In this document: positions 1 to 64,000 of the stretch, one piece after another
Layout: each line of letters opens with the position of its first letter
How positions within the stretch are numbered: position 1 is the stretch's first letter
Assembly (NCBI GenBank): GCA_014729675.1
Contig: WJJM01000039.1
Coordinates: forward strand, 1,479 to 65,478
DNA length: 64,000 nucleotides
Direction: 5' to 3'
Source of the DNA: Candidatus Woesearchaeota archaeon
Lineage (GTDB): Archaea; Nanobdellota; Nanobdellia; Woesearchaeales; WJKL01
Notes under the pieces: model-generated
Database searches by the model: none
Seen by the model: only the letters and a program-made list of their open reading frames with translations
Told to the model about the DNA's origin: nothing
Translations under genes and position numbers: made by a program

Positions 1-1
1 T

Positions 2-946
2 TTAAGGCATCTTGGAGCTCAGGGTCCTACTTATTCAGGGGTAATCAGTTATATAAATGGCCTTAATGCAAACCCTGCTTTTAATGAGTTTGCATCTGAT
101 TGGCATCTTGCATCGCAGACTGAAATGGATTTTCTTATAAATAATTACTCTCTTGATAATATTAGTTCTCATTTTGGTTATGCTAAGTTTCAACAGTCAG
201 GAGGTTCAAGAAAAAGGTGGTATTACGGCAGATATGAAAATGTGCCCTCGTCAGGATATCACAGCAGATGGAGATTTATCAAGGACTATGATGATTCCTA
301 TTATAATATTGGTTTTGATTCAGTTGATGACACTTCAAGAACATGGGATACTGCAGCCTGGATAACAGCAACTTTTAATTCTTATAATGTTACTAAGCCG
401 GCTGGTTCAGGATATGATTTGTATGATTCATATGGAAATTCAATTGTTAATTCCACTTACAAGAAAACTATAATTGCACAGATAGGTGGAGATGTTAAGG
501 TTGAATTTGAGATAAATGCAAGCATAAACTTAAGTGAAGTTTTTGTTGATGCAGATTCTACAAGTACAGTCGTTGCTAATCTTGGAGAGGTAGATGGAGT
601 TACTGGGAACCATACTTTATATGTGCCTGTTGTTGAAGAGATAGGAGTTTATGTATGTCCTGATGCTGAAACATTATCTGAGATAACAACTTCTTGTTCA
701 GGATATGAGCTGTTTGATTATGCTACTGAATGTGATGGAAATACAGCAAAGAATGTTGGAGGAGATAGTGTTATATGCGAGATAGTCTCAGGCAACTATA
801 AATTAAGTGGATTGACTGGATCGGGCGGAGGAGATTATGATCTTCTTGAAGGAGGTTCTGTCCCTGAATTCTCTACAATTGGGATGGTTCTTGCTGTGAT
901 GATTGCAGGAATAGGAATTGTGTTAGTTGTTAAGAAAAGAAAATAA
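2..946 (+). CDS. Secreted surface protein with C-terminal PEF-CTERM-like sorting signal (5-prime partial; frame is open to window start)
   Basis: Frame of ORF 125..946 has no stop back to nt 2. C-terminus GGSVPEFSTIGMVLAVMIAGIGIVLVVKKRK = PEF motif + TM helix + basic tail. Confidence 0.6.
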   Translation, partial: LRHLGAQGPTYSGVISYINGLNANPAFNEFASDWHLASQTEMDFLINNYSLDNISSHFGYAKFQQSGGSRKRWYYGRYENVPSSGYHSRWRFIKDYDDSYYNIGFDSVDDTSRTWDTAAWITATFNSYNVTKPAGSGYDLYDSYGNSIVNSTYKKTIIAQIGGDVKVEFEINASINLSEVFVDADSTSTVVANLGEVDGVTGNHTLYVPVVEEIGVYVCPDAETLSEITTSCSGYELFDYATECDGNTAKNVGGDSVICEIVSGNYKLSGLTGSGGGDYDLLEGGSVPEFSTIGMVLAVMIAGIGIVLVVKKRK

Positions 947-1001
947 ACAACAGAAACATTTTTAAATAATTTTGTTTTTATATTTGAAATAGAGGTTTTT
1001 T

Positions 1002-4000
1002 ATGAAAGAGGGGTCAGATAGAAAAAACAGACTATTAAAGGCATTGCCTTTGGTCATAACTATCATCTTGATGGTTGTCTTGTTCTTTAGCTTAAGCAAT
1101 CTTCTTGGATCTTCTATAGATGTTAAGGATGAAGATGGAAATATAGTTGGAAAGTTTATCGTAGAAGAGAGAGAAGATGGAAAGTATGATCTTAGCCTTG
1201 AAAGTTCAGGTTATTCAGTGGGATCCTCTTCAGAAGAGATTGTCAGCAGTGTAGAAATAAAAGGTTCAGAAACTGATTCTATAAATTCAAGATTGGGCTA
1301 TGTTGATGACAATATGATAAACACTCAAGTTTTTGCAGTTGAAAATGCAAATGTTGAATCTGCAGAGATAACTGTTGAAAAGTTTGGAGATGTTAAACAT
1401 ATATACAAATGCGTTGATTTTGACATCGATAATTTTAGATGCAATGATTGGGAAAAAACAGATATTCCTTTCATCGATAATGGAGAGAGTATAACTTTTA
1501 CTGTAGATGGTTTTTCTGGATATGGTGGAGGAGCTGATATCTTTATCGGATGGGACAAGAAGATAGACTATGTTGGTGAGCATGACAGAGCTTATGATGT
1601 TGTTGTAGATAGTAATGATGATGTATATGTGGTTGGCAGATTGAGTCAAAATCAAACATTTAACTATGATCAGGACTGGTGGATAAAGAAATATAACAGG
1701 ACTGGTTATGAGTTATGGGAGAAAATATATAATAGAAATGGTGGTGATGAAGCTATAGCTGCTGCTTTGGACTCTGATGATAATATCTATATTGCAGGGA
1801 CTGCAGAAAATATAGTTAATGTTTCAAGCGGTGTTGATTGGTGGATAAAGAAACTGGACAGTTCAGGAAATGAGATTATAGTGGGATGGAATAAATCTTT
1901 CAGCGGAGATAGTTTGCTTGGGAATGATTATCTTCATGATATTGCAGTGGATTCTGAAGATAATGTTTATGTCGCAGGATATGGGATTGATCTTATCAGT
2001 GGAGGATCAAATTATGATCCCTGGTTAATGAAATTTAATTCTTCAGGTCATAAAGAATGGGAAAAAATATATAACTTTGGTTCTCCTGCAGAGTTTCAGG
2101 ATATTGGGCTGGATTCTGAGGATAATGTCTATGTAGTGGGTAGCACTTCAGCATCACCTCTAGAAAAAGGATGGCTTATAATGAAATTCAGCCCTTCTGG
2201 AAATGGATATTGGAATAAGACCCTTGATCTTTCACAATACGGCTCTGGCGCTTATGCAGTTGCATTAGATGATGAAGATAATATTTATGTGGGTGGCTTT
2301 GCTACCAATTATGTATCTGAAATTCCTACTAGCTCGGCAGATGTGGTGATAAAGAAATTCAATTCAAGCGGAATTGAAGATCCAAATTTGAACTTGAGTT
2401 TTGATTATAACTGGCAAGCTGATATCATCAGATCGATGATTATAGAAAATGGATCTCTTTATACTGCAATACAAGCTGGACAATCTTCTGGAGATTCTAT
2501 GTGGGGCATAAAAAAATTCAATCTTTCAGGTGATGAAGATCCTAATTGGAATATGACATTTATCAGTGAAGCTATCACTAGCACATATAGCCATGCTATC
2601 CTTTTTGGAATAGATTCTGATAGTTTTAATGATATATATGTGGCTGGATTTGGGACTGATCTTGTAGATGATGATAGCGGTAATGATTGGTGGATAAAGA
2701 AATTTTCAGGGAATTTAACACAAGCAGAGTATAATGAATCACTCTTAAAAGATGTTATAATCGAGCTTGTTGAGCCTTCTTCAAACTCAGAAGTTGAAAA
2801 AAATAAATTCTTTGATTTTACTGTAAATGTTACATGCACAGATGATGAAGATTGTGGTCTGCTTAATGTAAGCCTTGATCCGGTATCATGGTGGGATGGT
2901 GATTGGAGATATAGAAATACTATAACAATCCCAAGTGGAAAGGTAAGTTCTGATCTTGAAGATTTTCCTATGCTTGTGAAGTTTGATTCAGATGATATTG
3001 ACTTTACAGATGCAAAATCAGGAGGAGAGGATATAAGATTTTTAGATTCTGATGAGAATCTTCTTTCATATGAGATAGAAAGATGGGACAGTTCAGAGCA
3101 GAAAGCTGAAGTTTGGGTTAAAGTTCCTGTTATTAGTTCAACTGAATCTACTGTATTGTATCTGTATTACGGCAATGATGATGCTTCAGATGCTCAGGAT
3201 CCTGATGATGTATGGGATGATAATTTTAATGGTGTTTGGCACTTAACAGAGAATGTTTCTGGAACTGGTGATACTGGAGTATATATTGATTCAACAGACA
3301 ACAACAATGACGGAACAGATTATGTTTCTTCTGATTCTAAAATCGGAAAAATACAAGGAGGACAGGGATTTGATGGGGATGATTATATAGATGTCCCTGA
3401 TGATTCTAGTTTGGACAATTCAGTGTATACTATAACTGCATGGATCAATATGAGCAGTGGAGGATATCAACTTGATGGAATATTTGCCGCACAGACCTAT
3501 GATTATATTATTGCAGGGGGAAATGGAGATTTTGAAGCTATAAGGGGTAATAAATATTTTAAAGATGTGGGAACTAATCTAGATGATGGCCAATGGCATC
3601 ATGTTGTGTATAAATATGATGGTGTGGATGATCTTTTCTTTATAGACGGCATATCTGAAACTCCAGGAGCAACAGGTTCAGCATCTTATACTGATATGAT
3701 AGCAATTGGAAGAAGCAAATGGGGTTATTTTGATGGAGATATAGATGAAGTCAGGGTTTCTAATTTTGCAAGAAGTGATGCATGGATTATAGCTGAATTT
3801 GATAATACTAATGATCCTTCAGATTTTTATAATTTAGGAGAAAAGGAAATTGGATCAAAATCAGGATTAATATCTACTGAAATAGGAGAAACTCCATTTT
3901 ATACAACAACAGACAACCCATATCAGGTTGATCTTGATTCAGGCGAGTCTCAGCTTGTAACCTGGGAAGTTAATGCTACAGGATTATACAGCATAGTACA

Positions 4001-6974
4001 TGAGTTTTTCGCTTATGCATCTTTAGATGATAATTTATATATATTGAATGAGAGTGAGAGGATAAATATAACCATAACAGACCAAGAAGATCCATCTGTT
4101 GAGCTTGAATCTCCTGCAGATGAAAAGGTTCTTACAGTAACTTTTGAAACATTTGTATGCAATGTTTCAGACAATTATGGCCTTTCAAATATCACTCTAA
4201 TGGTATGGGATTCTGAAGGTAATGTTGAATATTCATATAGTAAAGAATCAGCAGGTTCAGAAGATAATCTTGAGAAACAATATGTTTTCAGTTCTTCAGA
4301 GGATTACGATTGGAACTGTATAGCTTATGATAGTTTTGGCAACAGAGGAATTGCAGGTTCAAACAATTCACTGAATGTACAGATACCTTCTTTAAATATT
4401 CAGCTTGTAGATCCTGATTCAAATGTGAGCTGGACACAAAATAAATTTGGAAATTTTACTGTGAATTTTTCATGCAATGATTATGATTGCGGAGAGGTTA
4501 ATGTAACCTTAGATCCTTTGGCTGAATGGAGCAATTCGAAACTTGTAAAGATAGACAATGCAGGCAATACTGAACTGATAAATAATAGTGTAAAGATAAT
4601 TTTTGATACACAGAGTGAGATAGCAGAAGGAGATATGCAAGATGATTGTGATGATATAAGATTTATGGATACAGATGATTCAACTGCCTTAGATTATTGG
4701 CTTGATTCTGATACATGTGATACAGAAGAAACAGAGATATGGGTCAAGATACCATCTATAGATTCTAACAGCATAAAGTACATCTATCTTTATATGGGCA
4801 ATGAAAGCGCTGAACAGGGATCAGATGCTAAAGGTGTTTTTCCTAATCAAAATATAAACCATCCTGACTTAAGCGGATATACTGATGTCATATATGTCGA
4901 TGCTGAACTTGGAAATGATATTTCAGGAGATGGAAGCTTAGACAATCCTTATCAGACATTGAGAGAAGCGGCAGATTATGATGATCCAGATGATGCTATT
5001 TATCTTATGCCTGGAACTTATGAAGAAAGAGGGGGTGGCCCTACATTAGATGGGGATCTTATAGGTGCTTTAGGTGGAAAGGTGATTATCAATGCAGGTG
5101 TTTATGGAAATACATGGAGAAGAGCAATATGGCTTACAAACAATGAGCATAATTTCTATAATATCATCTTTGAGCATTATAATGGATCAGACGGATCAAA
5201 CTATTATTTTGGAGATGTGGGTTCTGACAGCATATATTTTTACAACTGTGTTTTCAGCAATGCGGTCTATGATGGGCTTTATCAAGACAGTTATTTCAGG
5301 AATATAGATTATGTGTACTTAAACAATTCATTTGAGAATACGTATCTTAAGTCATTGGGGCAGGCAGAGGTAAAAATATCATTGAATTCAGTAATGAATG
5401 ACTCTGAGTCCTTTACACTTCAGACTACAAGCCTTTATGCAAATGAAACCTCCTATGATTCAGAGTGGCAATTGACATCAGGAGAGTGGGAAAATGAAGG
5501 GACAGGTACAAATCCTGATGGAACTAAGGCCAATATAGGAGTATATGGAGGGGAATATGCATGGGGTTATTGGGGTCCTGCAACTTCTGTAAATGAGAAA
5601 GGCAGAGTTTCAACTATAGTTGGAGATATTCCTTTTTATACAATAACTGACAATCCTTATATAACTGATCTTGATGCAGGTGAATCTCAGATTATAACAT
5701 GGCAAGTAAATGCTACAGGACCTATAGATAATACTTATCTTTTCTTTGTCCATGCAAACTCAACAAGTGACAGCACTATAAATTACAGGACTGAAGATAT
5801 CTATATAACTATAACAGATGAAGGATGCACTGATTCAGATTCAGATGGTTATGATGCTTGTGATCTGAACGGAAATCCGATAGCTGGATGTGATAATCCC
5901 TGTGATTGCAATGATACAGAATTAAATATCAATCCTGGAGAAGAACAGTGCGGGAACTGCATAGATGATGATGCAGATACATATATTGATTATCCTGCTG
6001 ATACAGATTGTTCAAGTTTGGATGATACAACTGAAGATGATGGAGCAGGAGGGAATGAACCTGTATGGGCTGACATATCAGTTGTTGTAACTGATGAAGA
6101 CCTTACAGACACAACGACTACGCTTTCAGATTATATTGTTTCAGGCTGCGATCTTGGCTGCACTTATACTGTTCAGTCAGATTCTGCAGGCATAACTGCA
6201 GATGTAATAAACGGAAATACATTAAGAGTAGTTCCTGATGGAAATTACAGGGGTTATGGAAATGTAACTGTAAGAGCTGCAAATCTTGAAGGGCATTCAG
6301 ATGAATATATTGATGTTAAAGTGTTATCTATACCTGACTTTGGAACAGATATACAGTTGGATGAAAACTATTTTAACGGAGAGAATACCACTGATATTAG
6401 TGCTCTTACAGATATTGTTGGAGGATATCAAAATGAATCTGATCCTCTTCATGCATACTCTAATTCAGTATATTTCTTCTCATTAGAAAGAACACTCATA
6501 GGAAAGGTTACATTTGAAGGATATTTCCCTTTTGTATGGGATCTTCTGCTTTCAGCGTCAAATGTTGTTATAGAGGAAGGATACATCTCTGTTGACTCTG
6601 ACTCTATATTCAAAAAAGTAAGCTACTGGATACATCATCCAATGGCAAAAGTTGAACTTTACAATATAGATCCTGCAGAATATGTGACTGATGGAGAAGG
6701 AGTTCCGATAGTTTATAGGGATGAAGATTTCCATCTTGCAGATGAGGACAGAACAGGCTGGCCTGAATGTGGATCAAATTGTGAGCCAGTTACATGGAAC
6801 AGTACAACCGGAACACTTACCTTTTATGTAGATGAGTTCTCATCACATACTCTTGATAAGTCTAATGGACAAGATCCTCCAGGAGGAGTTCCTGAGTTTT
6901 CTGCAATAGGTATGATCATCGCTATGATTCTAATGGGGATAGGCATGACCATAATTATACATAAGAAGAAATGA
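1002..6974 (+). CDS. Giant (1990 aa) secreted multidomain surface protein with PEF-CTERM anchor; beta-propeller WWIKK repeats, two DUF2341-like jellyroll modules, LamG-like lectin domain, beta-helix-like segment, Cys-rich module
   Basis: AGAGG SD 7 nt before ATG; N-terminal TM/signal LLKALPLVITIILMVVLFF; about 8 repeats of the D..D.VYV.G...(D)WWIKK motif; IRF.D.....L.YEIE.WD....A.VWVKVP......IYLYYGN twice; LamG-like WHHVVYKYDGV; C-terminal GGVPEFSAIGMIIAMILMGIGMTIIIHKKK. Confidence 0.7.
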   Translation: MKEGSDRKNRLLKALPLVITIILMVVLFFSLSNLLGSSIDVKDEDGNIVGKFIVEEREDGKYDLSLESSGYSVGSSSEEIVSSVEIKGSETDSINSRLGYVDDNMINTQVFAVENANVESAEITVEKFGDVKHIYKCVDFDIDNFRCNDWEKTDIPFIDNGESITFTVDGFSGYGGGADIFIGWDKKIDYVGEHDRAYDVVVDSNDDVYVVGRLSQNQTFNYDQDWWIKKYNRTGYELWEKIYNRNGGDEAIAAALDSDDNIYIAGTAENIVNVSSGVDWWIKKLDSSGNEIIVGWNKSFSGDSLLGNDYLHDIAVDSEDNVYVAGYGIDLISGGSNYDPWLMKFNSSGHKEWEKIYNFGSPAEFQDIGLDSEDNVYVVGSTSASPLEKGWLIMKFSPSGNGYWNKTLDLSQYGSGAYAVALDDEDNIYVGGFATNYVSEIPTSSADVVIKKFNSSGIEDPNLNLSFDYNWQADIIRSMIIENGSLYTAIQAGQSSGDSMWGIKKFNLSGDEDPNWNMTFISEAITSTYSHAILFGIDSDSFNDIYVAGFGTDLVDDDSGNDWWIKKFSGNLTQAEYNESLLKDVIIELVEPSSNSEVEKNKFFDFTVNVTCTDDEDCGLLNVSLDPVSWWDGDWRYRNTITIPSGKVSSDLEDFPMLVKFDSDDIDFTDAKSGGEDIRFLDSDENLLSYEIERWDSSEQKAEVWVKVPVISSTESTVLYLYYGNDDASDAQDPDDVWDDNFNGVWHLTENVSGTGDTGVYIDSTDNNNDGTDYVSSDSKIGKIQGGQGFDGDDYIDVPDDSSLDNSVYTITAWINMSSGGYQLDGIFAAQTYDYIIAGGNGDFEAIRGNKYFKDVGTNLDDGQWHHVVYKYDGVDDLFFIDGISETPGATGSASYTDMIAIGRSKWGYFDGDIDEVRVSNFARSDAWIIAEFDNTNDPSDFYNLGEKEIGSKSGLISTEIGETPFYTTTDNPYQVDLDSGESQLVTWEVNATGLYSIVHEFFAYASLDDNLYILNESERINITITDQEDPSVELESPADEKVLTVTFETFVCNVSDNYGLSNITLMVWDSEGNVEYSYSKESAGSEDNLEKQYVFSSSEDYDWNCIAYDSFGNRGIAGSNNSLNVQIPSLNIQLVDPDSNVSWTQNKFGNFTVNFSCNDYDCGEVNVTLDPLAEWSNSKLVKIDNAGNTELINNSVKIIFDTQSEIAEGDMQDDCDDIRFMDTDDSTALDYWLDSDTCDTEETEIWVKIPSIDSNSIKYIYLYMGNESAEQGSDAKGVFPNQNINHPDLSGYTDVIYVDAELGNDISGDGSLDNPYQTLREAADYDDPDDAIYLMPGTYEERGGGPTLDGDLIGALGGKVIINAGVYGNTWRRAIWLTNNEHNFYNIIFEHYNGSDGSNYYFGDVGSDSIYFYNCVFSNAVYDGLYQDSYFRNIDYVYLNNSFENTYLKSLGQAEVKISLNSVMNDSESFTLQTTSLYANETSYDSEWQLTSGEWENEGTGTNPDGTKANIGVYGGEYAWGYWGPATSVNEKGRVSTIVGDIPFYTITDNPYITDLDAGESQIITWQVNATGPIDNTYLFFVHANSTSDSTINYRTEDIYITITDEGCTDSDSDGYDACDLNGNPIAGCDNPCDCNDTELNINPGEEQCGNCIDDDADTYIDYPADTDCSSLDDTTEDDGAGGNEPVWADISVVVTDEDLTDTTTTLSDYIVSGCDLGCTYTVQSDSAGITADVINGNTLRVVPDGNYRGYGNVTVRAANLEGHSDEYIDVKVLSIPDFGTDIQLDENYFNGENTTDISALTDIVGGYQNESDPLHAYSNSVYFFSLERTLIGKVTFEGYFPFVWDLLLSASNVVIEEGYISVDSDSIFKKVSYWIHHPMAKVELYNIDPAEYVTDGEGVPIVYRDEDFHLADEDRTGWPECGSNCEPVTWNSTTGTLTFYVDEFSSHTLDKSNGQDPPGGVPEFSAIGMIIAMILMGIGMTIIIHKKK

Positions 6975-6979
6975 TTATC

Positions 6980-8035
6980 TTATTTATTCTTTTTTGAAGG
7001 TTTCTTTTTCATCCATCTTTTGAACAATGACAAGATGATGAAGAATGTTACAGCAAACCATATTATCCTTGCATTAGAGTGGAAAAGCTGTATGCCCAAT
7101 CCTGGGAAAAATATCCATACAAGGAAAAATAAAAATACCCTCATAGAGTCAAGCAAAAAATGAAGTAAAAATCCCATAAAAAAACCAAGAGCATATCTTA
7201 TCCTGTTAAGCTCCTTATAATTTACAACTCCATACAATAGCCAAAAGAAGATAAATGAGTAAAACATAACTTTTCCACTGCATCCAAGACTGTGATTTAC
7301 TGCTTGAGTCTTGTATCTTAGAGTGAACCCTAGATATTCAACAGTCATAGTCATCGAAGTGAATATTTTGCTTAGAAAAAAAGCTCCTAATTTTGCAGAA
7401 TGTACAGCAAGAAGAGCAAAGTAATAGCTGATTGTATGCATTATAGTCCCTTCTGATCTCACATGTTCAAAATAGTTGATAAATAAAAAAACATAGGAAG
7501 ATGCAAGTGCAAGAGATATAAGGATCTCTTTATACAGTTTTTTTGCAAGTTTCTTTATATCCTGTATAGAAAAGAGCAACAATACAGCAGATGATACATA
7601 GATGAATCCTGCCAAGTGCCAAAGCAAACTTGCCAATATCAGATTTTCCTGGGCAAAGGTTGTTGATTTTCCCAAAAATATCGTAAACCAAAATATAAAT
7701 GCATACGAGATTGCATGAAAAGGAATATATCTAAGATTGATCACATCTTTTTCCGATCTGAAATTTTTGATCTTTTTAAATCCTATCAGTATGAATATTA
7801 GCGGAAGATAAAAAAGAAAATCCTGGGTCAATGATCCTCTTATCAAAGGAGAAGCCTGATAAACAAGGGCAAATCCGCCCCTATTTGCAGTATCTACTCG
7901 AACTCCAAGAAAAAAAGCTTCTAATAGTGTAAGAATAATAAAAAATGTAATTTTTGAAAGGAGCAGATTATCTTTAATCTTTGCATATATTTTGTCTTTA
8001 AAAGAGATAATCTCTTTTGGCGCATATCTTTTCAA
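6980..8035 (-). CDS. Polytopic membrane protein, candidate archaeosortase (exosortase/archaeosortase family) for the PEF-CTERM substrates
   Basis: 8 or more predicted TM helices; CSG motif (NHSLGCSGKV) and a downstream Arg (DSMRVF) spaced like the Cys/Arg active-site pair of exosortase-family transpeptidases; convergent with and 6 nt from the giant PEF-CTERM gene. Confidence 0.4.
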   Translation of the reverse strand: MKRYAPKEIISFKDKIYAKIKDNLLLSKITFFIILTLLEAFFLGVRVDTANRGGFALVYQASPLIRGSLTQDFLFYLPLIFILIGFKKIKNFRSEKDVINLRYIPFHAISYAFIFWFTIFLGKSTTFAQENLILASLLWHLAGFIYVSSAVLLLFSIQDIKKLAKKLYKEILISLALASSYVFLFINYFEHVRSEGTIMHTISYYFALLAVHSAKLGAFFLSKIFTSMTMTVEYLGFTLRYKTQAVNHSLGCSGKVMFYSFIFFWLLYGVVNYKELNRIRYALGFFMGFLLHFLLDSMRVFLFFLVWIFFPGLGIQLFHSNARIIWFAVTFFIILSLFKRWMKKKPSKKNK

Positions 8036-8101
8036 TTTAACATCCTCTTTTTGATTGATTATATCTTGTCATGTATATAAAACTTTCTTCCTGATCCATA
8101 C

Positions 8102-8317
8102 TTGTGCAAAAAGTTTATATATGTTAAGTTCTATTTTGATGTTATGGACAGAGTAATAAGCTTTGCTGCAGGGGGATGTTTCTTAGGTACATTGATAGCT
8201 TTTTATCTTAATAATTATCAGGCAAATCCTTTTCTTCTGTTTCTGCTGCCTATGTGGGGAATGGTTTTAGGGATATCTTTGGCAAGAGCTATGAAGCCAA
8301 AAAAAGTTGTCAAATGA
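8102..8317 (+). CDS. Small membrane protein (two TM helices), hypothetical
   Basis: ORF only; hydrophobic segments; no recognisable motif. Confidence 0.25.
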   Translation: MCKKFIYVKFYFDVMDRVISFAAGGCFLGTLIAFYLNNYQANPFLLFLLPMWGMVLGISLARAMKPKKVVK

Positions 8318-8352
8318 AAAACTTTAAAAACTAATTCTTAATAACAAAACTT

Positions 8353-10113
8353 ATGGAAGCAAAAGAGCTTGTAAAGAAATATCTGGAATTTTTCAAGAGC
8401 AAAGAGCATGCAATGATAGAGTCAGCTTCACTGATCCCAGAGCATGATCCTACTGTTCTTTTTACAACTGCAGGGATGCATCCTTTAGTGCCTTTCCTGA
8501 TGGGAGAGCCTCATCCTTTGGGAAAACGACTGACTGATGTGCAAAAATGCATAAGGACAGGAGATATAGATGAAGTAGGGGATGCTTCTCATCTTACTTT
8601 TTTTGAGATGCTTGGAAACTGGAGCTTGGGGGATTATTTCAAGAAAGAAGCTATTGAGTGGAGTTTTGAGTTTCTGACAGAAGTTCTTGGATTTGATGCT
8701 GAAAAATTAAGTGTTACATGCTTTGCAGGAGATGATGATGCTCCAAGGGATGACGAATCTGCAAAGATATGGAAATCATTAGGGATTCCTGAAGACAGGA
8801 TATATTTTTTGCCTAAGGAAGATAATTGGTGGGGGCCTGCAGGAGAAACAGGGCCTTGCGGACCTGACACTGAGATGTTCATCGATACAGGCAAAGAAAA
8901 GTGCAGCCCAGAGTGCAGGCCTGGATGCGGCTGCGGAAAGTATTTTGAAGTTTGGAATGATGTTTTTATGCAGTATAATAAGACAAAAGAGGGCAAATAT
9001 GAACAGCTTAAGCAGAAGAATGTTGATACAGGCATGGGTGTAGAAAGGACTATAGCAATGATGCAGGGAAAAGAGACAGTATATGGGACCGGGCTTTTCA
9101 AGCCCATGATAGATCAGCTGAAAAAGCTTGCAGGTATTGAGAATTTTATCCAGGACCAGACAAAAAGCGTAAGAGTGATATGCGATCATATGCGAGCAGC
9201 TACGTTTATCCTTGGGGATGAAAGAGGAGCTGCTCCTTCAAATGTTGACCAGGGCTATATCTTAAGAAGATTTATCAGAAGAGCGATAAGGCATGGAAAA
9301 CTTTTAGGGATAGAAGGGGATCTGTGCAGGCCTTTGGCAAAGATAGTCATTAACCTGTATAAGGAAAGATATCCTGAGCTTGATAAGAAGACAGAATTTA
9401 TAATGGACGAGTTCCTGAAAGAAGAAAAAAAATTCAGGGAAACTTTAGAGAAAGGGTTGAAGGAATTTGGAAAGATCGCAGACAAAGACATAAGCGGAGA
9501 GGATGCTTTTTTGCTTTTCCAGTCTTATGGTTTTCCTCTTGAGATTACAAAAGAACTAGCCAATGAGAAAGGGATAAAGGTTGACGAAGAAGGATTTGAC
9601 AAAGAGTTTAAGAAGCATCAGGAATTAAGCAGAAAAGGAGCTGAGCAGAGATTCAAAGGAGGATTGTCTGAAGCTTCAGACATGACTGCAAAACTGCATA
9701 CAGCAACCCATCTTCTTGGAGAGGCTTTAAGAAAAGTTCTTGGAGATCCTGATATAAAACAGAAGGGAAGCAATATAACACCTGAAAGGCTTCGTTATGA
9801 TTTTAACTTTGATAGAAAGCTGACTGATGAGGAGAAGAAAGCAGTCGAGGATGAGGTCAACAAGCAGATAGAAGCTGGACTGGATGTCAGGAAAGAAGAG
9901 ATGAAGCTGCAGGATGCGCTGGATGCAGGAGCTCAGTCTGAGTTCGGAGCAAAATATCCTGAGAAGGTATGGGTCTACAGTGTTGGAGATTATTCCAAAG
10001 AGATATGCATGGGACCTCATGTTTCAAACACTTCTGAACTTGGTCATTTCAGGATAAAGAAAGAAGAATCAAGTTCTGCAGGTGTTAGGAGAATCAAAGC
10101 TGTTCTGGAATAG
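8353..10113 (+). CDS. alaS: Alanyl-tRNA synthetase, unusually short form (586 aa) with catalytic core and editing domain, no C-Ala domain
   Basis: N-terminal PTVLFTTAGM...RTGDIDEVGD..HLTFFEMLGNWSLGDYFK class-II AlaRS core; editing-domain His/Cys signature HTATHLL...CMGPHV near C-terminus. Confidence 0.8.
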   Translation: MEAKELVKKYLEFFKSKEHAMIESASLIPEHDPTVLFTTAGMHPLVPFLMGEPHPLGKRLTDVQKCIRTGDIDEVGDASHLTFFEMLGNWSLGDYFKKEAIEWSFEFLTEVLGFDAEKLSVTCFAGDDDAPRDDESAKIWKSLGIPEDRIYFLPKEDNWWGPAGETGPCGPDTEMFIDTGKEKCSPECRPGCGCGKYFEVWNDVFMQYNKTKEGKYEQLKQKNVDTGMGVERTIAMMQGKETVYGTGLFKPMIDQLKKLAGIENFIQDQTKSVRVICDHMRAATFILGDERGAAPSNVDQGYILRRFIRRAIRHGKLLGIEGDLCRPLAKIVINLYKERYPELDKKTEFIMDEFLKEEKKFRETLEKGLKEFGKIADKDISGEDAFLLFQSYGFPLEITKELANEKGIKVDEEGFDKEFKKHQELSRKGAEQRFKGGLSEASDMTAKLHTATHLLGEALRKVLGDPDIKQKGSNITPERLRYDFNFDRKLTDEEKKAVEDEVNKQIEAGLDVRKEEMKLQDALDAGAQSEFGAKYPEKVWVYSVGDYSKEICMGPHVSNTSELGHFRIKKEESSSAGVRRIKAVLE

Positions 10114-10158
10114 GTTTTGTATTTTCTGAGATTTATCTATTTAAAAAACAATAACCTC

Positions 10159-10352
10159 TAGGTCAACAAGTTGCCCTGCGATAATTATTCAAAAATAATA
10201 ATAATCCATAACGCTCGCTTTGCTCGATACTATAGCGCTGAGACAGAGGCGTTGAGTTCTGGCTTCGCTTAAGCGAATTGAGCACTCAGATTGGCTCGTA
10301 CTGAGACTGTGCACGAACAGCGAAGCTGTGAGTGCCATAGGTGGGATTGATT
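10159..10352 (+). repeat. Copy A of dispersed GC-rich structured element family (taggtcaaca...gataacgctcgctttgctcg...gagacagaggcgttgagttctgg...gagactgtgcacga...gtgagtgccata.gtgggattga)
   Basis: Conserved blocks shared with copies at 18070, 52965, 61990 and 41285(-); TATA-like tttaaaaaa about 12 nt upstream; internal hairpin ACAGCgaaGCTGT; intergenic after alaS. Confidence 0.6.
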
Positions 10353-10595
10353 TGTATTTTGATTAAGGAATATTTTCTAATAAAGTTATTTGCCATGGAT
10401 TGAGATCTTTAAAATCCTGATCGCAAGGCAGGCTTTAAAAAATATATCCAATCTGGCTTAGGGATAGGATCAATAATCTTTAATCTTTTATCAAGAAAAT
10501 CATGAACTAAGTTATTAAAATTTAAATATATCTTATTATCTTTATCTTTGCATCAAAACTAAATATTTTTAAAGCTGAGTGTTTTGCTTTTTATC

Positions 10596-11390
10596 ATGAG
10601 GGGGTTAACTATAGATCTAGAGGACTGGTTCCAGGTATATAATTTCAGCAGGATAATAAAACAGGAAGACTGGGGCAAGCAGAGAGAGAGGGTCATAAGG
10701 AACACTGACAGGCTGCTGGATGTTCTTGATGAATACGATACTAAAGCTACATTCTTTGTCCTTGGATGGATAGCTGAAAAATATCCTTTTCTTGTGAATG
10801 AGATCGCGACAAGAGGCCATGAGATAGGATGTCATGGTTACAGCCATAAGCCTGTATTTCTTATGAGCAAAGAAGAGTTTGAGCATGATCTTGAAAGATC
10901 TGTAAAAGCAATAAAAAAAGCATGCGGAGCAAGGCCAAAAGGATACAGGGCTCCAAGTTTTTCTATAACAAAAAAGACATTGTGGGCATTGGATGTCCTG
11001 AAGGAAAATGGATTTGAGTATGATTCTTCTATGATGCCCACTGACAAACATCCTGATTATGGGATAAAAGGAATTCCACGGAAACCATTTATGATAAAAG
11101 GCATAAAAGAGATTCCTTTGACAACAGTACATGGACTGCCTGTAGGTGGAGGATATTTCAGGGCATACCCTTATATCTTGACAAGGTATCTGATGAAAAA
11201 AGACAAGAATTCTATATTTTATATCCACCCATGGGAGTTTGATCCAAAGATTCCAAGATACAATCTTCCTTTGTTGAAAAGGTTCAGGCATTATGTTGGA
11301 CTGAAAAAAACGAGAAAGAAGTTCAGGAAACTATTGAGGGATTTTAGATTTGATAAGCTGGATAATATCATCAAAAAGGACTTCTCTTGA
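10596..11390 (+). CDS. Polysaccharide deacetylase (NodB-homology), exosortase/PEP-CTERM-locus-type subfamily-like
   Basis: N-terminal LTIDLEDWFQV motif and TFFVLGWIAEKYP...GHEIGCHGYSH NodB core. ORF track starts at TTG 10584; ATG at 10596 preferred. Confidence 0.65.
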   Translation: MRGLTIDLEDWFQVYNFSRIIKQEDWGKQRERVIRNTDRLLDVLDEYDTKATFFVLGWIAEKYPFLVNEIATRGHEIGCHGYSHKPVFLMSKEEFEHDLERSVKAIKKACGARPKGYRAPSFSITKKTLWALDVLKENGFEYDSSMMPTDKHPDYGIKGIPRKPFMIKGIKEIPLTTVHGLPVGGGYFRAYPYILTRYLMKKDKNSIFYIHPWEFDPKIPRYNLPLLKRFRHYVGLKKTRKKFRKLLRDFRFDKLDNIIKKDFS

Positions 11391-13053
11391 AATATCTTGT
11401 ATGCAAAAGTTTTTCTGACTTTTTAGACAAAGGTTTGCCTAAGAATTCTTCATATATCTGTTTTATCATAGGATTTTCATGAGATTTTCTTAAAGGCAAT
11501 CTTTTGTCTTCTTCATAGATTGCTTCTATTCTTTTCTTTATCTTTTCTTTTTCATAAGGCAAAGGCTGACCTCCTCCACTTATACAGCCTCCAGGGCATG
11601 CCATGATCTCTATGAAATCAAATTTATCTTTCTCTTTAAGAAGTTCTCTTGCGTTTTTCAGGCCATTTGCAACTGCAAACCTTATCTTTTTTCCGTCAAG
11701 ATCAACTTTCCCTGTCTTTATACCATCTAACCCTCTTGTCTCTTTAAAATCAACACTTTTAAGCTCTTTTCCTGTTGCCAGTTCATAAGCTGTCCTTAAT
11801 GCTGCTTCCATTACCCCTCCTGTTGCGCCGAATATAGCTGCAGCTCCTGTGGACATGCCAAGCACAGGGTCAAAATCTTCATCAGAAAGATTTTTGAAAT
11901 CAATGTTGAAGTGCTCTATAAGCCTTGCTGTCTCTCTTGTTGTCAGAACATAATCAACTCCTGACTTCAGTTCAGGACGGGTCGACTCAAACTTCTTTGC
12001 TGTACAGGGCATTATGGATACAACTATTATATCCTCCTTAGGAATGTTTGCCTTTTTAGCATAATATGTTTTTATAAGGCTGCCAAGCATCTCGTGAGGA
12101 GATTTGCATGATGACATGTTCTTGTTTTTTATGAGATCATGATAGAAATGTTCCATGAACTTTATCCAGGCAGGGCAGCAGGTTGTTATCATAGGAAATC
12201 CTTTATTTTCTTTTATCCTCTTCAGAAGTTCAGAGCCTTCTTCCATGATCGTAAGGTCAGCTCCGAAGTTTGTGTCAAAAACTTTGTCAAAACCGCATCT
12301 TCTTAATGCAGCAACCATCTTTCCTGTAACTAAAGTTCCAGGAGGAAGATCAAATTCCTCTCCTAATGATGCTCTTATAGATGGAGCAGTCTGGACAACA
12401 ACATGTTTCTTTTTGTCTTTAAGAACCTTCAAAACTTCCTGCAGATGCTCTCTTTCTGAGATGGCTCCTACAGGGCATGCAGCTATACACTGTCCGCATT
12501 TTATGCATGCTACATCATTTAAGTTCTTTTCAGAATAAGGAGTTACGTGTTCATGATGAGCTCTTTGTGCAAAGTCTATAGCCCATGTTGACTGTATCTT
12601 GTCGCATACAGCAACACATCTTCCGCAATTTATGCAAAGATTATCATCTCTTATTACAGAAGCTCCTAAGTCAACCTTATATTTCTTTTTTGGATCAAAT
12701 CTTACTTCTCTAATGCCCAGTTCATGGATCAGTCTGCAAAGATCATGATTCTTGTTTTCTCTGAAGCATTTATCCATATGTTCTGGCATGAGAAGCTCTG
12801 CATTTACTTTTCTTGCCCTTTTTACTTTCTCAGAGTTTGTCTTTATCTCCATACCTTCTTTTGGATATGAACTGCAGGATGTTATCAGTTTTCCATCTTT
12901 TGTCTCAACAATACATAACCTGCATCTTGCTTCTGGCTCAAGGTTTTCCTGATAGCATAATGTAGGGATATTTATTCCGTTATCTTTGCATACTTGAAGA
13001 ATAGTCTTTCCTTCTTCACATTCAATTTTTTTGTTGTTGATCTTTATATTCAT
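11371..13053 (-). CDS. hydA: [FeFe]-hydrogenase catalytic subunit (HydA/HndD-like) with N-terminal 2Fe-2S and 4Fe-4S ferredoxin domains
   Basis: H-cluster motifs L1 TTCCPAW, L2 MPCTAKKFE, L3 EIMACPGGCISGGGQP; CINCGRCVAVC and CIKCGQCIAACP ferredoxin motifs. Confidence 0.85.
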   Translation of the reverse strand: MNIKINNKKIECEEGKTILQVCKDNGINIPTLCYQENLEPEARCRLCIVETKDGKLITSCSSYPKEGMEIKTNSEKVKRARKVNAELLMPEHMDKCFRENKNHDLCRLIHELGIREVRFDPKKKYKVDLGASVIRDDNLCINCGRCVAVCDKIQSTWAIDFAQRAHHEHVTPYSEKNLNDVACIKCGQCIAACPVGAISEREHLQEVLKVLKDKKKHVVVQTAPSIRASLGEEFDLPPGTLVTGKMVAALRRCGFDKVFDTNFGADLTIMEEGSELLKRIKENKGFPMITTCCPAWIKFMEHFYHDLIKNKNMSSCKSPHEMLGSLIKTYYAKKANIPKEDIIVVSIMPCTAKKFESTRPELKSGVDYVLTTRETARLIEHFNIDFKNLSDEDFDPVLGMSTGAAAIFGATGGVMEAALRTAYELATGKELKSVDFKETRGLDGIKTGKVDLDGKKIRFAVANGLKNARELLKEKDKFDFIEIMACPGGCISGGGQPLPYEKEKIKKRIEAIYEEDKRLPLRKSHENPMIKQIYEEFLGKPLSKKSEKLLHTRYFKRSPF

Positions 13054-14192
13054 CTTGCTGTCCTTTTTCTTGTCTTCTTCTCTTTAACCCTTTCTTCAAA
13101 CTCACTTCTGAAATATTTTAGAGCATTGAGAAGGTGGTTTGTTGAGGTCTGGCCAAGGCCGCAGAAGGATGTCTCCTTTATGACTTCTGCAAGCTCTTTT
13201 AGAGTGTCAAGATCTTTCATGTCTGCATTTTTCATAGATATGTTTTCAAGTATGTTCAGGATACGATATGTGCCTTCTCTGCAGGGAGTGCATTTTCCGC
13301 AGGATTCAAACTCATAAAATTTGGCTATGTTTGTAACTAAATCTACTATCGATTGTTTTTCATCTACTGCTATTATAGTGCAGGAGCCAAGCATGCATTC
13401 TTTTCCGCAAATAGCATCTGGGTGAAGAGGGATGTCACAATGAGGGATACACCCTCCAAAGCATCCAAAGAACACTGCTTTTATAGGATTTTTTGGTCTT
13501 CCAAGCTTAATCAGATCACATAAAGGAGTTCCTAAAGGAAGTTCATATACTCCTGGTCTTGTAACATTTCCGGACAATGAATATAATCTTAAGTTCTTGT
13601 TCCAATCATCATAGAGCATAGCCAGAGGAACATTTGCTAAAGTTTCAACATTATTGATCACTGTTGGCTTGCTATATAATCCTCTTACTGTTGGAAAAGG
13701 AGGTTTTGTTCTTGCCTGTCCTCTTTTGCCCTCTATTGATTCCAGGATCGCGGTTTCATCTCCGCATATATATGCTCCTGCTCCGATAACTATCTCAATA
13801 GGTGTTTCTGATCCTGTCCTGTTTTTTATCTTAGTTATTGCTTTTTTTAGTTTTGATTCTAAATAGTCATATTCTCCTCTTAAGTAGATGAATGCTTTTT
13901 TTGCTTTGATTGCATAGGCTGCTATAAGGATGCCTTCTATAAGTGCTTCTGGATTTTTTTCTATTATAAATTTGTCTTTGAAAGTTCCTGGCTCTCCTTC
14001 GTCAGCATTGCAGATGAGATATTTTTCAGAATCCTTTTCTTTTGAGACCATCTCCCATTTTGACCCTGTTGGAAAGTTAGCCCCTCCTCTTCCTGAAAGG
14101 CCTTTTTTCTTTATCAGGTCTATAGTCGCTTTTGAACCTAGTTTTATTGCTTTTCTATATGCTCTTTGAAGAGGTTTTCTTAGTATCTGCAT
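13050..14192 (-). CDS. hydB: NuoF-like NAD(P)H-binding flavoprotein subunit of hydrogenase (HydB/HndC-like)
   Basis: GRGGANFPTGSKW FMN/NADH motif; ESCGKCTPCREG 4Fe-4S motif; 4-nt overlap with hydA. Confidence 0.8.
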   Translation of the reverse strand: MQILRKPLQRAYRKAIKLGSKATIDLIKKKGLSGRGGANFPTGSKWEMVSKEKDSEKYLICNADEGEPGTFKDKFIIEKNPEALIEGILIAAYAIKAKKAFIYLRGEYDYLESKLKKAITKIKNRTGSETPIEIVIGAGAYICGDETAILESIEGKRGQARTKPPFPTVRGLYSKPTVINNVETLANVPLAMLYDDWNKNLRLYSLSGNVTRPGVYELPLGTPLCDLIKLGRPKNPIKAVFFGCFGGCIPHCDIPLHPDAICGKECMLGSCTIIAVDEKQSIVDLVTNIAKFYEFESCGKCTPCREGTYRILNILENISMKNADMKDLDTLKELAEVIKETSFCGLGQTSTNHLLNALKYFRSEFEERVKEKKTRKRTAR

Positions 14193-14596
14193 TATTTTAG
14201 CCCCTTTATTATTTCGTCAATCTTCTCTTTTGTCAAAGAAGTATACACTTCTTTGCCTATCTTCATGGCAGGAGCTTTATCACAGCAGCCGATGCATGAA
14301 CAGATATACAATGAAAATCTTTTGTCTTCTGTTGTCTGGCCTGATTTGATTTTAAGTTTTTTTTCAAGATATTTTATTATGTTTAATGAACCATTAAGAT
14401 AGCAGGAAGGAGAGTTGCATATCTCTATTATATGTTTTCCCTGAGGTTTAGTGTGGAGCTGTGAATAAAATGTTGCTGCAGCATATATCTTTGCTACAGG
14501 AATATTCATCTTTTTGCTGAGCTTTTTCATAGAATCTTCTGAGATATAGCCTTTTTTTCCCTGTATCTGTTTTAATTCTTTTAATAATAAAGACAT
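14192..14596 (-). CDS. hydC: NuoE-like thioredoxin-fold 2Fe-2S subunit (HydC/HndA-like)
   Basis: CNSPSCYLNGS...CSCIGCCDKAP cysteine pattern; internal ATG 14596 preceded by AGAGGTG SD preferred over the 218-aa ORF whose first 84 aa are low-complexity. Confidence 0.6.
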   Translation of the reverse strand: MSLLLKELKQIQGKKGYISEDSMKKLSKKMNIPVAKIYAAATFYSQLHTKPQGKHIIEICNSPSCYLNGSLNIIKYLEKKLKIKSGQTTEDKRFSLYICSCIGCCDKAPAMKIGKEVYTSLTKEKIDEIIKGLK

Positions 14597-14647
14597 TTTA
14601 CACCTCTTATTCTGATGGAGTGTTCTTTTGTTTAAATAGTTTTTTAT

Positions 14648-15274
14648 TTGATAATTGTAATGATGAATCATGATTTTAGAAAAATATTTAAACTGAACAA
14701 GTATCTTTTTATTATGTATGAATTTGAGAATGTAAAGAAGTTTTTTGACATTTCTGATTATAATTATAGTTCCATGTATAAATATATAGAATTGTTTATC
14801 TTTTCTGCTGCAGGATTTTTTATACCTTTTTTTATAGGGCATCCTCAAATAGTTGTGGGGATAATAGTGAACAGTTTTCTGATAAGTTCTTCATTAAAGT
14901 TTAAAGATTATAAGATATTGCCTGTAGTTGTGATGCCTTCATTGGGGGCTTTGTCAAGAGGGTTGTTGTTTGGGCCATATACTCCTTTTTTATTTTATAT
15001 GATTCCTTTTATTTGGATTGGAAATTATCTTTTAGTCTATGCTTTTAGGCAGTTTAAGCTTAAGAAGAAGCTTAATTATTGGCTTAGTCTTGGGATGGGT
15101 ATCGTTTTCAAGGCAGGATTCTTGTTTTTAACTGCTTACATATTCTATATTTTTGGAGTTGTTCCAGCTGTATTTTTGACTGCGATGGGAGTTATGCAGG
15201 CTATAACTGCTTTTGGAGGAGGAGTTGCTGCTTTTGGTTATGAGAAAATCAGCAGATGGGTCAATAGAAGTTAG
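14648..15274 (+). CDS. Integral membrane protein, hypothetical
   Basis: Multiple hydrophobic helices; no motif recognised. Confidence 0.35.
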   Translation: MIIVMMNHDFRKIFKLNKYLFIMYEFENVKKFFDISDYNYSSMYKYIELFIFSAAGFFIPFFIGHPQIVVGIIVNSFLISSSLKFKDYKILPVVVMPSLGALSRGLLFGPYTPFLFYMIPFIWIGNYLLVYAFRQFKLKKKLNYWLSLGMGIVFKAGFLFLTAYIFYIFGVVPAVFLTAMGVMQAITAFGGGVAAFGYEKISRWVNRS

Positions 15275-16349
15275 TCAATCTTTTAAGAGCATAAAGCCTG
15301 TCTTTTTTTCCAAGTTTTGCTTTTCTTACTGCATCTCTTAATATCTGCGTATTATTGTCCATCAGTTTTTTGTCTACAGGATAAGGGATGCAGTCTTTCC
15401 CTCCGTGAGCAAATGAATATTTTACTGGATCTTTCCAGGAGGCCGGCTTTCCGTGGACAATGTCTGCGATCATAGCCAGGCTTCTTATGGTCTTAGGGCC
15501 AACACCTTTGACTGAAAGAAGCTGTTCATAATTCTCAGGCTGGATCTCATATGCTTTCTGCAGGGTCTGGATGTTTATCTTTTTCATGTCTATGATGTCA
15601 TGCCGCGGGTTGAATGTAATTTCAGGGGCTTTTTCTGAGAAACTGTCTAATGTCATCTGGGGCGGCTTTTTTATGTATCTTTCAAGATGTTTTGGGTTGT
15701 CTTTTACAATATCAAGGCAGATACTTTTATTTTCCCTGCTTTTTTTAGAGGTCATGTCAAGGACATTGTCCTGTTTTTTATCGCAGCAGATGCCTTCATG
15801 AGGTTCTTCTATGTAGGATCCCACATTGTCTGAAAGCCAGTGATATCTTCTTGCATAGTGGTCGTTCATGCCCTGCTGGATCACTGCATATCTTCCTTTT
15901 TCTGTGAATATGAAAACATGATGGTAGAGGTTATAAGAATCCTGCACCAATGATGTATCAACTTTTGCTGTTATCTTTGAAGCGTATTTCAGTTTTTCAA
16001 GTTTTTGTGTGGAAATAGATAACTGAGAGTTTTCTATCTCTGAAGGAGTCTTTCTTGAAGCTGCTCCTTTTCCTCCTGCTATAGTTATACCGAGATTGAG
16101 GGAGTTGATGGATTCTTTCAATGCGCCGCAGGTTGTGGTCGTGGTTCCTGATGAATGCCAGTCAAAACCAATCACACAGGAAAGTGCCTGGAAGAAATAA
16201 GGGTTTGAGAGTCTTCTTATAAATTCTTCTGAGCCATATTCATCCACTATCATCTCTGAAATTACTCCTGAAAGTTTTTTCATACGCGGAAACAGCCACT
16301 TTGGGCATTTTCCTGTATGCAATGGGAGGTTTACTGTTCCTGTTCTCAT
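15261..16349 (-). CDS. Conserved archaeal protein, DUF763-like
   Basis: N-terminal MRTGTVNLPLHTGKCPKWLF and FDWHSSGTTTT segment resemble the DUF763 family as remembered; not verified. Confidence 0.4.
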   Translation of the reverse strand: MRTGTVNLPLHTGKCPKWLFPRMKKLSGVISEMIVDEYGSEEFIRRLSNPYFFQALSCVIGFDWHSSGTTTTTCGALKESINSLNLGITIAGGKGAASRKTPSEIENSQLSISTQKLEKLKYASKITAKVDTSLVQDSYNLYHHVFIFTEKGRYAVIQQGMNDHYARRYHWLSDNVGSYIEEPHEGICCDKKQDNVLDMTSKKSRENKSICLDIVKDNPKHLERYIKKPPQMTLDSFSEKAPEITFNPRHDIIDMKKINIQTLQKAYEIQPENYEQLLSVKGVGPKTIRSLAMIADIVHGKPASWKDPVKYSFAHGGKDCIPYPVDKKLMDNNTQILRDAVRKAKLGKKDRLYALKRLTNFY

Positions 16350-17489
16350 GGATTATTGGAAGAATTCTTTGTTTAAATAATCTTTCAGGGCGTTTGAACA
16401 GTGGTATTACCTGACTAACTCTTTTAGAAGCTTAAAACAGTCTTTTGTGTCTTCCAAGACATAATGATAATCTTTTGATATAAGGTTGAACAATGAAAGC
16501 ACCAGAAGTAGAAAGATGATGTGCATCGCTATTATTGTGTTATTTATGAGTGGCATTATATCAGCAATATGATTATGATAATTACTGTAAGGAAAAAGGG
16601 CGCTGCAGATATAGCTGCTTTGGCCGGCTTTTCCTTCAGTTTAGGTATTATTCGTCTATCGTATGCCATCATCTTAATAATAAAAAGAGGGAAAGGTCCT
16701 GTTTAAAAACCTTTCCTCAAAAATAAAAATCAACTGTTGTTTGTCTTGCAAGCGAGAGTCTAAGATAGCCCGAAAATTTTCTCGCAGACAGGCATCGCCT
16801 CGTCTGCTTCCATCAGCAGGCTGAGTCTGCGGTTTTGCAGGGCCATACTTCAGGAACTTGCTCGACTTTTGACAGAAGAGGAAATTGTCCTTTGCTTCAA
16901 GGGTTAAATTTCTCTTCAGTGATGCGCAGTCTGACAGCACGCAGCACCTTATCTTCTGTTCAGTCTTGATTTTTTTGTTAGAGAAAAAGGGAACAAAAGT
17001 TCCCTCTCCCTAAACACCTCTTTTTCCCGAAGGCATGTGATAGAGTGTGCAAGATTCCAAGCCTTGCTTGGAATCCAATGTGATGTAATGAGGATGAATA
17101 AAGGCTCCCTTTTGTGTGAGGGGTGTGTTTTAGAATTAAGGTGGGAGCCTTTAGTTGATCATGAAGAGCAGGTAAACGATTCCCCGGATGGATTGAATTT
17201 CAGGTTGCGCTTGTCCATGACATATCTTACCTGGACAAGTATATTGTCTTTCAAAAACTCTTCCTGGAAATGAAGACATTTTGGGGATATATCGTTTATT
17301 TTCATCTTATCACCTTAATTATCTAATATACCTACTAGTATATAAATGTACCTATTTTGTATACTGGTGTATAGATATGTTTTTTAGGCAATTTTAAGAA
17401 TTTTAGCATTATAGGGCCTGAAGTGTTGAAATTCTGTTATGAGTACTTTAAAGTACTAAACTGTAAAAAATCAAGAATTTTGGTAAAAA

Positions 17490-17960
17490 TTATTTGTATT
17501 CTTTTCTTATCCTGTATTTTTTCGGGTTAAAAGTCTGGATCATGGATATCATCTTTTCTATGCAGGACATGAAGAAGACATCTTCCCTGGATTTTTCTGA
17601 GAAGCTATTTCCGTCAAACACAAGCCCGTTCCAAAGATAATTGATATATAGTGCAGGATTTTCAAGCTTTTCCAGCCTGCTTCTGATGTACGAATCATCC
17701 TTTAATGCTGCAGTTTCAAGGAATTCCAGATCTACATAGAAAGGAATGGATCTTGCTTTTCTGAAAATCTTTTCCATCTTAGAAACTTGCTTTTTATTGT
17801 TTTCATCTTCTATAAGGAGCATATCTATATCACTTTCTTCATGCATTGTGTTCTTTGCAACAGATCCGTGGAGTATTATATAATCAAAACATCCTGATCC
17901 ATATGCAAGAGATGCAAGTTCAACAGCATAGTCCATCTGTTTCATAGAAGATATTGTCAA
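17490..17960 (-). CDS. Minimal nucleotidyltransferase (Pol-beta superfamily) domain protein
   Basis: ILHGSVAKNTMHEESDIDMLLIED = GS..(D/E).D.D nucleotidyltransferase motif. Confidence 0.5.
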   Translation of the reverse strand: MTISSMKQMDYAVELASLAYGSGCFDYIILHGSVAKNTMHEESDIDMLLIEDENNKKQVSKMEKIFRKARSIPFYVDLEFLETAALKDDSYIRSRLEKLENPALYINYLWNGLVFDGNSFSEKSREDVFFMSCIEKMISMIQTFNPKKYRIRKEYK

Positions 17961-18069
17961 TCGTGTTTTTTAAAGATGAGGTTTTATTGACATTATATAG
18001 TTTAAAGTTTAATCTTTAAGTTATAAATTAGTCAGCTGCTTGTGATGATAGTTTAAAAATAATTATATT

Positions 18070-18292
18070 TAGGTCAACAAATTTGTTTTGTAGATTATTA
18101 AAAAGTTCAATCCTTACTGATAACGCTCACTGCGTTCGCTAACTCTACCTCTGAAACAGATGCGTTGAGTTCTAAATTATCTTAACTGGATGCTTCAGTT
18201 GATTAGAATCAAAGCCAGAAATCAGCTTAGCTGCGGAGAGAGACTGTGCACGACCATTGAAGTTGTGAGTGTCATCAATGAGATTGAAGGAT
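18070..18292 (+). repeat. Copy B of dispersed GC-rich structured element family
   Basis: taggtcaaca... gataacgctcac... gcgttgagttct... gagactgtgcacga... gtgagtg.cat... gattgaagg; TATA-like tttaaaaata about 10 nt upstream; 5-prime ttcaatcc and 3-prime ggattgaa-type ends complementary. Confidence 0.55.
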
Positions 18293-18425
18293 TTTAAACT
18301 TAAGAAAATAAATAATGTATCATATCTAGGATTGAATCTTAGTTTGCTTTTTGAGAATAATAAAAAATCCTGATCTTAAAGCAGACTTTCTCAAAAAACA
18401 ATATATGTCTTTAGATTTAAAATAT

Positions 18426-20303
18426 CTATTTTTTAAAGAAATCTTCTATCTTTTCTTTATACATGTTGGTTATCTGGGTGTTCCATTCTGAAGGAAAGTA
18501 TTTTCTGTAGGTGTTCCAGACATATCTTTCGTCAAGGAAGATTATCACTCCCCTGTCTTTTCCAGTACGGATACATCTTCCAGCTGACTGGAAGCATTTT
18601 GTCATCGCAGGGAATATGTATCCATATTCTGTCCCGTTCCTGAACTTGTCTTCATAATAATCTATCAGCTCTTTTGTCTCCAAGTCAGGCCTTTGCAGCG
18701 GCAGGCCTACGACTATGACAGCTTTTAGAAGATCTCCCGGCAGATCTATGCCTTCTGCAAAATTTGCCGAAGATACCCCAAGCAGGACAGCACCTGTCTT
18801 TTCATAGCTCTTGAACCTTTCCAGAAGATCCTGTTTTTCTTCTTTGCTTAGTCTTGGCTGTTCTGAAAATATAGTCTTTGTGCATATGTTCTTGAAGTAT
18901 TCATTTACTTCATCTCTTAACTTGTAGCTTGGGAAGAATACAGCAGAGTTTCCTGGAACTGAATTTATTGTCCTTGCAAGTATGGCTGCTATACGTTTAT
19001 ATTCTGAGACAGATCTTCTTGTGAATTTTGTTGTTGTGTGGGGGATTATCATAGAAAGCCTGTTTTCAGGAGGAAAAGGGGACGGATATTCTTTTTCTAA
19101 AGTCATATCTTTTGGAAATCCGAGAAGGTCTCTGTACATAGAAGTAGGAGATAATGTTCCTGACATGATAATCGTGGAGTGTGCATTCTGGATTATCTCT
19201 TTAGTCAAAAGAGAGGGATCAAGGCACCTGTAGGCAAGGATAATCTGCTTTTTACCACGGAACATCTTTTTTGTCAAGATTCTTGCAAATGACTTGTCTT
19301 CTCCAAGCCATGCTTCAAGAAATGAAGCGATGCCGCCCATAGATGATTTCTGCTGTTTTTTCTTTATCTCTTCGCTTATGAACTCAAAATGGGCAATAAG
19401 CTCATCATACTTTTCTATACTATTTATCTTATCCATGAACTCCTGTTTTTTTATTAGTTTTTCCTGCTCTGGAAAATTATCTTCAAATACAGCAAGCTCT
19501 TCAAGTGCATCTCTTATAGATTCAAGGTAGGATTCTGTGTCATTGTATTTGAATTTCCTTGCTTCCTTAATGGCTCTCTGGATCATGAATGTTGAGAGTT
19601 TGTCTGTCATCAGGTCTCTTATCCTTCTTGGAAGGTTGTGGCCTTCATCTATTATTACGATGCAGTCTTCGATAGATTTCTTTGTCTTGTTGAAGATGAG
19701 CTCCCTTATATGGGGGTTGAATATATAAGAATAATCAGAGATTATGACTTTTGCTTTCTCTGCTACCATAGCAGATATCTCATAAGCGCAGAGTTTCTCT
19801 TTTTCGCATTCTTTTACTATCTCTTCGCAATGGTAAGGTGTTTCAAGTTTTGAAAGAAAATACTCTGCCTGCACTGTCGGCTTGCCTGATTTTTTTCTTG
19901 TATTTGTATGATGTTCGCATTTGTTTTCCTCTTTTTGTGTCTTGCAGTATTCGTAAAACTCATTTGAGTAAAGTTCTCTCACACCAGGAACAGGGCACAT
20001 GCTTTGCTTTCCTATTAGGTCTGCTGTCCTGAAGTCAAGTTTGTGCTTTTGCTTCATAATCTTTAATGTTTCGATAGCTATCTGATGTTGTGTGTGCTTG
20101 GAAGTCAGGAAGAATATGGTCAGGTCCTTTTTCATAGCATAGAACAATGCAGGAGCAAGAGCTGCTGCTGTCTTGCCTAATCCGGTAGGTGCATGCGCGA
20201 CAAGGTTCTTTTTGTCTTTGATGCAGTCATGTATATCCTGCACAAGCTGGGTTTGCTTGTCTCTTATCTTTGAATGAGGAAAAAATATCTCTTCGGCGTT
20301 CAT
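18426..20303 (-). CDS. xpd: XPD/Rad3-family DNA helicase with 4Fe-4S domain
   Basis: APTGLGKT Walker A; DEGHNL DEAH box; four-Cys FeS insert (CPVPG...C...C...C). ORF track extends to 20531; internal ATG (20303, alt 20321) fits the XPD N-terminus better. Confidence 0.8.
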   Translation of the reverse strand: MNAEEIFFPHSKIRDKQTQLVQDIHDCIKDKKNLVAHAPTGLGKTAAALAPALFYAMKKDLTIFFLTSKHTQHQIAIETLKIMKQKHKLDFRTADLIGKQSMCPVPGVRELYSNEFYEYCKTQKEENKCEHHTNTRKKSGKPTVQAEYFLSKLETPYHCEEIVKECEKEKLCAYEISAMVAEKAKVIISDYSYIFNPHIRELIFNKTKKSIEDCIVIIDEGHNLPRRIRDLMTDKLSTFMIQRAIKEARKFKYNDTESYLESIRDALEELAVFEDNFPEQEKLIKKQEFMDKINSIEKYDELIAHFEFISEEIKKKQQKSSMGGIASFLEAWLGEDKSFARILTKKMFRGKKQIILAYRCLDPSLLTKEIIQNAHSTIIMSGTLSPTSMYRDLLGFPKDMTLEKEYPSPFPPENRLSMIIPHTTTKFTRRSVSEYKRIAAILARTINSVPGNSAVFFPSYKLRDEVNEYFKNICTKTIFSEQPRLSKEEKQDLLERFKSYEKTGAVLLGVSSANFAEGIDLPGDLLKAVIVVGLPLQRPDLETKELIDYYEDKFRNGTEYGYIFPAMTKCFQSAGRCIRTGKDRGVIIFLDERYVWNTYRKYFPSEWNTQITNMYKEKIEDFFKK

Positions 20304-20457
20304 ACTGGAAAGAAAAGACATCTGGTTTATAAGGATTTTGCAAGCAGGTGAACAGTGGATTAGAAAAACTCCAAAAAACGAAATATTTAAATACTTGCTG
20401 GGTTCTCTATTTTTTGAAATATATTTTATAAGACAATCATTTGGGGGAAGATTTTTT

Positions 20458-20727
20458 ATGGGAAAAGAAAAAATTTTTAATGTTTTTTTCAGGGAAAAGC
20501 CGGCTATGATGCTGGTGAGCTTAAAGAACACGAAGGGTGCTGTATATGCGTCTTCTTTGGCAAAAAAGATAGACTGTACATATTCTCATGTTGTGAAGAT
20601 CCTACAGGAAATGGAAAAGTCAGGGCTTGTCAGCTTTGAAAAGCAGGGAAGGTTGAAACTTCTAAGCCTGACTAAGAAAGGTTCAGATGTTGCTGAGAAC
20701 ATTACAAGCATAAGAAACCTATTATAA
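20458..20727 (+). CDS. Small winged-helix transcriptional regulator (ArsR/MarR-like)
   Basis: ATG 20458 preceded by GGGGGA SD; SLAKKIDCTYSHVVKILQEMEKSGLV wHTH; the upstream TTG-initiated part of the ORF looks non-coding. Confidence 0.5.
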   Translation: MGKEKIFNVFFREKPAMMLVSLKNTKGAVYASSLAKKIDCTYSHVVKILQEMEKSGLVSFEKQGRLKLLSLTKKGSDVAENITSIRNLL

Positions 20728-20788
20728 TATCTTTCAGAAAGGCTTTTGAATCTTTATTTCTATAATTTATATCTTTAAAAAAATAAAT

Positions 20789-21034
20789 TTATTGAGTGCA
20801 GCTTTCTATTTTATCATGTACACATAATGAAGCTTCGCATGATTCAGGGTATAAGCAGATATCTTCTGTGCATCGGTCATCGTCATCACAATCAGCGTCT
20901 TCAGAACATTCGCATACTGGAGCTATTGCGGCTCCGGTTATCTCGCTTTCGAAATTGTTGATCATTATGCCTACACTAAGCATGAATGCTATAAGAACGC
21001 TTACTGTTATAGCTGATTTTACCTTGTAATTCAT
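20789..21034 (-). CDS. Small secreted acidic Cys-rich protein (signal peptide + 8-Cys module)
   Basis: N-terminal hydrophobic signal; CECSEDADCDDDDRCTEDIC...C...C pattern. Confidence 0.35.
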   Translation of the reverse strand: MNYKVKSAITVSVLIAFMLSVGIMINNFESEITGAAIAPVCECSEDADCDDDDRCTEDICLYPESCEASLCVHDKIESCTQ

Positions 21035-21081
21035 TTTTATCTATCTAGTGTTTTAAATTTATAAACCTTTCGAAAATAGAT

Positions 21082-22488
21082 CTAGGATGCTGTCTTTTGT
21101 TTCAAGATATCTTCGGCAGCAGCTATGAACTCTTCTTCTTTTTCTACAGGAACAAGTGCTCCAGCAGCATGCATATGGCCTCCTGCTTCTCCCCCCACCT
21201 TGTCTGTTATCTCCTTCATCACACCTCTCATGCCACCGTCTTCCTGATTCTTCCGGCTGCTGATCCTTAGAGAAACTTTTGTGGTCTCTTTGTCTGTCCT
21301 TGCCAAAGACATTATGTATGTATTTTCATCTATATCATTTGATTTCGACACTATGGATGCAAGTGTTCCTATTATTGTAGAAAGGACATTGTCTCTTGCA
21401 TTGATTATCATGTAATTTTTTCCTTTTTTTATGTCACTGATTTTCTTGTTGTCATGATACCAATTTATGGCCTTAACAATCTCTTTTTTGTATTCATCTA
21501 ATGTCTTGAGTGCTTTTCTTTTTTCTTCTTTTATTCCCAGGCAGGCTCCTATCCCCAGGGATGCCCTGTCAAGCCTTCCGCAGGCGTTAAGCAGTGTAGC
21601 AAATTCCCTTGCATCTCTCATTGTAGAGCCTTCCTTCTCATTCGGAAGAGTGTAGATATTTCCAAGAACATCTTCAGGAGAGGTTTCTCCAAATCTTTTC
21701 ATTATGACTCCTGCTACAAGTTTTTTCATCTCTTCTTCATTGAGATGTATAAGTTTTCTCCATCCTTTTTTATCTTTTGGGTTGATGCCTATCTGGTGCA
21801 GGAACTGGATGGCGCCAGATTCTGAGCCTGAGACACCAGGGATATACGGATCTGTGCTGTATTCAAGAACTTTGTGGATAGGCTTTGTCTGAGAGCCGAA
21901 AACTCTCAGGCCCTTGCTTAAACTTAGGTTTCCCTTTTCGACAGCGTCCTGAAGTATATCATGGTTGAGCTTCTTGAATCCCTGCTCTTCCTGGACATCT
22001 CCCAAAGCTCCGATAATAGCAAGGTGTGCTATGTTCTTGTATCTTTCATCTACTGTCCTTGCAAACAGATAAACAACCCCTGCTCCGGATACCTCGTGAG
22101 AGCCGTCTATGTCAAAAAGATGAGGGTTTATATGTGTTATATTTTCTGCAGAGATGTCTTCTATCTCGTGATGGTCAAGTATTATTATCTTTTTCTCTTT
22201 CATGATATCTTTTATATCATTTATCTGGCCTGAGCCAAGGTCTGTGAAGATGTAATGCTTAAAATCTTCTTTTGCCAGTTCTGAAACCTTTTCCCTGTCC
22301 AGCTGTTGAAGGATAGATATAGAGTATTTCCTGTTTTCCTCGTTCATCAGATTTATGATTATAGCGCCTGCTGTTATACCATCTGCATCCAGGTGAGAGA
22401 TTATCCTTATTGTTTCAGAATTGTCTATGGATTTAAATCTTTCAGCTGCTTTTCTAAGTGATTCATAGAATCTTTCGTATCTGTCCAT
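21082..22488 (-). CDS. DHH-superfamily phosphoesterase, RecJ-like nuclease
   Basis: HLDADGITAG (motif I), IILDHHE (DHH motif), GGGH near C-terminus (DHHA1). Confidence 0.7.
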   Translation of the reverse strand: MDRYERFYESLRKAAERFKSIDNSETIRIISHLDADGITAGAIIINLMNEENRKYSISILQQLDREKVSELAKEDFKHYIFTDLGSGQINDIKDIMKEKKIIILDHHEIEDISAENITHINPHLFDIDGSHEVSGAGVVYLFARTVDERYKNIAHLAIIGALGDVQEEQGFKKLNHDILQDAVEKGNLSLSKGLRVFGSQTKPIHKVLEYSTDPYIPGVSGSESGAIQFLHQIGINPKDKKGWRKLIHLNEEEMKKLVAGVIMKRFGETSPEDVLGNIYTLPNEKEGSTMRDAREFATLLNACGRLDRASLGIGACLGIKEEKRKALKTLDEYKKEIVKAINWYHDNKKISDIKKGKNYMIINARDNVLSTIIGTLASIVSKSNDIDENTYIMSLARTDKETTKVSLRISSRKNQEDGGMRGVMKEITDKVGGEAGGHMHAAGALVPVEKEEEFIAAAEDILKQKTAS

Positions 22489-22533
22489 TTTAAGATAAAA
22501 AAAGCTGCATAATATGCAGCACCAATAAAAACT

Positions 22534-22989
22534 TTATTCTACGTAGAGTCTAATCCTCTCAGGATGATATTTCCATTCTTCTGCAAGATTTCCTGCTCTT
22601 TTATGATATCTTGCAAGAGATTTTAACTTACTTTCTGTAAGGATAAGCCCTCTCTTGGCTGATTCGTCCTTGTGATTTTCCTCAAGATGTTTTCTTATAG
22701 CGATGCTTCTCTTTATAAGTGCCATAAGATCTTCAGGAATTTCAGAAGTTATCTTGTTTTCTTTAAGTATCTTCTGTATCTTCTTTTTTGTAACTTCTTT
22801 TACAGAAGGTATTCCATAGGAATCTCTCAGGAATATACCTATCTGCGAAGATGTTTTTCCTTTTTTTGCCAGTTTAACTATAAGCATCTCTATCTCTTTT
22901 GGTTTGTATCTTATCCACGATGGTGCTGTCTTTCTTTCAGGTTTGTGTGAGCCTGCTTTTCCTTTTTTTCTTGAATATTTTCTTGCCAT
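22534..22989 (-). CDS. rps15: Ribosomal protein uS15 (archaeal S15P / eukaryotic S13e type, with N-terminal extension)
   Basis: 151 aa; basic N-terminal extension and conserved YHKRAGNLAEEWKYHPER C-terminal region typical of archaeal/eukaryotic S15. Confidence 0.85.
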   Translation of the reverse strand: MARKYSRKKGKAGSHKPERKTAPSWIRYKPKEIEMLIVKLAKKGKTSSQIGIFLRDSYGIPSVKEVTKKKIQKILKENKITSEIPEDLMALIKRSIAIRKHLEENHKDESAKRGLILTESKLKSLARYHKRAGNLAEEWKYHPERIRLYVE

Positions 22990-23499
22990 ATTTCCACCTT
23001 ATATTTTTTTTCAGGAGAATAAAGAATTTTTGCTTTATCTCCAGCGTAATCCAGCTTGCACCAGATCACCTCTTGATATTATCAGTTATTTTTGTCTGGT
23101 TTAAAAAGGTTGCTGTTTTTGAGTTGATCTTTGTGATTTACAATTTAATTTGATTATTGTCTGTTGGAGCAAAAATAATTTTAGCTTAAGATTTAATCAT
23201 TATCAATCATTGGTTTGTCGGACACTTTTACAATGACGTTAAGCAGACAAACGTAAAGAAACTTTCGGTTGATAACAATGTCTTTGCATAACAGATAGAT
23301 TTATATGTTTCGGTGTTTTTTATCTTGTTATGGCAGAAAAAGATTTTGTTGAGATGATGCTGAAGAAGGCAAAAGAGAAAAAAGAGACTGAGGCACAGGA
23401 CAGGACAGGGAATACTGGCCACAGGGAGATAGAAGATCTCGTTGAGTCAATAAGAGAATGGAAGCAGAAGAAAAAAGAGTGATTCCAATCAAAACAAAG

Positions 23500-23625
23500 A
23501 AAATAGCCCTGCTGTTTGAACCTGAGGGTTAACACCCTACAGCTACCTGTTGTGGGTTTCGCAGGTGAAAAGTTAGATTCGCTTCGCTCATCTAGAAACC
23601 TGCTCAAGCCCACCAAACAAAGATA
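23500..23625 (-). repeat. tRNA-Gln-flanking conserved element, copy 1 (about 125 nt, immediately 3-prime of tRNA-Gln(TTG) on the minus strand)
   Basis: 97% identical to 24653..24776; proximal end mimics the tRNA T-arm/acceptor 3-prime half (GGTTCAAACAGCAGGGCT vs GGTTCAAATCCGGGCAGGGCT). Confidence 0.55.
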
Positions 23626-23646
23626 ATAAATAAAGAATAAACAAAT

Positions 23647-23740
23647 AGCCCTGCCCGGATTTGAACCGAGGTCCCAGGACCCAAAATCCTGGATGATTGG
23701 CCATTGTGCACAGCTTAAAGCTGTTCTACACTACAGGGCT
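23647..23740 (-). tRNA. tRNA-Gln (anticodon TTG) with a noncanonical 21-nt intron in the D-loop
   Basis: Manual fold: acceptor AGCCCTG/CAGGGCT, anticodon stem CAGGA/TCCTG with loop TTTTGGG, T-arm CTCGG-TTCAAAT-CCGGG. Relative to the paralog at 24794, AACAGCTTTAAGCTGTGCACA is inserted after GTGTAG. Confidence 0.6.
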
Positions 23741-23780
23741 GTAGATACTCTGAGAATTATGAATCTGTTTATAAAATTTA

Positions 23781-24140
23781 TTATTTAAAATAAGTTTGAG
23801 ATGATTTTATCGCTTTTATCTTTTCTTTTTCTAGATTGACTATAAGCTTGAGATAAGGAAAAAGGTCTTTTTCTTTCTGTTGGGTCATCTTTAGCCCTTT
23901 GTCGGTCAGCTTTAGAAACTGGGTTTCATATCTTATGAATTTTTTCTTTTCAAGTATCTCCAAGTTTTTGTACAGGCCTCTTTGGGACTTATCTATTATC
24001 TTCAGGGACTGCAGGAGCCTGATGAAATCTATCTTTGAGACTGAAGCTTCCAGAGGCTTGTCTTCAAATTTCCTGTTAAGTTTTTTAAGATATGTTTTTA
24101 ATGCATATAATATGAACTCATATTTTTTGTTCAGCTTCAT
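23781..24140 (-). CDS. Hypothetical protein (K-rich, possibly nucleic-acid binding)
   Basis: ORF only. Confidence 0.3.
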   Translation of the reverse strand: MKLNKKYEFILYALKTYLKKLNRKFEDKPLEASVSKIDFIRLLQSLKIIDKSQRGLYKNLEILEKKKFIRYETQFLKLTDKGLKMTQQKEKDLFPYLKLIVNLEKEKIKAIKSSQTYFK

Positions 24141-24241
24141 ACTGCAAAGTATTGTTTTTTGGCTATATAAGCTTTTTGTTTGGATTGACTACAATAGTGT
24201 TAAAAGTAATTTTTATATAGTATCAGGTTATCTTTAGTATT

Positions 24242-24643
24242 ATGGCTAAGAAAATACTTTTTGTCTGCCTTGGGAATCTTGTGAGAAGCCAGATGGCTGA
24301 AGCTTATTATAATCATCTTACAAGATCGAAAAAAGCTTCAAGCGCAGGAATACTTGGTTATGTTTCAGAAAAAAACAATAAACCTTCTAAAAAAGCGATA
24401 AAAGTGATGAAAGAAGAGGGCATAGATATCTCTAAAAGTGATGTTACTGCACTTGATCTGGATATAATCGATGAGAGTGATGAGATATATGTGCTTTGCA
24501 GCAAGCAGGAATGCCCTTATTATCTTAGAAATTCAGAAAAAGAAACAAATTATTGGGATATTGATGATCCTATAGGCAAGAGCATAGAAGAGTACAGGAA
24601 GGCAAGAGATCAGATAAAGAAGCTTGTTCTTGAGATAGTTTAA
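24242..24643 (+). CDS. Low-molecular-weight protein-tyrosine phosphatase / ArsC-type arsenate reductase family
   Basis: ILFVCLGNLVRSQMAEA = C(X)4-5 R S P-loop of the LMW-PTP family. Confidence 0.65.
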   Translation: MAKKILFVCLGNLVRSQMAEAYYNHLTRSKKASSAGILGYVSEKNNKPSKKAIKVMKEEGIDISKSDVTALDLDIIDESDEIYVLCSKQECPYYLRNSEKETNYWDIDDPIGKSIEEYRKARDQIKKLVLEIV

Positions 24644-24652
24644 GAAAAAAAT

Positions 24653-24776
24653 AAAATAGCCCTGCTGTTTGAACCTGAGGGTTAACACCCTACAGATACC
24701 TGTTGTGGGTTTCGCAGGTGAAAAGTTAGATTCGCTTCGCTCATCTAGAAACCTGCTCAAGCCCACTAAACAAAGA
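24653..24776 (-). repeat. tRNA-Gln-flanking conserved element, copy 2
   Basis: Near-identical to 23500..23625; lies 3-prime of tRNA-Gln(CTG). Confidence 0.55.
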
Positions 24777-24793
24777 CAAAGAATAAAGAAAAT

Positions 24794-24891
24794 AGCTCCG
24801 GGCAGATTTGAACTGCCGTCCACGGATTTCACTTTTGAGCTGGGGGCTCAAAACCAGAGTCCGCGATGATTGGCCACTACACTACGGAGCT
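24794..24891 (-). tRNA. tRNA-Gln (anticodon CTG) with about 26-nt intron at the canonical 37/38 position
   Basis: Acceptor AGCTCCG/CGGAGCT; anticodon stem GCGGA/TCCGT; loop CTCTGG + intron hairpin TTTTGAGC-CCCCA-GCTCAAAA; T-arm GGCAG-TTCAAAT-CTGCC. Confidence 0.6.
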
Positions 24892-24990
24892 GTAATTATT
24901 CTGGAAAATCGCGGCTATTTTTAAAAGTTCCTAATATTTTTGGTTAAATTTATAAATGGGCTGGACATTAGAAATTAAAAAGAGGGGAAG

Positions 24991-25446
24991 ATGAATCTTA
25001 GGCTTTTTAAACAGGTTATCAGAAGAAGTAATGCTCTTAGGCAGAAGGCTCAGATAAGCATGGAGTACCTTATCATAGTGGGTTTTGTGGCTGCAGTTAC
25101 TGTTCCTATGATAATAATATTTACAACACATTCTACTGAGATGAATGAGAGCATAATATCAAATGAGGCTGAAAACATAGCTGCAAAGATAGTGGATGCA
25201 GCTGAGTCTGTATATTATCTTGGAGAATTCTCAAAGACCACATTCAGGGTGAGCATGCCTAAGAACATAAATTCTATAACTTTGGGGAATAATGAGGTTG
25301 TTATCTTTGTAGATAAGATGAATGGTTTTGATGAAGTTGTCAAGTACTGTCCTGTACCTATAAACGGAAGTGTGTCCAAGGAGCCGGGACTGTATGACAT
25401 AGTGGTAGAGTCAAGAGGGGATTATGTGTGGGTAGAAAGCAACTAA
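24991..25446 (+). CDS. Type IV pilin-like protein with class III (prepilin) signal peptide
   Basis: Leader ending ...RQKA then QISMEY (Gln+1, Glu+5) followed by hydrophobic helix LIIVGFVAAVTVPMIIIF. Confidence 0.6.
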   Translation: MNLRLFKQVIRRSNALRQKAQISMEYLIIVGFVAAVTVPMIIIFTTHSTEMNESIISNEAENIAAKIVDAAESVYYLGEFSKTTFRVSMPKNINSITLGNNEVVIFVDKMNGFDEVVKYCPVPINGSVSKEPGLYDIVVESRGDYVWVESN

Positions 25447-25835
25447 CTTTATCTGGAAAAGCTCAAGTTTCTATGGAGTTTGTATTTTTGGTGAGTCTGG
25501 CTTTTATGATCATGACGGTATTCATAGCTTCGACAAGAAGCGAGTTTGATGAGTTGAGGAGCGAGGAAGAGAGGACATTGGTCAGGGATGTGGGGATGAT
25601 GGCACATTCTGAACTGGTTATAGCGTCAAATGTTGAGGACGGTTACAGGAGGATCTTTGATATTCCTGAAAAGCTTGACGAATCTATAGAATATGACATT
25701 GAGATATCAAACAATACTCTTTTGGTATATACTGACGATTATGAATCTGTGTTCAATGTGCCTTCAGTCACAGGACAGATACAGAAAGGCAACAACAGAA
25801 TAAACAAGACAGGCGGAACAATATATTTGAATTAA
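25428..25835 (+). CDS. Type IV pilin-like protein with class III signal peptide
   Basis: GTG start; ...SGKA then QVSMEFVFLVSLAFMIMTVF; overlaps preceding pilin gene by 19 nt. Confidence 0.55.
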   Translation: MGRKQLTLSGKAQVSMEFVFLVSLAFMIMTVFIASTRSEFDELRSEEERTLVRDVGMMAHSELVIASNVEDGYRRIFDIPEKLDESIEYDIEISNNTLLVYTDDYESVFNVPSVTGQIQKGNNRINKTGGTIYLN

Positions 25836-25836
25836 G

Positions 25837-26310
25837 ATGGAAAAAAAATCCCAGATATGGTTTACAGATTTTATCATAGGTGTGATGATATTCCTTATAG
25901 TTGTTCTTATATATTATGGGTATTCTTACAGTTTAAACAGTGATCCCGGAGATATCACAAAAGATCTCATAATGGAGGCAAAGAGCATAAGCTCAGCACT
26001 TATCAGCAGGGGTTCTCCTTCAGACTGGAACAAGAGCAATGTGGAGGTTATAGGCCTTACAGACGGGAACCAGAGGATCGTGGAGGAAAAACTGGGAATG
26101 TTTGCAGAGATGGATTATGAAGAGACAAGAGATATATTCAGGACGCCTTATGATTATCATTTTTTTCTCAAGGAAGCAAACGGCAGCATAGTTGATGAAA
26201 ATGGGGAAATTGGCCTTAGTGGGAACAGTTCAGACAATCTTGTTTCCATAACAAGAATAGTTATATACGATTCAAGGCTTGTAAATATGGTGGTGCATGT
26301 ATGGGACTGA
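25837..26310 (+). CDS. Membrane-anchored pilin-like / minor pilin candidate
   Basis: N-terminal KKSQIWFTDFIIGVMIFLIVVLIYYG helix, rest soluble; within pilus locus. Confidence 0.4.
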   Translation: MEKKSQIWFTDFIIGVMIFLIVVLIYYGYSYSLNSDPGDITKDLIMEAKSISSALISRGSPSDWNKSNVEVIGLTDGNQRIVEEKLGMFAEMDYEETRDIFRTPYDYHFFLKEANGSIVDENGEIGLSGNSSDNLVSITRIVIYDSRLVNMVVHVWD

Positions 26311-28196
26311 GAAAAGCCATGTTCTTCACTACAGATGCATTAGTTGCATCATCTATCCTTCTTGGAGGTATATTGATCATATCATCTATATACATAAGTG
26401 AGCAGACCACATCACATCTCAACTATCTTTCTCAGGATATAATAAATTCGTTAGAGGCATTGAAGATAAGGGAGATTAACAACAGCTATGTAGATGAGCT
26501 TGTCAGCAACGGAAATATAACTGACCTTAACAATTCTATACTCCAGCAGGCAGGGGAATTCTGGGCTGAAGATAAGATAGGTCTTGCAAGTGATTTTCTT
26601 GAGAATACAACTGACCAGCTAATCCCTGAAGTTTATGGATTTGGGATATGGATAAACAACGAGCAGATATACAAGAGAGACAACCCGCCTCCAAGATCTA
26701 CATCATCTGCAAAGAAAATAATCAGCGGGATAGACAAGGAAAAACCTATAGACGGTTTCATCTCAAAAGCAAGGGCAAACAACTTTGTAAAAAGAAGTAC
26801 AAGAATAATATCTTTTTCGCCTGAAGGCGCAGGATGGGATGGAAATGACTGGGATAATCCTGGAGAGGCTGTAATAGACAAATATTTTGAGCTTTCTTCA
26901 GGAATGAACATAACAAACTCTACGATGTATGTTTCCCTGCATATAGAGGACGACGGTCCAGACTGGGAGGTTGTAAATATAAACAATGGAACATGCACTG
27001 TAAACAGAGACGAGATAAATTTTTTAGGAGGGGAAGGAACATTTGATATAATAGATGTTTTTGGCTGTATAAATACAGGACAGAACAGCATAAGGCTAAG
27101 GCTCAGGAATCTGGGATATAATGGGCATGTACATCCCGGAATGCTGTTAAGAGTTGATTATACTGTCAATGAGTCAGCCGGTTCATATAATGACAGTTTT
27201 TCAGAAAGATATTTTTTTGACAATGTGGTAAGTAATGAAGGGGCTGACGGAGAGAGTGGGGCATGGAGCATGGTGCCTTTCTTTATCCCTGAGAATGCAG
27301 AGAACATAACTGTCACAGCCCACATCGAGGGAAGAAATATAAGGGATTATACTGGATGGGGATTGTTCTATTCATGGAGCGGATGGAGATGGGCGAGAGA
27401 TTATGACTATATTTTCTTTATAAATGATGATGATTTTTTTGATAGGGATGGGAGTCCTTCTATGAATCCTTCTTATGATTATTCTGCTGAGAATCTTGAA
27501 GATGAGATAGTAGAGGGTACAAATGTTGTCAGTGTATATTTCAACAATTATGCAGACTATGAGTGGGGTTCAGGGCAGCCGCAGATATATTCTGACCCTT
27601 TTGATGACCCTGACGGTTCATCATATATAGAAGTCAATTACACTCTTCCTGAAACCGAAGCCCCTTACGGAAGCATAAAGATAAATGAGATAAAGGAGTT
27701 CGGAGGGTTGGCAAACAGGGAGAAAGAGGAGCATTTTAGCTTTCCTTCACAGGCTGTCCAGATGGGAGAGATTCTTCTTCATCTTGTGCAGCAGTATTCA
27801 TATATTGTGGATGTGTGGGCAAGCACATACAGCCCTGCTGACAATCTTGTATTTTCTGCTCCATCTTCCAGAGCAGTCCCCACTACAATGTTTGTACAGA
27901 ATGATAATTTTGAAATATCATCTTCTGCAAACAATTATGTAAGGGCGAGAGACAGGAACCTTAATGAGATACTTCCTGAAACAGCTGTAGAGTATAATTT
28001 TTATCTTCCTTCTTTTGTAGGCTATGGAGATGTTTTCTCAAGCCAGGAGGGAGCTGAGCAGGATGCTCTTGACAGGCTTAATCAAACTCTTGGAGATTTT
28101 ATATCTTCAGACGATATTCTCGTAGAGTCCAGTGATATGAGAAATGTTCCTACTATGTGGGGTCCTGCTGTGATGGAGGTGAGGGCATGGCACTAG
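26301..28196 (+). CDS. Large N-terminally anchored secreted protein of pilus locus (possible tip adhesin/minor pilin)
   Basis: RKA then MFFTTDALVASSILLGGILII prepilin-like N-terminus; 631 aa; overlaps flanking genes (operon). Confidence 0.4.
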   Translation: MGLRKAMFFTTDALVASSILLGGILIISSIYISEQTTSHLNYLSQDIINSLEALKIREINNSYVDELVSNGNITDLNNSILQQAGEFWAEDKIGLASDFLENTTDQLIPEVYGFGIWINNEQIYKRDNPPPRSTSSAKKIISGIDKEKPIDGFISKARANNFVKRSTRIISFSPEGAGWDGNDWDNPGEAVIDKYFELSSGMNITNSTMYVSLHIEDDGPDWEVVNINNGTCTVNRDEINFLGGEGTFDIIDVFGCINTGQNSIRLRLRNLGYNGHVHPGMLLRVDYTVNESAGSYNDSFSERYFFDNVVSNEGADGESGAWSMVPFFIPENAENITVTAHIEGRNIRDYTGWGLFYSWSGWRWARDYDYIFFINDDDFFDRDGSPSMNPSYDYSAENLEDEIVEGTNVVSVYFNNYADYEWGSGQPQIYSDPFDDPDGSSYIEVNYTLPETEAPYGSIKINEIKEFGGLANREKEEHFSFPSQAVQMGEILLHLVQQYSYIVDVWASTYSPADNLVFSAPSSRAVPTTMFVQNDNFEISSSANNYVRARDRNLNEILPETAVEYNFYLPSFVGYGDVFSSQEGAEQDALDRLNQTLGDFISSDDILVESSDMRNVPTMWGPAVMEVRAWH

Positions 28197-29143
28197 GAAA
28201 AAAAGGTGTGTTTTTTACTTTTGTGGCAGTTGTCTTTCTCTCACTGCTTATCTTTTCTTTGTCAGTAGGAAATAACTATCGGCTCAGGCAGAGAACATTT
28301 GCTCTTGAGACAAGGATAGACAGCATGAGCAAGTTTATCTCAAATATCGAAAACGATATGGAAAGAGGCATATATATCTCGGGATTCAGAGCATTGATAT
28401 GTCTTGAAGAACATGTTATAGAAAACGGAGAGTATCTTGATGATCTTGATTCTAGTTTTAGGGAGATGTTCTTCAATGGGACTGTCAACAGTACAAATTC
28501 TTCTCTTATGATAAACAATACATTTACAGATTGGATGGAGAATATAAAGACAGAGGCAGACAAGATAGATATAATATTGAACATATCTGTAAAGAACATA
28601 AGCCTGTACCATGATAATCCATGGCAGGCAAGGATAGATGTCGAGGCTGAAACAACAATACATGACAAGAAACAGACATCAAGCTGGACAAGAGACAAGA
28701 ACATAACTGCATATATAGATCTTGAGGGTTTTGAGGATCCATTCTACAGATTGGGAACAAACGGTCTTATGGAAAATAGGATAGAAAGGAAAAACCACAG
28801 CCAGCTTGTTTTAGGAACAGATATCTCTAATCTTCTTGATCATTGCGAAAAGGGGGATTATATAGCTTTCAGCGGAGCTCCAAGCTTCCTTATGAGGCTT
28901 GAAGGAAATTTTTCAGAGTCAGAGTATGGGATCGAGAGTCTCGTAGATATAGAAGAGCTTGAGCTTATCGGGCTTACACCTAAAGACAAGAGCATAGTGG
29001 ATCACATCTATTTTGGAGCTGAAGATCCTGATAAATATCATATACAGGGGGCACCTTCCTGGTTTGAACTGGACAATGGGACAAACATGAACGGAAGCAT
29101 ACATAGGCATGAAGCTTATGAAGTTGAAGATATTGTAGGTTAA
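28157..29143 (+). CDS. N-terminally anchored pilus-locus protein (minor pilin candidate)
   Basis: GKKG then VFFTFVAVVFLSLLIF prepilin-like N-terminus (alternative ATG start at 28187). Confidence 0.4.
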   Translation: MGSCCDGGEGMALGKKGVFFTFVAVVFLSLLIFSLSVGNNYRLRQRTFALETRIDSMSKFISNIENDMERGIYISGFRALICLEEHVIENGEYLDDLDSSFREMFFNGTVNSTNSSLMINNTFTDWMENIKTEADKIDIILNISVKNISLYHDNPWQARIDVEAETTIHDKKQTSSWTRDKNITAYIDLEGFEDPFYRLGTNGLMENRIERKNHSQLVLGTDISNLLDHCEKGDYIAFSGAPSFLMRLEGNFSESEYGIESLVDIEELELIGLTPKDKSIVDHIYFGAEDPDKYHIQGAPSWFELDNGTNMNGSIHRHEAYEVEDIVG

Positions 29144-29226
29144 GAAAATGCAGTATAGACGTACACTTAGGAGATTATTGGCAAAAAGAAAGCTTTTAAA
29201 TATGAATTTAGATATTATCAGTTAAT

Positions 29227-30399
29227 ATGGGAAAAAACACTATCCAGACAGATATAGATAATCTTGTTTCTGTTGTCCAGGAGCAGGAAAGGATATCTGT
29301 GAAGGATGCTGCAAAAAGGCTTAATGTTCCTGAAGAGACAGTAAGTGAATGGGCAAGTTTTCTTGAAGAGGAAGGTATAATAAATATAGAATACAAGTTC
29401 ACAAAGCCTTTTCTTGTAAAGAAAAAGCTTACTCCTGAGCAGTTGGACAATCTTAAAAGTGAAGTCAAGGAAGAGAAAGGCATATTTGACAGGAAAAGTA
29501 AATCTACACTGAATTATCTGAATAAGCTTGAGACTGAGGTTGATTCTCTGAAGGATATGTTCAATGATCTTGGGAATCATTTTAACAAGAGGCTTTCAGG
29601 GGTAAAAGGGGAACTCAAGCAGTTAAAGAAGATGGAAGATGAGAAGGAGAATCTCAATAAAGACATCCTTGAATCTAAACAGGAATTTATGAAGAAGATA
29701 TCTGATATAAACAAGCAGCTGTATTCTCAGGAGAAGAACTATAAAGAAATGTATGATGTTCTTTGCAGCCAGGCAAAGGTCGGAAGCGAGATCCTTAGCA
29801 TACAGGAAGACGAGATGGATTTTATAAAACAGACAGACAAGATGATCAGCAAGAAGCTAAAAAGCATAAAGAAAAAGCTTGATAAGAAGAAAAAAGGCAA
29901 AAAGAGCAAAAGCAAGGAAAAGCTTACAAAGGAGTCTGAGTCAGAACTGAAGGCGCTTGAGAAAAAATATGAGGAGCTCAGGGATTTTCTTGATAAGGAA
30001 AAAAATATGATGGAGTCACTTATAGACGAGAACAAGAAACAGGAATCAGAGATGGACAAGCTTAACAAGGACATTCTTGGGAAGGTAAAGAAAAGCGGCA
30101 CATTAATAGATTCAAAACTTAAGGAAGTAGAAGAGATACCCAAGAAATTCAAGATATTTATGAAGAAGAAAGATAAGATACTCAAGATGCTGGACCATAT
30201 AAGCTATAATGAAGGGATACTGAAAAAGAAGCTTAATGATCTGGTGAAAAAAGGTTCTGCCCTGGATCTCACAGGGAATCCGGATGATGTCATGGAAGAG
30301 ATAAAGGATCTTGAGGAAGAACTTGATGATCTTTCAAAGAAAAAAGGCACATTTGAAAAAGAGATTAAAAAGATTTTTAAACTGTTGCATCTAAAGTAG
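29227..30399 (+). CDS. Coiled-coil protein (K/E-rich) with N-terminal helix-turn-helix-like segment, pilus-locus associated
   Basis: Long heptad-like K/E/L repeats across about 300 aa; sits immediately upstream of FlaI-like ATPase. Confidence 0.4.
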   Translation: MGKNTIQTDIDNLVSVVQEQERISVKDAAKRLNVPEETVSEWASFLEEEGIINIEYKFTKPFLVKKKLTPEQLDNLKSEVKEEKGIFDRKSKSTLNYLNKLETEVDSLKDMFNDLGNHFNKRLSGVKGELKQLKKMEDEKENLNKDILESKQEFMKKISDINKQLYSQEKNYKEMYDVLCSQAKVGSEILSIQEDEMDFIKQTDKMISKKLKSIKKKLDKKKKGKKSKSKEKLTKESESELKALEKKYEELRDFLDKEKNMMESLIDENKKQESEMDKLNKDILGKVKKSGTLIDSKLKEVEEIPKKFKIFMKKKDKILKMLDHISYNEGILKKKLNDLVKKGSALDLTGNPDDVMEEIKDLEEELDDLSKKKGTFEKEIKKIFKLLHLK

Positions 30400-30416
30400 G
30401 TTAAAAGGGGTGTAGT

Positions 30417-32063
30417 ATGGCAAAAAAGAGGAAAAAAAGAGCTTCAGCAAAATCAAGGTCCAGCCATAGGCATATTTCTAGAAAGAATCAAAAAGATCAA
30501 AAGATCCATAAGACAAAACACAGCATGAAAAGCAAGCATGTTTCAAAACAAGGATCCAAAAAAAAGGAAAGCGGCAAGACTGGATCAAATATAAAACTTC
30601 TAAATTCATATAATATCCGTTCAGGAGGCATACCTGTAACAGTTAAGATATATTCTCAAGAAGATGAGTTTGTACCTTTATATACTGTCCAGCTTTCTAC
30701 TCTGGGAAAGACTACAGCTATGATGCTGGAGAAGATAAGGGAGGAGCTTATCGACAGGGTAAATCTGGGGATTGTAGATATTTCTGACAAGAAAAATGCA
30801 GACATTGCTGAGAAGAAATTTTCTGAGGCTACACTTACACTGATAAAGAAATATTTTCCAAGCCTTGATGCTGAGACAGAAAGGTTTCTTACATCTTATC
30901 TTGTGAAGAAAAGTTTAGGGATGGGTGATCTTGAACTTCTTATGAGCGATGCAAATCTTGAAGAGATAGCTGTAAATTCTGCAAGCGAGCCAATATGGGT
31001 GTATCATAAGCAGTTCGGTTGGCTAAAGACAAATATTATACTTGATAATGAAGCCCAGGTGCAGCATTATGCTACTATGATAGGAAGAAGGGTAAACAGG
31101 CAGATAACAGTACTTGAGCCCCTGATGGACGCTACTCTTCTTACAGGGGACAGGGTGAATGCAACACTTAATCCTATATCTTCCACAGGAAATACCATAA
31201 CTATAAGAAAGTTCGCAGCCCAGCCCTGGACAATAACAGATTTTTTAAGGGTAAGGAGCATATCTCCAAGCGCAGCTGCTTTGATATGGGAATGTGTTCA
31301 TTATGAGATGTCAGGGCTGATAGCAGGAGGAACTGCTTCTGGAAAGACAAGTATGCTGAATGTGGTGAGTAATTTTTTCCCGCCTAACCAAAGGATAATA
31401 AGCATAGAGGATACAAGAGAGATAAAGCTGCCTAAGTTTCTGCATTGGGTGCCAATGGTTACAAGGCTGGCTAATAATGAAGGGAAGGGAGAAGTAACTA
31501 TGCTTGATCTTCTTGTGAATAGCCTTAGGATGAGGCCGGACAGGATAATAGTCGGGGAGATAAGAAGGAAAAAGGAAGCAGAGGTACTTTTTGAATCAAT
31601 ACATACAGGGCACAGTGTATATGCAACTGTTCATGCGAACAATACAGAAGAGACCATAACAAGGCTGACAGCTCCGCCTATAGAGGTGCCGAAAAGCATG
31701 CTTCCAGCAGTGTCTATGCTCATAGTCCAGTACAGGAACAGAAGGTCAGGACTTAGGAGGACGTTTGAGTTTTCTGAGATAAAGAAAGACGGAGATCCTA
31801 ATGTTTTGATGAGATATGATGTTTCAAAAGATGTACTACAGAGAAAGTCAAATTCAGTAGCTATAAGGGACAATCTTGAACTTTATACAGGGGCATCCCG
31901 CAGCAGCATAAAAAAGGAGCTGGCAGAAAAAGAATCTGTGCTTAAGTGGCTTGTAAAGCAAAAGATAAATTCTGTAGACAGTGTAGGAAGAGTGATGGCA
32001 GAGTACTATACAAATAAAGACCATCTTATGAAGATTGTAAGATCAAACAAGCCTTTGAGGTGA
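30417..32063 (+). CDS. Type IV pilus/archaellum assembly ATPase (FlaI / PilB / TadA / VirB11 family)
   Basis: GGTASGKTS Walker A; IISIEDTREIKLP and RPDRIIVGEIR (Asp/His boxes) typical of secretion ATPases; basic low-complexity N-terminus. Confidence 0.8.
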   Translation: MAKKRKKRASAKSRSSHRHISRKNQKDQKIHKTKHSMKSKHVSKQGSKKKESGKTGSNIKLLNSYNIRSGGIPVTVKIYSQEDEFVPLYTVQLSTLGKTTAMMLEKIREELIDRVNLGIVDISDKKNADIAEKKFSEATLTLIKKYFPSLDAETERFLTSYLVKKSLGMGDLELLMSDANLEEIAVNSASEPIWVYHKQFGWLKTNIILDNEAQVQHYATMIGRRVNRQITVLEPLMDATLLTGDRVNATLNPISSTGNTITIRKFAAQPWTITDFLRVRSISPSAAALIWECVHYEMSGLIAGGTASGKTSMLNVVSNFFPPNQRIISIEDTREIKLPKFLHWVPMVTRLANNEGKGEVTMLDLLVNSLRMRPDRIIVGEIRRKKEAEVLFESIHTGHSVYATVHANNTEETITRLTAPPIEVPKSMLPAVSMLIVQYRNRRSGLRRTFEFSEIKKDGDPNVLMRYDVSKDVLQRKSNSVAIRDNLELYTGASRSSIKKELAEKESVLKWLVKQKINSVDSVGRVMAEYYTNKDHLMKIVRSNKPLR

Positions 32064-32095
32064 TATGAATCTTTGACTCAACATCTGAGAGAATA

Positions 32096-32884
32096 GTGCA
32101 GTCCATCCCTTCTCTTAAATTCAAGCTTAAGCAGGCAGGGATGAAGGATAATCCTGTCAGTTTTGTAAAAAAGACGTTGTTTACATCTTTTTATATGACT
32201 ACAGGGCTTATACTCGTAGCTCTTGCTATGCTTTCAGAAAAAATAGTCCTGATGATAATACTTATCCTTCTTTTCCCTTTGATATTTGCATTGATGTTCT
32301 TTTATTTTGTGAAGCTTCCAGATATGAAGATAATAAAGAAGAGGAAGGCGATAGACAGAGAGGTTGTATATGCAGGAAGATTTTTGATAGTGGAACTAGA
32401 GTCAGGAGTGCTGCTGTATAAGGCTATGGCAAATGTCGCTGAAAGCTATGAGGAGATAGGCAAGGCTTTCCAGGATATAATAACAAGCGTAGATCTTGGA
32501 ACAAGCATAGAAGATGCTTTGAATCACACTGTAGAGTTTACACCTTCTCCAGATTTCAGGAGACTTCTTTGGCAGATAATAAATGCCCTGAAGACAGGTT
32601 CAAATGTTTCTGAGTCTCTTAAGTCTGTTGTAGAGCAGATAACAAAGGAGCAGACTATAGAGATCAAGACATATGCAAGAAAACTTAATCCATTTGCTAT
32701 GTTTTATATGATCATAGCTGTGATACTCCCTTCACTGGGAATAACCATGCTTATAGTATTGTCAAGTTTCTTGTCCATAAACCTAAGCCTTCCTATACTT
32801 ATAGCTGTTGCAGTCATGCTAGGGATACTTCAGCTGATATTTTATGTTGTTATAAAATCTTCAAGACCTGCGGTGAGCGTATGA
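32096..32884 (+). CDS. FlaJ/TadC-like polytopic membrane protein (T2SS-F domain), first half of split platform protein
   Basis: TM helices flanking a cytoplasmic helical domain; 4-nt overlap with next gene. Confidence 0.55.
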   Translation: MQSIPSLKFKLKQAGMKDNPVSFVKKTLFTSFYMTTGLILVALAMLSEKIVLMIILILLFPLIFALMFFYFVKLPDMKIIKKRKAIDREVVYAGRFLIVELESGVLLYKAMANVAESYEEIGKAFQDIITSVDLGTSIEDALNHTVEFTPSPDFRRLLWQIINALKTGSNVSESLKSVVEQITKEQTIEIKTYARKLNPFAMFYMIIAVILPSLGITMLIVLSSFLSINLSLPILIAVAVMLGILQLIFYVVIKSSRPAVSV

Positions 32885-33933
32885 AATTTTTCCAGAAGAT
32901 AAAGGAAAAAATTGAGAAAAAGAAGAAGAAAAAGCTTGAGAAAAAGTTAAAGAGGCAGACAAAGCATTATATGCTTGACCAATACCTGAAAAAGGCAGGT
33001 ATAAGCATACAATCCCATCTACTGTCCAGAGGACTTTTTAAGTTTATACTCTTTATAAATATCATATTATCTATCTATGTGCTTTTCCTTCTGGCTTCAA
33101 AAGGAGGATATCCTCTTGCATATATAATATTCATAATACTGCTGATATGGGTGTTTGCATTTTTCCTTTTTTTAGGAGTGGTGTGGCTTGGGTTCTATAT
33201 ATTTATCGACTGGAGGATATTCCAGAGAAAACTCAGTATAGAAGAGGTTCTTCCTGATTTTCTTTATCTTACTGCAACCAATATAAGGAGCGGGATGACT
33301 ATAGACAAGGCATTGTGGGTAGCTGTAAGGCCCAGGTTTGGAGTGCTGGCCAGAGAGATAGAGACAGTCTCAAAAGAAGTGATGAGCGGAAAAGAGCTTA
33401 CAGATTCCTTGCAGGCATTTGCAGACAAGTATGAGTCTGATATTTTGAAAAGAAGTATAAATCTTCTCATAGAAGGTATAAAAAGCGGTGGAGAGATAGG
33501 GGAATTGTTAAACAGGATAGCGACAAACATACAGGAAAGCAGAATAATGAGAAAAGAGATGGCTGCAAATGTCATGACCTATGTCATCTTTATAACTTTT
33601 GCAGCTATAGTTGCAGCTCCTGCATTGCTTGCTTTGGCAAGCCAGCTTATAATGATAATAGGGAACTTAACTTCAAGGTTAGATGTCCCTGCAACAGGAA
33701 GCATGATGTTTTCCCTGACTGAAGTTGCTGTTACTCCAGGAAACTTTAAGATATTCTCTTATATATCTTTGTCTATGACAGCTTTCTTTTCAGCTATAAT
33801 AGTGGCAACAATACAGAAAGGAAATGTTAAAGAAGGATTGAAGTATATTCCTATCTTTATAGCTGTGGCTATTAGTCTGTTTATAGCATTTTCTTATATA
33901 ATGGATAAAGTGCTTAGCGGAATATTTGTTTGA
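32881..33933 (+). CDS. FlaJ/TadC-like polytopic membrane protein (T2SS-F domain), second half
   Basis: Same architecture as preceding ORF; together about 610 aa, matching the size of a single FlaJ. Confidence 0.55.
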   Translation: MKFFQKIKEKIEKKKKKKLEKKLKRQTKHYMLDQYLKKAGISIQSHLLSRGLFKFILFINIILSIYVLFLLASKGGYPLAYIIFIILLIWVFAFFLFLGVVWLGFYIFIDWRIFQRKLSIEEVLPDFLYLTATNIRSGMTIDKALWVAVRPRFGVLAREIETVSKEVMSGKELTDSLQAFADKYESDILKRSINLLIEGIKSGGEIGELLNRIATNIQESRIMRKEMAANVMTYVIFITFAAIVAAPALLALASQLIMIIGNLTSRLDVPATGSMMFSLTEVAVTPGNFKIFSYISLSMTAFFSAIIVATIQKGNVKEGLKYIPIFIAVAISLFIAFSYIMDKVLSGIFV

Positions 33934-34007
33934 GGTTTATTTAGAAATATTTATATAAGGTTATATGTTTTTTATTCTAAAATAATTATAAATGAGGTGC
34001 ATAGATA

Positions 34008-35876
34008 ATGAAAAAACTAGTTTTAATGTTAAGTTTGATTTTAATGATGAGTTCTTTTGCTTTTGCAGCTGGAAATGATGTAGATACTGTGTTATTATTG
34101 CACATGGATGGTGATGAAAGTGCATCTGAACATGTTGCTACTGTTAATGGTGACCCAGTTCTTGATGCTGGAGAGTATAAGTTTGATGGAAGTATGTATT
34201 TTGATGGTTCTGATGATTATTTGGCTGTTGCTGACAGCACTGATTGGAATTTTGGCTCAAATGACTTCACTATAGATTTTTGGGTTAATTTTGACCAGCT
34301 TACAGTGCATGATGCTGGACTTCAAACACTAATATCTTCAGGAACAGATTATGGTAGCAATTACTGGGCTTTGATGTATGGTGATGGTACTTATCCTACA
34401 AATACTGGAATTGGTTTTATAGATAAAGGGCAGGGAATAGAAGATTGTTTCCAAGGGGATCAGGATGGATGGAATGCAGAAACATGGTATCATATAGCTT
34501 TAGTTAGTTCTGGTAATACCCTTACAATCTATCGTAATGGGGTTGCTGTTCATTCGTGTAGCATTGGCAGTCTTACTGATTACAATTCTCCTATAAGGAT
34601 TGGCTCAAACCCTGAAGCAAGAAGAGAGTTTGGAGGATACATCGATGAACTAAGGATATCAAACAATGCACGCTGGACATCAGACTTTTCTTCAAGCTTG
34701 CCAAGCTCACCTTACACAGCAGATGCTAACACTAAATTATTATTAAGTCTTGATGGAGATGTTGCTGAAGGTGCATCAAATGATCATGATGTGACTTTCC
34801 ATGGTAATATTAAAATGAATGCAACAGAAAAACCTTCATCTGATTTTGAGGGCAGTTATTATTTTGACGGCAGTGATTTTTTGACAATACCTGATGACCC
34901 AGAAATTGAACTTGGAAGTGATGATTTTACAATTGACTTCTGGTTCAAAAGATTTGGCGGACATGGAAGTTTGGATGTCATCTTAGCAAAACAGGATGAT
35001 GGCCATACAAATGACCATTCGTATGGTATTAATTTTGGCACAGGAAATGAATTAAGTGCACAAATCTCTGATTCCAGCAGTTACAATACAGTTACATCAA
35101 CAACTTTATTTGGTTCAGGTGATACTGACTGGCATCATGTTTCTTTTATCCGTGAAGGTAGTAGAATGCTGCTTTACATAGATGGAATTTTAGAAGATAA
35201 TTTAACTGCGTCTGTAACTTCACAAGACACAAGTTATCCTTTGACAATCGGTAGATATGGTCAGACTAATTACTATTATACAAACTCATTTATTAGTGAT
35301 TTGAGGATAGTCAAAGGCGAAGCAATTATTCCTCCGGCTGGAGGTCCTACTGGTCCTTATGATGATTCAACTCCATGTACAGATGTAGATGATGATGACT
35401 ACTGTGATGAAGCAGAAATTTCTGGATGTGATAATACTATTTGTCCAACAGGATGGGATGACTGTGATGACAATACAGGGGATGATCCAACAGGATGTGC
35501 AAGTGCAACATGTACATTCAATTCAGGGTTAAGATTGTACAATGGAACTGGCTGCGCTAAATGTAAGTATGTACTAAGAGACGGACTTTGGCTTGATGAT
35601 AACTTGGATTACACAAAGGATGTACCTGGTTCAACAGATGATGTTTGTACAAGCAATGCATATAATGTTGATATGACTGCTTATGGAGGACCTTCATCTG
35701 CAGTTTATTATATGGGTTCAGCAAGTCCTGATGAGCAATATGCAGATCCTGCAAATGAACCTTTTAATTCAGGCGGAGAAGGAAATGGAGTTCCTGAGTT
35801 CTCATCTATAGGGATGGTTCTTGCACTGCTTATAGCTGGATTAGGAATAGTGTTCGTTATAAAGAAAAGAAGATAA
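34008..35876 (+). CDS. Secreted LamG/concanavalin-like lectin-domain protein with PEF-CTERM anchor
   Basis: GAGGTG SD; signal peptide; two LamG-like modules (DFTIDFWVNF...WYHIALVSSGNTLTIYRNG); Cys-rich region; C-terminal GNGVPEFSSIGMVLALLIAGLGIVFVIKKRR. Confidence 0.65.
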   Translation: MKKLVLMLSLILMMSSFAFAAGNDVDTVLLLHMDGDESASEHVATVNGDPVLDAGEYKFDGSMYFDGSDDYLAVADSTDWNFGSNDFTIDFWVNFDQLTVHDAGLQTLISSGTDYGSNYWALMYGDGTYPTNTGIGFIDKGQGIEDCFQGDQDGWNAETWYHIALVSSGNTLTIYRNGVAVHSCSIGSLTDYNSPIRIGSNPEARREFGGYIDELRISNNARWTSDFSSSLPSSPYTADANTKLLLSLDGDVAEGASNDHDVTFHGNIKMNATEKPSSDFEGSYYFDGSDFLTIPDDPEIELGSDDFTIDFWFKRFGGHGSLDVILAKQDDGHTNDHSYGINFGTGNELSAQISDSSSYNTVTSTTLFGSGDTDWHHVSFIREGSRMLLYIDGILEDNLTASVTSQDTSYPLTIGRYGQTNYYYTNSFISDLRIVKGEAIIPPAGGPTGPYDDSTPCTDVDDDDYCDEAEISGCDNTICPTGWDDCDDNTGDDPTGCASATCTFNSGLRLYNGTGCAKCKYVLRDGLWLDDNLDYTKDVPGSTDDVCTSNAYNVDMTAYGGPSSAVYYMGSASPDEQYADPANEPFNSGGEGNGVPEFSSIGMVLALLIAGLGIVFVIKKRR

Positions 35877-36008
35877 TCTTCTTTTTTCTTTTTATTTTTT
35901 TAAATATCCATATGAAGAGAACAAGTTCTCAGATATAAATATCCTGGAAATCTAATTTCCATAATATTTATATATAGCTTATCATTTAATAGTCTAAGAG
36001 GTGTTAAT

Positions 36009-36491
36009 GTGATAAGATATCAGAAAGATAAATTTCCTGAGTATGTTCAAAATCTTAGATTTTGCAAGAAAGCACAAGCAGCGATGGAGTTCTTGATGAC
36101 TTACGGCTGGGCTTTACTTGTAGTGCTGGCAGCTATAGGAGCATTAGCATATTTTGGAGTGTTGAGTCCTGGGAAGTTTGTTCCTGATCAATGCGTTTTA
36201 GTTCCTGGATTAGCATGTTTAGATTCGAGTGTTACAAGCAGTGAGATAAATCTAGTTTTGGCAAACAGCCTTGGAAGAGATATACAGGTTAATGGATTGA
36301 GTGTTGGAGGATGCAATAAGACTCTTGATGTGCTGTTTGAAAATGGAGATAAAAGGACATTCAATATAACTGGCTGTGATAATGGAGAACCAGAAGAGAA
36401 GTTTTCAGGAGATATAATTATAGATTATACTAACAGAGATTCAGGGCTTTCAAAGACTATAACCGGAAAGTTGACATCTAAGGTACAATGA
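36009..36491 (+). CDS. Type IV pilin-like protein with class III signal peptide
   Basis: GAGGTG SD then GTG; ...CKKA then QAAMEFLMTYGWALLVVLAAIGALAYFG. Confidence 0.6.
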   Translation: MIRYQKDKFPEYVQNLRFCKKAQAAMEFLMTYGWALLVVLAAIGALAYFGVLSPGKFVPDQCVLVPGLACLDSSVTSSEINLVLANSLGRDIQVNGLSVGGCNKTLDVLFENGDKRTFNITGCDNGEPEEKFSGDIIIDYTNRDSGLSKTITGKLTSKVQ

Positions 36492-36760
36492 TATCGTCAA
36501 GAAACGATATGTTAGTATGGTATATAACCAGTTTGATAGTTCTTGTTGTAGCTGTAAGTGGATTGTATGGTTTTGGGATGTTTGGTTCAGAAGATTCTTT
36601 GTTTCAAGAAAACAGGGTAACTGCTGCTGCAGTAAAGGTTCCAAGCCAGAATAATCCTGTTGAAGATGATATTTGTGATGAAGAAAACATCACCAACACT
36701 ATAGAGAAACCAAGTCTTGAAGATGAGCAGGAAGAAGTTATGCAGTATGATGGAAGCTGA
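36488..36760 (+). CDS. Small N-terminally anchored acidic protein, hypothetical
   Basis: ORF with TM helix then D/E-rich tail; 4-nt overlap with pilin gene. Confidence 0.3.
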   Translation: MISSRNDMLVWYITSLIVLVVAVSGLYGFGMFGSEDSLFQENRVTAAAVKVPSQNNPVEDDICDEENITNTIEKPSLEDEQEEVMQYDGS

Positions 36761-36969
36761 ATTTTATTTTGATTGTTCAAATTAGATTTTATATCTTGCA
36801 GCCTGCTTTGGTCAGGAATTTTTATTATCTCCTTGCTATCAAAAATAATTCTAAAAATTAATCGAAACATTTATATATCAGTATAGTAATGTGTATACTA
36901 TTTTGGTAGTTATAAACTATCAAAAGAACAGCAAATCAATTTTATTTGCAAACAAAGAGGTGAAAACAA

Positions 36970-37407
36970 ATGTATAAGAAAGCACAGGCGGCAATGGAGT
37001 TCTTAATGACTTATGGTTGGGCCATATTAGTAGTATTAGCAGCTATAGGCGCTTTGGCATATTTCGGAGTTCTTAGTCCGGACAGGTTCTTGCCAGAGAA
37101 ATGTACATTGCCATCAGGAATTGCGTGCCTGGATTTCAGGTATAGCGGAACTGCAATAGAGATGTCTATACAGAATGGAGCAGGATTTGACATGACTAAT
37201 GTTAGTGTTGAGGTAAATGGAACTGGATGCCAAGCAACAGATTCAACAACACAAACTACACTGACAAATGGTCAGAAAGCAACTTATAGTGTTACATGCA
37301 GTCCAAGTTCTGGTAAGTTTAAAGGAGATGTAACCTTTGACTATACAAACCAGGCAACAGGAATGCCGCATACTAAAGTTGGTGAGATTATCCTGAAGAT
37401 ACCATAA
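36970..37407 (+). CDS. Type IV pilin-like protein with class III signal peptide (short leader MYKKA)
   Basis: AGAGGTG SD; MYKKA then QAAMEFLMTYGWAILVVLAAIGALAYFG; paralog of 36009 gene. Confidence 0.65.
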   Translation: MYKKAQAAMEFLMTYGWAILVVLAAIGALAYFGVLSPDRFLPEKCTLPSGIACLDFRYSGTAIEMSIQNGAGFDMTNVSVEVNGTGCQATDSTTQTTLTNGQKATYSVTCSPSSGKFKGDVTFDYTNQATGMPHTKVGEIILKIP

Positions 37408-37547
37408 ACATAAGTATTTTTTTTATTTTTTATTTTTTTAGAAATTCTTTGAACTCATCCAAATTATATTGTTGTTTTGCATCTACGTTTTCTGCCGTAG
37501 CCACAGATATGCAATGCAAGACATAAAGTCTTGCGGAACGATCATTA

Positions 37548-38267
37548 TCAGTATAGATATGGATCTATCTCTTCTAGAAATTCTTTGAACTCATCCAAAT
37601 TATATTGTTGTTTTGCATCACATAGTGCTTTTTCAGGAAAAGGGTGTGTTTCTATCATCAATCCATCTGCTCCTGCAGCTATAGCTGCTTTTGCTAATGG
37701 AAGTATAAGTTCTTTTTTCCCTGATGAATGAGATGGATCAAATATTATCTTAAAATCAGTTTTTTGTTTTATTATAGGGATAGCGTCAATATCTGCAGTG
37801 TTTCTTGTTTCTGTCTCAAAGGTTCTTATGCCTCTTGCGCACATTATTATATCATTGTTTCCTTGTTTTTGGATATATCCTGCAGATTTTATCCATTCAT
37901 CTATAGTTGCTGCCAGGCCTCTTTTCAATAGTATAGTTTTTCCTGTTTTTCCAGCCTCTATCAAAAGCGGGAAGTTTTGCATATTTCTTGCACCTATCTG
38001 TATTATGTCTATGTTTTTAAATAGATGGATATCTCTTGCATCCATAAGTTCTGTAACTATCTTCATATCTATTTCTTTTTTTGTTCTTTCAAGGATAGAA
38101 ATGCCTTTTTCTTTTAATCCCTGGAAAGAACCAGGATCAGTTCTTGGCTTAAAGGCCCCGCCTCTTAAGTAAGATATACCTAGTTTTTTAAGAGTTTCTG
38201 CTGCTTTTATCATCTGCTCTTCTGATTCAACTGCACATGGTCCTGCTATTATTAGATTGTATTTCAT
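37548..38267 (-). CDS. DAHP synthase / KDO8P synthase family aldolase (type I-beta, likely aroA-type 3-deoxy-7-phosphoheptulonate synthase)
   Basis: IIAGPCAVES...LRGGAFKPRT...KIIFDPSHS motifs of the class I-beta DAHP/KDO8P synthase family. Confidence 0.6.
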   Translation of the reverse strand: MKYNLIIAGPCAVESEEQMIKAAETLKKLGISYLRGGAFKPRTDPGSFQGLKEKGISILERTKKEIDMKIVTELMDARDIHLFKNIDIIQIGARNMQNFPLLIEAGKTGKTILLKRGLAATIDEWIKSAGYIQKQGNNDIIMCARGIRTFETETRNTADIDAIPIIKQKTDFKIIFDPSHSSGKKELILPLAKAAIAAGADGLMIETHPFPEKALCDAKQQYNLDEFKEFLEEIDPYLY

Positions 38268-38286
38268 CTTATCTTTAGTTTTTTGG

Positions 38287-39018
38287 TTATTGCCACTGTT
38301 TTAAGGCATCTTCTTCTACAAAATGCAGATTTCCAGGTATTATTAAACATTGCGGTGTATGCTTTAGTTCTATGTCTTTTATTTGTTCTGCTGTCCTTGC
38401 TATTATCTCTTTTTTTTCTGAGCCTAATGCTGAACATGCAATACATAATTGATCTTCTTTTAATCCTAATTTTAGAAGTCTTTGTATAGCTTCTTTAATT
38501 GTCAGGAATCTGTTGTTTATAGGATTCAGGTCTAATAAAAACAATGTATGCAGGCCTATGCTCTGATTTTTCTTAAAAAAATCATAGAAGCTGTTAGCTT
38601 TTTCATCAAAAGGGATAGAAACAGTCCTTCCGAACTTGTAGAGCTCTAATCCCATGATTCCTATAGCATTTAATATGGATGTGTTGTTTATTACTTTAGT
38701 TTCTATCTTTAGTTCTTTTGCTCTTAGCATAAGATCTGTATGTGTTGTCGCTCCAAATGGGTCTCCTATCACAAGGAAAGCTGTATCTTGTGTTTTTGCA
38801 TCTTTAAGTATGGTCGATTCTGCCTGTTTTTCAACCATGTCCCTGTCTGCCAATATTATATCTTTACCGTAAAGTTTTTCCAGAGATTCTTTAGAACATT
38901 GAAGTTTTGAAGTGTAGGATTCTAGATAGATCTTATTGCAGGATTTGATCGCTTCTAATCCTTTTAATGTAATGTCTTTTTCATTGTTTAATCCTAGTCC
39001 TATGAAATATAATGTCAT
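38287..39018 (-). CDS. dphB: Diphthine synthase (tetrapyrrole-methylase fold)
   Basis: MTLYFIGLGL...DITLKGLEAIKSCNKIYLE N-terminus and overall 243-aa size typical of Dph5/DphB. Confidence 0.8.
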   Translation of the reverse strand: MTLYFIGLGLNNEKDITLKGLEAIKSCNKIYLESYTSKLQCSKESLEKLYGKDIILADRDMVEKQAESTILKDAKTQDTAFLVIGDPFGATTHTDLMLRAKELKIETKVINNTSILNAIGIMGLELYKFGRTVSIPFDEKANSFYDFFKKNQSIGLHTLFLLDLNPINNRFLTIKEAIQRLLKLGLKEDQLCIACSALGSEKKEIIARTAEQIKDIELKHTPQCLIIPGNLHFVEEDALKQWQ

Positions 39019-39828
39019 GGGTTAAGTTAGGAGATGGAGTTTTTAAAGGTTGCTGATTGACTTATATAATACAGATTTAGTATACATTTTAGCGACCAAT
39101 TTTTTTGTAGTGTTCAAAAAGTTATGTTTTAAACGAATAATGCTTAAAAAGCCTCCTTACATTTATAGGAGAATGGAAGAACATAAGGTTTTTATTTCAA
39201 ATAAGCTTCAAAAAAGGCTATCTGATTAGGATTATGTCAATAAGATTGCAAAAAAGCTGAAAAAGAACCTTATCAAGGAGATTCAGTTTATAAGAGATTT
39301 TTGAGGGAAAATAGATTTGAAGGGAGAAGAATTTACTGGCATATATATATAAGAATTTTTGATGGTTTTGATTGTGGGAGAGTCTGGAAAAAAGATTAAC
39401 AGGCCACAATAGATGAAATTAAAAAATTACTGCATGTATTTATGGAAGAAGCAGAAAAAATACATAAGAATTTTTAAGCAATTCTTTTAATATTTCCAGC
39501 CTTTAAATCAGCTAGAGAATCTGCTATCTGTTTCAATAAATCATCGTCTATTTTTTCTTTTGCTTTCAGCTCTTTATACTCTTTTTCAGAAATACAGATT
39601 TGTTTTTTTTCATTATAAAGCAACCTCAATAAATTATAAATTTTTATACCTTATAAAGATTTCTATTTTGTAGTTTAATTCTACTAAAATTTCTCAACAA
39701 TTCCCCTCTTTTTTGAATAATTAAAATTAGAATTATCATCAAAAAGTTTATTTAACATGTATAATGCAGAATAGAAATATTTATATATGAGTTTTAATAT
39801 TTAAAATAATATTGATTAAAGTCGGTTT

Positions 39829-39900
39829 TTTGGCGGAAACCGAGTTTATATGGCGTGTGTGTTTAAAATTTGGCGATTTCAAACACAAAATGTTTGGCGT
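39829..39900. promoter_or_regulatory. Four TGGCG boxes at about 20-bp spacing in the 1-kb AT-rich region upstream of ftsZ
   Basis: tTGGCGgaaac / aTGGCGtgtgt / tTGGCGatttc / tTGGCGtttt at 39831, 39851, 39871, 39895. Confidence 0.3.
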
Positions 39901-40005
39901 TTTCTCAAGAGGTAGTAAGATAAACCTATATATAAATGTTTATTTACTCAGAAGTATATTTTCGAGTATATAAATTAAAAAAATAAAAAAAGGGGGAATG
40001 AAAAA

Positions 40006-41076
40006 ATGGATTTTGTCGTGGAAAATGCTGTAAAAAATGCAGCTGAACAAAACGTAGGAGATACAAACGTAGGTCAGGCCAATATAAAGGTTATTGGTGT
40101 TGGCGGAGCTGGTAACAATATGGTTGGCTGGCTATACAACAAAGGTATTAAAGGAGCTGAAATATTAGCGGTTAATACAGATCAACAACATCTGGATATT
40201 ACTGATTCTGACAGTAAATTTCTGCTGGGAAGAGAGGTGACAAGAGGCTTAGGCTGTGGAGGATATCCTCAAAAAGGAACTGAAGCAGCTCAAGAAAGCC
40301 TTAATGAGCTGAAGGAATCCCTGAAGGATTCTGATATGGTATTTGTCTGTGCTGGAATGGGCGGAGGAACAGGTACAGGTGCTGCTCCAGTGGCTGCACA
40401 GGTAGCTAAAGATGCAGGTTCAATTGTTATCGGAACTGTAACTATGCCTTTTAACATAGAAAGAGCAAGAGTGGATAAGGCTGAATTCGGACTACAGCAG
40501 TTAAGACAGATATCTGATACAGTTATCGTAATTGATAACAACAGATTAGTCAATATTGCAGGAAACCTGCCAATACAGCAAGCATTTGCTGTCGCTAATG
40601 AGCTTATCAGTACAATGATCAAGGGAATCGTAGAGACAATCGCCGTCCCTTCATTAGTCAACCTGGATTATGCAGATGTAAAGGCTATCATGACTAATGG
40701 CGGAGTTGCTGCTATCGGCGTAGGCTCAAGTGATACAAATAACAAGGTAGAAGAAGCTGTTAAAGGCGCTCTAAGCAATCCTTTATTGGATATAAGCTAT
40801 GAAGGTGCTACAGGCGCTCTGATACATGTTTGCGGCGGACCTGATATGACACTGGAAGAAATCTCCAAAGTAGGAGAACTGGTCACTGAATCCTTGGATG
40901 ACGATGCAAATGTTATCTGGGGAGCTAGAGTTTCAGAGGACATGAAAGGGAAGCTTACAGTTATGACCATTGTGACAGGAGTAAACAGCCCATGGATACT
41001 TGGAAAAGTAGACCATAAGAACCCTAGTCCACAGGCAAAACAGATGAGTGAAGAGCTTGGAATAGAGATAGTATAG
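40006..41076 (+). CDS. ftsZ: Cell division GTPase FtsZ (tubulin/FtsZ family)
   Basis: GVGGAGNN and GMGGGTGTGAAPV tubulin-signature GTP-binding motifs; GGGGGA SD. Confidence 0.8.
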   Translation: MDFVVENAVKNAAEQNVGDTNVGQANIKVIGVGGAGNNMVGWLYNKGIKGAEILAVNTDQQHLDITDSDSKFLLGREVTRGLGCGGYPQKGTEAAQESLNELKESLKDSDMVFVCAGMGGGTGTGAAPVAAQVAKDAGSIVIGTVTMPFNIERARVDKAEFGLQQLRQISDTVIVIDNNRLVNIAGNLPIQQAFAVANELISTMIKGIVETIAVPSLVNLDYADVKAIMTNGGVAAIGVGSSDTNNKVEEAVKGALSNPLLDISYEGATGALIHVCGGPDMTLEEISKVGELVTESLDDDANVIWGARVSEDMKGKLTVMTIVTGVNSPWILGKVDHKNPSPQAKQMSEELGIEIV

Positions 41077-41117
41077 ATATAATCTATACTTTTTAATTTT
41101 CTTTTTTAGGGATTTCT

Positions 41118-41165
41118 TGCCTTCATTTTAACTCCCTAACCACCCCCAAACCCAAATGAAGGCAA
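41118..41165 (+). terminator. Perfect 12-bp inverted repeat (ttgccttcattt / aaatgaaggcaa) with 24-nt loop downstream of ftsZ, followed by T-run
   Basis: Seen directly; a T7 run follows about 30 nt later. Confidence 0.35.
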
Positions 41166-41284
41166 ATACTTGGTCTCTTCCTGCTCTGCAGGGGGAGATT
41201 TTTTTATTTTATTCATTAGATGATTCTATATTGTTTTGAAAATCTCTAAATTCTAAGATTTAATATTCCTAAAAATCAAAAAAG

Positions 41285-41400
41285 ATTTCAATCCTATCGA
41301 TGGCACTTACAAGCTTCGCTTGTTCGTGCACAGCCTCAATACGATATAAGCTGAGTTCTGGCTCTGTTGTAGAAATAAGAGCTCTCTGTGACATTAGCAT
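41285..41400 (-). repeat. Copy E (minus orientation, 5-prime-shortened) of dispersed GC-rich element family
   Basis: rc reads ...agccagaactcagc..ggctgtgcacgaacaagcgaagcttgtaagtgccatcgataggattgaaatc; closest to copy D. Confidence 0.5.
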
Positions 41401-41421
41401 AATGGATGAAATTAAAGAATA

Positions 41422-41958
41422 TTATCTCTTAAAGACTATCTTTTTCTGGCCAGAATATAACCCCATCTTTGTCATGGCTTCAAATTGGTCCTTGCTTACA
41501 ATTAAAGGGGAGACTATGAAATCGTATTTTTCTCTTATCTCTCCGCAGATCTCTTTTATCTTACCATTATCTATATTTTCTCCAATCAGCATGAGATTGG
41601 CTCTTTGGTTGGACTCTTCTCCATGCAGTACAACTGCTTTTATCTCATATATGTTCCTTATCTTATCTATGAATAATTGCAGGACTTGCTTGTCTTTCTT
41701 TAGCATCTCATAGAGAAATCCTGTCCTTTCTGTATGCCTGAACTTATAGAATTTAGAGTTTTTTCTGACTATAGGATCTATGATCTCAAAATCCATGAGC
41801 TTTACAAGAATGCGGTATGTTGAAGCTGGTGAGACCTTTGCTGCCTTGGAGATCTCTCTCAGATACATGCCTTCTTCAGAATTATCATTAGCTAATATCT
41901 GCAGGATCGACAAAATCTTCTGATCAAACAATTGTTGGAGAAGCTCTATATCCTTCAT
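41422..41958 (-). CDS. Winged-helix transcriptional regulator (TrmB/MarR-like) with C-terminal domain of unknown function
   Basis: LREISKAAKVSPASTYRILVKLMDFEII HTH. Confidence 0.45.
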   Translation of the reverse strand: MKDIELLQQLFDQKILSILQILANDNSEEGMYLREISKAAKVSPASTYRILVKLMDFEIIDPIVRKNSKFYKFRHTERTGFLYEMLKKDKQVLQLFIDKIRNIYEIKAVVLHGEESNQRANLMLIGENIDNGKIKEICGEIREKYDFIVSPLIVSKDQFEAMTKMGLYSGQKKIVFKR

Positions 41959-42162
41959 ATTTTAATAGTATAGCTTAGTTTTATTTAAATGTTTCTTTTT
42001 TGAAACAATGTTCCATATTTGAAATTCTTTTTTTGTTGAAAATTTTAGATTATATTTTTAGCAAAGATTAGGAAATTTCAGGGTATTTATTTTCTATTTT
42101 GGAGAATATTCTATATCCCCAAGAACCTAAAAATCTTACTCTTTGTTTCAATCTAAAGCAAA

Positions 42163-43938
42163 TTATCTGTTTCTCTGCCTTTGGGATCTGTAGAATTCTT
42201 TTATCTGTTTTAGGTCTGAAACTTCTTCCAGGGGTTTGTCCTGCCTTAATCTTACCAATCTTGGGAATCTTAAGGCAAATCCTGAAGAGTAGGTAGGGGA
42301 AGCTTGTATTTCTTCATAGTCAACTTCAATGACTATCTTGGGCTTTACATCTACATGCTTTGCTTTTTCTTTTGTTATCAGGGGCTTTAGCATCTTTGTA
42401 AGCTGTTCAAAAGTGATGCCTTCTGTGCCTTTTTCTTTTATTCCAGTTCCTACACGGCCTATTTCCTTAAATTCCCCATTGTCTTTGCATGATATTATAA
42501 AGCTGGAAAGCCAGTTTGCTCTTTTTCCTTCTCCCCATTCTGCTCCAGTTATCACTAAATCTAATGTTTCCATGGTCGGTTTTACCTTAACTCCATAGCC
42601 TACCCTGCTTCCTGGCTTATATGGAGCTTCAAGATTCTTTACCATGATCCCTTCATTTCCAAGCGAGAGGGCTTTTTGATAGAACTCATTGGCTTTTTCC
42701 AGATCGTCTGTTATTATCTGTTCTGCTATAGCTATCCTGAATTCTGCAGGATTTGTTATATCTTCTATCTGTTTTCTTCTTTGTTGGAAGGGTGTTTTTA
42801 TGAGATCTTTTTTGTTTACAAGTATAGCATCAAATATATTTACCATTACAGGTATGTCTTTAGCCATCTGTTCTATGTTGTATTTTCTTTTTATCCTTTG
42901 AGATATGTCCTGAAATGGCTTGTATTTGCCTGTTCTGCGGTCAATTCCTATTATCTCAGCATCAAGTATGAATGAGTCTGCATCGATGTTCTCTTTTATG
43001 TATCTTATGACATCTGGGAACTGTCTTGATACATCTTCTAACCTCCTTGTGAAGAGTTTTATCTTATTGTCTTTTTTATGTATCTCAAGCCTGAATCCGT
43101 CATATTTATATTCTATGGCTGCTGGAGAGCCTACGCGCTCAAAAGCATCCTCAATATCTTCTGCTTTCTTGAAAAGCATGAGGTTTATAGGGGTATTTAC
43201 CTTAAGTTTTACCTTGTTTAAGCCCTCCAGACCTGAATCTTTTGCTATTTCAGCTACTTCTGAGAACTGGTTGAGCATATCATAGGCATTCTGGACTGCA
43301 TCTGAGTATCTATTGTATAATTTTCTTTTTTCTTCATCCAGGTTGATATCATTCTCTTCTTTGTTATAGATTATCCCTATCTTTTCTCCAAAATAAGCCC
43401 AGACAATAGCATCCCTTAGAGAGCCTTCTCCTACACCAATCCTAAGGTCCTGGAGAACTGTTCTTGTTATGTATTTTGCTTCTAATGGCTCTGCTGAAGT
43501 CAATAATTCTGCTATTAGCTTGACTTTCCTGTCAACAGTGCCCTGGCCTTCCAATAATGCAAGATTCTGGAAGTTTTCAAATACTTTTTTAATATCTAAT
43601 TTACTGGAGAAAAGTGTTGACTGCTCTTTTTTTGAGAATATGCTTTCAGCCACATCTCCCAGATCACCTGCTTTTTTCCACATGTCCTCTATCTTCACTG
43701 CAGATATTCCAGAAGCTATATTCATGGATTTAAGTACAATCCTTGAGGCTACACCTAATTCTCTCTGATCCCATTTTGGAAATATCCTTCCTTCTAACAA
43801 TGGAAGGATTATAGAAAGCTCTTTTTTTGGTGTTTTCTTTAGGAGTTCTGCAATCGCAGCTGTCTTTTCCAGGCGCTTTGTTGTTTTTTCCAGAGCTGAA
43901 TAAGTTTTTGTCAGGTCTTTGTAGTCCATAGTTTTCAA
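42163..43938 (-). CDS. lig: ATP-dependent DNA ligase (archaeal/eukaryotic type)
   Basis: Adenylation motif KYDGFR (motif I), EGIMVK, DLVITGAEWGEGKRANWLSSF (motif V region), OB-fold C-terminus. Confidence 0.85.
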   Translation of the reverse strand: MKTMDYKDLTKTYSALEKTTKRLEKTAAIAELLKKTPKKELSIILPLLEGRIFPKWDQRELGVASRIVLKSMNIASGISAVKIEDMWKKAGDLGDVAESIFSKKEQSTLFSSKLDIKKVFENFQNLALLEGQGTVDRKVKLIAELLTSAEPLEAKYITRTVLQDLRIGVGEGSLRDAIVWAYFGEKIGIIYNKEENDINLDEEKRKLYNRYSDAVQNAYDMLNQFSEVAEIAKDSGLEGLNKVKLKVNTPINLMLFKKAEDIEDAFERVGSPAAIEYKYDGFRLEIHKKDNKIKLFTRRLEDVSRQFPDVIRYIKENIDADSFILDAEIIGIDRRTGKYKPFQDISQRIKRKYNIEQMAKDIPVMVNIFDAILVNKKDLIKTPFQQRRKQIEDITNPAEFRIAIAEQIITDDLEKANEFYQKALSLGNEGIMVKNLEAPYKPGSRVGYGVKVKPTMETLDLVITGAEWGEGKRANWLSSFIISCKDNGEFKEIGRVGTGIKEKGTEGITFEQLTKMLKPLITKEKAKHVDVKPKIVIEVDYEEIQASPTYSSGFALRFPRLVRLRQDKPLEEVSDLKQIKEFYRSQRQRNR

Positions 43939-44084
43939 TAAAAAGCTTTTATTTAATTATTTTATTGTTTTGTCTTTTATTAATACTTTTATTAAAAAAC
44001 CATCTTAGTCCTGAGTCTTAATTGTTTTAGATTGAATAATTCAAAATCATAAAGCTTATATAGATAAAATTATATGTTTTTGTT

Positions 44085-44837
44085 ATGGATGTTTATGAAG
44101 CTATAAAACAGAGAAGGAGCATAAGGAAATATCTTGACAAGCCTGTTGAGTGGGAAAAAGTTTCTTCTGTTATAGATGCAGGAAGATTGGCTCCCAGTTC
44201 AGGAAACATACAGAACTGGAAGTTTATCGTTGTTAATGATACAGACAAGAGAAAAGAGCTGGCTGAAGCTGCATTGAAGCAGGTATGGATAGAGACTGCT
44301 CCTGTGCTTATAGTTGTATGTGCAGAGCCAGTTACAGCAGGAAGATTTTATAATAACAGAGGAGAGGAGCTTTATACAAAACAGAATTGTGCAGCAGCTA
44401 TAGAAAATATGCTTCTTGAAGCTACTGAACTTGGCCTTGGAACATGCTGGGTAGGTGCTTTTGAAGAGAAGATGGTGAAAAAAACACTTGGAGTTGAAAG
44501 CAAGGTTGAAGTACATGCCATCATAACCCTTGGCTATGCTGCTGAAGAAGTTCCAGAGCCTGCAAATTTCCCGCTTGAGCATGTTACTTATTTCAACGGA
44601 TGGATGGGAAAGATAAAGGATGTTCCAGGGTATATGGGCTGGCAGTCAATGAAGAATCCAGCAAGGATAGAAAAAGCAAAAGAAGTTTCAAAAACAGCTG
44701 GTGAGAAAGCTGCTCAGGCTGGGAAAGAGATAGGAAAGAAAGCAAGAGATATATATGAAAATATAGCTTCAAGGATAAAAGCAAAGAAAGAAAAGCAGAA
44801 GATAATGAAAGAGTATGAGAAAATCTACGGCAAGTAA
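44085..44837 (+). CDS. Nitroreductase-family flavoprotein with K-rich C-terminal tail
   Basis: EAIKQRRSIRKY...SSGNIQNWKFIVV nitroreductase signature. Confidence 0.7.
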   Translation: MDVYEAIKQRRSIRKYLDKPVEWEKVSSVIDAGRLAPSSGNIQNWKFIVVNDTDKRKELAEAALKQVWIETAPVLIVVCAEPVTAGRFYNNRGEELYTKQNCAAAIENMLLEATELGLGTCWVGAFEEKMVKKTLGVESKVEVHAIITLGYAAEEVPEPANFPLEHVTYFNGWMGKIKDVPGYMGWQSMKNPARIEKAKEVSKTAGEKAAQAGKEIGKKARDIYENIASRIKAKKEKQKIMKEYEKIYGK

Positions 44838-44876
44838 TCAGCAGTTTTATAAATAGAATTTTCTAATTGTTCTTTT

Positions 44877-46934
44877 ATGTGCGGGATAATAGGAGTATTT
44901 AATCGCAAGGATAGTGTCAAGTTAGTTGAATCTGGATTGAAAGTTATATCTTATAGAGGAAAGGATCATACAGGAGGGTCTAAAGTTAATGATGGATGCA
45001 TAGGCCATTGCCTTCATTCTGTTGTTGATTCAGTGAAACAGCCGATAGATGGCAGATTTACAGTTAACTGCGAAGTTTATAATTGGAAGGAGTTGGATGA
45101 TAAATATTCTTTAGAAGCTAAGAATGATGCAGATATGCTTTTCAATCTTCTTGAAAAAAAAGGCGTATCTGAAGAAGTTCTTGATGAGCTTGATGGAGTT
45201 TATGCTTTTGCCTATGTTAAAGATAATAAATTATATATTGCAAGAGATATAATAGGGATAAAGCCAGTTTGGTATAGTCATTCTGAAGGATTTGCATTTG
45301 CTTCTGAGAAGAAGGCTTTGGAGTCTATTGGTTATATAGATATTGTTGAGCTTAATCCAAGAAAGATTATAGAGTATGATATTGTATCTGATAGATTGTC
45401 TTTTGTTGAAAGAGATTTTTTTTCTATAAAGCCTGAGCTGAAGGAGAGTAAAGAAGGGATTATAAATAGGCTTAGCAGGCTGCTTGATGATGCTGTATCT
45501 AAGAGGATCCCTTCAAGGAAATTTGGATTGTTATTTTCCGGAGGAGTAGATAGTACATTTTTGGCTATGATGCTGAAGAATAAAGGATATGATTTTACAT
45601 GCTATACAGCTGTATTGGATCATCCAGATTTTAGGGTTCCTGAAGATTTGATTTATTCTAAGAAGATTGCAGATTCTTTAGGTCTTGATCTGAAAGTTGT
45701 GAAGATCAAGCTTGATGATATTGAAGAGTATATTAAAAAAATTGTTCCCCTTATCGAGAATTCAAATGTTGTTAAGGTTGGAGTGGCTTTAACTTTTTTT
45801 AAGGCATGTGAGGAAGCTTCTAAAGATGGATGTAAGGTAATCTTTTCTGGGTTAGGTTCAGAGGAGATATTTGCAGGATATGAAAGGCACAAGAATTCAA
45901 GAAACATAAACGAAGAATGCGTTTCTGGATTATTGAAGATGTATGAAAGAGATCTTTATAGGGATGATGTTATAACGATGTTCAACAGTCTTGAATTAAG
46001 GGTCCCTTTTTTAGATAAAAGATTAGTTGAATATTCTTTGAAAATTCCTGAGAAGTTTAAGCTGACTTCTTCAAACAATAAGATGATATTTCGTGATGTT
46101 GCTCTTGATATGGGGCTTTCAGAAGAGTTTGCTTTAAGAGGAAAGAAAGCTGCGCAGTATGGGAGTAATTTTCATAAGTCATTGGAGAAACTGGCTAAGA
46201 AAAATAAGTTTAAGTATATTTCTGAATATTTGCGCCAGTTTTATCCAGGGCATAATGTCAAGTTAGGAGCATTAGTCAGCAGTGGAAAGGATTCAATATA
46301 TGCTATGCATGTCATGATGAGGCAGAACTATAAGATAAACTGTATGATAAGCCTTTTTAGCTCTAATCCTGATTCTTATATGTTCCATACGCCTGCTGTT
46401 GATCTTGTCAATCTGCAGGCTGAGTCTATAGGCCTGCCTTTATTGCAGTTTAAGACTGAAGGGAAGAAAGAAGATGAGCTTGAAGATCTTAAGAAAGCAC
46501 TTCTAAAGGCTAAGGAAGAATATTGTATTGAAGGGATTGTTACAGGAGCTTTGTTTTCCAACTATCAAAGAGAGAGGATAGAAAAGGTTGCAGATTCTTT
46601 GGGATTGAAGATATTTGCTCCTTTGTGGCATATCAACCAGGAGACAGAGATGAGAGAGATAATTGATAATGGTTTTAAGTTTATAATCGTAAAAGTTATG
46701 GCTGACGGGCTGGATAAAAGCTGGTTGGGAAGAGTTATTACAGATGAAGATGTTGATAGATTGGTTGAGTTGGATTCAAAAATGGGTTTTAATGTCGCTG
46801 GAGAGGGTGGCGAGTACGAGACACTTATGATAGATGGGCCAATATTTAATAAAAAGATAAAGATTGTTGAAAGTTCTACTGAAGAAGAATCTTCTATTGT
46901 TGCTGAGCTGAAGATTGAGAGGGCTGAATTATAA
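44877..46934 (+). CDS. Three-domain fusion: class-II glutamine amidotransferase + AsnB-type PP-loop synthetase + Dph6-type diphthine-ammonia ligase PP-loop domain
   Basis: MCGIIGVF (Ntn Cys1); FSGGVDSTFLA (first PP-loop); VSSGKDSIYAMHV...EGIVTGALFSNYQRERIEKVADSLGLKIFAPLW (MJ0570/Dph6-like second PP-loop). Confidence 0.55.
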   Translation: MCGIIGVFNRKDSVKLVESGLKVISYRGKDHTGGSKVNDGCIGHCLHSVVDSVKQPIDGRFTVNCEVYNWKELDDKYSLEAKNDADMLFNLLEKKGVSEEVLDELDGVYAFAYVKDNKLYIARDIIGIKPVWYSHSEGFAFASEKKALESIGYIDIVELNPRKIIEYDIVSDRLSFVERDFFSIKPELKESKEGIINRLSRLLDDAVSKRIPSRKFGLLFSGGVDSTFLAMMLKNKGYDFTCYTAVLDHPDFRVPEDLIYSKKIADSLGLDLKVVKIKLDDIEEYIKKIVPLIENSNVVKVGVALTFFKACEEASKDGCKVIFSGLGSEEIFAGYERHKNSRNINEECVSGLLKMYERDLYRDDVITMFNSLELRVPFLDKRLVEYSLKIPEKFKLTSSNNKMIFRDVALDMGLSEEFALRGKKAAQYGSNFHKSLEKLAKKNKFKYISEYLRQFYPGHNVKLGALVSSGKDSIYAMHVMMRQNYKINCMISLFSSNPDSYMFHTPAVDLVNLQAESIGLPLLQFKTEGKKEDELEDLKKALLKAKEEYCIEGIVTGALFSNYQRERIEKVADSLGLKIFAPLWHINQETEMREIIDNGFKFIIVKVMADGLDKSWLGRVITDEDVDRLVELDSKMGFNVAGEGGEYETLMIDGPIFNKKIKIVESSTEEESSIVAELKIERAEL

Positions 46935-46938
46935 TAAA

Positions 46939-47044
46939 CGCTCCCTCAGGGATTTGAACCCTGGTTTTAGCCTTATTGCAAATGAGCATCTTTAGAATGC
47001 AGTTACCGCAAGGCTACGTACTATCCAGGCTATACTAAGGGAGC
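46939..47044 (-). tRNA. Intron-containing tRNA (about 32-nt intron in anticodon loop); anticodon most likely GCG (Arg), GAT (Ile) not excluded
   Basis: Acceptor GCTCCCT/AGGGAGC, D-arm GTAT..GTAC with A20, anticodon stem TAGCC/GGCTA enclosing 39 nt, T-arm CAGGG-TTCAAAT-CCCTG, discriminator G. Confidence 0.55.
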
Positions 47045-47071
47045 ATTAAAAAACAGAAATCAGAGGATTAT

Positions 47072-47794
47072 TTAAATGTTGCTTGTCTTTTGTTCTTTAA
47101 GGATTATCAGATGATCATAAAGATTGTCCAGCTGCCTGTTGAATGGGACATTCATGAAAGCATCCACGACAGCAGGGTGGAACTCTATGCCTTTTTTCTC
47201 TTTTATTATCGCTACAGCCCTTTCATGCTCCATCCTTTGGTTTTCTTTTCTTCTGTATAATCTTTTGGATCTCATGGCATCATATGCGTCTGCAACATGA
47301 AGTATCCTTGCTCCAAGAGGTATTTCATCTTCTGAGAGCTTATCAGGATATCCTGAGCCGTTATGGTGTTCGTGATGATGCAATATTATACTATAGACCT
47401 CTTTATCAAAATACATTGAAAGTTCAGGATAATTAATCTTGAGATCATTTCTAAGATTTTCTCCTGAGCAAATAGGATGGCTTTTTATGATATTCTTGTG
47501 AAATCCTGAAAGAACATCTTTCTTTTTGTCCCTCATCACATCGGGCCATATCATCTTCATATAATCATGATGGCTGGCTGCAAGCTGAAGCTTTTTTATG
47601 TATTCTTCTGTCAATTCAGAATCATAGGATATATCTAATTCTTTCATCTCATAAGCAAGGTCTAAGGAGATTGCAGCTGTACGTTTCATATGCCTTATAT
47701 CTCTTTGCTGGAATTCGGAGAGAGGCCTATGGTGATTAAACTGGCTGTACACTTTTTTGGTTATTTCATTAAGTTTCATCCTAGATGATGCCAA
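47072..47794 (-). CDS. HD-GYP domain phosphohydrolase
   Basis: ASHHDYMK (HD), HHHEHHNGSGYPD (HHExxDGxGYP), HVADAYDAMRSKRLYR motifs. Confidence 0.7.
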   Translation of the reverse strand: MASSRMKLNEITKKVYSQFNHHRPLSEFQQRDIRHMKRTAAISLDLAYEMKELDISYDSELTEEYIKKLQLAASHHDYMKMIWPDVMRDKKKDVLSGFHKNIIKSHPICSGENLRNDLKINYPELSMYFDKEVYSIILHHHEHHNGSGYPDKLSEDEIPLGARILHVADAYDAMRSKRLYRRKENQRMEHERAVAIIKEKKGIEFHPAVVDAFMNVPFNRQLDNLYDHLIILKEQKTSNI

Positions 47795-47920
47795 TCTTTA
47801 CAAAAAAATACTAGATCTCTGATAAAGTGAAGTCTCTAGTTCCCTAAAAAACCCCTTTACAAGAATATATATGTTTTTAGGATATAAAAAGATTTCGAAA
47901 ACCTATTTAAATCAGCAATA

Positions 47921-49411
47921 TTAACGGATTATTGTTTGCTGAGGTTCAGGACCTGTGGAAATCATCGCTACTTTTCCGCCTGTGAAAGATTCAAGGTATT
48001 CTATGGATTCTTTTAGGCTTGGAGGCAGATTGCCATAATTTGTCTCGCCTGTTATATTCTGATAGCCTGGGTATGTGCTGAATTTGGGAGTTATCCTTCT
48101 CAAAAAGTTTTCATCGTCATCAAATGTTTTTACTATATTGTCTCCATCATTATAGCCATCGCAAAGCCTGAATTCTTCTGCTTCTCCAAGAACATCTGCT
48201 TTTGTCAATATAAGATTAGGGCCATTTATACCCACTGCATATTTTAGTGCTACTAGATCTGTCCAACCGGTCCTTCTCGGTCTTTTTGTAGTTGCTCCAT
48301 ATTCTTCCCCCATCATCCTGATACCTACACCCTGTGTAAAAGGGCAACTTGAATCAATCAGCCCAATCACTTTTTCTGGATTTGATCTCATGTAATCTAC
48401 TACTTCTTTCTCTTTTTTATCCAGCAATACCTTATTTTTCTCTTTTTGTGCTTTTCTTATCTTAGATAGATCTATGTCCATTCCAAGATACTCTTTTGCC
48501 TCAAAGAATATATCACAGTCAAGATCATTTGCGCAATGTATCTCAGAAATATCTTCTCCAAGCTCTGAAGGGAAAGGTCCTCCTCCAACCCGAGTCATAT
48601 AAGGAAACTTTGCTATACCGTATGTTTCGACTATAGATCCAGGCAGACCTACTCCTGAAGCTGTTCCGTTTGCAGAAGGGCTTGAAGATGTAACATAAGG
48701 ATATGTCCCAAACTCTATATCGAGCAATAATCCCTGGGCTCCTTCCAGTGATATCTTTTTTCCTTTATTTACAAATTTATGTATTTCAGCGATAGTGTTT
48801 CTTACAAAAGGATATATCCTTTCTGCATAAGGTTCTATGTAGCTTATAATATCATCTATATTTATATCAGGATAGTATCCTTTTGCTTTCTCAAGACGCT
48901 TGGCCATCATATCTCTGTTGAAAAGGTCTCTTACTCTTACTCCATGCCTTAGTATCTTGTCTCCATAAGCAGGGCCTATCCCTCTTCCTGTAGAGCCTAT
49001 CCCTCCTTTTTTTTGGGATTTGTTTTTCTTTTGATCTTTTTCAATCTGATGAGGGAGGATAACATTAGCTCTGTCACTTATCATAAGATTATTGTAGGGA
49101 ATGTTTTCTTTGTCAAGTTCGTCCATTTCTTCTGTCAAAACTTTCAGGTCTAGGACCATGCCGTTTCCAAGAATATTCGTTTTGCCTTCCTTATCATAGA
49201 TTATGCCTGCAGGGAGTAAATGAAATATACGCTTTTTTCCGTTTATAACAACAGTGTGTCCTGCATTGTTTCCCCCTGTACCTCTTGCTATAACATCTGC
49301 CCAATTTGCTGCAAAATAATCTGAGAATTTTCCTTTTCCAGTGTCTCCCCACTGGTTGCATACTATAGATATTATCTGCTTGTCCTTTACCATATCCTCT
49401 AATCTTGACAT
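47921..49411 (-). CDS. purA: Adenylosuccinate synthetase
   Basis: QWGDTGKGKFSDY P-loop, GTGGNNAGHTV, GTTKRPRRTGW motifs. Confidence 0.85.
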   Translation of the reverse strand: MSRLEDMVKDKQIISIVCNQWGDTGKGKFSDYFAANWADVIARGTGGNNAGHTVVINGKKRIFHLLPAGIIYDKEGKTNILGNGMVLDLKVLTEEMDELDKENIPYNNLMISDRANVILPHQIEKDQKKNKSQKKGGIGSTGRGIGPAYGDKILRHGVRVRDLFNRDMMAKRLEKAKGYYPDINIDDIISYIEPYAERIYPFVRNTIAEIHKFVNKGKKISLEGAQGLLLDIEFGTYPYVTSSSPSANGTASGVGLPGSIVETYGIAKFPYMTRVGGGPFPSELGEDISEIHCANDLDCDIFFEAKEYLGMDIDLSKIRKAQKEKNKVLLDKKEKEVVDYMRSNPEKVIGLIDSSCPFTQGVGIRMMGEEYGATTKRPRRTGWTDLVALKYAVGINGPNLILTKADVLGEAEEFRLCDGYNDGDNIVKTFDDDENFLRRITPKFSTYPGYQNITGETNYGNLPPSLKESIEYLESFTGGKVAMISTGPEPQQTIIR

Positions 49412-49412
49412 C

Positions 49413-50924
49413 TTATTTTACCCCCTCATAGTTTGGCGCCTCTTTTATCATCTTTAGGTCATGCGGATGACTTTCCTTCAATCCAGCAGGGCTTATCCTG
49501 TCAAATCTAACATTTTCATGAAGCGCTTTTATATTTTCAGCCCCTGCATAGCCCATCCCTGATCTAAGGCCTCCAAGATACTGGAATATGATATTTCTTA
49601 CAGAGCCTTTATAGGGAACTCCCCCTTCTATGCCCTCTGGCACCAGCTTGTCCTTTGAAGATTTTTCTTGTTTGTATCTTTCTTTTGAGCTTTCTGATCC
49701 TTTCATGGCTTTTAGAGAGCCCATGCCTATATATTCTTTGTACAGGTTACCTTTATCATCAGTCTTTATATCTCCTGGTGATTCTTCTGTTCCTGCAAAA
49801 AGGCTTCCAGTCATTATAGAGGATGCTCCTGCTGCAAGTGCTTTTGTTATATCTCCTGGATATCTTATCCCACCATCTGCTATCACAGGCCTCCCATATT
49901 TTTCTCCTGCTTTTGCAGTTTCATGAATTGCGCTGACCTGGGCCCTTCCTGCGCCTGAGACTATCCTTGTCGTGCAGATGGATCCAGGGCCTACACCTAC
50001 TTTTACTGCATCTGCTCCTGCCTTGAAAAGGTATTCAGCCCCTTCGTAGGTTGCAGCATTGCCTGCTATAATATCAAATTCATGACTGCTGAACTGTTTT
50101 TTTAGTTCTAAGACAGTGTCTCTTACATTTTTTGAATGGCCGTGTGCGGTTCCTACAAGAAGAGCATCGCACTTCTTTTTAAGAAGCCTTTCAGCTCTTT
50201 CAAAATCATGGACACCTACATTTGCACCCACTACCAACTGGCCTTTTTTGTCCCTGTTGTATAAAGGAGTAATGCCTTCGATTATAGATTTTACATCTGT
50301 ATAACAGAACAGGCCTTTTGGAGTATTTTCTTCTGTTATTATCAGTTTTGCGATCCTGTTGGTCTTCATAAAATCATAAGCTTCCTGAACTGTAAAATCT
50401 TTTTCAGAGGTTACAGGATTGCTGACCATGTAATCTTTGACAATCTCTGAACCATGTCCAAACTGGTATTTATCTTTGGTAAGAAGTCCTGTCACCTTGT
50501 TTTCCTTGTCCACTACAACCAGGGAAGAGAATTTATTTCCGTAATGCTCTAACTTTTTAGCAGCATCTTCTAATGTATCAGATTCAAAGACAGTTACAGG
50601 ATTTTCTATCCTTGCATTGAATGTATATTTTACTTCATCAAGCCAGTCTTCCTGTTCCTCTATGCTGCTTTTCCACAGGAATCCAATGCCTCCTTGTTTT
50701 GCAAGCTCGATAGCCATATCTGCTTCTGTAACAGTACTCATATCTGCGCTTGTTATCGGAGAATTCAATGGGATGTTTGCTGACAGCCTTGTTTCAAGAT
50801 CAACATCTGAAGGCACTACCTCGCTTTTTCCAGGCTTTATAAGAACATCATCGAAAGTCAGGCCTTCAAACTCAAACTTCTTAAAGAAATCATTTAAATA
50901 AACATTAGCCATTTTTCCCACCAT
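49413..50924 (-). CDS. guaB: Inosine-5-prime-monophosphate dehydrogenase with tandem CBS domains
   Basis: Catalytic loop [34 protein letters not shown]; CBS pair in N-terminal half. Confidence 0.85.
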
Positions 50925-50985
50925 TTATATTTCCTTGTGAAATAGATTATATTTATATTTTTGTTTTCTGTATCAGTGACGAAGA

Positions 50986-52557
50986 TTAAACTTTCAAACC
51001 TTTCTGGCCTTTTCTTTTCAATGGGGAAGCTATCTCTACTTTCTGGCCAACCTGTTCTTTTATCTTGATGGCTGTCTTTTTTCCTACTATCTGTGAGAGC
51101 TTTAGCGGGTCTGATCTCTTGACATCTCTTATGGTCTTTATCCTGTTGCTGAAGAGTTTTCTTGCCCTTACCCTGCCTATGCCTTTAAGCTTTAATAAAG
51201 GAAGCAGTTCTTCTTTTGCTCCGTGCTTGAGCCTAAGCCTTAGCTTTGTGAGTTCTTTTAGGATGTCTTTCTTTTTTATCATCCTTGCAAATTCTGTTGA
51301 GCAGTAGAAAAGCCAGTCAGCAAGGTTAAGCTTTATCCTTGTCTCTCCAGGCCTTATCGAGTATTTTTCAAGGATGGCCTCTTCATCTATCTCGTTTATC
51401 CAGTCTTTGAAGAACAATGCTGTCTTTACAGAGTTAAGGAACTCCACATATTCTTCGTCATACATAGAAGGTTCTTCCTGGAGCATAGAATCAGAATATT
51501 TTACAAGAGCTTCTTCTATATCCTCGTATTCTTTTTTCCTTACTCTTAATAGAGGCCTCATCTCTAAGGTTGAGGCGATCATCTGCAGGAAGGAAAGCTC
51601 TGAGATCTCTTTTTTTTCAGATGCTTTTAATGCCTGGATAATATGGTTGGCTGTGTAAGGATCTATATATAGTTCTGCAACCCTTTTCCCTATTGGCGTA
51701 GCTTTGTATTCATGGTTGAACATGTCTGCTGCTGACTGGAACTCATTTTCCTCTTCAGTCGAGGTTATGAATCTATAGTCTTTCAACAGTTTCAGCATCT
51801 TTTCTATGATTGAAGTTAGTTTAGTCATGTCCTTGTACTGGAATGCCCAGAATGTTTTTGAGAAAAAATCTATTATCTGTTTCTTGTCCTTTACAAATCC
51901 TGCTGCTATCAGTGAAAGAAGATAGGTTCTTAAGACAGGCTCGACTGCAAGTTTGGAGTATACTTCTTCCGGCTCTCCTTTTACATATCTTTCATAAATC
52001 TCATCTTTTATAGGCTCAGTTGAAGCTATGGCTATAGCCTGGCCTGTTATGTCATATTTCGGGCGGCCAGCGCGGCCAGCCATCTGAAGATATTCCAATG
52101 TAGGGATCCAATCAAGACCTCTGTGTCCGAATCTTCTTAGGTCTTTCATTATTGCTCTATAGGCCGGCAAGTCGAGGCCAAAACTAAGTGTCGGCGTGGC
52201 ACAGATAGTTTTTATCAACCCTTTCCTGAAGCTGTCTTCTATAATCTCTTTCTGCTTATGGACAAGGCCTGCATGATGAAAAGCTATTCCTTTTTTTAGG
52301 CAGAAAGCAAGACGTTTGCACTGCTTTGTAGGTGTTGATAATGTGTTTAATGCCTTTTCTGAAAGCTCTTCATATTCTTTTGTTTCTTTTTCTGACAATG
52401 ATCTTTGTTTTCCTATTGCTTTTGCTATATCTTCTGCTGTCTTCTCTGCTGAGCGTTTTGTGTTTGCAAATACAATAGCCTGTTTTAGCTTGTTTATCGT
52501 GTCAAGAACTAAGTCTATTGTCTGGTCTCCTGTCTCTGAAGCTATTGTCTCATGCAT
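50986..52557 (-). pseudogene. Hel308/Ski2-like DNA helicase lacking the N-terminal RecA1 (Walker A/DEAD) domain: truncated gene or split gene
   Basis: Begins at RecA2 domain (TPTLSFGLDLPAYRAIM...QMAGRAGRPKYD motif VI), then winged-helix, ratchet and HhH (LKGIGRVRARKL). Upstream in-frame sequence hits a stop after about 40 non-helicase codons; region upstream is the 47-bp tandem array. Confidence 0.5.
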
Positions 52558-52706
52558 ATCTGTTGAGAAAGAGAGAAGGTATTTAAAATTGTTTATTATT
52601 GGCTGTTTGATTAGTATGTTGATATCTAACCTGCTTTTGGTTATTTTTAAGTCAGGAAATTTTTTGTATAGAATAATTCAATCTTAGTCTCTAAGTCAGG
52701 AAAACC

Positions 52707-52847
52707 TGCCCTGCGATCAGGATTTTCAATCCTAATCTTTAGGTCAACATAGTTGCCCTGCGATCAGGATTTTCAATCCTAATCTTTAGGTCAACATAGT
52801 TGCCCTGCGATCAGGATTTTCAATCCTAATCTTTAGGTCAACATAGT
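52707..52847 (+). repeat. Perfect tandem array, 3 x 47 bp (tgccctgcgatcaggattttcaatcctaatctttaggtcaacatagt), representing the 5-prime module of the dispersed element family
   Basis: Seen directly; unit contains taggtcaaca.agttgccctgcgat shared with copy A 5-prime end; a partial fourth unit precedes. Confidence 0.8.
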
Positions 52848-52964
52848 ACATGTGATAACATTTTAAAATAAAATTCAATATTTTTCTTCTAAGTCAGCAT
52901 AGCTACATTGCAATTATTATTACCAATTAAAGTTTTCATATGTAATAATCTAAAAATCCCTATC

Positions 52965-53142
52965 GATAACGCTCGCTTTGCTCGCTAACCTTACCACTGA
53001 GACAGAGGCGTTAAGTTCTGGTTTAGATTAAAAGGACTGAGCACTCGACTTAAATCGGAGAGAGACTGTGCACGAGCAGGTTTCCAGACGAGTGAAACGA
53101 GTCTGACTTTTCACCTACGAGTGCCACAAATGGGATTGAAAG
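52965..53142 (+). repeat. Copy C core of dispersed GC-rich structured element family
   Basis: gataacgctcgctttgctcg...gagacagaggcgttaagttctgg...gagactgtgcacga...hairpin CAGAC-11nt-GTCTG...gagtgccacaaatgggattgaaag. Confidence 0.6.
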
Positions 53143-53269
53143 TTCTAATTCTGCTTTTTATCAAAAAATAAAATATGCCAAAAATAATTTACTATGGGCA
53201 GGATTTCAATAATAGATTAAAGCCTGACTTAGAAATAGAATTAAAAACTTTTAAAATCAAGATAAAAAA

Positions 53270-55522
53270 CTATCTGTCATGAGGGATGTAATAAACAACC
53301 ATCTCTCCTGATTCTGCTTTCCTGGCTGGTCTTGGCCTTTCTGAGACTATAACTGAAAATTCTTTTTCAATATAGTCTGTGCCGTCAGAGATTACTGCTT
53401 TTACTTTTTTTGTTCCAGGAGTTACAAAGTATCTTTTCAGTTTTGGCTTTGAGTCTTCTATCTTCTCGAAAAGGCCTGTTTTCCATGTGTATGTAAGGTT
53501 GTCTTCATCAGGGTCAGAGGCTTCTATAGTGAATAATACTGACTGGCCTGTATATATCTTTTCTTTTGACTGTTCTGCTTTTTCTATAACAGGGGCTCTG
53601 TTTACGTCATTTACTATGATAGTTGCCTTGTAGCCGCTAGTGTTTGTGCCGTCATCTGCTATAAACACCACATCATAATCCTTTTGCTCTTCTTCTTTAA
53701 GCACTGCATCGTAGGAAGGCTTCCAGCTAAGGCTGTCATTTGTAAATGTTGAGTTGTCTGGCTTTTGTTCAACTGAAACCTCTATATCTTCTCCGTCAGG
53801 ATCTGAGACTTCTGGAGTTATGGTTACTGTCTCTCCTTCATCTGTTTCACCAGGTTTTATATTTTTGAACTCTGGAGGCCTGTTTACGTTCTTAACTGTA
53901 AGTGTGAAACTTGTACTGTCTTCTAATTCTCCGTCAGAAGCAGAGACATTTATCACGTAGGTTCCTGCAGAATCATATCCTGTCTTCCACTCTCCGTTGT
54001 TTCCTACAGGCTCTGATATATAGAATGCAACCCTGTCATTGTCATATTCAATCACTTTTGGATTGATCCTGATAGTGTCTCCTTCTTTTATAGTAATATC
54101 CTCCAGTTCCAATAATCTAGGCGGCCTGTTTACGTTCTCAACTGTTATCTTTATTGTCTGGGATGATGATTTTTCCTTTCCTGCAGCAGTAACATCTATA
54201 TAGAAGTTTTTAATGTCTCTGTATACTATGCTGTCTAGCCTTATCTTTTGCAGGATACTGTTCAACTTGTTGTCGGGTTTTTGTATAGTCTCGTAATCTG
54301 TTGAAAATGATATTATGTTTCCTGTTATCTGTGCATTTTCCGGCAGGGACTCTGCTGTGAAGGTTACCATATCTCCGTCAGGATCTGTAGCTTTAAGCTT
54401 TATATTTACATTTTCTTCTTCTTTTATATTTATCGATTCAACCTCTTCAAAAACAGGAGCACGGTCAACATCAAGAACAGTTATAAGCACTTCTGTCTCA
54501 TCTACAAGTTTTCCGTCTGTTACCATGACATTAATAGGGTATACACCTGCATCATCATAGCCAGTTTCCCATATCTTGTCGTTTCCTATGGGTTCTGCTA
54601 TGGAATATTTTAGCTCGTCTCCGTCAGGATCTTCTGCTTTAAGATCCAGCTTGACTGTTTCCCCTTCTTTTACTGAGATATCTCTTATATGTTCTATCGA
54701 AGGGGCTCTGTTTACATTTTCAACCTCTAAATTCCAGGATTCTGAGATTATATAATCTCCGTCAGATACTTTAACCTCGACTTCATGGCTTCCTGCTGAA
54801 TCATAGTCAGCTTTATATGTATAATCCTCATCTGAAGAGACCTCTTCTTCATCCAAAAGCCAGATATAGCTTAATTTATCTTTGTCAGGATCTTCTGCAG
54901 AGACTGAAAATTCGACTTCTTCTGTCTCGTCTATGCTTATCTCTTTTTCTTCAGGATCAGAATCTTCTATAGATGGTTCTCTGTTAAGGTTTTCTACAGT
55001 AAGTTTGAAATCATAAGAAGTTGTATGCTGGCCGTCTGTGGCTGTTATAGTTACAGAATATTCTCCTGCGTCTTCGTAACCAGTCTTCCACTCCATGTCA
55101 TCTCCAACCGGGTCTGATACAGAAATAGTAAGGTCTTCTATATCTTCATCTTCTATAACAGGGGAAATCTCCACTGTTTCAGTCTCTTTGATTACTACAT
55201 TATCTATAGGCTCTATGATCGGAGGCCAGTTTACCTTGTTCACTATAAGAAGGACACTTTTTGTTGTTTTTGCCGAACCGTCTGAGACAGTTATGTTCAG
55301 AGGGTATTTACCATAATCTCCATATGTTGTCTGCCATTGGCCTGTAGAGTTAAGAGGAGAAGGATAATCTATAGTTAAGTTGTCTTCATCAGCATCCTGA
55401 GCATCTACCTTTATATTCACCAGCTCTGTCTCATCAACTTCTATCTCTTTTACACTTTCAGAAACAACTATGCTGCTAAGTACAAGAAAGAAAAAAAAGA
55501 TTGAAATTGAAGTTTTTTTCAT
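53270..55522 (-). CDS. Secreted surface protein with about 7 tandem Ig-like (cadherin-like / He_PIG-type) domains
   Basis: Signal peptide; recurring VNR(A/P)P..E.....(K/E)EGE.V...........DPDGD.L.Y.........W.TGYD.AG.Y...V.VSDG motif. Confidence 0.6.
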   Translation of the reverse strand: MKKTSISIFFFFLVLSSIVVSESVKEIEVDETELVNIKVDAQDADEDNLTIDYPSPLNSTGQWQTTYGDYGKYPLNITVSDGSAKTTKSVLLIVNKVNWPPIIEPIDNVVIKETETVEISPVIEDEDIEDLTISVSDPVGDDMEWKTGYEDAGEYSVTITATDGQHTTSYDFKLTVENLNREPSIEDSDPEEKEISIDETEEVEFSVSAEDPDKDKLSYIWLLDEEEVSSDEDYTYKADYDSAGSHEVEVKVSDGDYIISESWNLEVENVNRAPSIEHIRDISVKEGETVKLDLKAEDPDGDELKYSIAEPIGNDKIWETGYDDAGVYPINVMVTDGKLVDETEVLITVLDVDRAPVFEEVESINIKEEENVNIKLKATDPDGDMVTFTAESLPENAQITGNIISFSTDYETIQKPDNKLNSILQKIRLDSIVYRDIKNFYIDVTAAGKEKSSSQTIKITVENVNRPPRLLELEDITIKEGDTIRINPKVIEYDNDRVAFYISEPVGNNGEWKTGYDSAGTYVINVSASDGELEDSTSFTLTVKNVNRPPEFKNIKPGETDEGETVTITPEVSDPDGEDIEVSVEQKPDNSTFTNDSLSWKPSYDAVLKEEEQKDYDVVFIADDGTNTSGYKATIIVNDVNRAPVIEKAEQSKEKIYTGQSVLFTIEASDPDEDNLTYTWKTGLFEKIEDSKPKLKRYFVTPGTKKVKAVISDGTDYIEKEFSVIVSERPRPARKAESGEMVVYYIPHDR

Positions 55523-55545
55523 TTTAAAATTAAAAAAATAAAAAA

Positions 55546-56652
55546 TTATTCCTCCTGAACAATGTCTATTATTTCAGGAGCTTTGTTTATGTCTTCTACG
55601 ATTACAGTCACTTCGAGAGTTGTTGTTGATTCTTCATCTTCAGCTTTGATAGTCACTGTATATTCTCCGTGGTCTGTGTAGTCGGTTTCCCAGGTTCCAT
55701 CGTTCCCTACCGGGTCTGAGATAGTTACTGTGACATCGTCTTCATTAAGGTCTGTCACTTCAGGCTCAAGCACCAGAGTGTCTCCTTCCTGTATCTCTAT
55801 GAACTCTTCAACACCTTCTATTTTTGGAGCTACATTTTTTTTGTTGATAGTTACTTTTACTGTCTGTTCTGATTCAAGCTCTTCGTCAGTGGCTTTTATG
55901 ATTATATCATACTCTCCATTGTCAGTATAGCCTGTCTCCCAGATGCCGTCGTTCCCTACCGGGTCTGAGATAGTTACAGTAACTTCATCGCCGTTTGGAT
56001 CTGCGATAACAGGTTCAAGCACAAGTGTTTCTCCTTCATCAAGTGAAACGCTCTTGATGTTTTCTATCTCCGGAGCTACATTTACCTTCTCAACAACAAG
56101 CAATACATCTTTTGATGTTTCTGCTTTACCATCTGTAGCTGTAACTGTTACAAGATACTCCCCAGCATCTCCGTAATCTGTCTGCCATCTTCCGTCCTCA
56201 TCCAATGGTGATGTGAAAGTATATGTGATATCGTCTTCGTCAAGATCTTTTGCTTTAGGCTTTAGGCTTACTTTTTCGCCTTCTTTTACATCGATAGTTA
56301 TATCGGCTTTAAGGTCTTCTGCTACCTCTTCAACAACTTCTTCTGCTACCTCTTCAACAACTTCTTCTGCAGTCTCTTCAACAACTTCTTCTGTTTCTTC
56401 AACAACTTCTTCTGTCTCTTCTACTTCTTCAGATGTTTCTTTTTCAAGTTTATCTGTAGCTTCTTCGGTTTCTTGTTCCAGCTCTTCTATCAGCTCATCA
56501 AGCTCGTCTTCTGACTCATCTTCGTCTTTTTCAGTCAGCAGGGAATATGGCTTATCTTCCTCGACATTGCCTGCTATGTAATCTGAAACAGCGCAGCCTG
56601 TCATCAAGACAGCTATCATAAGAATTCCTGCAATCATTAGTTTATTTTTCAT
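55546..56652 (-). CDS. Lipoprotein-signal surface protein with acidic E/V/T low-complexity linker and three Ig-like domains
   Basis: MKNKLMIAGILMIAVLMTGC lipobox-like; EEVVEETEEVVEE repeats (DNA-level tandem repeats about 56330-56420); VN(V/K)APEI...D.N.D.VT.T...P...DG.WETDY.D.GEY domain x3. Confidence 0.55.
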   Translation of the reverse strand: MKNKLMIAGILMIAVLMTGCAVSDYIAGNVEEDKPYSLLTEKDEDESEDELDELIEELEQETEEATDKLEKETSEEVEETEEVVEETEEVVEETAEEVVEEVAEEVVEEVAEDLKADITIDVKEGEKVSLKPKAKDLDEDDITYTFTSPLDEDGRWQTDYGDAGEYLVTVTATDGKAETSKDVLLVVEKVNVAPEIENIKSVSLDEGETLVLEPVIADPNGDEVTVTISDPVGNDGIWETGYTDNGEYDIIIKATDEELESEQTVKVTINKKNVAPKIEGVEEFIEIQEGDTLVLEPEVTDLNEDDVTVTISDPVGNDGTWETDYTDHGEYTVTIKAEDEESTTTLEVTVIVEDINKAPEIIDIVQEE

Positions 56653-56798
56653 TTAAAAATCCCCCTCCGTAATGTATTTTTAATTGTTTAGTGTCAATAA
56701 ATAGAACTCATATAAATAATTTACTATTTTAAAATAGCAAAAATATTGTCACAATGTCATGACGAATAAACAGGATATCTGTTTTTAGAGTGATAGAA

Positions 56799-56943
56799 AT
56801 GATGAGCCCTCGTATTCGAACTAAGGATTAGCATCCTTAGGAACCTGTTGGACTATCCCTCACTTTGCTCGGGATAGGCCGAAACAAGAGCAGGAAAATG
56901 ATGAGCCCGCCGTGATTTGAACACGGGACCTCCGCCTGTCTGA
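56799..56943 (+). other. Two elements of about 45-90 nt each, each starting AAATGATGAGCCC (box C-like RUGAUGA), second ends CTGA: candidate box C/D sRNA(s) or degenerate tRNA-derived sequences
   Basis: ATGATGA at 56799 and 56898; CTGA at 56940; GC-rich; minus strand carries tRNA-like T-arms (CCGTG-TTCAAAT-CACGG) but no full cloverleaf could be folded. Confidence 0.2.
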
Positions 56944-57124
56944 AACCGAAGAGCAAGACTATGGTGCTTTCGATCAGATATATCAGAGCGGCGCTCTATT
57001 GTCCATAAGCAAATATATGGCTTATACCAGACTAAGCAACGGGCTCAGTAATAAAAGGTGCCCTGGGGCAGACCCAGGGCTCTGGCATAAATACTTGTTT
57101 AAATGTGTTCATGCCCATATTGTA

Positions 57125-57211
57125 CGCCCCGAGCAAGACTCGAACTTGCGACCTTGCGGTTTCAGCTTTTGGCTTAACAGCCGCACGCTCTACCTGCTAA
57201 GCTATCGGGGC
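57125..57211 (-). tRNA. tRNA-Asn (anticodon GTT) with about 14-nt intron after position 37
   Basis: Acceptor GCCCCGA/TCGGGGC, D-arm GCTT-AGCAGGTA-GAGC, anticodon stem TGCGG/CCGCA, loop CTGTTA(A), T-arm GCAAG-TTCGAGT-CTTGC, discriminator G. Confidence 0.6.
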
Positions 57212-57278
57212 ATCTAGCAGAAAGGAATTATGATGATTTATAAAAGTTTCTTTTTAAGGGCTGGAAAAACAAACCTAA

Positions 57279-58553
57279 ATGTTTTTATATTGGCATTTAT
57301 TATATATAGGTATGAGGCGCGAAGCACTGGAAATAAGCCGCAGCATCAAGGAATTTATAGATTCTGCTAATAATATCATCTCTGAAGCAAGGCAGGAGCT
57401 GGCAGAAAGCAGGGAAATATCTGCATTCCTGAAAGGCAAGACAGGGCAGATGCTTGAGAAGACTATCCATGTTCTTGAGACATACGATGACTTTCTTAAA
57501 GCTGCAGGATTCAAGAAAACTATCAAGAAGATAAAAAAAGCGCTGATTAAGTGTTCTATCCTGGCTGAGAGACTAGATAAAAGCAATTTTCATAAATTTA
57601 AAGCATGGATGGAGATTGTAGAGAATCTTTCAAGAGAGATAAACTCGATATTAACTACATTGATCGGATCAAGAAGCTTATCCCATGGGTGGGTTCTTGA
57701 CCAGTTAAGAAGAGAAGAAAATTTTTTGCTGATACTGCATAGGCTCGGGAGTTCCAGAAGAAAAAATAAGGGAATAGAAAGGGATGTGGATATAGCAAAT
57801 AATATCGCAAGGACAGTACAGCTGCATCAAAAAAGTTTCTTAAGGACATTTCAGATATCTATGGACAGCGATATGTTCTGGATAGAGCATAAAGGCAGGG
57901 CAAGTATCTATTTTGGGCATCCGTCAACTGCAAGGCACCTGCTGAAAGTAAGAAAAGCAAAACAGGTAATGGCCCTTAGAAACAAGTCTGGAGTTGCACT
58001 TCCAGAAAACGTGTTCAAAAGGATGGATCCTGAACTACATATAAGCATAGAGCTGAAATTCGGCATAGGCGACAGCTGGAAAGCGGTCAAAACACTGATT
58101 GACACATTAAATGATTACGGGCTGCTGCAGAGGGTTACATTCCAGTCACAAAACCTTTATCTTCTGGATCTTGTGAAGAGTTATTCACGAAAACTTCCGA
58201 CATTTCTTTTTTCAAAAGGAAGAAGCCTTATGCGATTTCATCTGCCTATCCACTTTTCCTGGAATGAGATGTTTAACAAACCAGCACATCTCTCATTATC
58301 CTGCCTTCCGGGTTATGTGGATGGAATGATGGAGCATAATCCTCCAAAAGACATAATAAGATACAAGGCATATGCAGATTCCTTCAAGAAACAGGGGAAA
58401 TTATGCATGCCTTTTATAATCAATGCATTCATGAGAACGCAACATGGAAAAACTGCAAGAAACAGGATAATGCAGGCATATCTTGCAGGCTGCCATGGCG
58501 GCTTTGTAGAAAAGAGTTCTGTAGAGCCTTTGATAGACCTCATAAAAGACTAA
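57279..58553 (+). CDS. Hypothetical protein; C-terminal half weakly glycerophosphodiester-phosphodiesterase-like
   Basis: IELKFG and VTFQSQN segments reminiscent of GDPD motifs; N-terminal 190 aa helical; weak. Confidence 0.3.
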   Translation: MFLYWHLLYIGMRREALEISRSIKEFIDSANNIISEARQELAESREISAFLKGKTGQMLEKTIHVLETYDDFLKAAGFKKTIKKIKKALIKCSILAERLDKSNFHKFKAWMEIVENLSREINSILTTLIGSRSLSHGWVLDQLRREENFLLILHRLGSSRRKNKGIERDVDIANNIARTVQLHQKSFLRTFQISMDSDMFWIEHKGRASIYFGHPSTARHLLKVRKAKQVMALRNKSGVALPENVFKRMDPELHISIELKFGIGDSWKAVKTLIDTLNDYGLLQRVTFQSQNLYLLDLVKSYSRKLPTFLFSKGRSLMRFHLPIHFSWNEMFNKPAHLSLSCLPGYVDGMMEHNPPKDIIRYKAYADSFKKQGKLCMPFIINAFMRTQHGKTARNRIMQAYLAGCHGGFVEKSSVEPLIDLIKD

Positions 58554-58629
58554 ACAGATTTAAATACCGATACAACAATTATAAAGAATGGGAAAATTTA
58601 ACCTTTATTCGAGATTTGAAGGAAGATAC

Positions 58630-59193
58630 ATGAAGCAGCTTCAGGATTTCAGAGAGTGGATCTTTGCTCCTTTATTAAAAATCCTGCTTAGGTTTAGTAT
58701 AAGGCCAGACCATATCAGCCTTCTTTCAGTATTTTTCGGAATATTGTTCCTGTTTTTTATCCAAAAAAATATCAGGCTGTCATTATTTTTTTTAGTCATA
58801 TCTTTTTTTCTTGATACCCTGGACGGCACTTTAGCCAGAAAACTAGGCATATCCTCTATGGGCGGAACTATAGTTGATGCATCATCTGATACAGCAGTTA
58901 TAATATTGACATCTTTCGGCTTTTTTGTAATAGGGCTTATCCAGTTAGAAGTCCTTGTAGCTTATATTCTAACCTATATGATAATTGTGGGGCTGTCTAT
59001 CTGGAGAAACTCAAAAAACATCCCTTACATGTTTGTGATTAGGCCAAGACTTTTAGTCTATCTGTTTTTTGCCATCTATGTCATCTGGGGGATAAATATA
59101 CTTAATGTTTCGATGGCATTGTTCTCTCTGCTCATGTTTGTAGAATCTTCTTTCACTCTTAGGTTTTTCTTCTATAATAAAAAACAGAAGTGA
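58630..59193 (+). CDS. CDP-alcohol phosphatidyltransferase family protein (paralog 1)
   Basis: DTLDGTLARKLG...GGTIVDASSD = D(x)2DG(x)2AR...G(x)3D(x)3D; ATG 58630 with GGAAG SD preferred over 58588. Confidence 0.65.
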   Translation: MKQLQDFREWIFAPLLKILLRFSIRPDHISLLSVFFGILFLFFIQKNIRLSLFFLVISFFLDTLDGTLARKLGISSMGGTIVDASSDTAVIILTSFGFFVIGLIQLEVLVAYILTYMIIVGLSIWRNSKNIPYMFVIRPRLLVYLFFAIYVIWGINILNVSMALFSLLMFVESSFTLRFFFYNKKQK

Positions 59194-59722
59194 TGTTGAG
59201 AATAAGGAAAAGTATGTTGAATACTATTATAAGATACATGAAAACAGGCATGCCTGTGAAGAAGACAAAGAAGATGAGTACTGCGTCTCCCCAGACAGGA
59301 AGGTTCTTGTTGATCCGGAGATTTTTCTTATCTATAATATAGGCAAACAACGGACTGATGATGACAGTGAAAAGTGTTGCAAGGGCAAGGCTGTAGCTGA
59401 AAAAGCTGTTATATGCAAGTATGATATAGCCTGCTCTTCTTAAGATATAATCTGAGCTTTTGTCAATGATGTTTCCGAATCCTGTTACATTGTCTGTCTT
59501 TCTTGCTATCATCCCGTCAAGCCCGTCAAAGAAGTGGTCTATGATAAGGGCGGTCCCTGCAAGTATCAGCTGGTTTTTGAAGAGGAAGTATAATGAGGCA
59601 AGCTTGAATATGAGAGAGATGAGCGTGGCTCTTATAGGAGTAAGGCCTACACTGTAGAGGGCTTCAGCCAGTTTTTTGCTGTCAAGTATTCTTGCTTTTT
59701 TTCTTAAATAAGGGATTATCAT
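59159..59722 (-). CDS. CDP-alcohol phosphatidyltransferase family protein (paralog 2)
   Basis: DHFFDGLDGMIARKT...GNIIDKSSD motif. Confidence 0.65.
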   Translation of the reverse strand: MIIPYLRKKARILDSKKLAEALYSVGLTPIRATLISLIFKLASLYFLFKNQLILAGTALIIDHFFDGLDGMIARKTDNVTGFGNIIDKSSDYILRRAGYIILAYNSFFSYSLALATLFTVIISPLFAYIIDKKNLRINKNLPVWGDAVLIFFVFFTGMPVFMYLIIVFNILFLILNITSVFYYRRKT

Positions 59723-60894
59723 CTTAATGACCTGTATACTGAAAGAAGCTTTTTTGATGTGTTTTCTATAGAATGCGGCTTTACGTTCTTTTCTGCATTT
59801 TCTGACATTTTTCTCATCAGATCTTTGTCATCAAGAAGCTTTACTGCCTCTTTGCTGAACCTGTCTATAGATTCCGGCACTAAGATCCCGTCTTTGTTAT
59901 GGACAATCGTGTCTACAGATCCAGGCGCTTTTACTGCAATTGTGGGAAGGCCTGCTGCTTTTGCCTCAAGAAAGATTATGCCCTGGGTCTCTGTCTTTGA
60001 TGCAAAGACAAAAAGGTCTGCAGCAGCATAATAAGAAGGGATATCTTTATGAGGAACAGAGCCTGCAAGCATTACATTTTTCTTAAGGCTGTTCTTTTCT
60101 ATGAATTCTTTTACTTTTTCTTCCTCAGGACCGCAGCCGGCTATCAGGAGTTTTGTATCCGGAAGAGACTTGATCATCTTTTTGAAGGATTTTAGAAGGA
60201 AGAATATATTTTTTTCCAGGCCTATCCTGCCTACATAAAGAAGAAGATTCTCATCTTCTTTTACATTGTACTTTTTCCTTATCTTGTTTTTTTCCAGGCC
60301 TTGGAATTTTTTAATATCTATCCCTGTAGGGATTATTTCTATCCTTGTTTTTACCTTGTTCTTTAGGAGATATTTTTTTATAGATTCAGTAGGAGCTATC
60401 ACGCAGTCACATTTGCTGCAGTAATGCAGGCTTAGCTTTTTTGCTATGATAGAGGTTATGTCCTGATCAAAAGGAAGGTAATGGGCGTATTTTTCATATT
60501 GGGTGTGATATGTGAATACAAGGGGGATGTTGTATTTCTTTGCAAAATATTTTGCTGCATTTCCTATGATCCATGGATGGTGGGAATGGATTATGTCAAG
60601 ATCTAGTTTTTTTATTATCCCGGGAATCCTGTTGGACAGAACAGGGAAGGTAAGGCTCTTTATAGGATTGAATTCAGAATCTATCGATATATCAATTGAC
60701 TTATACCTATGTATCTTTTCTTCTTTTCTCTTCTTTTCTGCAGTGTAATAATGAGGTGCAAATATATGGACTTCCTGATCAAGAGCTTCAAGGCCTCTTT
60801 TGAATGAGTCTACGCTTACGACAACTCCGGTAAGTACAGGCCTGTAGGTGTTTGTGAACATTCCTATTTTCATATTGGGATGCTGTTTTTTCAT
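59719..60894 (-). CDS. Glycosyltransferase family 4 (GT-B fold)
   Basis: C-terminal ...SKTETQGIIFLEAKAAGLPTIAVKAPGSVDTIVHNKDGILV (E-x7-E region); 4-nt overlap with upstream paralog 2. Confidence 0.75.
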   Translation of the reverse strand: MKKQHPNMKIGMFTNTYRPVLTGVVVSVDSFKRGLEALDQEVHIFAPHYYTAEKKRKEEKIHRYKSIDISIDSEFNPIKSLTFPVLSNRIPGIIKKLDLDIIHSHHPWIIGNAAKYFAKKYNIPLVFTYHTQYEKYAHYLPFDQDITSIIAKKLSLHYCSKCDCVIAPTESIKKYLLKNKVKTRIEIIPTGIDIKKFQGLEKNKIRKKYNVKEDENLLLYVGRIGLEKNIFFLLKSFKKMIKSLPDTKLLIAGCGPEEEKVKEFIEKNSLKKNVMLAGSVPHKDIPSYYAAADLFVFASKTETQGIIFLEAKAAGLPTIAVKAPGSVDTIVHNKDGILVPESIDRFSKEAVKLLDDKDLMRKMSENAEKNVKPHSIENTSKKLLSVYRSLR

Positions 60895-60961
60895 GTTTAA
60901 TAAGTTTTCTTTTTGTTTCTAATCCAAAAATATTTAAACAGGTTTTGGCTGTTGTTTTTGT

Positions 60962-61447
60962 ATGGTGAATATTCCCAACCTGCTGACTGCCTTGAGGATT
61001 GCTTTTGCTCCTTTGGTACTTTACTTTATCCTTATCTCAAGGCAGTATCTTGCATCTGTCTTGTTTGTGGCAATTGTTCTTAGTGATGCTTTTGACGGCT
61101 ATATAGCCAGAAAATATAATCAAGGTTCCAGAGTAGGCAAGATACTTGATCCCATTTCAGACAAGCTGCTTTATGTTTTTGTTCTTTTAGGGGTACTCAT
61201 CAGGGAAAAGTATTTTTTATGGCTCTGGTTTTTTGGGATATTATCTTTAATGTTTATCGTAGGATATACTATCATATTAAGAAAAGGGATAAAATTTCCT
61301 ACAAGGCTTGGAAGAATATGCAATCTTGCAGAGGTCATACTTCTTGCACTGATGATACTTTCTGTCAATAAAGTTATTCTTGTGCTTTTTTCTTCTTTTA
61401 TACTTGTTTCAGCATTTAGCTATGCTTACACACTGATAAAGAAATAG
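60962..61447 (+). CDS. CDP-alcohol phosphatidyltransferase family protein (paralog 3)
   Basis: MVNIPNLLTALRIAFAPL N-terminus and DAFDGYIARKYNQGSRVGKILDPISD motif. Confidence 0.7.
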   Translation: MVNIPNLLTALRIAFAPLVLYFILISRQYLASVLFVAIVLSDAFDGYIARKYNQGSRVGKILDPISDKLLYVFVLLGVLIREKYFLWLWFFGILSLMFIVGYTIILRKGIKFPTRLGRICNLAEVILLALMILSVNKVILVLFSSFILVSAFSYAYTLIKK

Positions 61448-61866
61448 ACAAACAACGAGGATATTATTCCTATTATCGCTCCTACTAATACTTCCAGAGG
61501 CGTATGGCCGAGAGCATATTGCCTTTCAGGAATCTTAAGTTTTACAGACCTTATTATCCTGTTTATTGTTTTTCCTTCTTCTCCTGCTGTCCTTCTTACT
61601 CCCATAGCATCCCTTATGACTATAAGTGCAAGGACCAATGACAGGACAGAGAGATCTGTGATCCCTTCAGTGAGGAAGAGTATCAATACAAGTGAGACAA
61701 CAACTGAAGAATGAGAGCTTGGCATGCCTCCTGTGAGGAAGATGTCTTTTAGATGGACCTTTTGCTCTTTCTTTATTATCATAAGATGCATCTTTGCAAA
61801 TTGTGCAAGAGCCCAGGCTATAAATACAGAAAGAAATACCTTGTTAGCCAGGAGTTCTGCTATCAT
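61426..61866 (-). CDS. DUF212 / acid-phosphatase-vanadium-haloperoxidase-related membrane protein
   Basis: GGMPSSHSSVVVSL signature; 4 TM helices. Confidence 0.5.
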   Translation of the reverse strand: MIAELLANKVFLSVFIAWALAQFAKMHLMIIKKEQKVHLKDIFLTGGMPSSHSSVVVSLVLILFLTEGITDLSVLSLVLALIVIRDAMGVRRTAGEEGKTINRIIRSVKLKIPERQYALGHTPLEVLVGAIIGIISSLFVYFFISV

Positions 61867-61989
61867 GCTATATGTTTCTTTTTTGTCTTTTAATTATTTT
61901 GCTGACTATCAGATGATGGTTACAGATTGTTTGTTTAATTTTAAGGTAGGGGTTTCGATGATTCAACTTATTTTATTTGCATTACAAAA

Positions 61990-62158
61990 ATGATTCAATC
62001 TTAACCTATAAGCGGAAATTTTTCAAATTTCCGCAATATAGCGCGGAAGCAGAGCCGTAGAGTCTAAATAAGTTATCAAGCCAGAGCTAAACTTAAATCG
62101 TACTGGGGCTGTGCGCGAGCAGATGAAGCCTACGAGTGCCATAGATAGGATTGAAAGG
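61990..62158 (+). repeat. Copy D of dispersed GC-rich element family (5-prime block divergent)
   Basis: ...agccagagct..aaatcgtactggggctgtgcgcgagcag...cgagtgccatagataggattgaaagg; strong upstream hairpin GCGGAAATTT-TTCA-AATTTCCGC. Confidence 0.5.
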
Positions 62159-62314
62159 AAAATCTTGATCTACCTTTTTATTCAACAAAAATCAGCATCT
62201 GCCATGGACGGGATTGGAATTTAATCTGCTTAAGAAGGATATTTAACTATGGATCATGCTGTGCTCAATCTTTGAAAATGCCTAAATATAATGGGAAAAA
62301 TCTCTTTAAATATT

Positions 62315-63796
62315 TTATTTAAAAGGCTGGGCTTCTGTATTTCTTGATATGACTTTTGCTGGAACTCCTCCTGCAATTACATTTTTAGGTACATTTCCGA
62401 CCACAACAGATCTAATACTAATTTGAGAATTATCTCCAATATTACATCCCATTATTATTGATTCCGAGCCTATCTTACAATTATTTCCAACAATTATTTT
62501 CGTTGGATTACCGTTCAGATCATATGGTCTAAATATAACCCCGTCTCCTATTAAAGTCTTATCACCTATTTCTACTAATTCGGGATGTACTGCATCGATG
62601 TATACTCTTGGAGCAGAAGTTATATGGCCTTTAATCTTAACACCCAATAATTTATGAAGTCTATTCTTTAGATTAATTGCAGGCAACCGCTCAATAAAAG
62701 GCAGTCTCCCAATCAAAGGAATATCTTTGGGAACAGGATCATAAGGTATTATTTTACAAAGGCTCATTACCCAATGTACAAATTTATGAACCAATTTTTC
62801 ATAAGCTGTACCACTCATAGCTTTTTCTAGAAATTTTATGTATTGAGGATCAGCATTGTCATACACTTTTAATCTTTCTGGAATATTTCGTAAAACAACT
62901 GAATGTGATTTTACTCTAACATTTTTACCAATTTCAACAGGACCAACAAAGCAATTATCTTCAATAACAACTTCACTGTGAATTGTTAATGGTGCAAAAG
63001 CATACTTCTTAATGCTAAAATCATGTGTCCAGAGTTTGGTATTATTCCCAATAACCACATTATCTTCTATTCTTATTAATTCTGGATAAAAATAATCAAA
63101 TTGGACATTTTTTCCAATCGTAACATTGTCTCCAATGTAAACTCCTATAAGCCTTAGAAGATATATTCTTGTTTGAGTTGGTAAATTTTTACTGATCTCT
63201 ATCAATCCTGCCTTGTAGGCTGTTCTAAAAAATCCGCCTATATGATACCAGCTCCTTGAAGGGTGATCTGTTCCATGAAAGTATGTTAATAACCTTTTTT
63301 TACTAAACTTTTCAATATCTGCTTTTGCCAAAGCTTCTCCCCTTTCTGGCCTATGGCTTGTCGATATTTTTATATCAGGGTCAACACCATAAAATTCCAA
63401 TCTTTTTTTTATTTCAGACATAGTCTTTTTTTTCTTAATCTCAGTATCATGAAAACACTCGTAAACCTCAACAATAAGATTATTTAGAAAACTGATCTCG
63501 ATCTTGTTTAATTCAGAATAATTCTGTTCTTTCAACAATGATTTAATTTTTAATAAAAGAGCTTCTAATGTGTTAAAAGAATCTCTACACTCCCCTACAA
63601 GTAAATCTTTATGTTTTTGTAAACCAATAATTGTCTTAACTAATTTATTAATTCTTGTGTTTGTTTCCTTCTTGAACCAGACATCCTTCTCTTTTGGAAA
63701 AACGTTTCTTCTTAATCTGTACAATAATCGATGAAAAAAGTATTTCTGGAACATCAGTATTAAATAATTTACTTGATATATAAATCTAACTATCAC
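62315..63796 (-). CDS. Two-domain protein: N-terminal unknown domain + C-terminal left-handed beta-helix (hexapeptide-repeat) acyl/acetyltransferase
   Basis: Repeated [LIV]GxxxxI hexapeptides in last about 170 aa (IGDNVTIGKNVQF..., IGDNSQISIRSVVVGNVPKNVIAGGVPAKVI). Confidence 0.6.
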   Translation of the reverse strand: MIVRFIYQVNYLILMFQKYFFHRLLYRLRRNVFPKEKDVWFKKETNTRINKLVKTIIGLQKHKDLLVGECRDSFNTLEALLLKIKSLLKEQNYSELNKIEISFLNNLIVEVYECFHDTEIKKKKTMSEIKKRLEFYGVDPDIKISTSHRPERGEALAKADIEKFSKKRLLTYFHGTDHPSRSWYHIGGFFRTAYKAGLIEISKNLPTQTRIYLLRLIGVYIGDNVTIGKNVQFDYFYPELIRIEDNVVIGNNTKLWTHDFSIKKYAFAPLTIHSEVVIEDNCFVGPVEIGKNVRVKSHSVVLRNIPERLKVYDNADPQYIKFLEKAMSGTAYEKLVHKFVHWVMSLCKIIPYDPVPKDIPLIGRLPFIERLPAINLKNRLHKLLGVKIKGHITSAPRVYIDAVHPELVEIGDKTLIGDGVIFRPYDLNGNPTKIIVGNNCKIGSESIIMGCNIGDNSQISIRSVVVGNVPKNVIAGGVPAKVISRNTEAQPFK

Positions 63797-64000
63797 TTAA
63801 GGCCCAGCCTATTTGCTTAATCAGAGATTTTGCTTTTATTCTTTTTCTTTATTGTGCTTCACACTTGATAGAACGGTATTTTCAAAAACTCTTCGGATGA
63901 AGTTTGACTGTGTTTCGTATGGTCAAAGAGTGTAACAGGAATTCCGATGTTATATTGAAAAATCCTAAACGACACATTTATATAGAGAATCGACAATTTT

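Follow-up and report, generated by a model that had tools for sequence, protein, structure and literature searches.

The element of about 146 nt that follows each of two tRNA-Gln genes of a Candidatus Woesearchaeota archaeon is probably a composite, non-functional DNA scar and not a gene. Its 3' tail appears to be a displaced, decaying copy of the 3' end of tRNA-Gln(UUG), comprising T-loop, acceptor 3' strand, discriminator and U-rich trailer, and is likely to be the kind of attR-like copy left by site-specific recombination between small mobile DNAs and a tRNA gene at its T-loop and 3' end. The body of the element is a hairpin module from a repeat family scattered in the same genome. The DNA analysed, a stretch of 64,000 nt here called the window, was compared with loci from other members of DPANN, the small-genome archaeal superphylum.

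The two tRNA-Gln genes and their neighbours

Both tRNA-Gln genes are real and functional, and the archaeal splicing endonuclease is required to excise one intron from each. The two genes, both introns and both copies of the repeat all lie on the minus strand. The genes in this part of the window are as follows.

23330-23482, plus strand: 50-aa ORF converging on repeat copy 1, its stop codon 10 nt before the start of the repeat
23646-23740, minus strand: tRNA-Gln(UUG), with exon 1 at 23726-23740, the intron at 23704-23725 and exon 2 at 23646-23703
23704-23725, minus strand: intron of tRNA-Gln(UUG), AACAGCTTTAAGCTGTGCACAA, 22 nt, in the D-loop at a non-canonical site between positions 15/16, read from the sequence
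23781-24140, minus strand: 119-aa ORF between the two tRNA-Gln genes
24242-24643, plus strand: low-molecular-weight phosphotyrosine phosphatase (LMW-PTP; Pfam LMWPc, E=2.5e-20) converging on repeat copy 2, its stop 2 nt before the repeat
24793-24891, minus strand: tRNA-Gln(CUG), 44.8 bits with the Rfam tRNA model, its spliced form called tRNA-Gln(ctg) by ARAGORN
24828-24853, minus strand: intron of tRNA-Gln(CUG), 26 nt, at the canonical 37/38 site, with an 8-bp hairpin

After removal of the introns both genes yield a 73-nt cloverleaf, which ARAGORN called tRNA-Gln(ttg) and tRNA-Gln(ctg) when run on the spliced sequences, and the D arms of the two spliced tRNAs are identical once the 22-nt intron has been taken out. 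The initial annotation had described two tRNA-Gln isoacceptors with introns at different positions, one of them a hairpin of about 26 nt at the canonical 37/38 site, and was correct in both respects; it had also rightly placed the other intron in the D-loop of tRNA-Gln(TTG), and only the length given there, 21 nt, had to be changed. The junctions of both introns could be drawn by hand as bulge-helix-bulge (BHB) motifs. That of the UUG gene has the central helix GUGU(10-13)/GCAC and the bulges AGA and AAU, with a weak outer helix at 15/16 that makes it a relaxed form of the motif. In the CUG gene the Rfam tRNA model placed a 29-nt insert in the anticodon loop, and the boundaries 24828-24853 were set by hand from BHB geometry, with three of the four pairs of the central helix formed (C32-G, U33.U, C34-G, U35-A) and the bulges GGU and AAA.

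In its unspliced form the UUG gene is detected by ARAGORN only as a truncated version. When introns were allowed, the same program named 24793-24891 'tRNA-Pyl(cta)', a call that was rejected as an artefact because the cut it implies is incompatible with BHB geometry. For annotation this means that standard tools miss or mis-call both of these real tRNA-Gln genes, one being truncated and the other labelled tRNA-Pyl(CUA). Non-canonical BHB introns have been described in tRNAs of Thermoproteales, Nanoarchaeota and other DPANN (reviews PMC4090602, PMC4033280), which the 22-nt D-loop intron and the 26-nt 37/38 intron resemble with their BHB-like junctions; isoacceptors that differ in intron position also fit the known pattern, and nothing about them is unusual.

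The two small genes that had been noted between the repeat copies, a hypothetical protein and an LMW-PTP/ArsC, were recovered as the 119-aa ORF, which has no match in Pfam or PHROGs, and the LMW-PTP, for which a search for closer relatives returned no record of the exact protein. Both are host genes and not cargo. An ORF of 122 aa, visibly similar to that of 119 aa (judged by eye rather than by formal alignment), lies between the two tRNA-Gln genes of locus L051, and the 50-aa ORF is kept in the closest relative, L001, at 79% nucleotide identity.

Anatomy of the repeat and its dispersed family

The repeat and its parts occupy the following positions.

23492-23637, minus strand: repeat copy 1, starting about 9 nt past the discriminator of tRNA-Gln(UUG) and taking in the U-rich spacer
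24645-24790, minus strand: repeat copy 2, directly after tRNA-Gln(CUG), yet ending in the UUG-type acceptor strand CAGGGCUA
23504-23528, minus strand (copy 2: 24657-24681): degenerate copy of the tRNA-Gln(UUG) 3' end, CCCUCAGGUUCAAACAG-CAGGGCUA followed by a U-run
23525-23538, no strand assigned (copy 2: 24678-24691): small hairpin AGGGU-GUUA-ACCCU, adjoining the T-loop-like segment
23552-23613, no strand assigned (copy 2: 24705-24766): long hairpin with stems GUGGG/CCCAC (outer), CAGGU/ACCUG and UAGAU/AUCUA and the loop GAGCGAAGCGA

A near-identical element with two to three mismatches had been reported after each tRNA-Gln gene. Its 126-nt core does carry 3 mismatches between the copies, and the similarity extends further, to 146 nt with 7 mismatches (95% identity). 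The sequence GGTTCAAACAGCAGGGCTA occurs exactly twice in the window against 0.01 occurrences expected by chance, and on the minus strand CAGGGCTA is found only at the 3' end of tRNA-Gln(UUG) and in the two elements. A direct repeat of the tRNA 3' segment thus stands downstream of the intact tRNA, in degenerate form, with about 120 nt of non-coding DNA, and no cargo, between the tRNA and its partial copy in the window.

The resemblance to tRNA is confined to the last ~25 nt of the element, where T-loop, acceptor 3' strand, discriminator and U-run are present and the 3' strand of the T stem has been lost. Of the imitation of a T-arm and acceptor 3' strand that the initial annotation saw at the tRNA-proximal end, the T-loop and acceptor copy stands, as the 3' tail, and the T stem is broken; the pseudo-tRNA that it offered as one explanation would likewise account for this tail alone, the rest being the hairpin module of a dispersed repeat and not tRNA-like. 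In the plus-strand complement of the tRNA end CCA has no counterpart, and the tail was therefore copied from a tRNA gene and not from a mature tRNA, which disposes of a primer-binding-site or retro-copy origin.

When compared with shuffled sequence, the two copies fold with z = -3.8 and -4.6 on the plus strand and -1.9 and -2.7 on the tRNA strand. The hairpin module runs antisense to the tRNAs, and its G.U wobbles fall on the other strand. A long-range closing stem between the 5' and 3' ends was also predicted for the window copies and was set aside because it is not conserved in L001.

The core of the long hairpin (23550-23605) is homologous, in opposite orientation, to the first hairpin of a dispersed repeat. 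In a blastn comparison it matched the copy at 53074-53129 with 82% identity over 56 nt (E=4e-10), the stems differing by three compensatory pair changes, and the window holds five other copies of this central module. Six of the seven module copies immediately follow a gene, on its 3' side, and share its orientation. The dispersed copies open with TTCAATCCYAT and close with a match in inverted form, for example ATAGGGATT or AAGGATTGAA, so that their terminal inverted repeats resemble a T-loop, and no target-site duplication was seen around them. The tRNA-linked element contains only the first, internal hairpin of the family, without the family ends. Presence at many non-tRNA loci, which would have marked the element as a simple repeat, is seen for these central 56 nt and not for the complete element, which within the window is restricted to the two tRNA-Gln loci.

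Related loci and the origin of the element

Among S15-anchored loci from species-representative genomes a single close relative, L001, was found, and a metagenome scan with a pattern built on the tRNA 3' end of the window gave 23 other DPANN loci. In L001, where the flanking genes are 79-83% identical to those of the window, two units stand in tandem. The last 22 nt of unit A are identical to the 3' end of the window tRNA-Gln(UUG), and unit B is degenerate in the same manner as the window element, whose interior cannot be aligned with L001. The window copies and unit B are degenerate versions of the intact end kept in unit A. The loop motif GAGCRAAGCGA is retained in L001 on a completely different stem.

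Similar arrangements were found at other loci. One to three units follow the tRNA in L003, L004, L051, L026 and L058 (tRNA-Gln) and in L067 (tRNA-Arg), with unrelated interiors and each ending in an exact 15-25-nt copy of its own tRNA 3' end; counting L001 unit A and L006, such exact copies occur at eight loci. In a sample biased towards tRNA-Gln, tRNA 3'-end duplicates accompany 9 of ~32 tRNA-Gln genes and 1 of ~40 other tRNAs. Cargo lies between the repeats in L058 (a RelE-type toxin-antitoxin pair) and in L006 and L051 (a membrane protein and an HD-like gene), as recognised by eye from ORF translations, and the distal repeat of L006 and L051 begins at AATCC in the T-loop. Several relatives have an additional inverted T-arm copy beside the direct one. 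Long palindromes with arms resembling a T-arm make up the units of L003, L004 and L051, which were seen in both orientations, and in the L004 unit the centre has opposite orientations at the two loci, with endpoints in T-loop-like inverted arms, which is consistent with recombination at these arms. In four of the six units of L003, L004 and L051 the U-run terminator follows the unit rather than the tRNA, as expected if DNA had been inserted inside the tRNA 3' end. L051 carries a unit where L006 has none, and downstream units occur at only two of the 23 loci found by pattern (L058 and L067). Stacked, cargo-bearing and inverted units, together with presence/absence differences among relatives, are what site-specific recombination at tRNA 3' ends leaves behind.

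The window-type degenerate end was found in no metagenome contig by the pattern scan, and the element is absent from the 23 other DPANN loci. In the next relatives, at 71% identity, tRNA-Gln is not at this locus (S15 protein search and four contigs inspected). A scan of viral contigs for an inverted T-arm pair returned phage tRNA arrays only, and blastn against phages and plasmids gave no match; a matching attP-like site was seen in no sequence of viral, phage or plasmid origin.

Of the three candidates put forward in the initial annotation, the att-site-like remnant of an insertion at tRNA-Gln is the best fit, in view of the tRNA-end duplicates, cargo and presence/absence differences of the relatives. 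According to a review (PMC8371274), the preferred targets of archaeal integrases are tRNA 3' ends, whose 5' limit varies and can take in the T stem-loop, and in Caldiarchaeum tRNA fragments have been attributed to mobile-element integration (PMC3293823). The nearby integrase genes that such a remnant might lead one to expect did not appear: Pfam and PHROGs scans of the ~35 large ORFs of the window revealed no integrase, transposase or Cas gene, and none was evident in ORFs near the arrays of the relatives. Since no integrase was found, we can only infer that a recombinase caused the scar. Mobile DNA would have entered the 3' end of tRNA-Gln, duplicating ~17-25 nt of the tRNA; the inserted DNA would then have been lost or replaced, leaving a short structured remnant, while the duplicated T arm decayed (UCCGGG to CAG), and the element would finally have passed from one of the two adjacent tRNA-Gln loci to the other by copying or gene conversion. 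A simple integration at tRNA-Gln(CUG) would give a distal end of the CUG type, and an extra step of gene conversion or transposition is therefore assumed; such copying would explain both the 95% identity of the copies and the UUG-type end behind tRNA-Gln(CUG).

High identity of the copies amid unrelated flanks, and compensatory changes in the hairpin, are nonetheless also what selection on an RNA would be expected to produce. That the element is a functional structured small RNA is possible, and in our judgement rather unlikely. Such an RNA might be co-transcribed with the tRNA, as was also suggested in the initial annotation, its tRNA-like 3' end being recognised by tRNA-processing enzymes that free it, or it might come from the plus strand, where it would serve the converging protein genes as 3' UTR or terminator region; its hairpin, whose GAGCGAAGCGA loop is K-loop-like with tandem G.A pairs, would be the binding site of a protein such as L7Ae. 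On the tRNA strand U does not occur five or more times in a row between tRNA and element, and a U4-U7 run comes after the element; read-through from the tRNA is therefore plausible. The fold beats shuffled sequence on both strands (z to -4.6 and -2.7), the GAGCRAAGCGA loop outlives its stem in L001, and the three compensatory changes and the position of six of seven module copies behind same-orientation genes point the same way. Against this, conservation of the interior does not extend to the closest relative, the window-type end is missing from the metagenome contigs with 21 of the 23 retrieved loci lacking any downstream unit, and no TATA-like promoter precedes the element, unlike the four tRNAs. 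The strand that folds better runs antisense to the tRNAs, a weakness of the co-transcribed version, and a mobile DNA repeat that uses hairpins would yield hairpin covariation equally well. No Rfam match was obtained even at permissive E-values (E<=5-10), and no C/D or H/ACA box arrangement was recognised. A C/D box sRNA was rejected, as there is no RUGAUGA/CUGA pair and the tandem G.A pairs lack the 3-nt bulge that a true K-turn requires; an H/ACA sRNA (lower stem, pocket, ACA) failed in that an ACA does follow the stem, but the upper stem has no correctly placed K-turn, and the motifs of 5S rRNA do not fit.

The dispersed copies, of which there are at least five in 64 kb, with terminal inverted repeats resembling a T-loop, bring to mind a MITE-like family whose termini steer its landing beside tRNA genes, the tRNA-like tail then being a transposon end or target duplication and not an integrase att scar. 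The palindromic units of L003, L004 and L051, with their T-arm-like arms in both orientations, would suit this explanation, which we nevertheless hold to be improbable. The tRNA-linked element contains the first family hairpin and not the family ends, the dispersed copies show no target-site duplication and the window no transposase, and the tail matches the neighbouring tRNA-Gln(UUG) specifically, acceptor strand and trailer included, whereas the sequence of a transposon end would not follow that of the host tRNA.

Quite doubtful, too, is the idea that the 3' end of Woesearchaeota tRNA-Gln, and occasionally of other tRNAs, is the docking site of an undescribed cassette system. Small units ending in a copy of the tRNA T-loop and acceptor, often preceded by an inverted T-arm copy, would be stacked, inverted and exchanged by a recombinase encoded elsewhere, forming an integron-like platform anchored on a tRNA gene. 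In an RNA-level variant the inverted T-arm segment would act as a splint, bringing a spare 3' end into line with a cleaved tRNA body so that the two could be re-ligated. In either case the window element would belong to the system as a decayed member. Through an organised system of this kind, archaea with very small genomes would have a way to gain genes; otherwise the units would be ordinary genomic debris.

A disrupted tRNA, whether a split-tRNA 3' half for trans-splicing or an intron-containing amber suppressor, is highly improbable and close to refuted. The proposal rests on the arm CAGGU-UU-CUA-GA...ACCUG, a stem-loop readable as an anticodon arm with CUA, and on the Gln-type acceptor strand, the element ending in acceptor strand, discriminator and U-run just as a tRNA gene does; split and multi-intron tRNAs are described for other reduced-genome archaea (PMC3218864). 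A 5' acceptor strand and a D arm are missing and there is no cloverleaf, the T stem cannot form because the 3' strand is reduced to CAG, and neither the Rfam tRNA model nor ARAGORN detects the element. An amber suppressor is further contradicted by TAG being an ordinary stop that ends 9 of 35 long ORFs and by the 'anticodon' lying in a stem common to the dispersed repeat, where it reads CCA. A split 3' half, or alternative splicing in cis onto the tail, was rejected since no BHB joining the element to the upstream tRNA could be drawn and the window holds no partner 5' half or complementary trailer; in the relatives a 13-nt antisense-T helix lies 16-60 nt from the putative 3' exon, where a BHB would have a 3-nt bulge.

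Comparison with known systems

The closest known system to the recombination scar favoured here is that of the attL/attR repeats of tRNA-targeting integrative elements, with tyrosine recombinases of the SSV, pNOB8, pT26-2 and SNJ2 types (PMC8371274), a review whose coverage does not extend to DPANN archaea. In both, a partial direct repeat of the tRNA 3' end lies downstream of the intact tRNA with its left limit in or near the T-loop, and in the relatives studied here the likeness extends to cargo between the repeats, stacked units and presence/absence differences. The loci differ from these elements in that no integrase was found nearby, the 'insert' of the window consists of non-coding hairpins and measures only ~120 nt, the distal copy has degenerated and, where it follows tRNA-Gln(CUG), is of the wrong type (UUG), and several relatives have an inverted T-arm copy in addition to the direct one.

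The disruption and scattering model for Caldiarchaeum subterraneum (Sugahara et al. 2012, PMC3293823) likewise places a tRNA fragment near an intron-containing tRNA of the same identity and ascribes it to mobile DNA. There a 5' piece is found at a distance of 1.8 kb, separated from the tRNA by a recombinase gene, whereas in the window a 3' tail lies ~140 nt away and no recombinase was found. Bacterial CIMEs, which are cis-mobilisable or miniature att-flanked elements, and integron cassette arrays differ in that the attachment site here is a tRNA 3' end and in that no attC-type R'/R'' cores or intI-like gene were seen. By analogy only, they may be compared with the present loci as recombinase-less small units stacked at one site with the same end sequence, some of them carrying single genes and some inverted.

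We conclude that the element is most likely a scar of a familiar kind and not a new RNA gene, and that the tRNA-like tails downstream of these tRNA genes should not be annotated as tRNAs or tRNA halves. The comparison points to tRNA-Gln as a recurrent hot spot at which non-coding units and one- or two-gene cassettes accumulate without a nearby integrase, and DPANN archaea, with the Woesearchaeota among them, join the lineages whose tRNA 3' ends gather recombination scars.

Two intron-containing tRNA-Gln genes

The tRNA-Gln genes and the repeat copies behind them are carried on the minus strand, in a window with a G+C content of 37% whose S15 relatives point to a DPANN archaeon of the Woesearchaeota type. 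All four tRNA genes of the window contain an intron, and all four have a TATA-like box of the form TTTTAWAAA about 30 nt upstream.

tRNA genes of the window
23646-23740, minus strand, tRNA-Gln(UUG), shown by ARAGORN in truncated form only (23646-23715)
24793-24891, minus strand, tRNA-Gln(CUG), 44.8 bits with the Rfam tRNA model, 29-nt insert in the anticodon loop
46939-47044, minus strand, tRNA-Arg(GCG), intron of about 32 nt
57125-57211, minus strand, tRNA-Asn(GUU), 14-nt intron

The bulge-helix-bulge (BHB) of tRNA-Gln(CUG), read by hand, has a central helix of C32-G, U33.U, C34-G and U35-A between bulges GGU and AAA. It places a 26-nt intron (24828-24853) between positions 37 and 38, in agreement with the initial annotation, and the anticodon is therefore CUG. 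When introns were allowed, ARAGORN named 24793-24891 'tRNA-Pyl(cta)', a call that we rejected, as its cut lies two bases earlier and is mismatched to the BHB, and TAG is an ordinary stop that closes 9 of the 35 long window ORFs; without introns the gene went entirely undetected. The D-loop intron previously noted in tRNA-Gln(UUG) was confirmed; it lies between positions 15 and 16 and measures 22 nt rather than 21 (AACAGCUUUAAGCUGUGCACAA, 23704-23725); at its junction the D-stem GUGU pairs with intronic GCAC between bulges AGA and AAU. Spliced in silico, both genes yield 73 nt with identical D arms and are called by ARAGORN as canonical tRNA-Gln(ttg) and tRNA-Gln(ctg). Introns of this kind are nothing unusual in archaea. 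Both genes would be mis-called by standard annotation.

The 146-nt repeat and its neighbours

The segments 23492-23637 and 24645-24790 are copies of a 146-nt repeat with 7 mismatches (95% identity); within the 126-nt core, described earlier as near-identical with 2-3 mismatches, three were counted. The string GGTTCAAACAGCAGGGCTA has two exact occurrences in the window, compared with 0.01 expected by chance. A U-run follows the terminal ...CCCUCAGGUUCAAACAG-CAGGGCUA of each copy, and likewise the ...CCUCGGUUCAAAUCCGGG-CAGGGCUA in which tRNA-Gln(UUG) ends; the repeat tail thus retains the T-loop, acceptor 3' strand, discriminator and trailer and has lost the T-stem 3' strand. Both copies carry the UUG-type acceptor strand, even the one behind tRNA-Gln(CUG), whose own strand is CGGAGCU. 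No downstream 3'-end duplicate was found behind the tRNA-Arg(GCG) and tRNA-Asn(GUU) of the window.

The sole close relative found, L001 (S15 92% identical), is a 1.8-kb contig beginning inside the locus, and at the equivalent place it has two 93-nt units in tandem. The last 22 nt of the first are identical to the 3' end of the window tRNA-Gln(UUG), and the second ends in GGUUCAAACAGGCCAGGGCUA, the degenerate form of the window plus two extra bases; the window tRNA end and trailer match L001 at 92% over 37 nt (blastn). By these likenesses the repeat tail descends from the tRNA-Gln(UUG) 3' end. Compared with L001, the window is 83% identical in the S15 region and 79% in that of the 50-aa ORF; the element interiors gave no alignment at all, and nothing of the element persists but the loop UGAGCRAAGCGAA together with the GGUUCAAA segment and CAGGGCUAUUU.

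The pair of tRNA-Gln(UUG) and tRNA-Gln(CUG) upstream of S15 is a conserved synteny. Between the two genes lies a 119-aa ORF that visibly resembles an ORF at the same position in locus L051 (by eye, no formal alignment), and the LMW-PTP reported between the repeat copies proved to be one; both intervening genes therefore belong to the host rather than to a cargo. On the plus strand, at 25000-29150 and 30417-33933, proteins with class III signal peptide-like N-termini cluster beside an ATPase of T2SSE type and a pair of T2SSF-type membrane proteins, so that the tRNA-Gln region adjoins an archaeal type IV pilus or archaellum-like locus.

Units behind tRNA genes in relatives

Short units also stand behind each tRNA-Gln in several relatives; they have no sequence in common with the window element and have the same type of end, a copy of the tRNA 3' end. 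In three comparison loci (L003, L004 and L051) the units are about 65-105 nt long and consist of an A/U-rich spacer, a T-loop/T-stem antisense segment (e.g. GCGGAUUUGAACC), a small central hairpin and the sense copy GGUUCGAAUCCGCC-CGGGGCUA; their outermost bases match the local tRNA T stem (CCGCC behind UUG, CCGUG behind CUG) and their centre is shared. L003 has two identical tandem units. In L004 the two hairpin units (2870-2975 vs 5012-5115) differ in the direction of their centre: the middle 28 nt of the one behind tRNA-Gln(CUG) are the reverse complement of the same stretch in its UUG counterpart, with endpoints in the T-loop-like inverted arms, reflecting either a DNA inversion or insertion in both orientations. 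The U-run follows the unit and not the tRNA in four of six cases in these loci, as would be expected if DNA had been inserted inside the tRNA 3' end, displacing the original end downstream. Throughout the 700 kb examined, antisense-plus-sense T-arm pairs occurred only beside tRNAs. At 1336-1362 and 3212-3235 of L051, 20-25 nt separate the tRNA-like end of hairpin units from the start of protein genes that have a Shine-Dalgarno-like GAGGTGA; these genes may share a transcript with the tRNA and be freed from it at the tRNA-like end.

Two units each were found in L026 (tRNA-Gln) and L067 (tRNA-Arg(GCG)), built of GGAUUUGAAC, a hairpin-rich insert of variable length (about 11 nt in the second unit of L026, 43-48 nt in the other three), CAAUCC, the T-stem 3' strand and the acceptor strand. 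On the reverse strand of L058 (about 370-1640 of the reversed locus) two non-coding units of 216 nt each come after tRNA-Gln(CUG), and then a small gene pair with the look, by eye, of a RelE-type toxin-antitoxin; GGTTCAAATCCTGGCAGGGCTAT ends both units and recurs as a degenerate copy after the gene pair. The whole resembles a small array of cassettes attached to a tRNA gene. In L006 (3524-4430) and L051 (3046-4045) the tRNA-Gln(CUG) 3' end has a 17-20 nt direct repeat, TTTTAATCCGCCCGGGGCTA, 0.8-0.9 kb downstream. It brackets genes for a 69-aa membrane protein and a 191-aa HD-like protein (by eye) and overlaps the stop codon of the second; a hairpin unit precedes the bracketed genes in L051 and is absent from L006.

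Among 72 ARAGORN tRNAs of these 700 kb, a sample biased to tRNA-Gln, the last 15 nt were duplicated within 1.5 kb downstream of nine tRNA-Gln and one tRNA-Arg, and behind none of the roughly 39 other tRNAs of this biased sample. A scan of metagenome contigs for the tRNA-end pattern gave 23 loci, mostly tRNA-Gln genes, none with the window-type degenerate end and none with a downstream unit except L058 and L067. At about 770-900 of L022 (plus strand) an apparent tRNA-Gln seems to have one insert very near its 5' end (after about position 10), another in the anticodon region, and an antisense T-arm-like segment, ACGGATTCGAAC, in front.

Central hairpin and origin of the element

Self-blastn of the window matched 23550-23605 and 24703-24758 to 53074-53129 in the opposite orientation (82% over 56 nt, E=4e-10), a region belonging to an intergenic family with elements of about 150-220 nt. 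The initial annotation had held that presence at many non-tRNA loci would count against its reading; such presence was found for the central module, and not for the complete element with its tRNA tail.

Dispersed repeat copies in the window
about 10175-10365, minus strand, dispersed repeat copy
about 18070-18295, minus strand, dispersed repeat copy
about 41270-41470, plus strand, dispersed repeat copy
about 52930-53150, minus strand, dispersed repeat copy
about 62010-62230, minus strand, dispersed repeat copy

The dispersed copies have inverted-repeat termini and no Rfam match, and in four of the five cases a gene of the same orientation ends 85-200 nt upstream. They open with UUCAAUCCYAUYNAUGGCACUC, followed by a variable hairpin and UCGUGCACAGUCUC..., and the longest three (53 kb, 10 kb, 18 kb) have a terminal hairpin with a GAGCAAAGCGAG-like loop. 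The reverse-complemented 5' end of the 53-kb copy, GUGCCACAAAUGGGAUUGAAAG, resembles a CRISPR-repeat end. Two heads on the minus strand, UCCAAUCCCGUCCAUGGCAG (62150-62230) and UUCAAUCCUAUCUAUGGCAC (62010-62165), lie about 75 nt apart; one copy might have inserted in tandem with another or inside it, or the two heads might form a mini repeat-spacer arrangement. The recurrent loop motif GAGCRAAGCGA combines tandem G.A pairs with a 2-bp helix and a GAA/AAA triloop. The stems that carry it in several Woesearchaeota sequences are unrelated, and one variant, GAGUGAAACGA, shows C-G to U-A covariation; the loop may be a protein-binding, K-loop-like module.

Occurrences of GAGCRAAGCGA
23581-23591, 24734-24744, about 10215-10225 and about 52973-52983, minus strand, window
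11-21 and 104-114, relative L001
about 2401-2411, L008

We lean, with some reserve, towards the element being a composite scar. Its tail would be a displaced and decaying copy of the tRNA-Gln(UUG) end and its body a hairpin module from the local repeat family; later copying or gene conversion between the two tRNA-Gln loci would explain both the 95% identity and the presence of a UUG-type end behind tRNA-Gln(CUG). Direct repeats of the tRNA 3' end, exact or decaying, have their left limit in or near the T-loop; units are stacked, some come with cargo, one inversion was seen, and close relatives differ in whether they have them. Site-specific recombination into tRNA genes leaves such a pattern.

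A functional small RNA, on either strand, is a distinctly less probable explanation. It agrees with the placement of the U-run, with fold z values of -3.8 and -4.6 on the plus strand (-1.9 and -2.7 on the tRNA strand), and with covariation between the tRNA-linked and 53-kb hairpins, where pairing is kept through two stem U-A to C-G changes and a C-G to U-A change in the loop-closing pair. Against it, conservation and a promoter are lacking, the element is absent elsewhere, and the structured core is antisense to the tRNAs, because the hairpin G.U wobbles and the better fold are on the plus strand. We think it improbable that the element is a MITE-like transposon, a reading that overlaps with the composite scar and leaves unexplained a tail that tracks the host tRNA. 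A split or suppressor tRNA is close to refuted, and the element is not a tRNA, tRNA half or guide RNA: it matched neither the tRNA model nor any Rfam family even at E up to 5-10, has no 5' acceptor strand or D arm, fits no C/D or H/ACA box arrangement, and allowed no BHB to be drawn linking its tail to the upstream tRNA. Its hairpin loop GAGCGAAGCGA has tandem G.A pairs without a 3-nt bulge, and a AGCCCTGTAG-like string is met just once more in the window, within coding sequence and with no tRNA features. A candidate anticodon arm with CUA (CAGGU-UU-CUA-GA...ACCUG) is really part of the hairpin stem and reads CCA in the homologous window copy.

The initial annotation had proposed a search for integrase genes nearby and for further copies of the element; in the window, further copies were found of the central module. 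Three negative results weaken the composite-scar reading. Scans of about 35 window ORFs gave no integrase, transposase or Cas gene, nor did the loci of relatives. No cargo lies between a tRNA and its partial copy in the window, and no matching attP-like site was found in viral, phage and plasmid collections. It seems doubtful that tRNA-Gln in Woesearchaeota holds together an integron-like, organised system of cassettes whose recombination sites resemble T arms, or that the inverted T-arm segment is an RNA-level splint.

Scars of this type are already known, though not described so far from this lineage. Archaeal integrases are documented to favour the 3' ends of tRNA genes; the 5' limit of their sites varies and can take in the T stem-loop (PMC8371274), and the element is like these sites in its tRNA 3'-end repeat with a limit in or near the T-loop. 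In Caldiarchaeum, tRNA fragments beside intron-containing tRNA genes were put down to mobile-element integration (PMC3293823), and the window element likewise places a tRNA fragment beside an intron-containing tRNA gene.

Follow-up and report, generated by a model that had tools for sequence, protein, structure and literature searches.

A probable type IV pilus locus of a Woesearchaeota archaeon combines traits of several archaeal pilus types

Which kind of filament is encoded by a run of pilin-like genes in a Woesearchaeota archaeon that is probably tiny and host-dependent, and does the locus hold all the parts of such a system? The genes lie between positions 24,991 and 37,407 of a 64-kb stretch of DNA (the window), and the initial annotation had described them as a complete Tad/Aap-like type IV pilus locus. 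All ORFs that it listed were found again at the positions it gave. On the basis of domain matches and of a shared N-terminal motif, we consider it very likely that this region encodes both the assembly machinery and the filament subunits for an archaeal type IV pilus (type IV filament) of the kind typical of Woesearchaeota-like DPANN archaea; as had been proposed, it includes class III prepilins, an ATPase of the FlaI/TadA superfamily and a two-gene platform. The genes are listed here, with a slash at the predicted or proposed cleavage site.

A, 24991..25446, + strand: prepilin of 151 aa, minor pilin candidate; predicted cleavage after K19-A20, mature protein with Q+1/E+5/Y+6
B, 25428..25835, + strand: prepilin of 135 aa, minor pilin candidate; GKA/QVSMEF; distant paralogue of A
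C, 25837..26310, + strand: pilin-like protein of 157 aa, DUF7287 member; KKS/QIWFTDF, Q+1 and D+6
D, 26301..28196, + strand: large modular pilin-like protein of 631 aa, candidate tip adhesin; RKA/MFFTTDAL, D+6
E, 28187..29143, + strand: pilin-like protein of 318 aa, candidate tip-most or initiating subunit; KKG/VFFTF
F, 29227..30399, + strand: cytoplasmic protein of 390 aa, a winged helix followed by a long coiled coil; directly upstream of the ATPase gene
G, 30417..32063, + strand: pilus assembly ATPase of 548 aa; its N-terminal tail is K/R-rich and disordered, its C-terminal domain PilB3-like
H, 32096..32884, + strand: platform protein of 262 aa, N-terminal-half equivalent, one T2SSF domain
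I, 32881..33933, + strand: platform protein of 350 aa, C-terminal-half equivalent, one T2SSF domain
J, 34008..35876, + strand: Sec-secreted protein with two LamG domains (Laminin_G_3, 121 bits) and a PEF-CTERM sorting signal
K, 36009..36491, + strand: prepilin of 160 aa with a 22-aa leader, major pilin candidate; KKA/QAAMEFLMTYGW
L, 36488..36760, + strand: small ORF of 90 aa with one transmembrane helix, candidate gene; overlaps the stop codon of K
M, 36970..37407, + strand: prepilin of 145 aa with a 5-aa leader, major pilin candidate; MYKKA/QAAMEFLMTYGW; paralogue of K

Conservation of the locus and its small prepilins

The pilus locus is genuine and kept in dozens of related genomes, and it combines traits of several archaeal pilus types. 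The suggested synteny comparison with related DPANN genomes bore out its arrangement: the order A-B-C-D-E-F-ATPase-platform1-platform2-pilin-pilin is repeated on dozens of MAG contigs from Woesearchaeota and Aenigmatarchaeota. Among 78 related loci, many of them on truncated contigs, G was present in 78, H in 75, I in 71, F in 58 and K/M in 54, followed by E (36), D (35), C (28), A (27) and B (25). Genes A to E form a tight operon with overlapping genes. Orthologue alignments revealed conserved class III-like N-termini in seven of the products (A, B, C, D, E, K and M), each with a short basic leader ending in [KR][GAS] and then a hydrophobic helix.

In the four small prepilins, the N-termini read ...RQKA/QISMEYLIIVGF for A, ...SGKA/QVSMEFVFLVSL for B, ...CKKA/QAAMEFLMTYGW for K and MYKKA/QAAMEFLMTYGW for M. 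The earlier claim that they share a class III signal, with K-A followed by Q+1 and Glu+5, was well supported: the pattern [KR][GAS]Q...E[FY] followed by six hydrophobic or small residues, searched in the six-frame translation of the 64 kb, matched exactly four times (A, B, K and M), each time at the start of a gene, against a mean of 0.005 matches expected by chance in 200 Markov-1 randomisations. This six-frame scan found no further motif-bearing ORF in the window. The class III-type motif is kept in 25 to 83 orthologues per family. For the K/M family, Q+1 and E+5 each occur in 80/83 orthologues and F+6 in 75/83; for A, the counts are 22/26 for both Q+1 and E+5 and 20/26 for Y+6, with K[SAG]/QVSxEY seen in 27 orthologues; for B, both Q+1 and E+5 occur in 19/23. 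A FlaFind-type pattern fits all four proteins at the predicted cleavage site. The Pfam model Class_IIIsignal (PF04021) scored about 17 bits for A and B (a weak 17.3 bits for A), below its gathering threshold of 23.7, and matched 0/38 members of K/M; Pilin_N (PF07790) matched none of the seven pilin-like proteins, against 81 bits for a haloarchaeal control locus.

The initial annotation had further described these pilins as four paralogues, and of this the shared N-terminal motif stands. Judged from their sequences, however, the pilins are two pairs, A/B and K/M, and not four equal paralogues: hhalign aligns A with B as homologues over some 108 columns (97% probability), whereas K/M share with A only the N-terminal 27 residues. 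The K/M family comprises 5923 database clusters at E<=1e-3, the first ~35 mature residues are near-invariant and four Cys are conserved. Such a very large family with an almost invariant N-terminus is as expected for the main structural subunit. The K gene comes with a TATA-like box of its own and with GGTG as ribosome-binding site. For A, B and K/M, no solved or characterised homologue was found. Some K/M relatives carry the JGI name 'UPF0333 family', which we take to be the DUF361 group.

The ATPase, its platform and protein F

The assignment of G to the FlaI/TadA family of ATPases was confirmed by a T2SSE match (PF00437, 115.5 bits) and by intact Walker A, Asp box and His box motifs (GGTASGKT, IIVGEIR, GHSVYATVH). 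Among NCBIfam models the best was FlaI (268 bits, cutoff 550), with the TadA-family model at 184 bits (cutoff 373), and the closest PDB entry was the secretion ATPase 2oap of A. fulgidus (251 bits), ahead of FlaI (194) and CpaF (157). The PilB3_C domain scored 18.4 bits in G itself (threshold 27) and is present in 28/36 orthologues (best E 1.8e-8), and PilB3_N was not detected in G. Most G orthologues have a basic N-terminal tail.

The two platform genes had been noted as a split FlaJ. Two overlapping ORFs are indeed present (the overlap being ATGA), but they are neither a peculiarity nor a frameshift, since every locus that has both H and I (151 members, 76 loci) encodes them separately, and the two are only 21% identical. 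H matches PF00482 with 67 bits and aligns to positions 35-246 of the 484 of UpsF; I matches it with 61 bits and aligns to positions 330-554 of the 555 of ArlJ/FlaJ. Pairs of platform genes with one T2SSF domain each are known from Epd-like and Tad systems (PMC6668835), and in this lineage, as in Epd and Tad systems, a platform of two genes is ancient and universal.

The remark that the window holds no prepilin peptidase proved correct: Pfam scans of all large ORFs in the 64 kb gave no Peptidase_A24, and tblastn with three woesearchaeal A24 peptidases gave a best E of 0.74 and no peptidase. Because this enzyme is missing, the locus was called complete too readily, and for the same reason we infer the processing of the prepilins. 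In three related loci (L038, L042 and L051), a divergently oriented Peptidase_A24 gene (PF01478, 36-49 bits) sits upstream of gene A. These locus-adjacent peptidases of relatives are 292-375 aa long, and a crude count gives 7-8 TM segments; the dedicated EppA-type peptidase of Epd systems has 9. Among NCBIfam models they match FlaK best (36-51 bits, cutoff 330), and they show a weak Arc_PepC_II match.

Protein F always adjoins G in the 58/78 loci that have it. In its AF2 model, a winged helix (9-65) is followed by helices at 70-219, 234-344 and 352-388. A profile of the winged-helix domain found 2281 cluster representatives (756 at E<=1e-10). F defines a large family that has no dedicated Pfam family, and no specific PDB relative was found. 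The database and PDB comparisons likewise gave no characterised equivalent of this coiled-coil protein, in agreement with the initial annotation. Could F simply be a conventional winged-helix regulator of transcription acting on the pilus operon, with no structural or scaffolding part? Weak Pfam matches to HTH_24 and DeoR-type domains, a Foldseek pairing of its head with the ArsR, MarR and ROK repressors and AspA (E about 5e-3), and the NCBI label 'winged helix-turn-helix transcriptional regulator' on one orthologue are consistent with such a role, and many regulators within archaeal T4P loci were listed by Makarova et al. (PMC4858521). Yet the presumed DNA-contacting helix is acidic in 40/40 orthologues examined (mean net charge -4.5, range -2 to -7), about 320 of the 390 residues form a coiled coil with little conservation, unlike a typical repressor, and the gene sits within the operon, 17 nt upstream of the ATPase gene. 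We thus regard a regulatory role as possible but unlikely. Most likely, by analogy and by charge complementarity with G, F is a cytoplasmic scaffold for the ATPase and not a DNA binder. More speculatively, and on balance doubtfully, F with its acidic winged helix and a coiled coil of ~40 nm might be a previously undescribed cytoplasmic component that tethers the ATPase via its basic tail, a functional analogue of the FlaX, FlaCDE or PilM-type scaffolds.

Larger pilin-like proteins and a candidate assembly mechanism

The three larger proteins C, D and E had been singled out for their prepilin-like N-termini, and the orthologue sequences agree with this reading. In each of the three families, nearly every orthologue has a [KR][GAS] pair directly before the hydrophobic helix, and a near-invariant Asp+6 lies inside this helix in C and D (27/28 for D). 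E, which most likely starts at the ATG at 28187 (MALGKKG/VFFTF) and not at the GTG at 28157 where the ORF opens, has K[GAS]/[IV]F[FY]T in 37 orthologues and no acidic residue at +5/+6. C matches DUF7287 (PF23958) with 31.3 bits (threshold 27), and 10/26 of its family members match this model (best E 4.5e-9). The structure model of D is confident and modular, and its long orthologues contain VWA domains; no solved or characterised homologue of D was found, and E has no relatives in Pfam, NCBIfam or PDB.

One might alternatively take C, D and E for uncleaved type II membrane proteins with a signal-anchor helix, encoded alongside the pilus genes and perhaps forming a membrane assembly or anchoring complex. 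Consistent with this, the FlaFind-type pattern that fits the small prepilins fails in all three at the proposed site, the C of this locus has Ser at -1, and no pilin Pfam family is matched by C, D or E. A simple anchor is, however, hard to reconcile with the near-invariant Asp+6 in the hydrophobic helix of C and D. The position of [KR][GAS] immediately before the helix also speaks against it, as does Q+1 in C, which is found in true pilins, and the family of C occurs in a pilus locus of haloarchaea among the genes that follow ATPase and TadC (in the Halobaculum plasmid locus, the DUF7287 gene is the first of these). Uncleaved anchors therefore appear to us distinctly improbable, and we retain C, D and E as putative pilin-like subunits.

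Taken as pilin-like subunits, they can be placed in a candidate mechanism. An A24 prepilin peptidase encoded elsewhere in the genome would cut after [KR][GAS] and expose Gln+1. Bacterial type IV pilins and Epd pilins pair Glu+5 with the N-terminus of the adjacent subunit inside the helical core; Glu+5 here, and Asp+6 in C and D, would do likewise. A, B, C, D and E may form a minor-pilin initiation or tip complex, in which E, which has no acidic residue, would sit at the very tip like GspK in bacterial type II secretion pseudopili, and D would be an adhesin displaying beta-sandwich modules that resemble sugar-binding domains; these tip-complex and adhesin roles rest on analogy. G, docked on H/I, would then polymerise K and M, two near-identical major pilins each with its own promoter. 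By a comparable analogy, the acidic winged-helix head of F would most likely bind a protein, possibly the lysine/arginine-rich tail of G, and its long coiled coil might oligomerise beneath the platform. The role of the pilus is most likely attachment to a host cell or surface.

The same machinery might instead make a short pseudopilus for DNA uptake or for protein export or display, in the style of a competence pilus, type II secretion or a bindosome. Such a structure could supply a DPANN cell of reduced metabolism with nucleotides or substrates, and an ATPase, a platform and several minor pilins are common to all type IV filament machines (PMC6668835). Moreover, pilin and competence genes co-occur in ultra-small groundwater organisms (PMC9938205), a wide adaptation of archaeal TFF to substrate binding has been proposed (bioRxiv 10.64898/2026.04.22.720090), and the NCBIfam model of the bindosome ATPase BasE matches G with 158 bits. 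That score is nevertheless far under the cutoff of 1000 and also under those of the FlaI and TadA models, and Pfam scans of the locus and the window detected neither ComEC nor DprA, nor any substrate-binding protein bearing a class III signal. Two highly conserved, separately promoted major pilin genes together with the adhesin-like D favour an extended filament, and a pseudopilus seems to us very unlikely. That the locus encodes an archaellum, a motility filament, is scarcely credible: FlaI is the top NCBIfam model for G, I matches ArlJ/FlaJ models and the K/M profile marginally matches an archaellin chain (E 0.055), but the FlaI score is far under the cutoff of 550, the nearest solved ATPase is the non-archaellar 2oap, and no archaellin, FlaH, FlaF/G or FlaC/D/E/X family was found in Pfam and NCBIfam scans.

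Relation to known archaeal and bacterial pili

The closest known systems include the Epd pilus of Methanococcus maripaludis (clade 1 of Makarova, 'System 1' of Sivabalasarma and Albers), whose Q+1/E+5 pilins are processed by EppA (PMC3875500); System 1 has been reported in DPANN (bioRxiv 10.64898/2026.04.22.720090). The locus shares with Epd the prepilins with a short leader, Gln+1 and Glu+5 (PMC3875500), two adjacent platform genes with a single T2SSF domain each (PMC6668835, bioRxiv 10.64898/2026.04.22.720090), many minor pilins, which in Epd are required beside the major one, and large adhesin-like proteins with class III signals. Unlike the helix-only Epd pilins of about 70 aa, the major pilin candidates here have 145-160 aa with a Cys-containing globular domain, and a short major pilin (precursor of about 60-75 aa) without such a domain was not found here. 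Further differences are that PF04021 is not matched by K and M and stays sub-threshold for A and B, that Ala or Ser is as frequent as Gly at the end of the leader, and that the ATPase gene precedes the platform genes, whereas in Epd the platform comes first. No EppA, MinD/FleN or DUF2341 gene lies within the locus, the ATPase has a PilB3-like C-terminal domain, and F has no reported Epd counterpart. Indirectly, PilB3_C in 28/36 orthologues and 2oap as the best PDB match may point to a place for the ATPase outside clade 1.

The label Aap-like did not hold, in that Q+1/E+5 is the signature of Methanococcus Epd, and Glu+5 has been reported absent from Sulfolobus and Haloferax pilins (PMC3875500). 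What is shared with the Sulfolobus Aap pilus, compared by description only, is an archaeal adhesive type IV pilus with ATPase, platform and pilins; a single platform gene and the accessory AapX are described there.

The haloarchaeal/euryarchaeal pili of clade 2 (System 2) include Haloferax volcanii PilB3-C3 with PilA pilins and PilB4-type loci; as an example we examined the Halobaculum halophilum plasmid locus (L080). Likenesses are the PilB3_C domain on the ATPase, sub-threshold in G itself but present in most of its orthologues, a nearest solved ATPase that is the euryarchaeal A. fulgidus enzyme, a DUF7287 protein in the locus and several pilin-like genes in a tight operon. In the haloarchaeal locus, by contrast, TadC is a single long protein carrying two T2SSF domains, the ATPase is much longer and includes PilB3_N, and the Pilin_N (PF07790) pilin lacks Glu+5 (PMC3875500). 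Of the accessory set DUF7287/7288/7261/7266/7289 that lies downstream of TadC in clade 2, only DUF7287 is matched here, by C; A, B, D, E and K/M have no detectable similarity to DUF7288, DUF7261, DUF7266 or DUF7289.

With the bacterial Tad/Flp (type IVc) pili, which are proposed descendants of an archaeal Epd-like ancestor (PMC6668835), the locus shares an ATPase gene followed by two single-domain platform genes, Glu+5 followed by Tyr/Phe+6 (EY in 20/26 A family members resembles the Flp 'EY' motif) and, by analogy, a presumed function in adhesion. It differs in that no secretin (RcpA), TadZ or TadD-G was detected here, the pilins are not short Flp peptides, and CpaF is more distant from G (157 bits) than the archaeal ATPases are. 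In addition, the first platform gene here, H, is the N-terminal half and I the C-terminal one, whereas TadB, the first in Tad, reportedly resembles the C-terminal half.

With the PilB3-like C-terminal domain of G and with C as a member of DUF7287, which is a family of haloarchaeal pilus loci, the system is a mosaic of Epd/Tad-like and euryarchaeal clade-2 traits. A bolder proposal, which we put forward as speculative and on balance doubtful, is that the locus represents a pilus lineage found throughout the DPANN phylum and intermediate between euryarchaeal clade-2 pili on one side and the Epd/Tad branch on the other, in which a clade-2-type ATPase and a DUF7287 protein would be joined to the split platform and Q+1/E+5/[YF]+6 N-terminus of Epd/Tad, possibly with F as a novel component. 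If true, the locus would be informative on the archaeal ancestor proposed for bacterial Tad pili.

The LamG gene J, which had been noted between the pilin pairs, is not a conserved pilus component but an insertion specific to this genome: none of the 78 related loci has an in-locus orthologue, and in the close relative L063 K directly follows I. Its product has a Sec-type signal and ends in ...VPEFSS, a TM segment and a KKRR tail. A single tblastn match, 26% identical, falls in L007, within its upstream D-long ORF. Downstream of the J stop codon there are a T-rich tract and a TATA-like box. For the small ORF L no protein family was found, and tblastn matched it in 4 close relatives only.

Layout and conservation of the pilus locus

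All thirteen same-strand ORFs that the initial annotation had placed at 24991-37407 were present exactly as it listed them, and are designated A to M here.

ORFs of the pilus locus (name, coordinates, strand, product)
A, 24991-25446, +, prepilin
B, 25428-25835, +, prepilin
C, 25837-26310, +, larger anchored protein
D, 26301-28196, +, larger anchored protein
E, 28157/28187-29143, +, larger anchored protein
F, 29227-30399, +, coiled-coil protein
G, 30417-32063, +, ATPase
H, 32096-32884, +, platform protein, one T2SSF domain
I, 32881-33933, +, platform protein, one T2SSF domain
J, 34008-35876, +, LamG PEF-CTERM protein
K, 36009-36491, +, prepilin
L, 36488-36760, +, 90-aa ORF
M, 36970-37407, +, prepilin

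Genes A to I are tightly packed: neighbours either overlap or lie at most 83 nt apart. One AT-rich spacer precedes K and another precedes M, and the interval between J and K holds, in this order, a T-run, a TATA-like box and a GGTG ribosome-binding site. Rfam and tRNA scans gave no match inside the locus, and the sigma-70 promoter and terminator scan relies on bacterial models that are not applicable to an archaeon. Relatives of the ATPase G, 54-86% identical, were found in ~65 loci from Woesearchaeota, Nanoarchaeota and Aenigmatarchaeota MAGs. The status of L as a gene of the locus is uncertain: its 90 aa include one transmembrane helix, and matches occurred in four close relatives only.

A LamG PEF-CTERM gene does lie between the pilin pairs, as first described, but it is not part of the conserved locus. 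Its product J is Sec-secreted and combines two LamG domains with a PEF-CTERM tail. No related locus contains an in-locus orthologue, and in the close relative L063, which has the same flanking genes, K follows directly after I. J is therefore an insertion, and its absence from the locus in all relatives rules it out as a pilus component. Its single tblastn match (26% identical) falls inside the upstream, long D-type ORF of locus L007. A candidate archaeosortase for J and for a second PEF-CTERM protein at 125-946 (+) is the predicted product of 6980-8035 (-), with 351 aa, seven transmembrane segments, an LGCSG motif and a sub-threshold score of 19.3 bits for the exosortase/archaeosortase signature TIGR04178 (cutoff 23).

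The related loci showed two further variations. In one subgroup (L047, L049, L061 and L073) an additional, divergent pilin gene resembling K and M (QVAMEY...) lies between E and F. Upstream of the pilus operon of one woesearchaeal subgroup (L012, 314-2359; also L010, L013, L014, L017, L018, L056 and L070) lie genes for a KaiC-family ATPase (166 bits), a second KaiC/DUF7504-type protein and a small protein with ~3 predicted TM segments. These KaiC genes recall the association of KaiC/FlaH with archaeal T4P noted by Makarova 2016 (PMC4858521).

Prepilins, larger pilin-like proteins and their predicted processing

The prepilin processing motif proved real at all four sites, and it is strongly conserved among orthologues from related loci. 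With a slash at the predicted processing site, the N-termini read KA/QISMEY in A, KA/QVSMEF in B and KA/QAAMEF in both K and M, in each case followed by a hydrophobic helix. A regular expression combining the motif with six hydrophobic or small residues matched these four sites only when run over six frames, against an expectation of 0.005 from 200 Markov-1 randomisations. Orthologues of K and M follow the form KK[AGS]/QAAMEFLMTYGW (Q+1 in 80/83, E+5 in 80/83, F+6 in 75/83), those of A the form K[SAG]/QVSxEY and those of B the form [KR][AS]/QISxEF. A FlaFind-type pattern fits all four proteins at the expected position. The initial annotation had called them four paralogues; they share the N-terminal motif, but they form two pairs. 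By hhalign, A is a true paralogue of B (97% over 108 columns), and K and M are ~50% identical, whereas likeness between the two pairs is confined to the first 27 residues. Profile searches with the K/M and A families against PDB sequences returned nothing significant.

Prepilin-like N-termini had also been attributed to the three larger proteins, and this holds, in that orthologues of C, D and E all conserve [KR][GAS] right before the helix. The C family reads K[AGS]/QxWxxDF, with Q+1 and D+6; the D family [KR][GA]/[IVL]FFTxDAL, with D+6 in 27/28; and the E family K[GAS]/[IV]F[FY]T, where the acidic residue is absent. Pilin-like subunits are favoured by the invariant Asp buried in the hydrophobic helix and by Q+1 in C. 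Their cleavage is less certain, since none of the three matches the strict FlaFind-type pattern. C belongs to Pfam DUF7287 (31.3 bits, threshold 27), which is matched by 10/26 members of its family. E has no detectable relatives beyond the lineage, and profile searches of the D and E families against PDB sequences gave nothing significant. Literature searches on DUF7287/8/9 and on UPF0333 found nothing.

No Peptidase_A24 was found in the 64 kb, in agreement with the first reading. Three related loci carry a divergent A24 peptidase gene upstream of gene A (PF01478, 36-49 bits).

A24 peptidases of related loci (locus, coordinates, strand, family)
L038, 2569-3447, -, PF01478
L042, 1-532, -, PF01478
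L051, 2002-3129, -, PF01478

These proteins have 7-8 TM segments by a crude count and a soluble insert; their best NCBIfam model is FlaK, with a weak Arc_PepC_II match. Because an A24 gene adjoins the orthologous locus in these relatives, a peptidase gene is expected elsewhere in this genome.

The motor and its coiled-coil neighbour

The ATPase G matched T2SSE with 115 bits and has intact Walker A, Asp-box and His-box motifs. It scored 268 bits on the FlaI equivalog (cutoff 550), and its nearest solved relative is the non-archaellar secretion ATPase 2oap of A. fulgidus (251 bits, compared with 194 for FlaI and 157 for CpaF). A PilB3-like C-terminal domain was detected in 28/36 orthologues (best E 1.8e-8). 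Most orthologues begin with a K/R-rich disordered tail of 40-200 residues; here it comprises the first ~60 residues (30417-30600), with 23 K/R and 2 D/E. One subgroup conserves a 'VKVTGLPPI' motif in this tail.

The platform is indeed encoded by two overlapping ORFs, as had been noted under the name of a split FlaJ, but this is not an oddity of the locus. H aligns with the N-terminal half and I with the C-terminal half of two-domain archaeal platforms; the genes overlap by ATGA. A recent frameshift or pseudogene is ruled out, as the two proteins are just 21% identical to each other and are separate in every related locus carrying both (151 members, 76 loci). Two one-domain platform genes are known from Epd-like and Tad systems, where they have been attributed to ancient gene fission (PMC6668835), and split platforms were also noted in euryarchaea, at numerous loci of clades 1 and 2 (PMC4858521).

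The coiled-coil protein F is encoded in 58/78 loci, each time directly 5' of G. In its AF2 model (pLDDT 76), a winged helix (9-65) is followed by helices 70-219, 234-344 and 352-388; a Lys-rich loop joins the first and second of these helices. Conservation is high in the head, where W42, L46 and E41/E48/E49 are invariant, and lacking in the coiled coil. The helix that would normally touch DNA is acidic in 40/40 orthologues examined (net charge -2 to -7), which argues for a head that contacts protein rather than DNA, and the basic tail of G is an obvious candidate partner. A profile of the head retrieved 2281 cluster representatives at 50% identity, mostly of ~380 aa, of which 756 were at E<=1e-10. 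The first reading had recognised no equivalent of F among characterised archaeal pilus systems, and none emerged here: generic HTH Pfam families matched weakly, a profile search against PDB sequences gave nothing significant beyond generic coiled coils, and matches among PDB structures were likewise generic. Of note, a 657-aa metagenomic protein (P0205; L079, 227-2200) has five tandem winged-helix heads of the F type; its contig, at 2.9 kb, is too short for an informative gene context.

Classification and proposed role

The initial label of Tad/Aap-like had to be divided. Its Aap part is wrong, since Q+1/E+5 is the signature of the EppA-dependent (Epd) pilins of Methanococcus maripaludis, and E+5 is reported to be absent from Sulfolobus and Haloferax pilins (PMC3875500). 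The Tad part stands, as Epd/Tad-like, where the pilin N-terminus and the platform are concerned. The locus resembles Epd in its Q+1/E+5 pilins and two-gene platform, but neither of its major pilin candidates is short, K and M have no match to PF04021, and no feature links G to clade 1, the Epd group. The A family shares E+5/Y+6 with the Flp motif of Tad pili. The PilB3-like C-terminal domain of G and the DUF7287 protein C instead link the locus to euryarchaeal clade 2 pili. A control locus on a Halobaculum plasmid encodes a Pilin_N pilin, an ATPase with PilB3_N and PilB3_C and one two-domain TadC, followed by DUF7287, DUF7288, DUF7261-like, DUF7266 and DUF7289 proteins. The other window families do not resemble this set: hhalign of all window families against haloarchaeal DUF7288, DUF7261, DUF7266, DUF7289 and Pilin_N gave no signal. 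The most fitting description is of a separate DPANN variant in which traits of the Epd/Tad-like and clade 2 groups are combined. A 2026 preprint reports 'System 1' loci in DPANN and does not describe the gene set found here (bioRxiv 10.64898/2026.04.22.720090).

As a working model, the prepilin leaders would be removed by a peptidase encoded elsewhere, and A to E may form an initiation or tip complex, with E, which lacks the acidic residue, at the apex by analogy with GspK, and D as the putative adhesin. K and M would then be polymerised by G on H/I, with F presumably scaffolding the cytoplasmic side. DPANN archaea are generally regarded as living attached to host cells, a contact for which pili are leading candidates; to our knowledge, a molecular characterisation has yet to be reported for any DPANN pilus. 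Host or surface attachment is the likely role; less probably, the machinery is a DNA-uptake or secretion pseudopilus. The earlier observation is confirmed, and its interpretation is largely right after these corrections. The system is of an ordinary kind, its lineage is understudied, its classification is mosaic, and one of its conserved components, F, is uncharacterised. It supplies a defined, widely conserved parts list, every item of which is annotated as hypothetical today: two candidate major pilins, five putative minor or tip proteins (among them the modular candidate adhesin), the ATPase, the platform in two parts and F as a new coiled-coil partner in the cytoplasm. The mixture of features is relevant to how archaeal pilus types are related to one another and to the bacterial Tad pilus.

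Several other genes of the window deserve mention. A 1990-aa surface protein (1002-6974, +), 18 kb from the pilus locus, has an N-terminal anchor that departs from the class III pattern, SBBP beta-propeller repeats, two DUF2341 domains and one LamG domain; in clade 1 (Epd) pili, the tip adhesins are predicted to be giant DUF2341 proteins (Makarova 2016, PMC4858521). Two neighbouring surface proteins of 750 and 368 aa (53270-56652, -), rich in PKD, cadherin-like and Big_9 domains, are candidates for further adhesins. Standing alone 7.5 kb from the pilus locus, a single 685-aa ORF (44877-46934, +) fuses an asparagine-synthase-like amidotransferase to Diphthami_syn_2 (diphthamide synthase); a PP-loop ATPase belonging to the diphthamide synthase family was described in clade 1 pilus loci in the same study (PMC4858521). 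Each of two minus-strand tRNA genes (23646-23715 and 24793-24891) is directly followed by a copy of a 146-nt direct repeat, 95% identical (23492-23637 and 24645-24790, -). The two genes encode tRNA-Gln and an intron-containing tRNA; the latter escaped ARAGORN and was detected by Rfam (44.8 bits). The repeat forms a moderately stable stem structure (z about -2) with a T-run at its end and had no match in Rfam; it may represent a small RNA linked to tRNAs or else a conserved 3' trailer. Finally, a three-gene [FeFe]-hydrogenase cluster (11371-14848, -), encoding HydA-like large, NuoF-like and 2Fe-2S thioredoxin-like subunits, suggests fermentative H2 metabolism in this DPANN genome.

Follow-up and report, generated by a model that had tools for sequence, protein, structure and literature searches.

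The 64,000-nucleotide stretch of DNA analysed here (the window) carries, at 44877..46934 on the forward strand, a complete gene for a 685-aa protein in which ORF calling, Pfam and NCBIfam place a class-II glutamine amidotransferase (GAT-II) glutaminase, an AsnB-like PP-loop domain and a Dph6 domain one after the other; the reading frame is a single ORF without any break. From its N-terminus, the protein comprises (i) the class-II (Ntn) glutamine amidotransferase domain (aa 2 to ~180; 44880..45416, +), recognized through Pfam GATase_7/GATase_6 and alignment to 1CT9 and 6GQ3, (ii) the AsnB-like PP-loop (Asn_synthase) domain (aa ~190–445; 45444..46211, +), supported by Pfam, NCBIfam, alignment and Foldseek, (iii) a conserved short connector that includes SEYLRQFYPGHNVKLG (aa 446–461; 46212..46259, +), supported by its invariant columns and its spacing, and (iv) the Dph6 (diphthine–ammonia ligase, DUF71/PF01902) domain (aa 462–683; 46260..46925, +), identified by TIGR03679, matches to 3RJZ and 2D13, and Foldseek. 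The Pfam matches are to GATase_7 (aa 61–149, E 7e-17; ~41–149 for GATase_7 and GATase_6 together), Asn_synthase (aa 199–342 and a further second stretch, E 2e-42) and Diphthami_syn_2 (aa 462–683, E 8e-68). The preliminary description had read three domains in this ORF from short motifs, and these are all present, i.e., MCGIIGVF (aa 1–8), FSGGVDST (aa 220–227), VSSGKDS (aa 467–473) and GEGGEYET (near aa 642–649). The core PP-loop motif of the middle domain is SGGVDS (aa 221–226; nt 45537–45554), while that of the Dph6 domain is SSGKDS (aa 468–473; nt 46278–46295), with EGGEYE following at aa 643–648. NCBI lists the identical protein (100%) from a 65.8-kb contig under the name "diphthine--ammonia ligase [Ca. 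Woesearchaeota archaeon]".

A TATA-like box, TTTATAAA (44846..44853, +), was read from the sequence 24 nt before the ATG of the fusion gene, which suggests transcription from a promoter of its own into an mRNA with a very short leader or none. The dphB/dph5 gene for diphthine synthase (38287..39018, −; TIGR00522 dph5, 251 bits against a cut-off of 114) is found 5.86 kb upstream, on the other strand, with four ORFs in between (FtsZ, a 137-aa ORF, DNA ligase and nitroreductase). The nearby dphB that had been pointed out previously is thus real, but of the 57 related genome loci described below, ~45 of which have several kilobases of flank, only 2 share this proximity; an operon linkage was rejected on strand, intervening ORFs and synteny alike, and dphB belongs to the same pathway but shares no transcript with the fusion gene. 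The 64-kb window was found to contain no further gene for Dph6 or an AsnB-like protein.

The Dph6 domain and the spread of the fusion

EF-2 carries a conserved modification, diphthamide, whose formation on aEF-2 is completed by Dph6: the enzyme activates the carboxylate of diphthine as an adenylate and then amidates it. The fusion's C-terminal domain has all sequence and fold hallmarks of this enzyme, as had been proposed. It scores 283.8 bits against the NCBIfam equivalog TIGR03679 Dph6_archaeal (cut-off 197.3; model positions 2–217 of 218) and matches 3RJZ and 2D13 at E 7e-53 and 1e-52, respectively. A generic ATP pyrophosphatase or a B12-salvage DUF71 paralog was considered and rejected, as scores against the models of two DUF71 paralogs, PAB0415 (74 bits; cut-off 250) and TTX_0299 (48 bits), fell far below cut-off. 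Nine residues of PF0828 (S44, Y45, E78, Y103, Q104, A149, E183, E186 and E188) have been singled out as Dph6-specific (de Crécy-Lagard et al. 2012, Biol Direct 7:32, PMC3541065). All nine are identical in the fusion, and across 67 fusion proteins their columns show no variation or at least 90% conservation.

Against the stand-alone archaeal enzymes PF0828 (PDB 3RJZ/3RK0/3RK1) and PH1257 (PDB 2D13), identity is ~50% over fusion aa 464–667; the Dph6 domain of an AlphaFold2 (AF2) model superposes on 3RK1 and 2D13 in Foldseek with a TMt of 0.92–0.93 and an rmsd of 1.4–1.6 Å. Two differences stand out: PF0828 and PH1257 are single-domain proteins of ~220 aa, whereas the fusion has ~460 aa ahead of its Dph6 domain, and the PP-loop reads SSGKDS in the fusion versus SGGKDS in both stand-alone enzymes.

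The three-domain architecture recurs in more than 120 protein clusters (90% identity) from independent assemblies. The best 120 clusters, drawn from NCBI, JGI, ENA and Logan assemblies, are all fusions of 639–742 aa, with 57–69% identity to the query and nearly all with full-length matches. A scan of GTDB species genomes gave 57 related loci, most with a full-length match; full length is reached in Woesearchaeota/Nanoarchaeota and, with identities of 45–50%, in MAGs carrying the labels Methanophagales (ANME-1), Methanosarcinales and Halobacteria as well as in a single MAG carrying the label Nitrosotalea. The check on distribution thus extends the fusion over DPANN and these other MAG lineages. 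The junction is likewise conserved: the R-x-K motif of the AsnB-like domain and the PP-loop of Dph6 are separated by 41–49 aa in 124 of 125 fused proteins, with 47 aa the value in 98, and Y451 and Y456 of the connector do not vary within the fusion family. The AF2 model of the whole protein, built on 67 fusions, is compact (mean pLDDT 90.6, pTM 0.83), with no segment of pLDDT below 50; such a confident model fits a fixed inter-domain arrangement.

Residues and architectures of the AsnB-like module

We surveyed catalytic residues by aligning the fusion with E. coli AsnB (1CT9) and human ASNS (6GQ3) across 120 fusion clusters. AsnB numbering follows an E. coli sequence whose 553 aa correspond to the 1CT9 chain and whose key motifs and numbering agree with the HMMER alignment to 1CT9. 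The two N-terminal domains together adopt the AsnB fold (Foldseek TMt of 0.76–0.78 on ASNS/AsnB), with both the Cys nucleophile and the ATP-binding PP-loop intact. In the glutaminase, the putative nucleophile Cys2 (AsnB Cys1) is kept in 117 of 120 clusters, and N64, E66 and D84 correspond to AsnB N74, E76 and D98, all of which are retained. Two positions differ from AsnB: R49 is replaced by Leu46 (Leu in 115/120 clusters in the sequence alignment, with a conserved His adjacent) and G75 by Cys65 (Cys in 115/120). In human ASNS, the corresponding Arg-48 touches glutamine (Zhu et al. 2019, PMC6748925); with this glutamine-binding position occupied by Leu, glutamine use itself is not certain.

In the middle domain, the features shared with AsnB and ASNS are the SGGxDS PP-loop (120/120 clusters), D384 (116/120), R387 (120/120) and K449 (119/120), as well as an acidic pair, E329/E330, at AsnB D351/E352. 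Relative to the same enzymes, T322 has become Lys in 120/120 clusters, E348 (human E364) Leu in 118/120 and D351 Glu, while R324/325 (R325 in the literature) and K376 are Gly family-wide; SGLGSEE stands where AsnB has SGEGSDE, and the short connector and Dph6 take the place of the ~100-aa C-terminal tail of AsnB. At the β-aspartyl-AMP site as a whole (E348, D351, T322/T323, R325 and K376), the middle domain therefore departs from AsnB. Since the AsnB residues for aspartate binding and β-aspartyl-AMP chemistry have been replaced, the domain looks like a functional ATP pyrophosphatase, and not like a canonical asparagine synthetase. The earlier label of an AsnB-type synthetase thus stands as regards fold and PP-loop, but not as regards the residues essential for that chemistry. 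Candidate assignments to GAT-QueC or other PP-loop families were set aside, as these gave weak PP-loop-level matches only (QueC at E 2.7e-4, tRNA_Me_trans and DUF7411).

An exhaustive HMMER search with fusion aa 1–455 returned 641 representatives at E ≤ 1e-30. Among the best 150 of these, Glu at AsnB position 348 occurs in none, the K322/L348/E351/G376 signature is present in most, and a Dph6 domain is found in 51; on this signature, the AsnB-like module belongs to an archaeal subfamily of its own. Some members are genuine GAT+PP-loop proteins that stand alone (P0141, 459 aa; P0133, 468 aa; P0148, 449 aa), with no Dph6 found among their neighbours, and P0215 (295 aa) is a PP-loop-only member of the subfamily with no Dph6 nearby. 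Such proteins indicate that the module can work without Dph6. Another candidate stand-alone homologue, P0121, was discarded, its protein being cut off by the end of the contig.

Split and glutaminase-free forms were also encountered. In one Woesearchaeota MAG (locus L063), a 281-aa PP-loop-only gene with no glutaminase upstream shares an ATGA overlap with a 229-aa gene for Dph6 alone; the break sits exactly at the fusion junction, and the two halves lie in different frames. A metagenome scan seeded with PP-loop-only proteins covered 80 loci, of which 15 encode the three-domain fusion, three a GAT-less PP-loop–Dph6 fusion (L066, 507 aa; L072, 501 aa; L094, 494 aa) and four an unfused Dph6 within ~3 kb (L068, L078, L091 and L111); no Dph6 was found in the flank of the remaining 58. 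The PP-loop subfamily is thus recurrently tied to Dph6, in four architectures, and the middle domain stays tied to Dph6 also where the glutaminase is absent. The GAT-less fusions and gene pairs imply that the recurring partner of Dph6 is the PP-loop domain, with the glutaminase optional, and that Dph6 has no need of a glutaminase. As a separate observation, PP-loop-only genes lie close to aIF5B, DRG GTPase and prefoldin genes in 5–6 loci.

Ammonia supply and competing readings

We propose that the Dph6 domain amidates diphthine with the AsnB-like module as its partner and, where present, the glutaminase giving NH3 from glutamine; this reading has in our view an even chance of being correct. 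The glutaminase would split glutamine, and the NH3 released would travel via a tunnel of the AsnB type; with the middle domain as obligate partner to Dph6, diphthine amidation could then proceed on glutamine when free ammonium is low. As GAT-less versions exist, the pairing of PP-loop domain and Dph6 would be the older one and the glutaminase an accessory to it. That glutamine-derived NH3 may be channelled to Dph6 is plausible; against this reading, the strict conservation of the ATP site in the middle domain suggests that this domain carries out a reaction of its own instead of serving as a passive conduit. We would more tentatively suggest, as something rather less probable than not, that in many archaea (DPANN, ANME-1 and some Methanosarcinales/Halobacteria) Dph6 depends on the divergent PP-loop domain (with or without the glutaminase) as a partner so far unrecognised, which would either build an ammonia path into the Dph6 site or perform a second ATP-dependent amidation, with aEF-2 or a related component of translation as substrate. 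Were the former version true, diphthamide synthesis would become glutamine-dependent.

A serious alternative, to which we grant clearly less than an even chance, is that two autonomous enzymes share one chain; i.e., the AsnB-like amidotransferase would use its glutaminase solely for its own PP-loop site and amidate a carboxylate of its own, possibly a translation-related one, Dph6 would use free ammonium as the stand-alone enzymes do, and fusion would reflect co-expression or complex formation instead of ammonia sharing. The strictly conserved ATP-binding residues of the middle domain would suit such an arrangement, as would the stand-alone GAT+PP-loop and PP-loop-only members without a nearby Dph6, the GAT-less PP-loop–Dph6 fusions and the PP-loop-only genes near those for aIF5B, DRG GTPase and prefoldin. 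Moreover, all characterised AsnB-family enzymes have a tunnel that leads to their cognate synthetase site and ends there (comment by Aravind, PMC3541065). However, this reading comes without a candidate substrate, and the repeated fusion or adjacency to Dph6, seen in several architectures, and the rigid, conserved connector point to more than co-expression.

Improbable, in our estimation, is a bifunctional asparagine synthetase/Dph6 in which the N-terminal module is divergent yet a genuine glutamine-dependent asparagine synthetase. Asparagine synthase models are indeed its top HMM matches, the acidic pair at D351/E352 is kept along with D384, R387 and K449, and the stand-alone relative P0141 just passes the TIGR01536 asn_synth_AEB cut-off (268.2 vs 267.1 bits); the N-terminal part of the fusion itself nevertheless falls just under this equivalog cut-off (256.9 bits) and well under that of PRK09431 (201.9 bits; cut-off 499). 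In the human enzyme, Glu-364 (E. coli E348), Asp-367 and Glu-368 bind β-aspartyl-AMP at its amino-acid end, and the E364A, E364Q and D367A variants are inactive (PMC6748925). The replacement of E348 by Leu in 118 of 120 fusion clusters and the absence of Glu at this position from all of the 150 nearest representatives, along with the loss of its partner residues at T322, R324/325 and K376, make this reading less likely, and asparagine is an unlikely product of the middle domain.

An assembly or frameshift artefact joining two genes, in support of which nothing was found (the different frames of the L063 halves show that split forms exist), is refuted by the recurrence of the fusion in independent assemblies, i.e., the best 120 clusters from four sources, most of the 57 genome loci at full length and 15 more fusions on metagenome contigs, together with a conserved junction and, at the present locus, an uninterrupted frame.

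Relation to known fusions and to other Dph6 enzymes

The arrangement had initially been put forward as unprecedented, but this does not stand. Fusions of AsnB (COG0367) to DUF71 were reported in 2012 from Methanohalophilus mahii, Methanosalsum zhilinae and "Ca. Nanosalinarum", with an AsnB domain made up of GAT-II and an Asn_synthase PP-loop, and it was proposed there that NH3 from glutamine hydrolysis could feed both PP-loop enzymes (PMC3541065). In the same publication, the reviewer Aravind asked which PP-loop domain takes the ammonia and what the AsnB-like one catalyses. A literature search found no later biochemical work on glutamine-dependent archaeal Dph6.

Compared by description, the published fusions and ours have the identical order of GAT-II, Asn_synthase PP-loop and DUF71 in one polypeptide, as well as the same proposed logic by which glutamine hydrolysis yields NH3; full-length relatives at 45–50% identity are present in Methanosarcinales and Halobacteria MAGs. 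The present gene is thus the Woesearchaeal ortholog, or member, of the published AsnB-like–DUF71 fusion family, its lineage (Woesearchaeota/DPANN) being different from that of the fusions named there. The 2012 work contains no catalytic-residue analysis of the AsnB-like part and no report of GAT-less or split forms; only the residue pattern of the middle domain and these additional forms go beyond the literature that we found. The discovery is therefore a modest one, with the architecture published and databases already naming the protein a diphthine–ammonia ligase. Even so, the residue analysis narrows Aravind's question of which PP-loop domain takes NH3, and the fusion family offers a natural system in which the 2012 glutamine hypothesis on the nitrogen source for the last step of archaeal diphthamide synthesis can be tested.

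A parallel is provided by yeast YLR143W, the eukaryotic Dph6, in which DUF71 is followed by two C-terminal RidA/YjgF domains (PMC3541065). Common to this protein and the archaeal fusion is a Dph6 core joined to a domain proposed to deliver NH3 (PMC3541065). The accessory domain of YLR143W is, however, of an unrelated type and sits on the opposite side of Dph6, and, unlike the archaeal fusion, the yeast protein has no second PP-loop domain.

Genes flanking the fusion gene, and a further tRNA gene

Directly 5' of the fusion gene lies a nitroreductase-family gene (window 44085-44837, + strand), the product of which ends in a lysine-rich C-terminal tail of ~70 aa; its top NCBIfam match is BluB, with a score far under the cut-off. 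At the opposite end, an intron-containing tRNA-Arg(GCG) gene (46938-47045, − strand) is convergent with the fusion gene, the tRNA end being located ~4 nt from the fusion-gene stop codon. This tRNA, with a 32-nt intron in its anticodon loop, was not detected by default ARAGORN and was detected via both Rfam and ARAGORN run with the -i option. Elsewhere in the window, a tRNA-Asn(GTT) gene (57124-57212, − strand; 14-nt intron) was returned by default ARAGORN as 'tRNA-???' with an anticodon of 4 bases.

Relatives without a glutaminase domain

Two-domain proteins, in which the AsnB-like PP-loop and Dph6 parts are joined without a glutaminase domain, are encoded at three metagenome loci (L066, 3962-5485; L072, 1307-2812; L094, 3992-5476). 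These proteins are 494-507 aa in length, and the genes 5' of them are unrelated.

A split version, also without the glutaminase, is found in Woesearchaeota MAG GCA_016926055.1 (locus L063, 5001-6532). There, a 281-aa AsnB-like PP-loop ORF and a 229-aa Dph6 ORF occupy different frames with an ATGA overlap, which coincides exactly with the fusion junction. In the Dph6 ORF, the PP-loop has lost its final Ser and has the sequence SGGKDG. This split could represent real fission, or else a gene that is decaying or mis-sequenced.

PP-loop-only subfamily genes (~300 aa; metagenome loci L084-L092 and L125) were recurrently close to translation-related genes, with neighbours resembling aIF5B, a DRG-type GTPase, and prefoldin beta, as judged by eye from the sequences. 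This recurrence possibly hints at a role linked to translation.

Motifs of the glutaminase domain

The glutaminase domain of the fusion gene (window 44877-45416) carries family-specific motifs at aa 44-48 and 64-66. In the fusion family, H-C-L-H-S replaces H-x-R-L-S and N-C-E replaces N-G-E, with the Cys adjoining the oxyanion-hole Asn kept in 115 of the 120 fusion-protein clusters.
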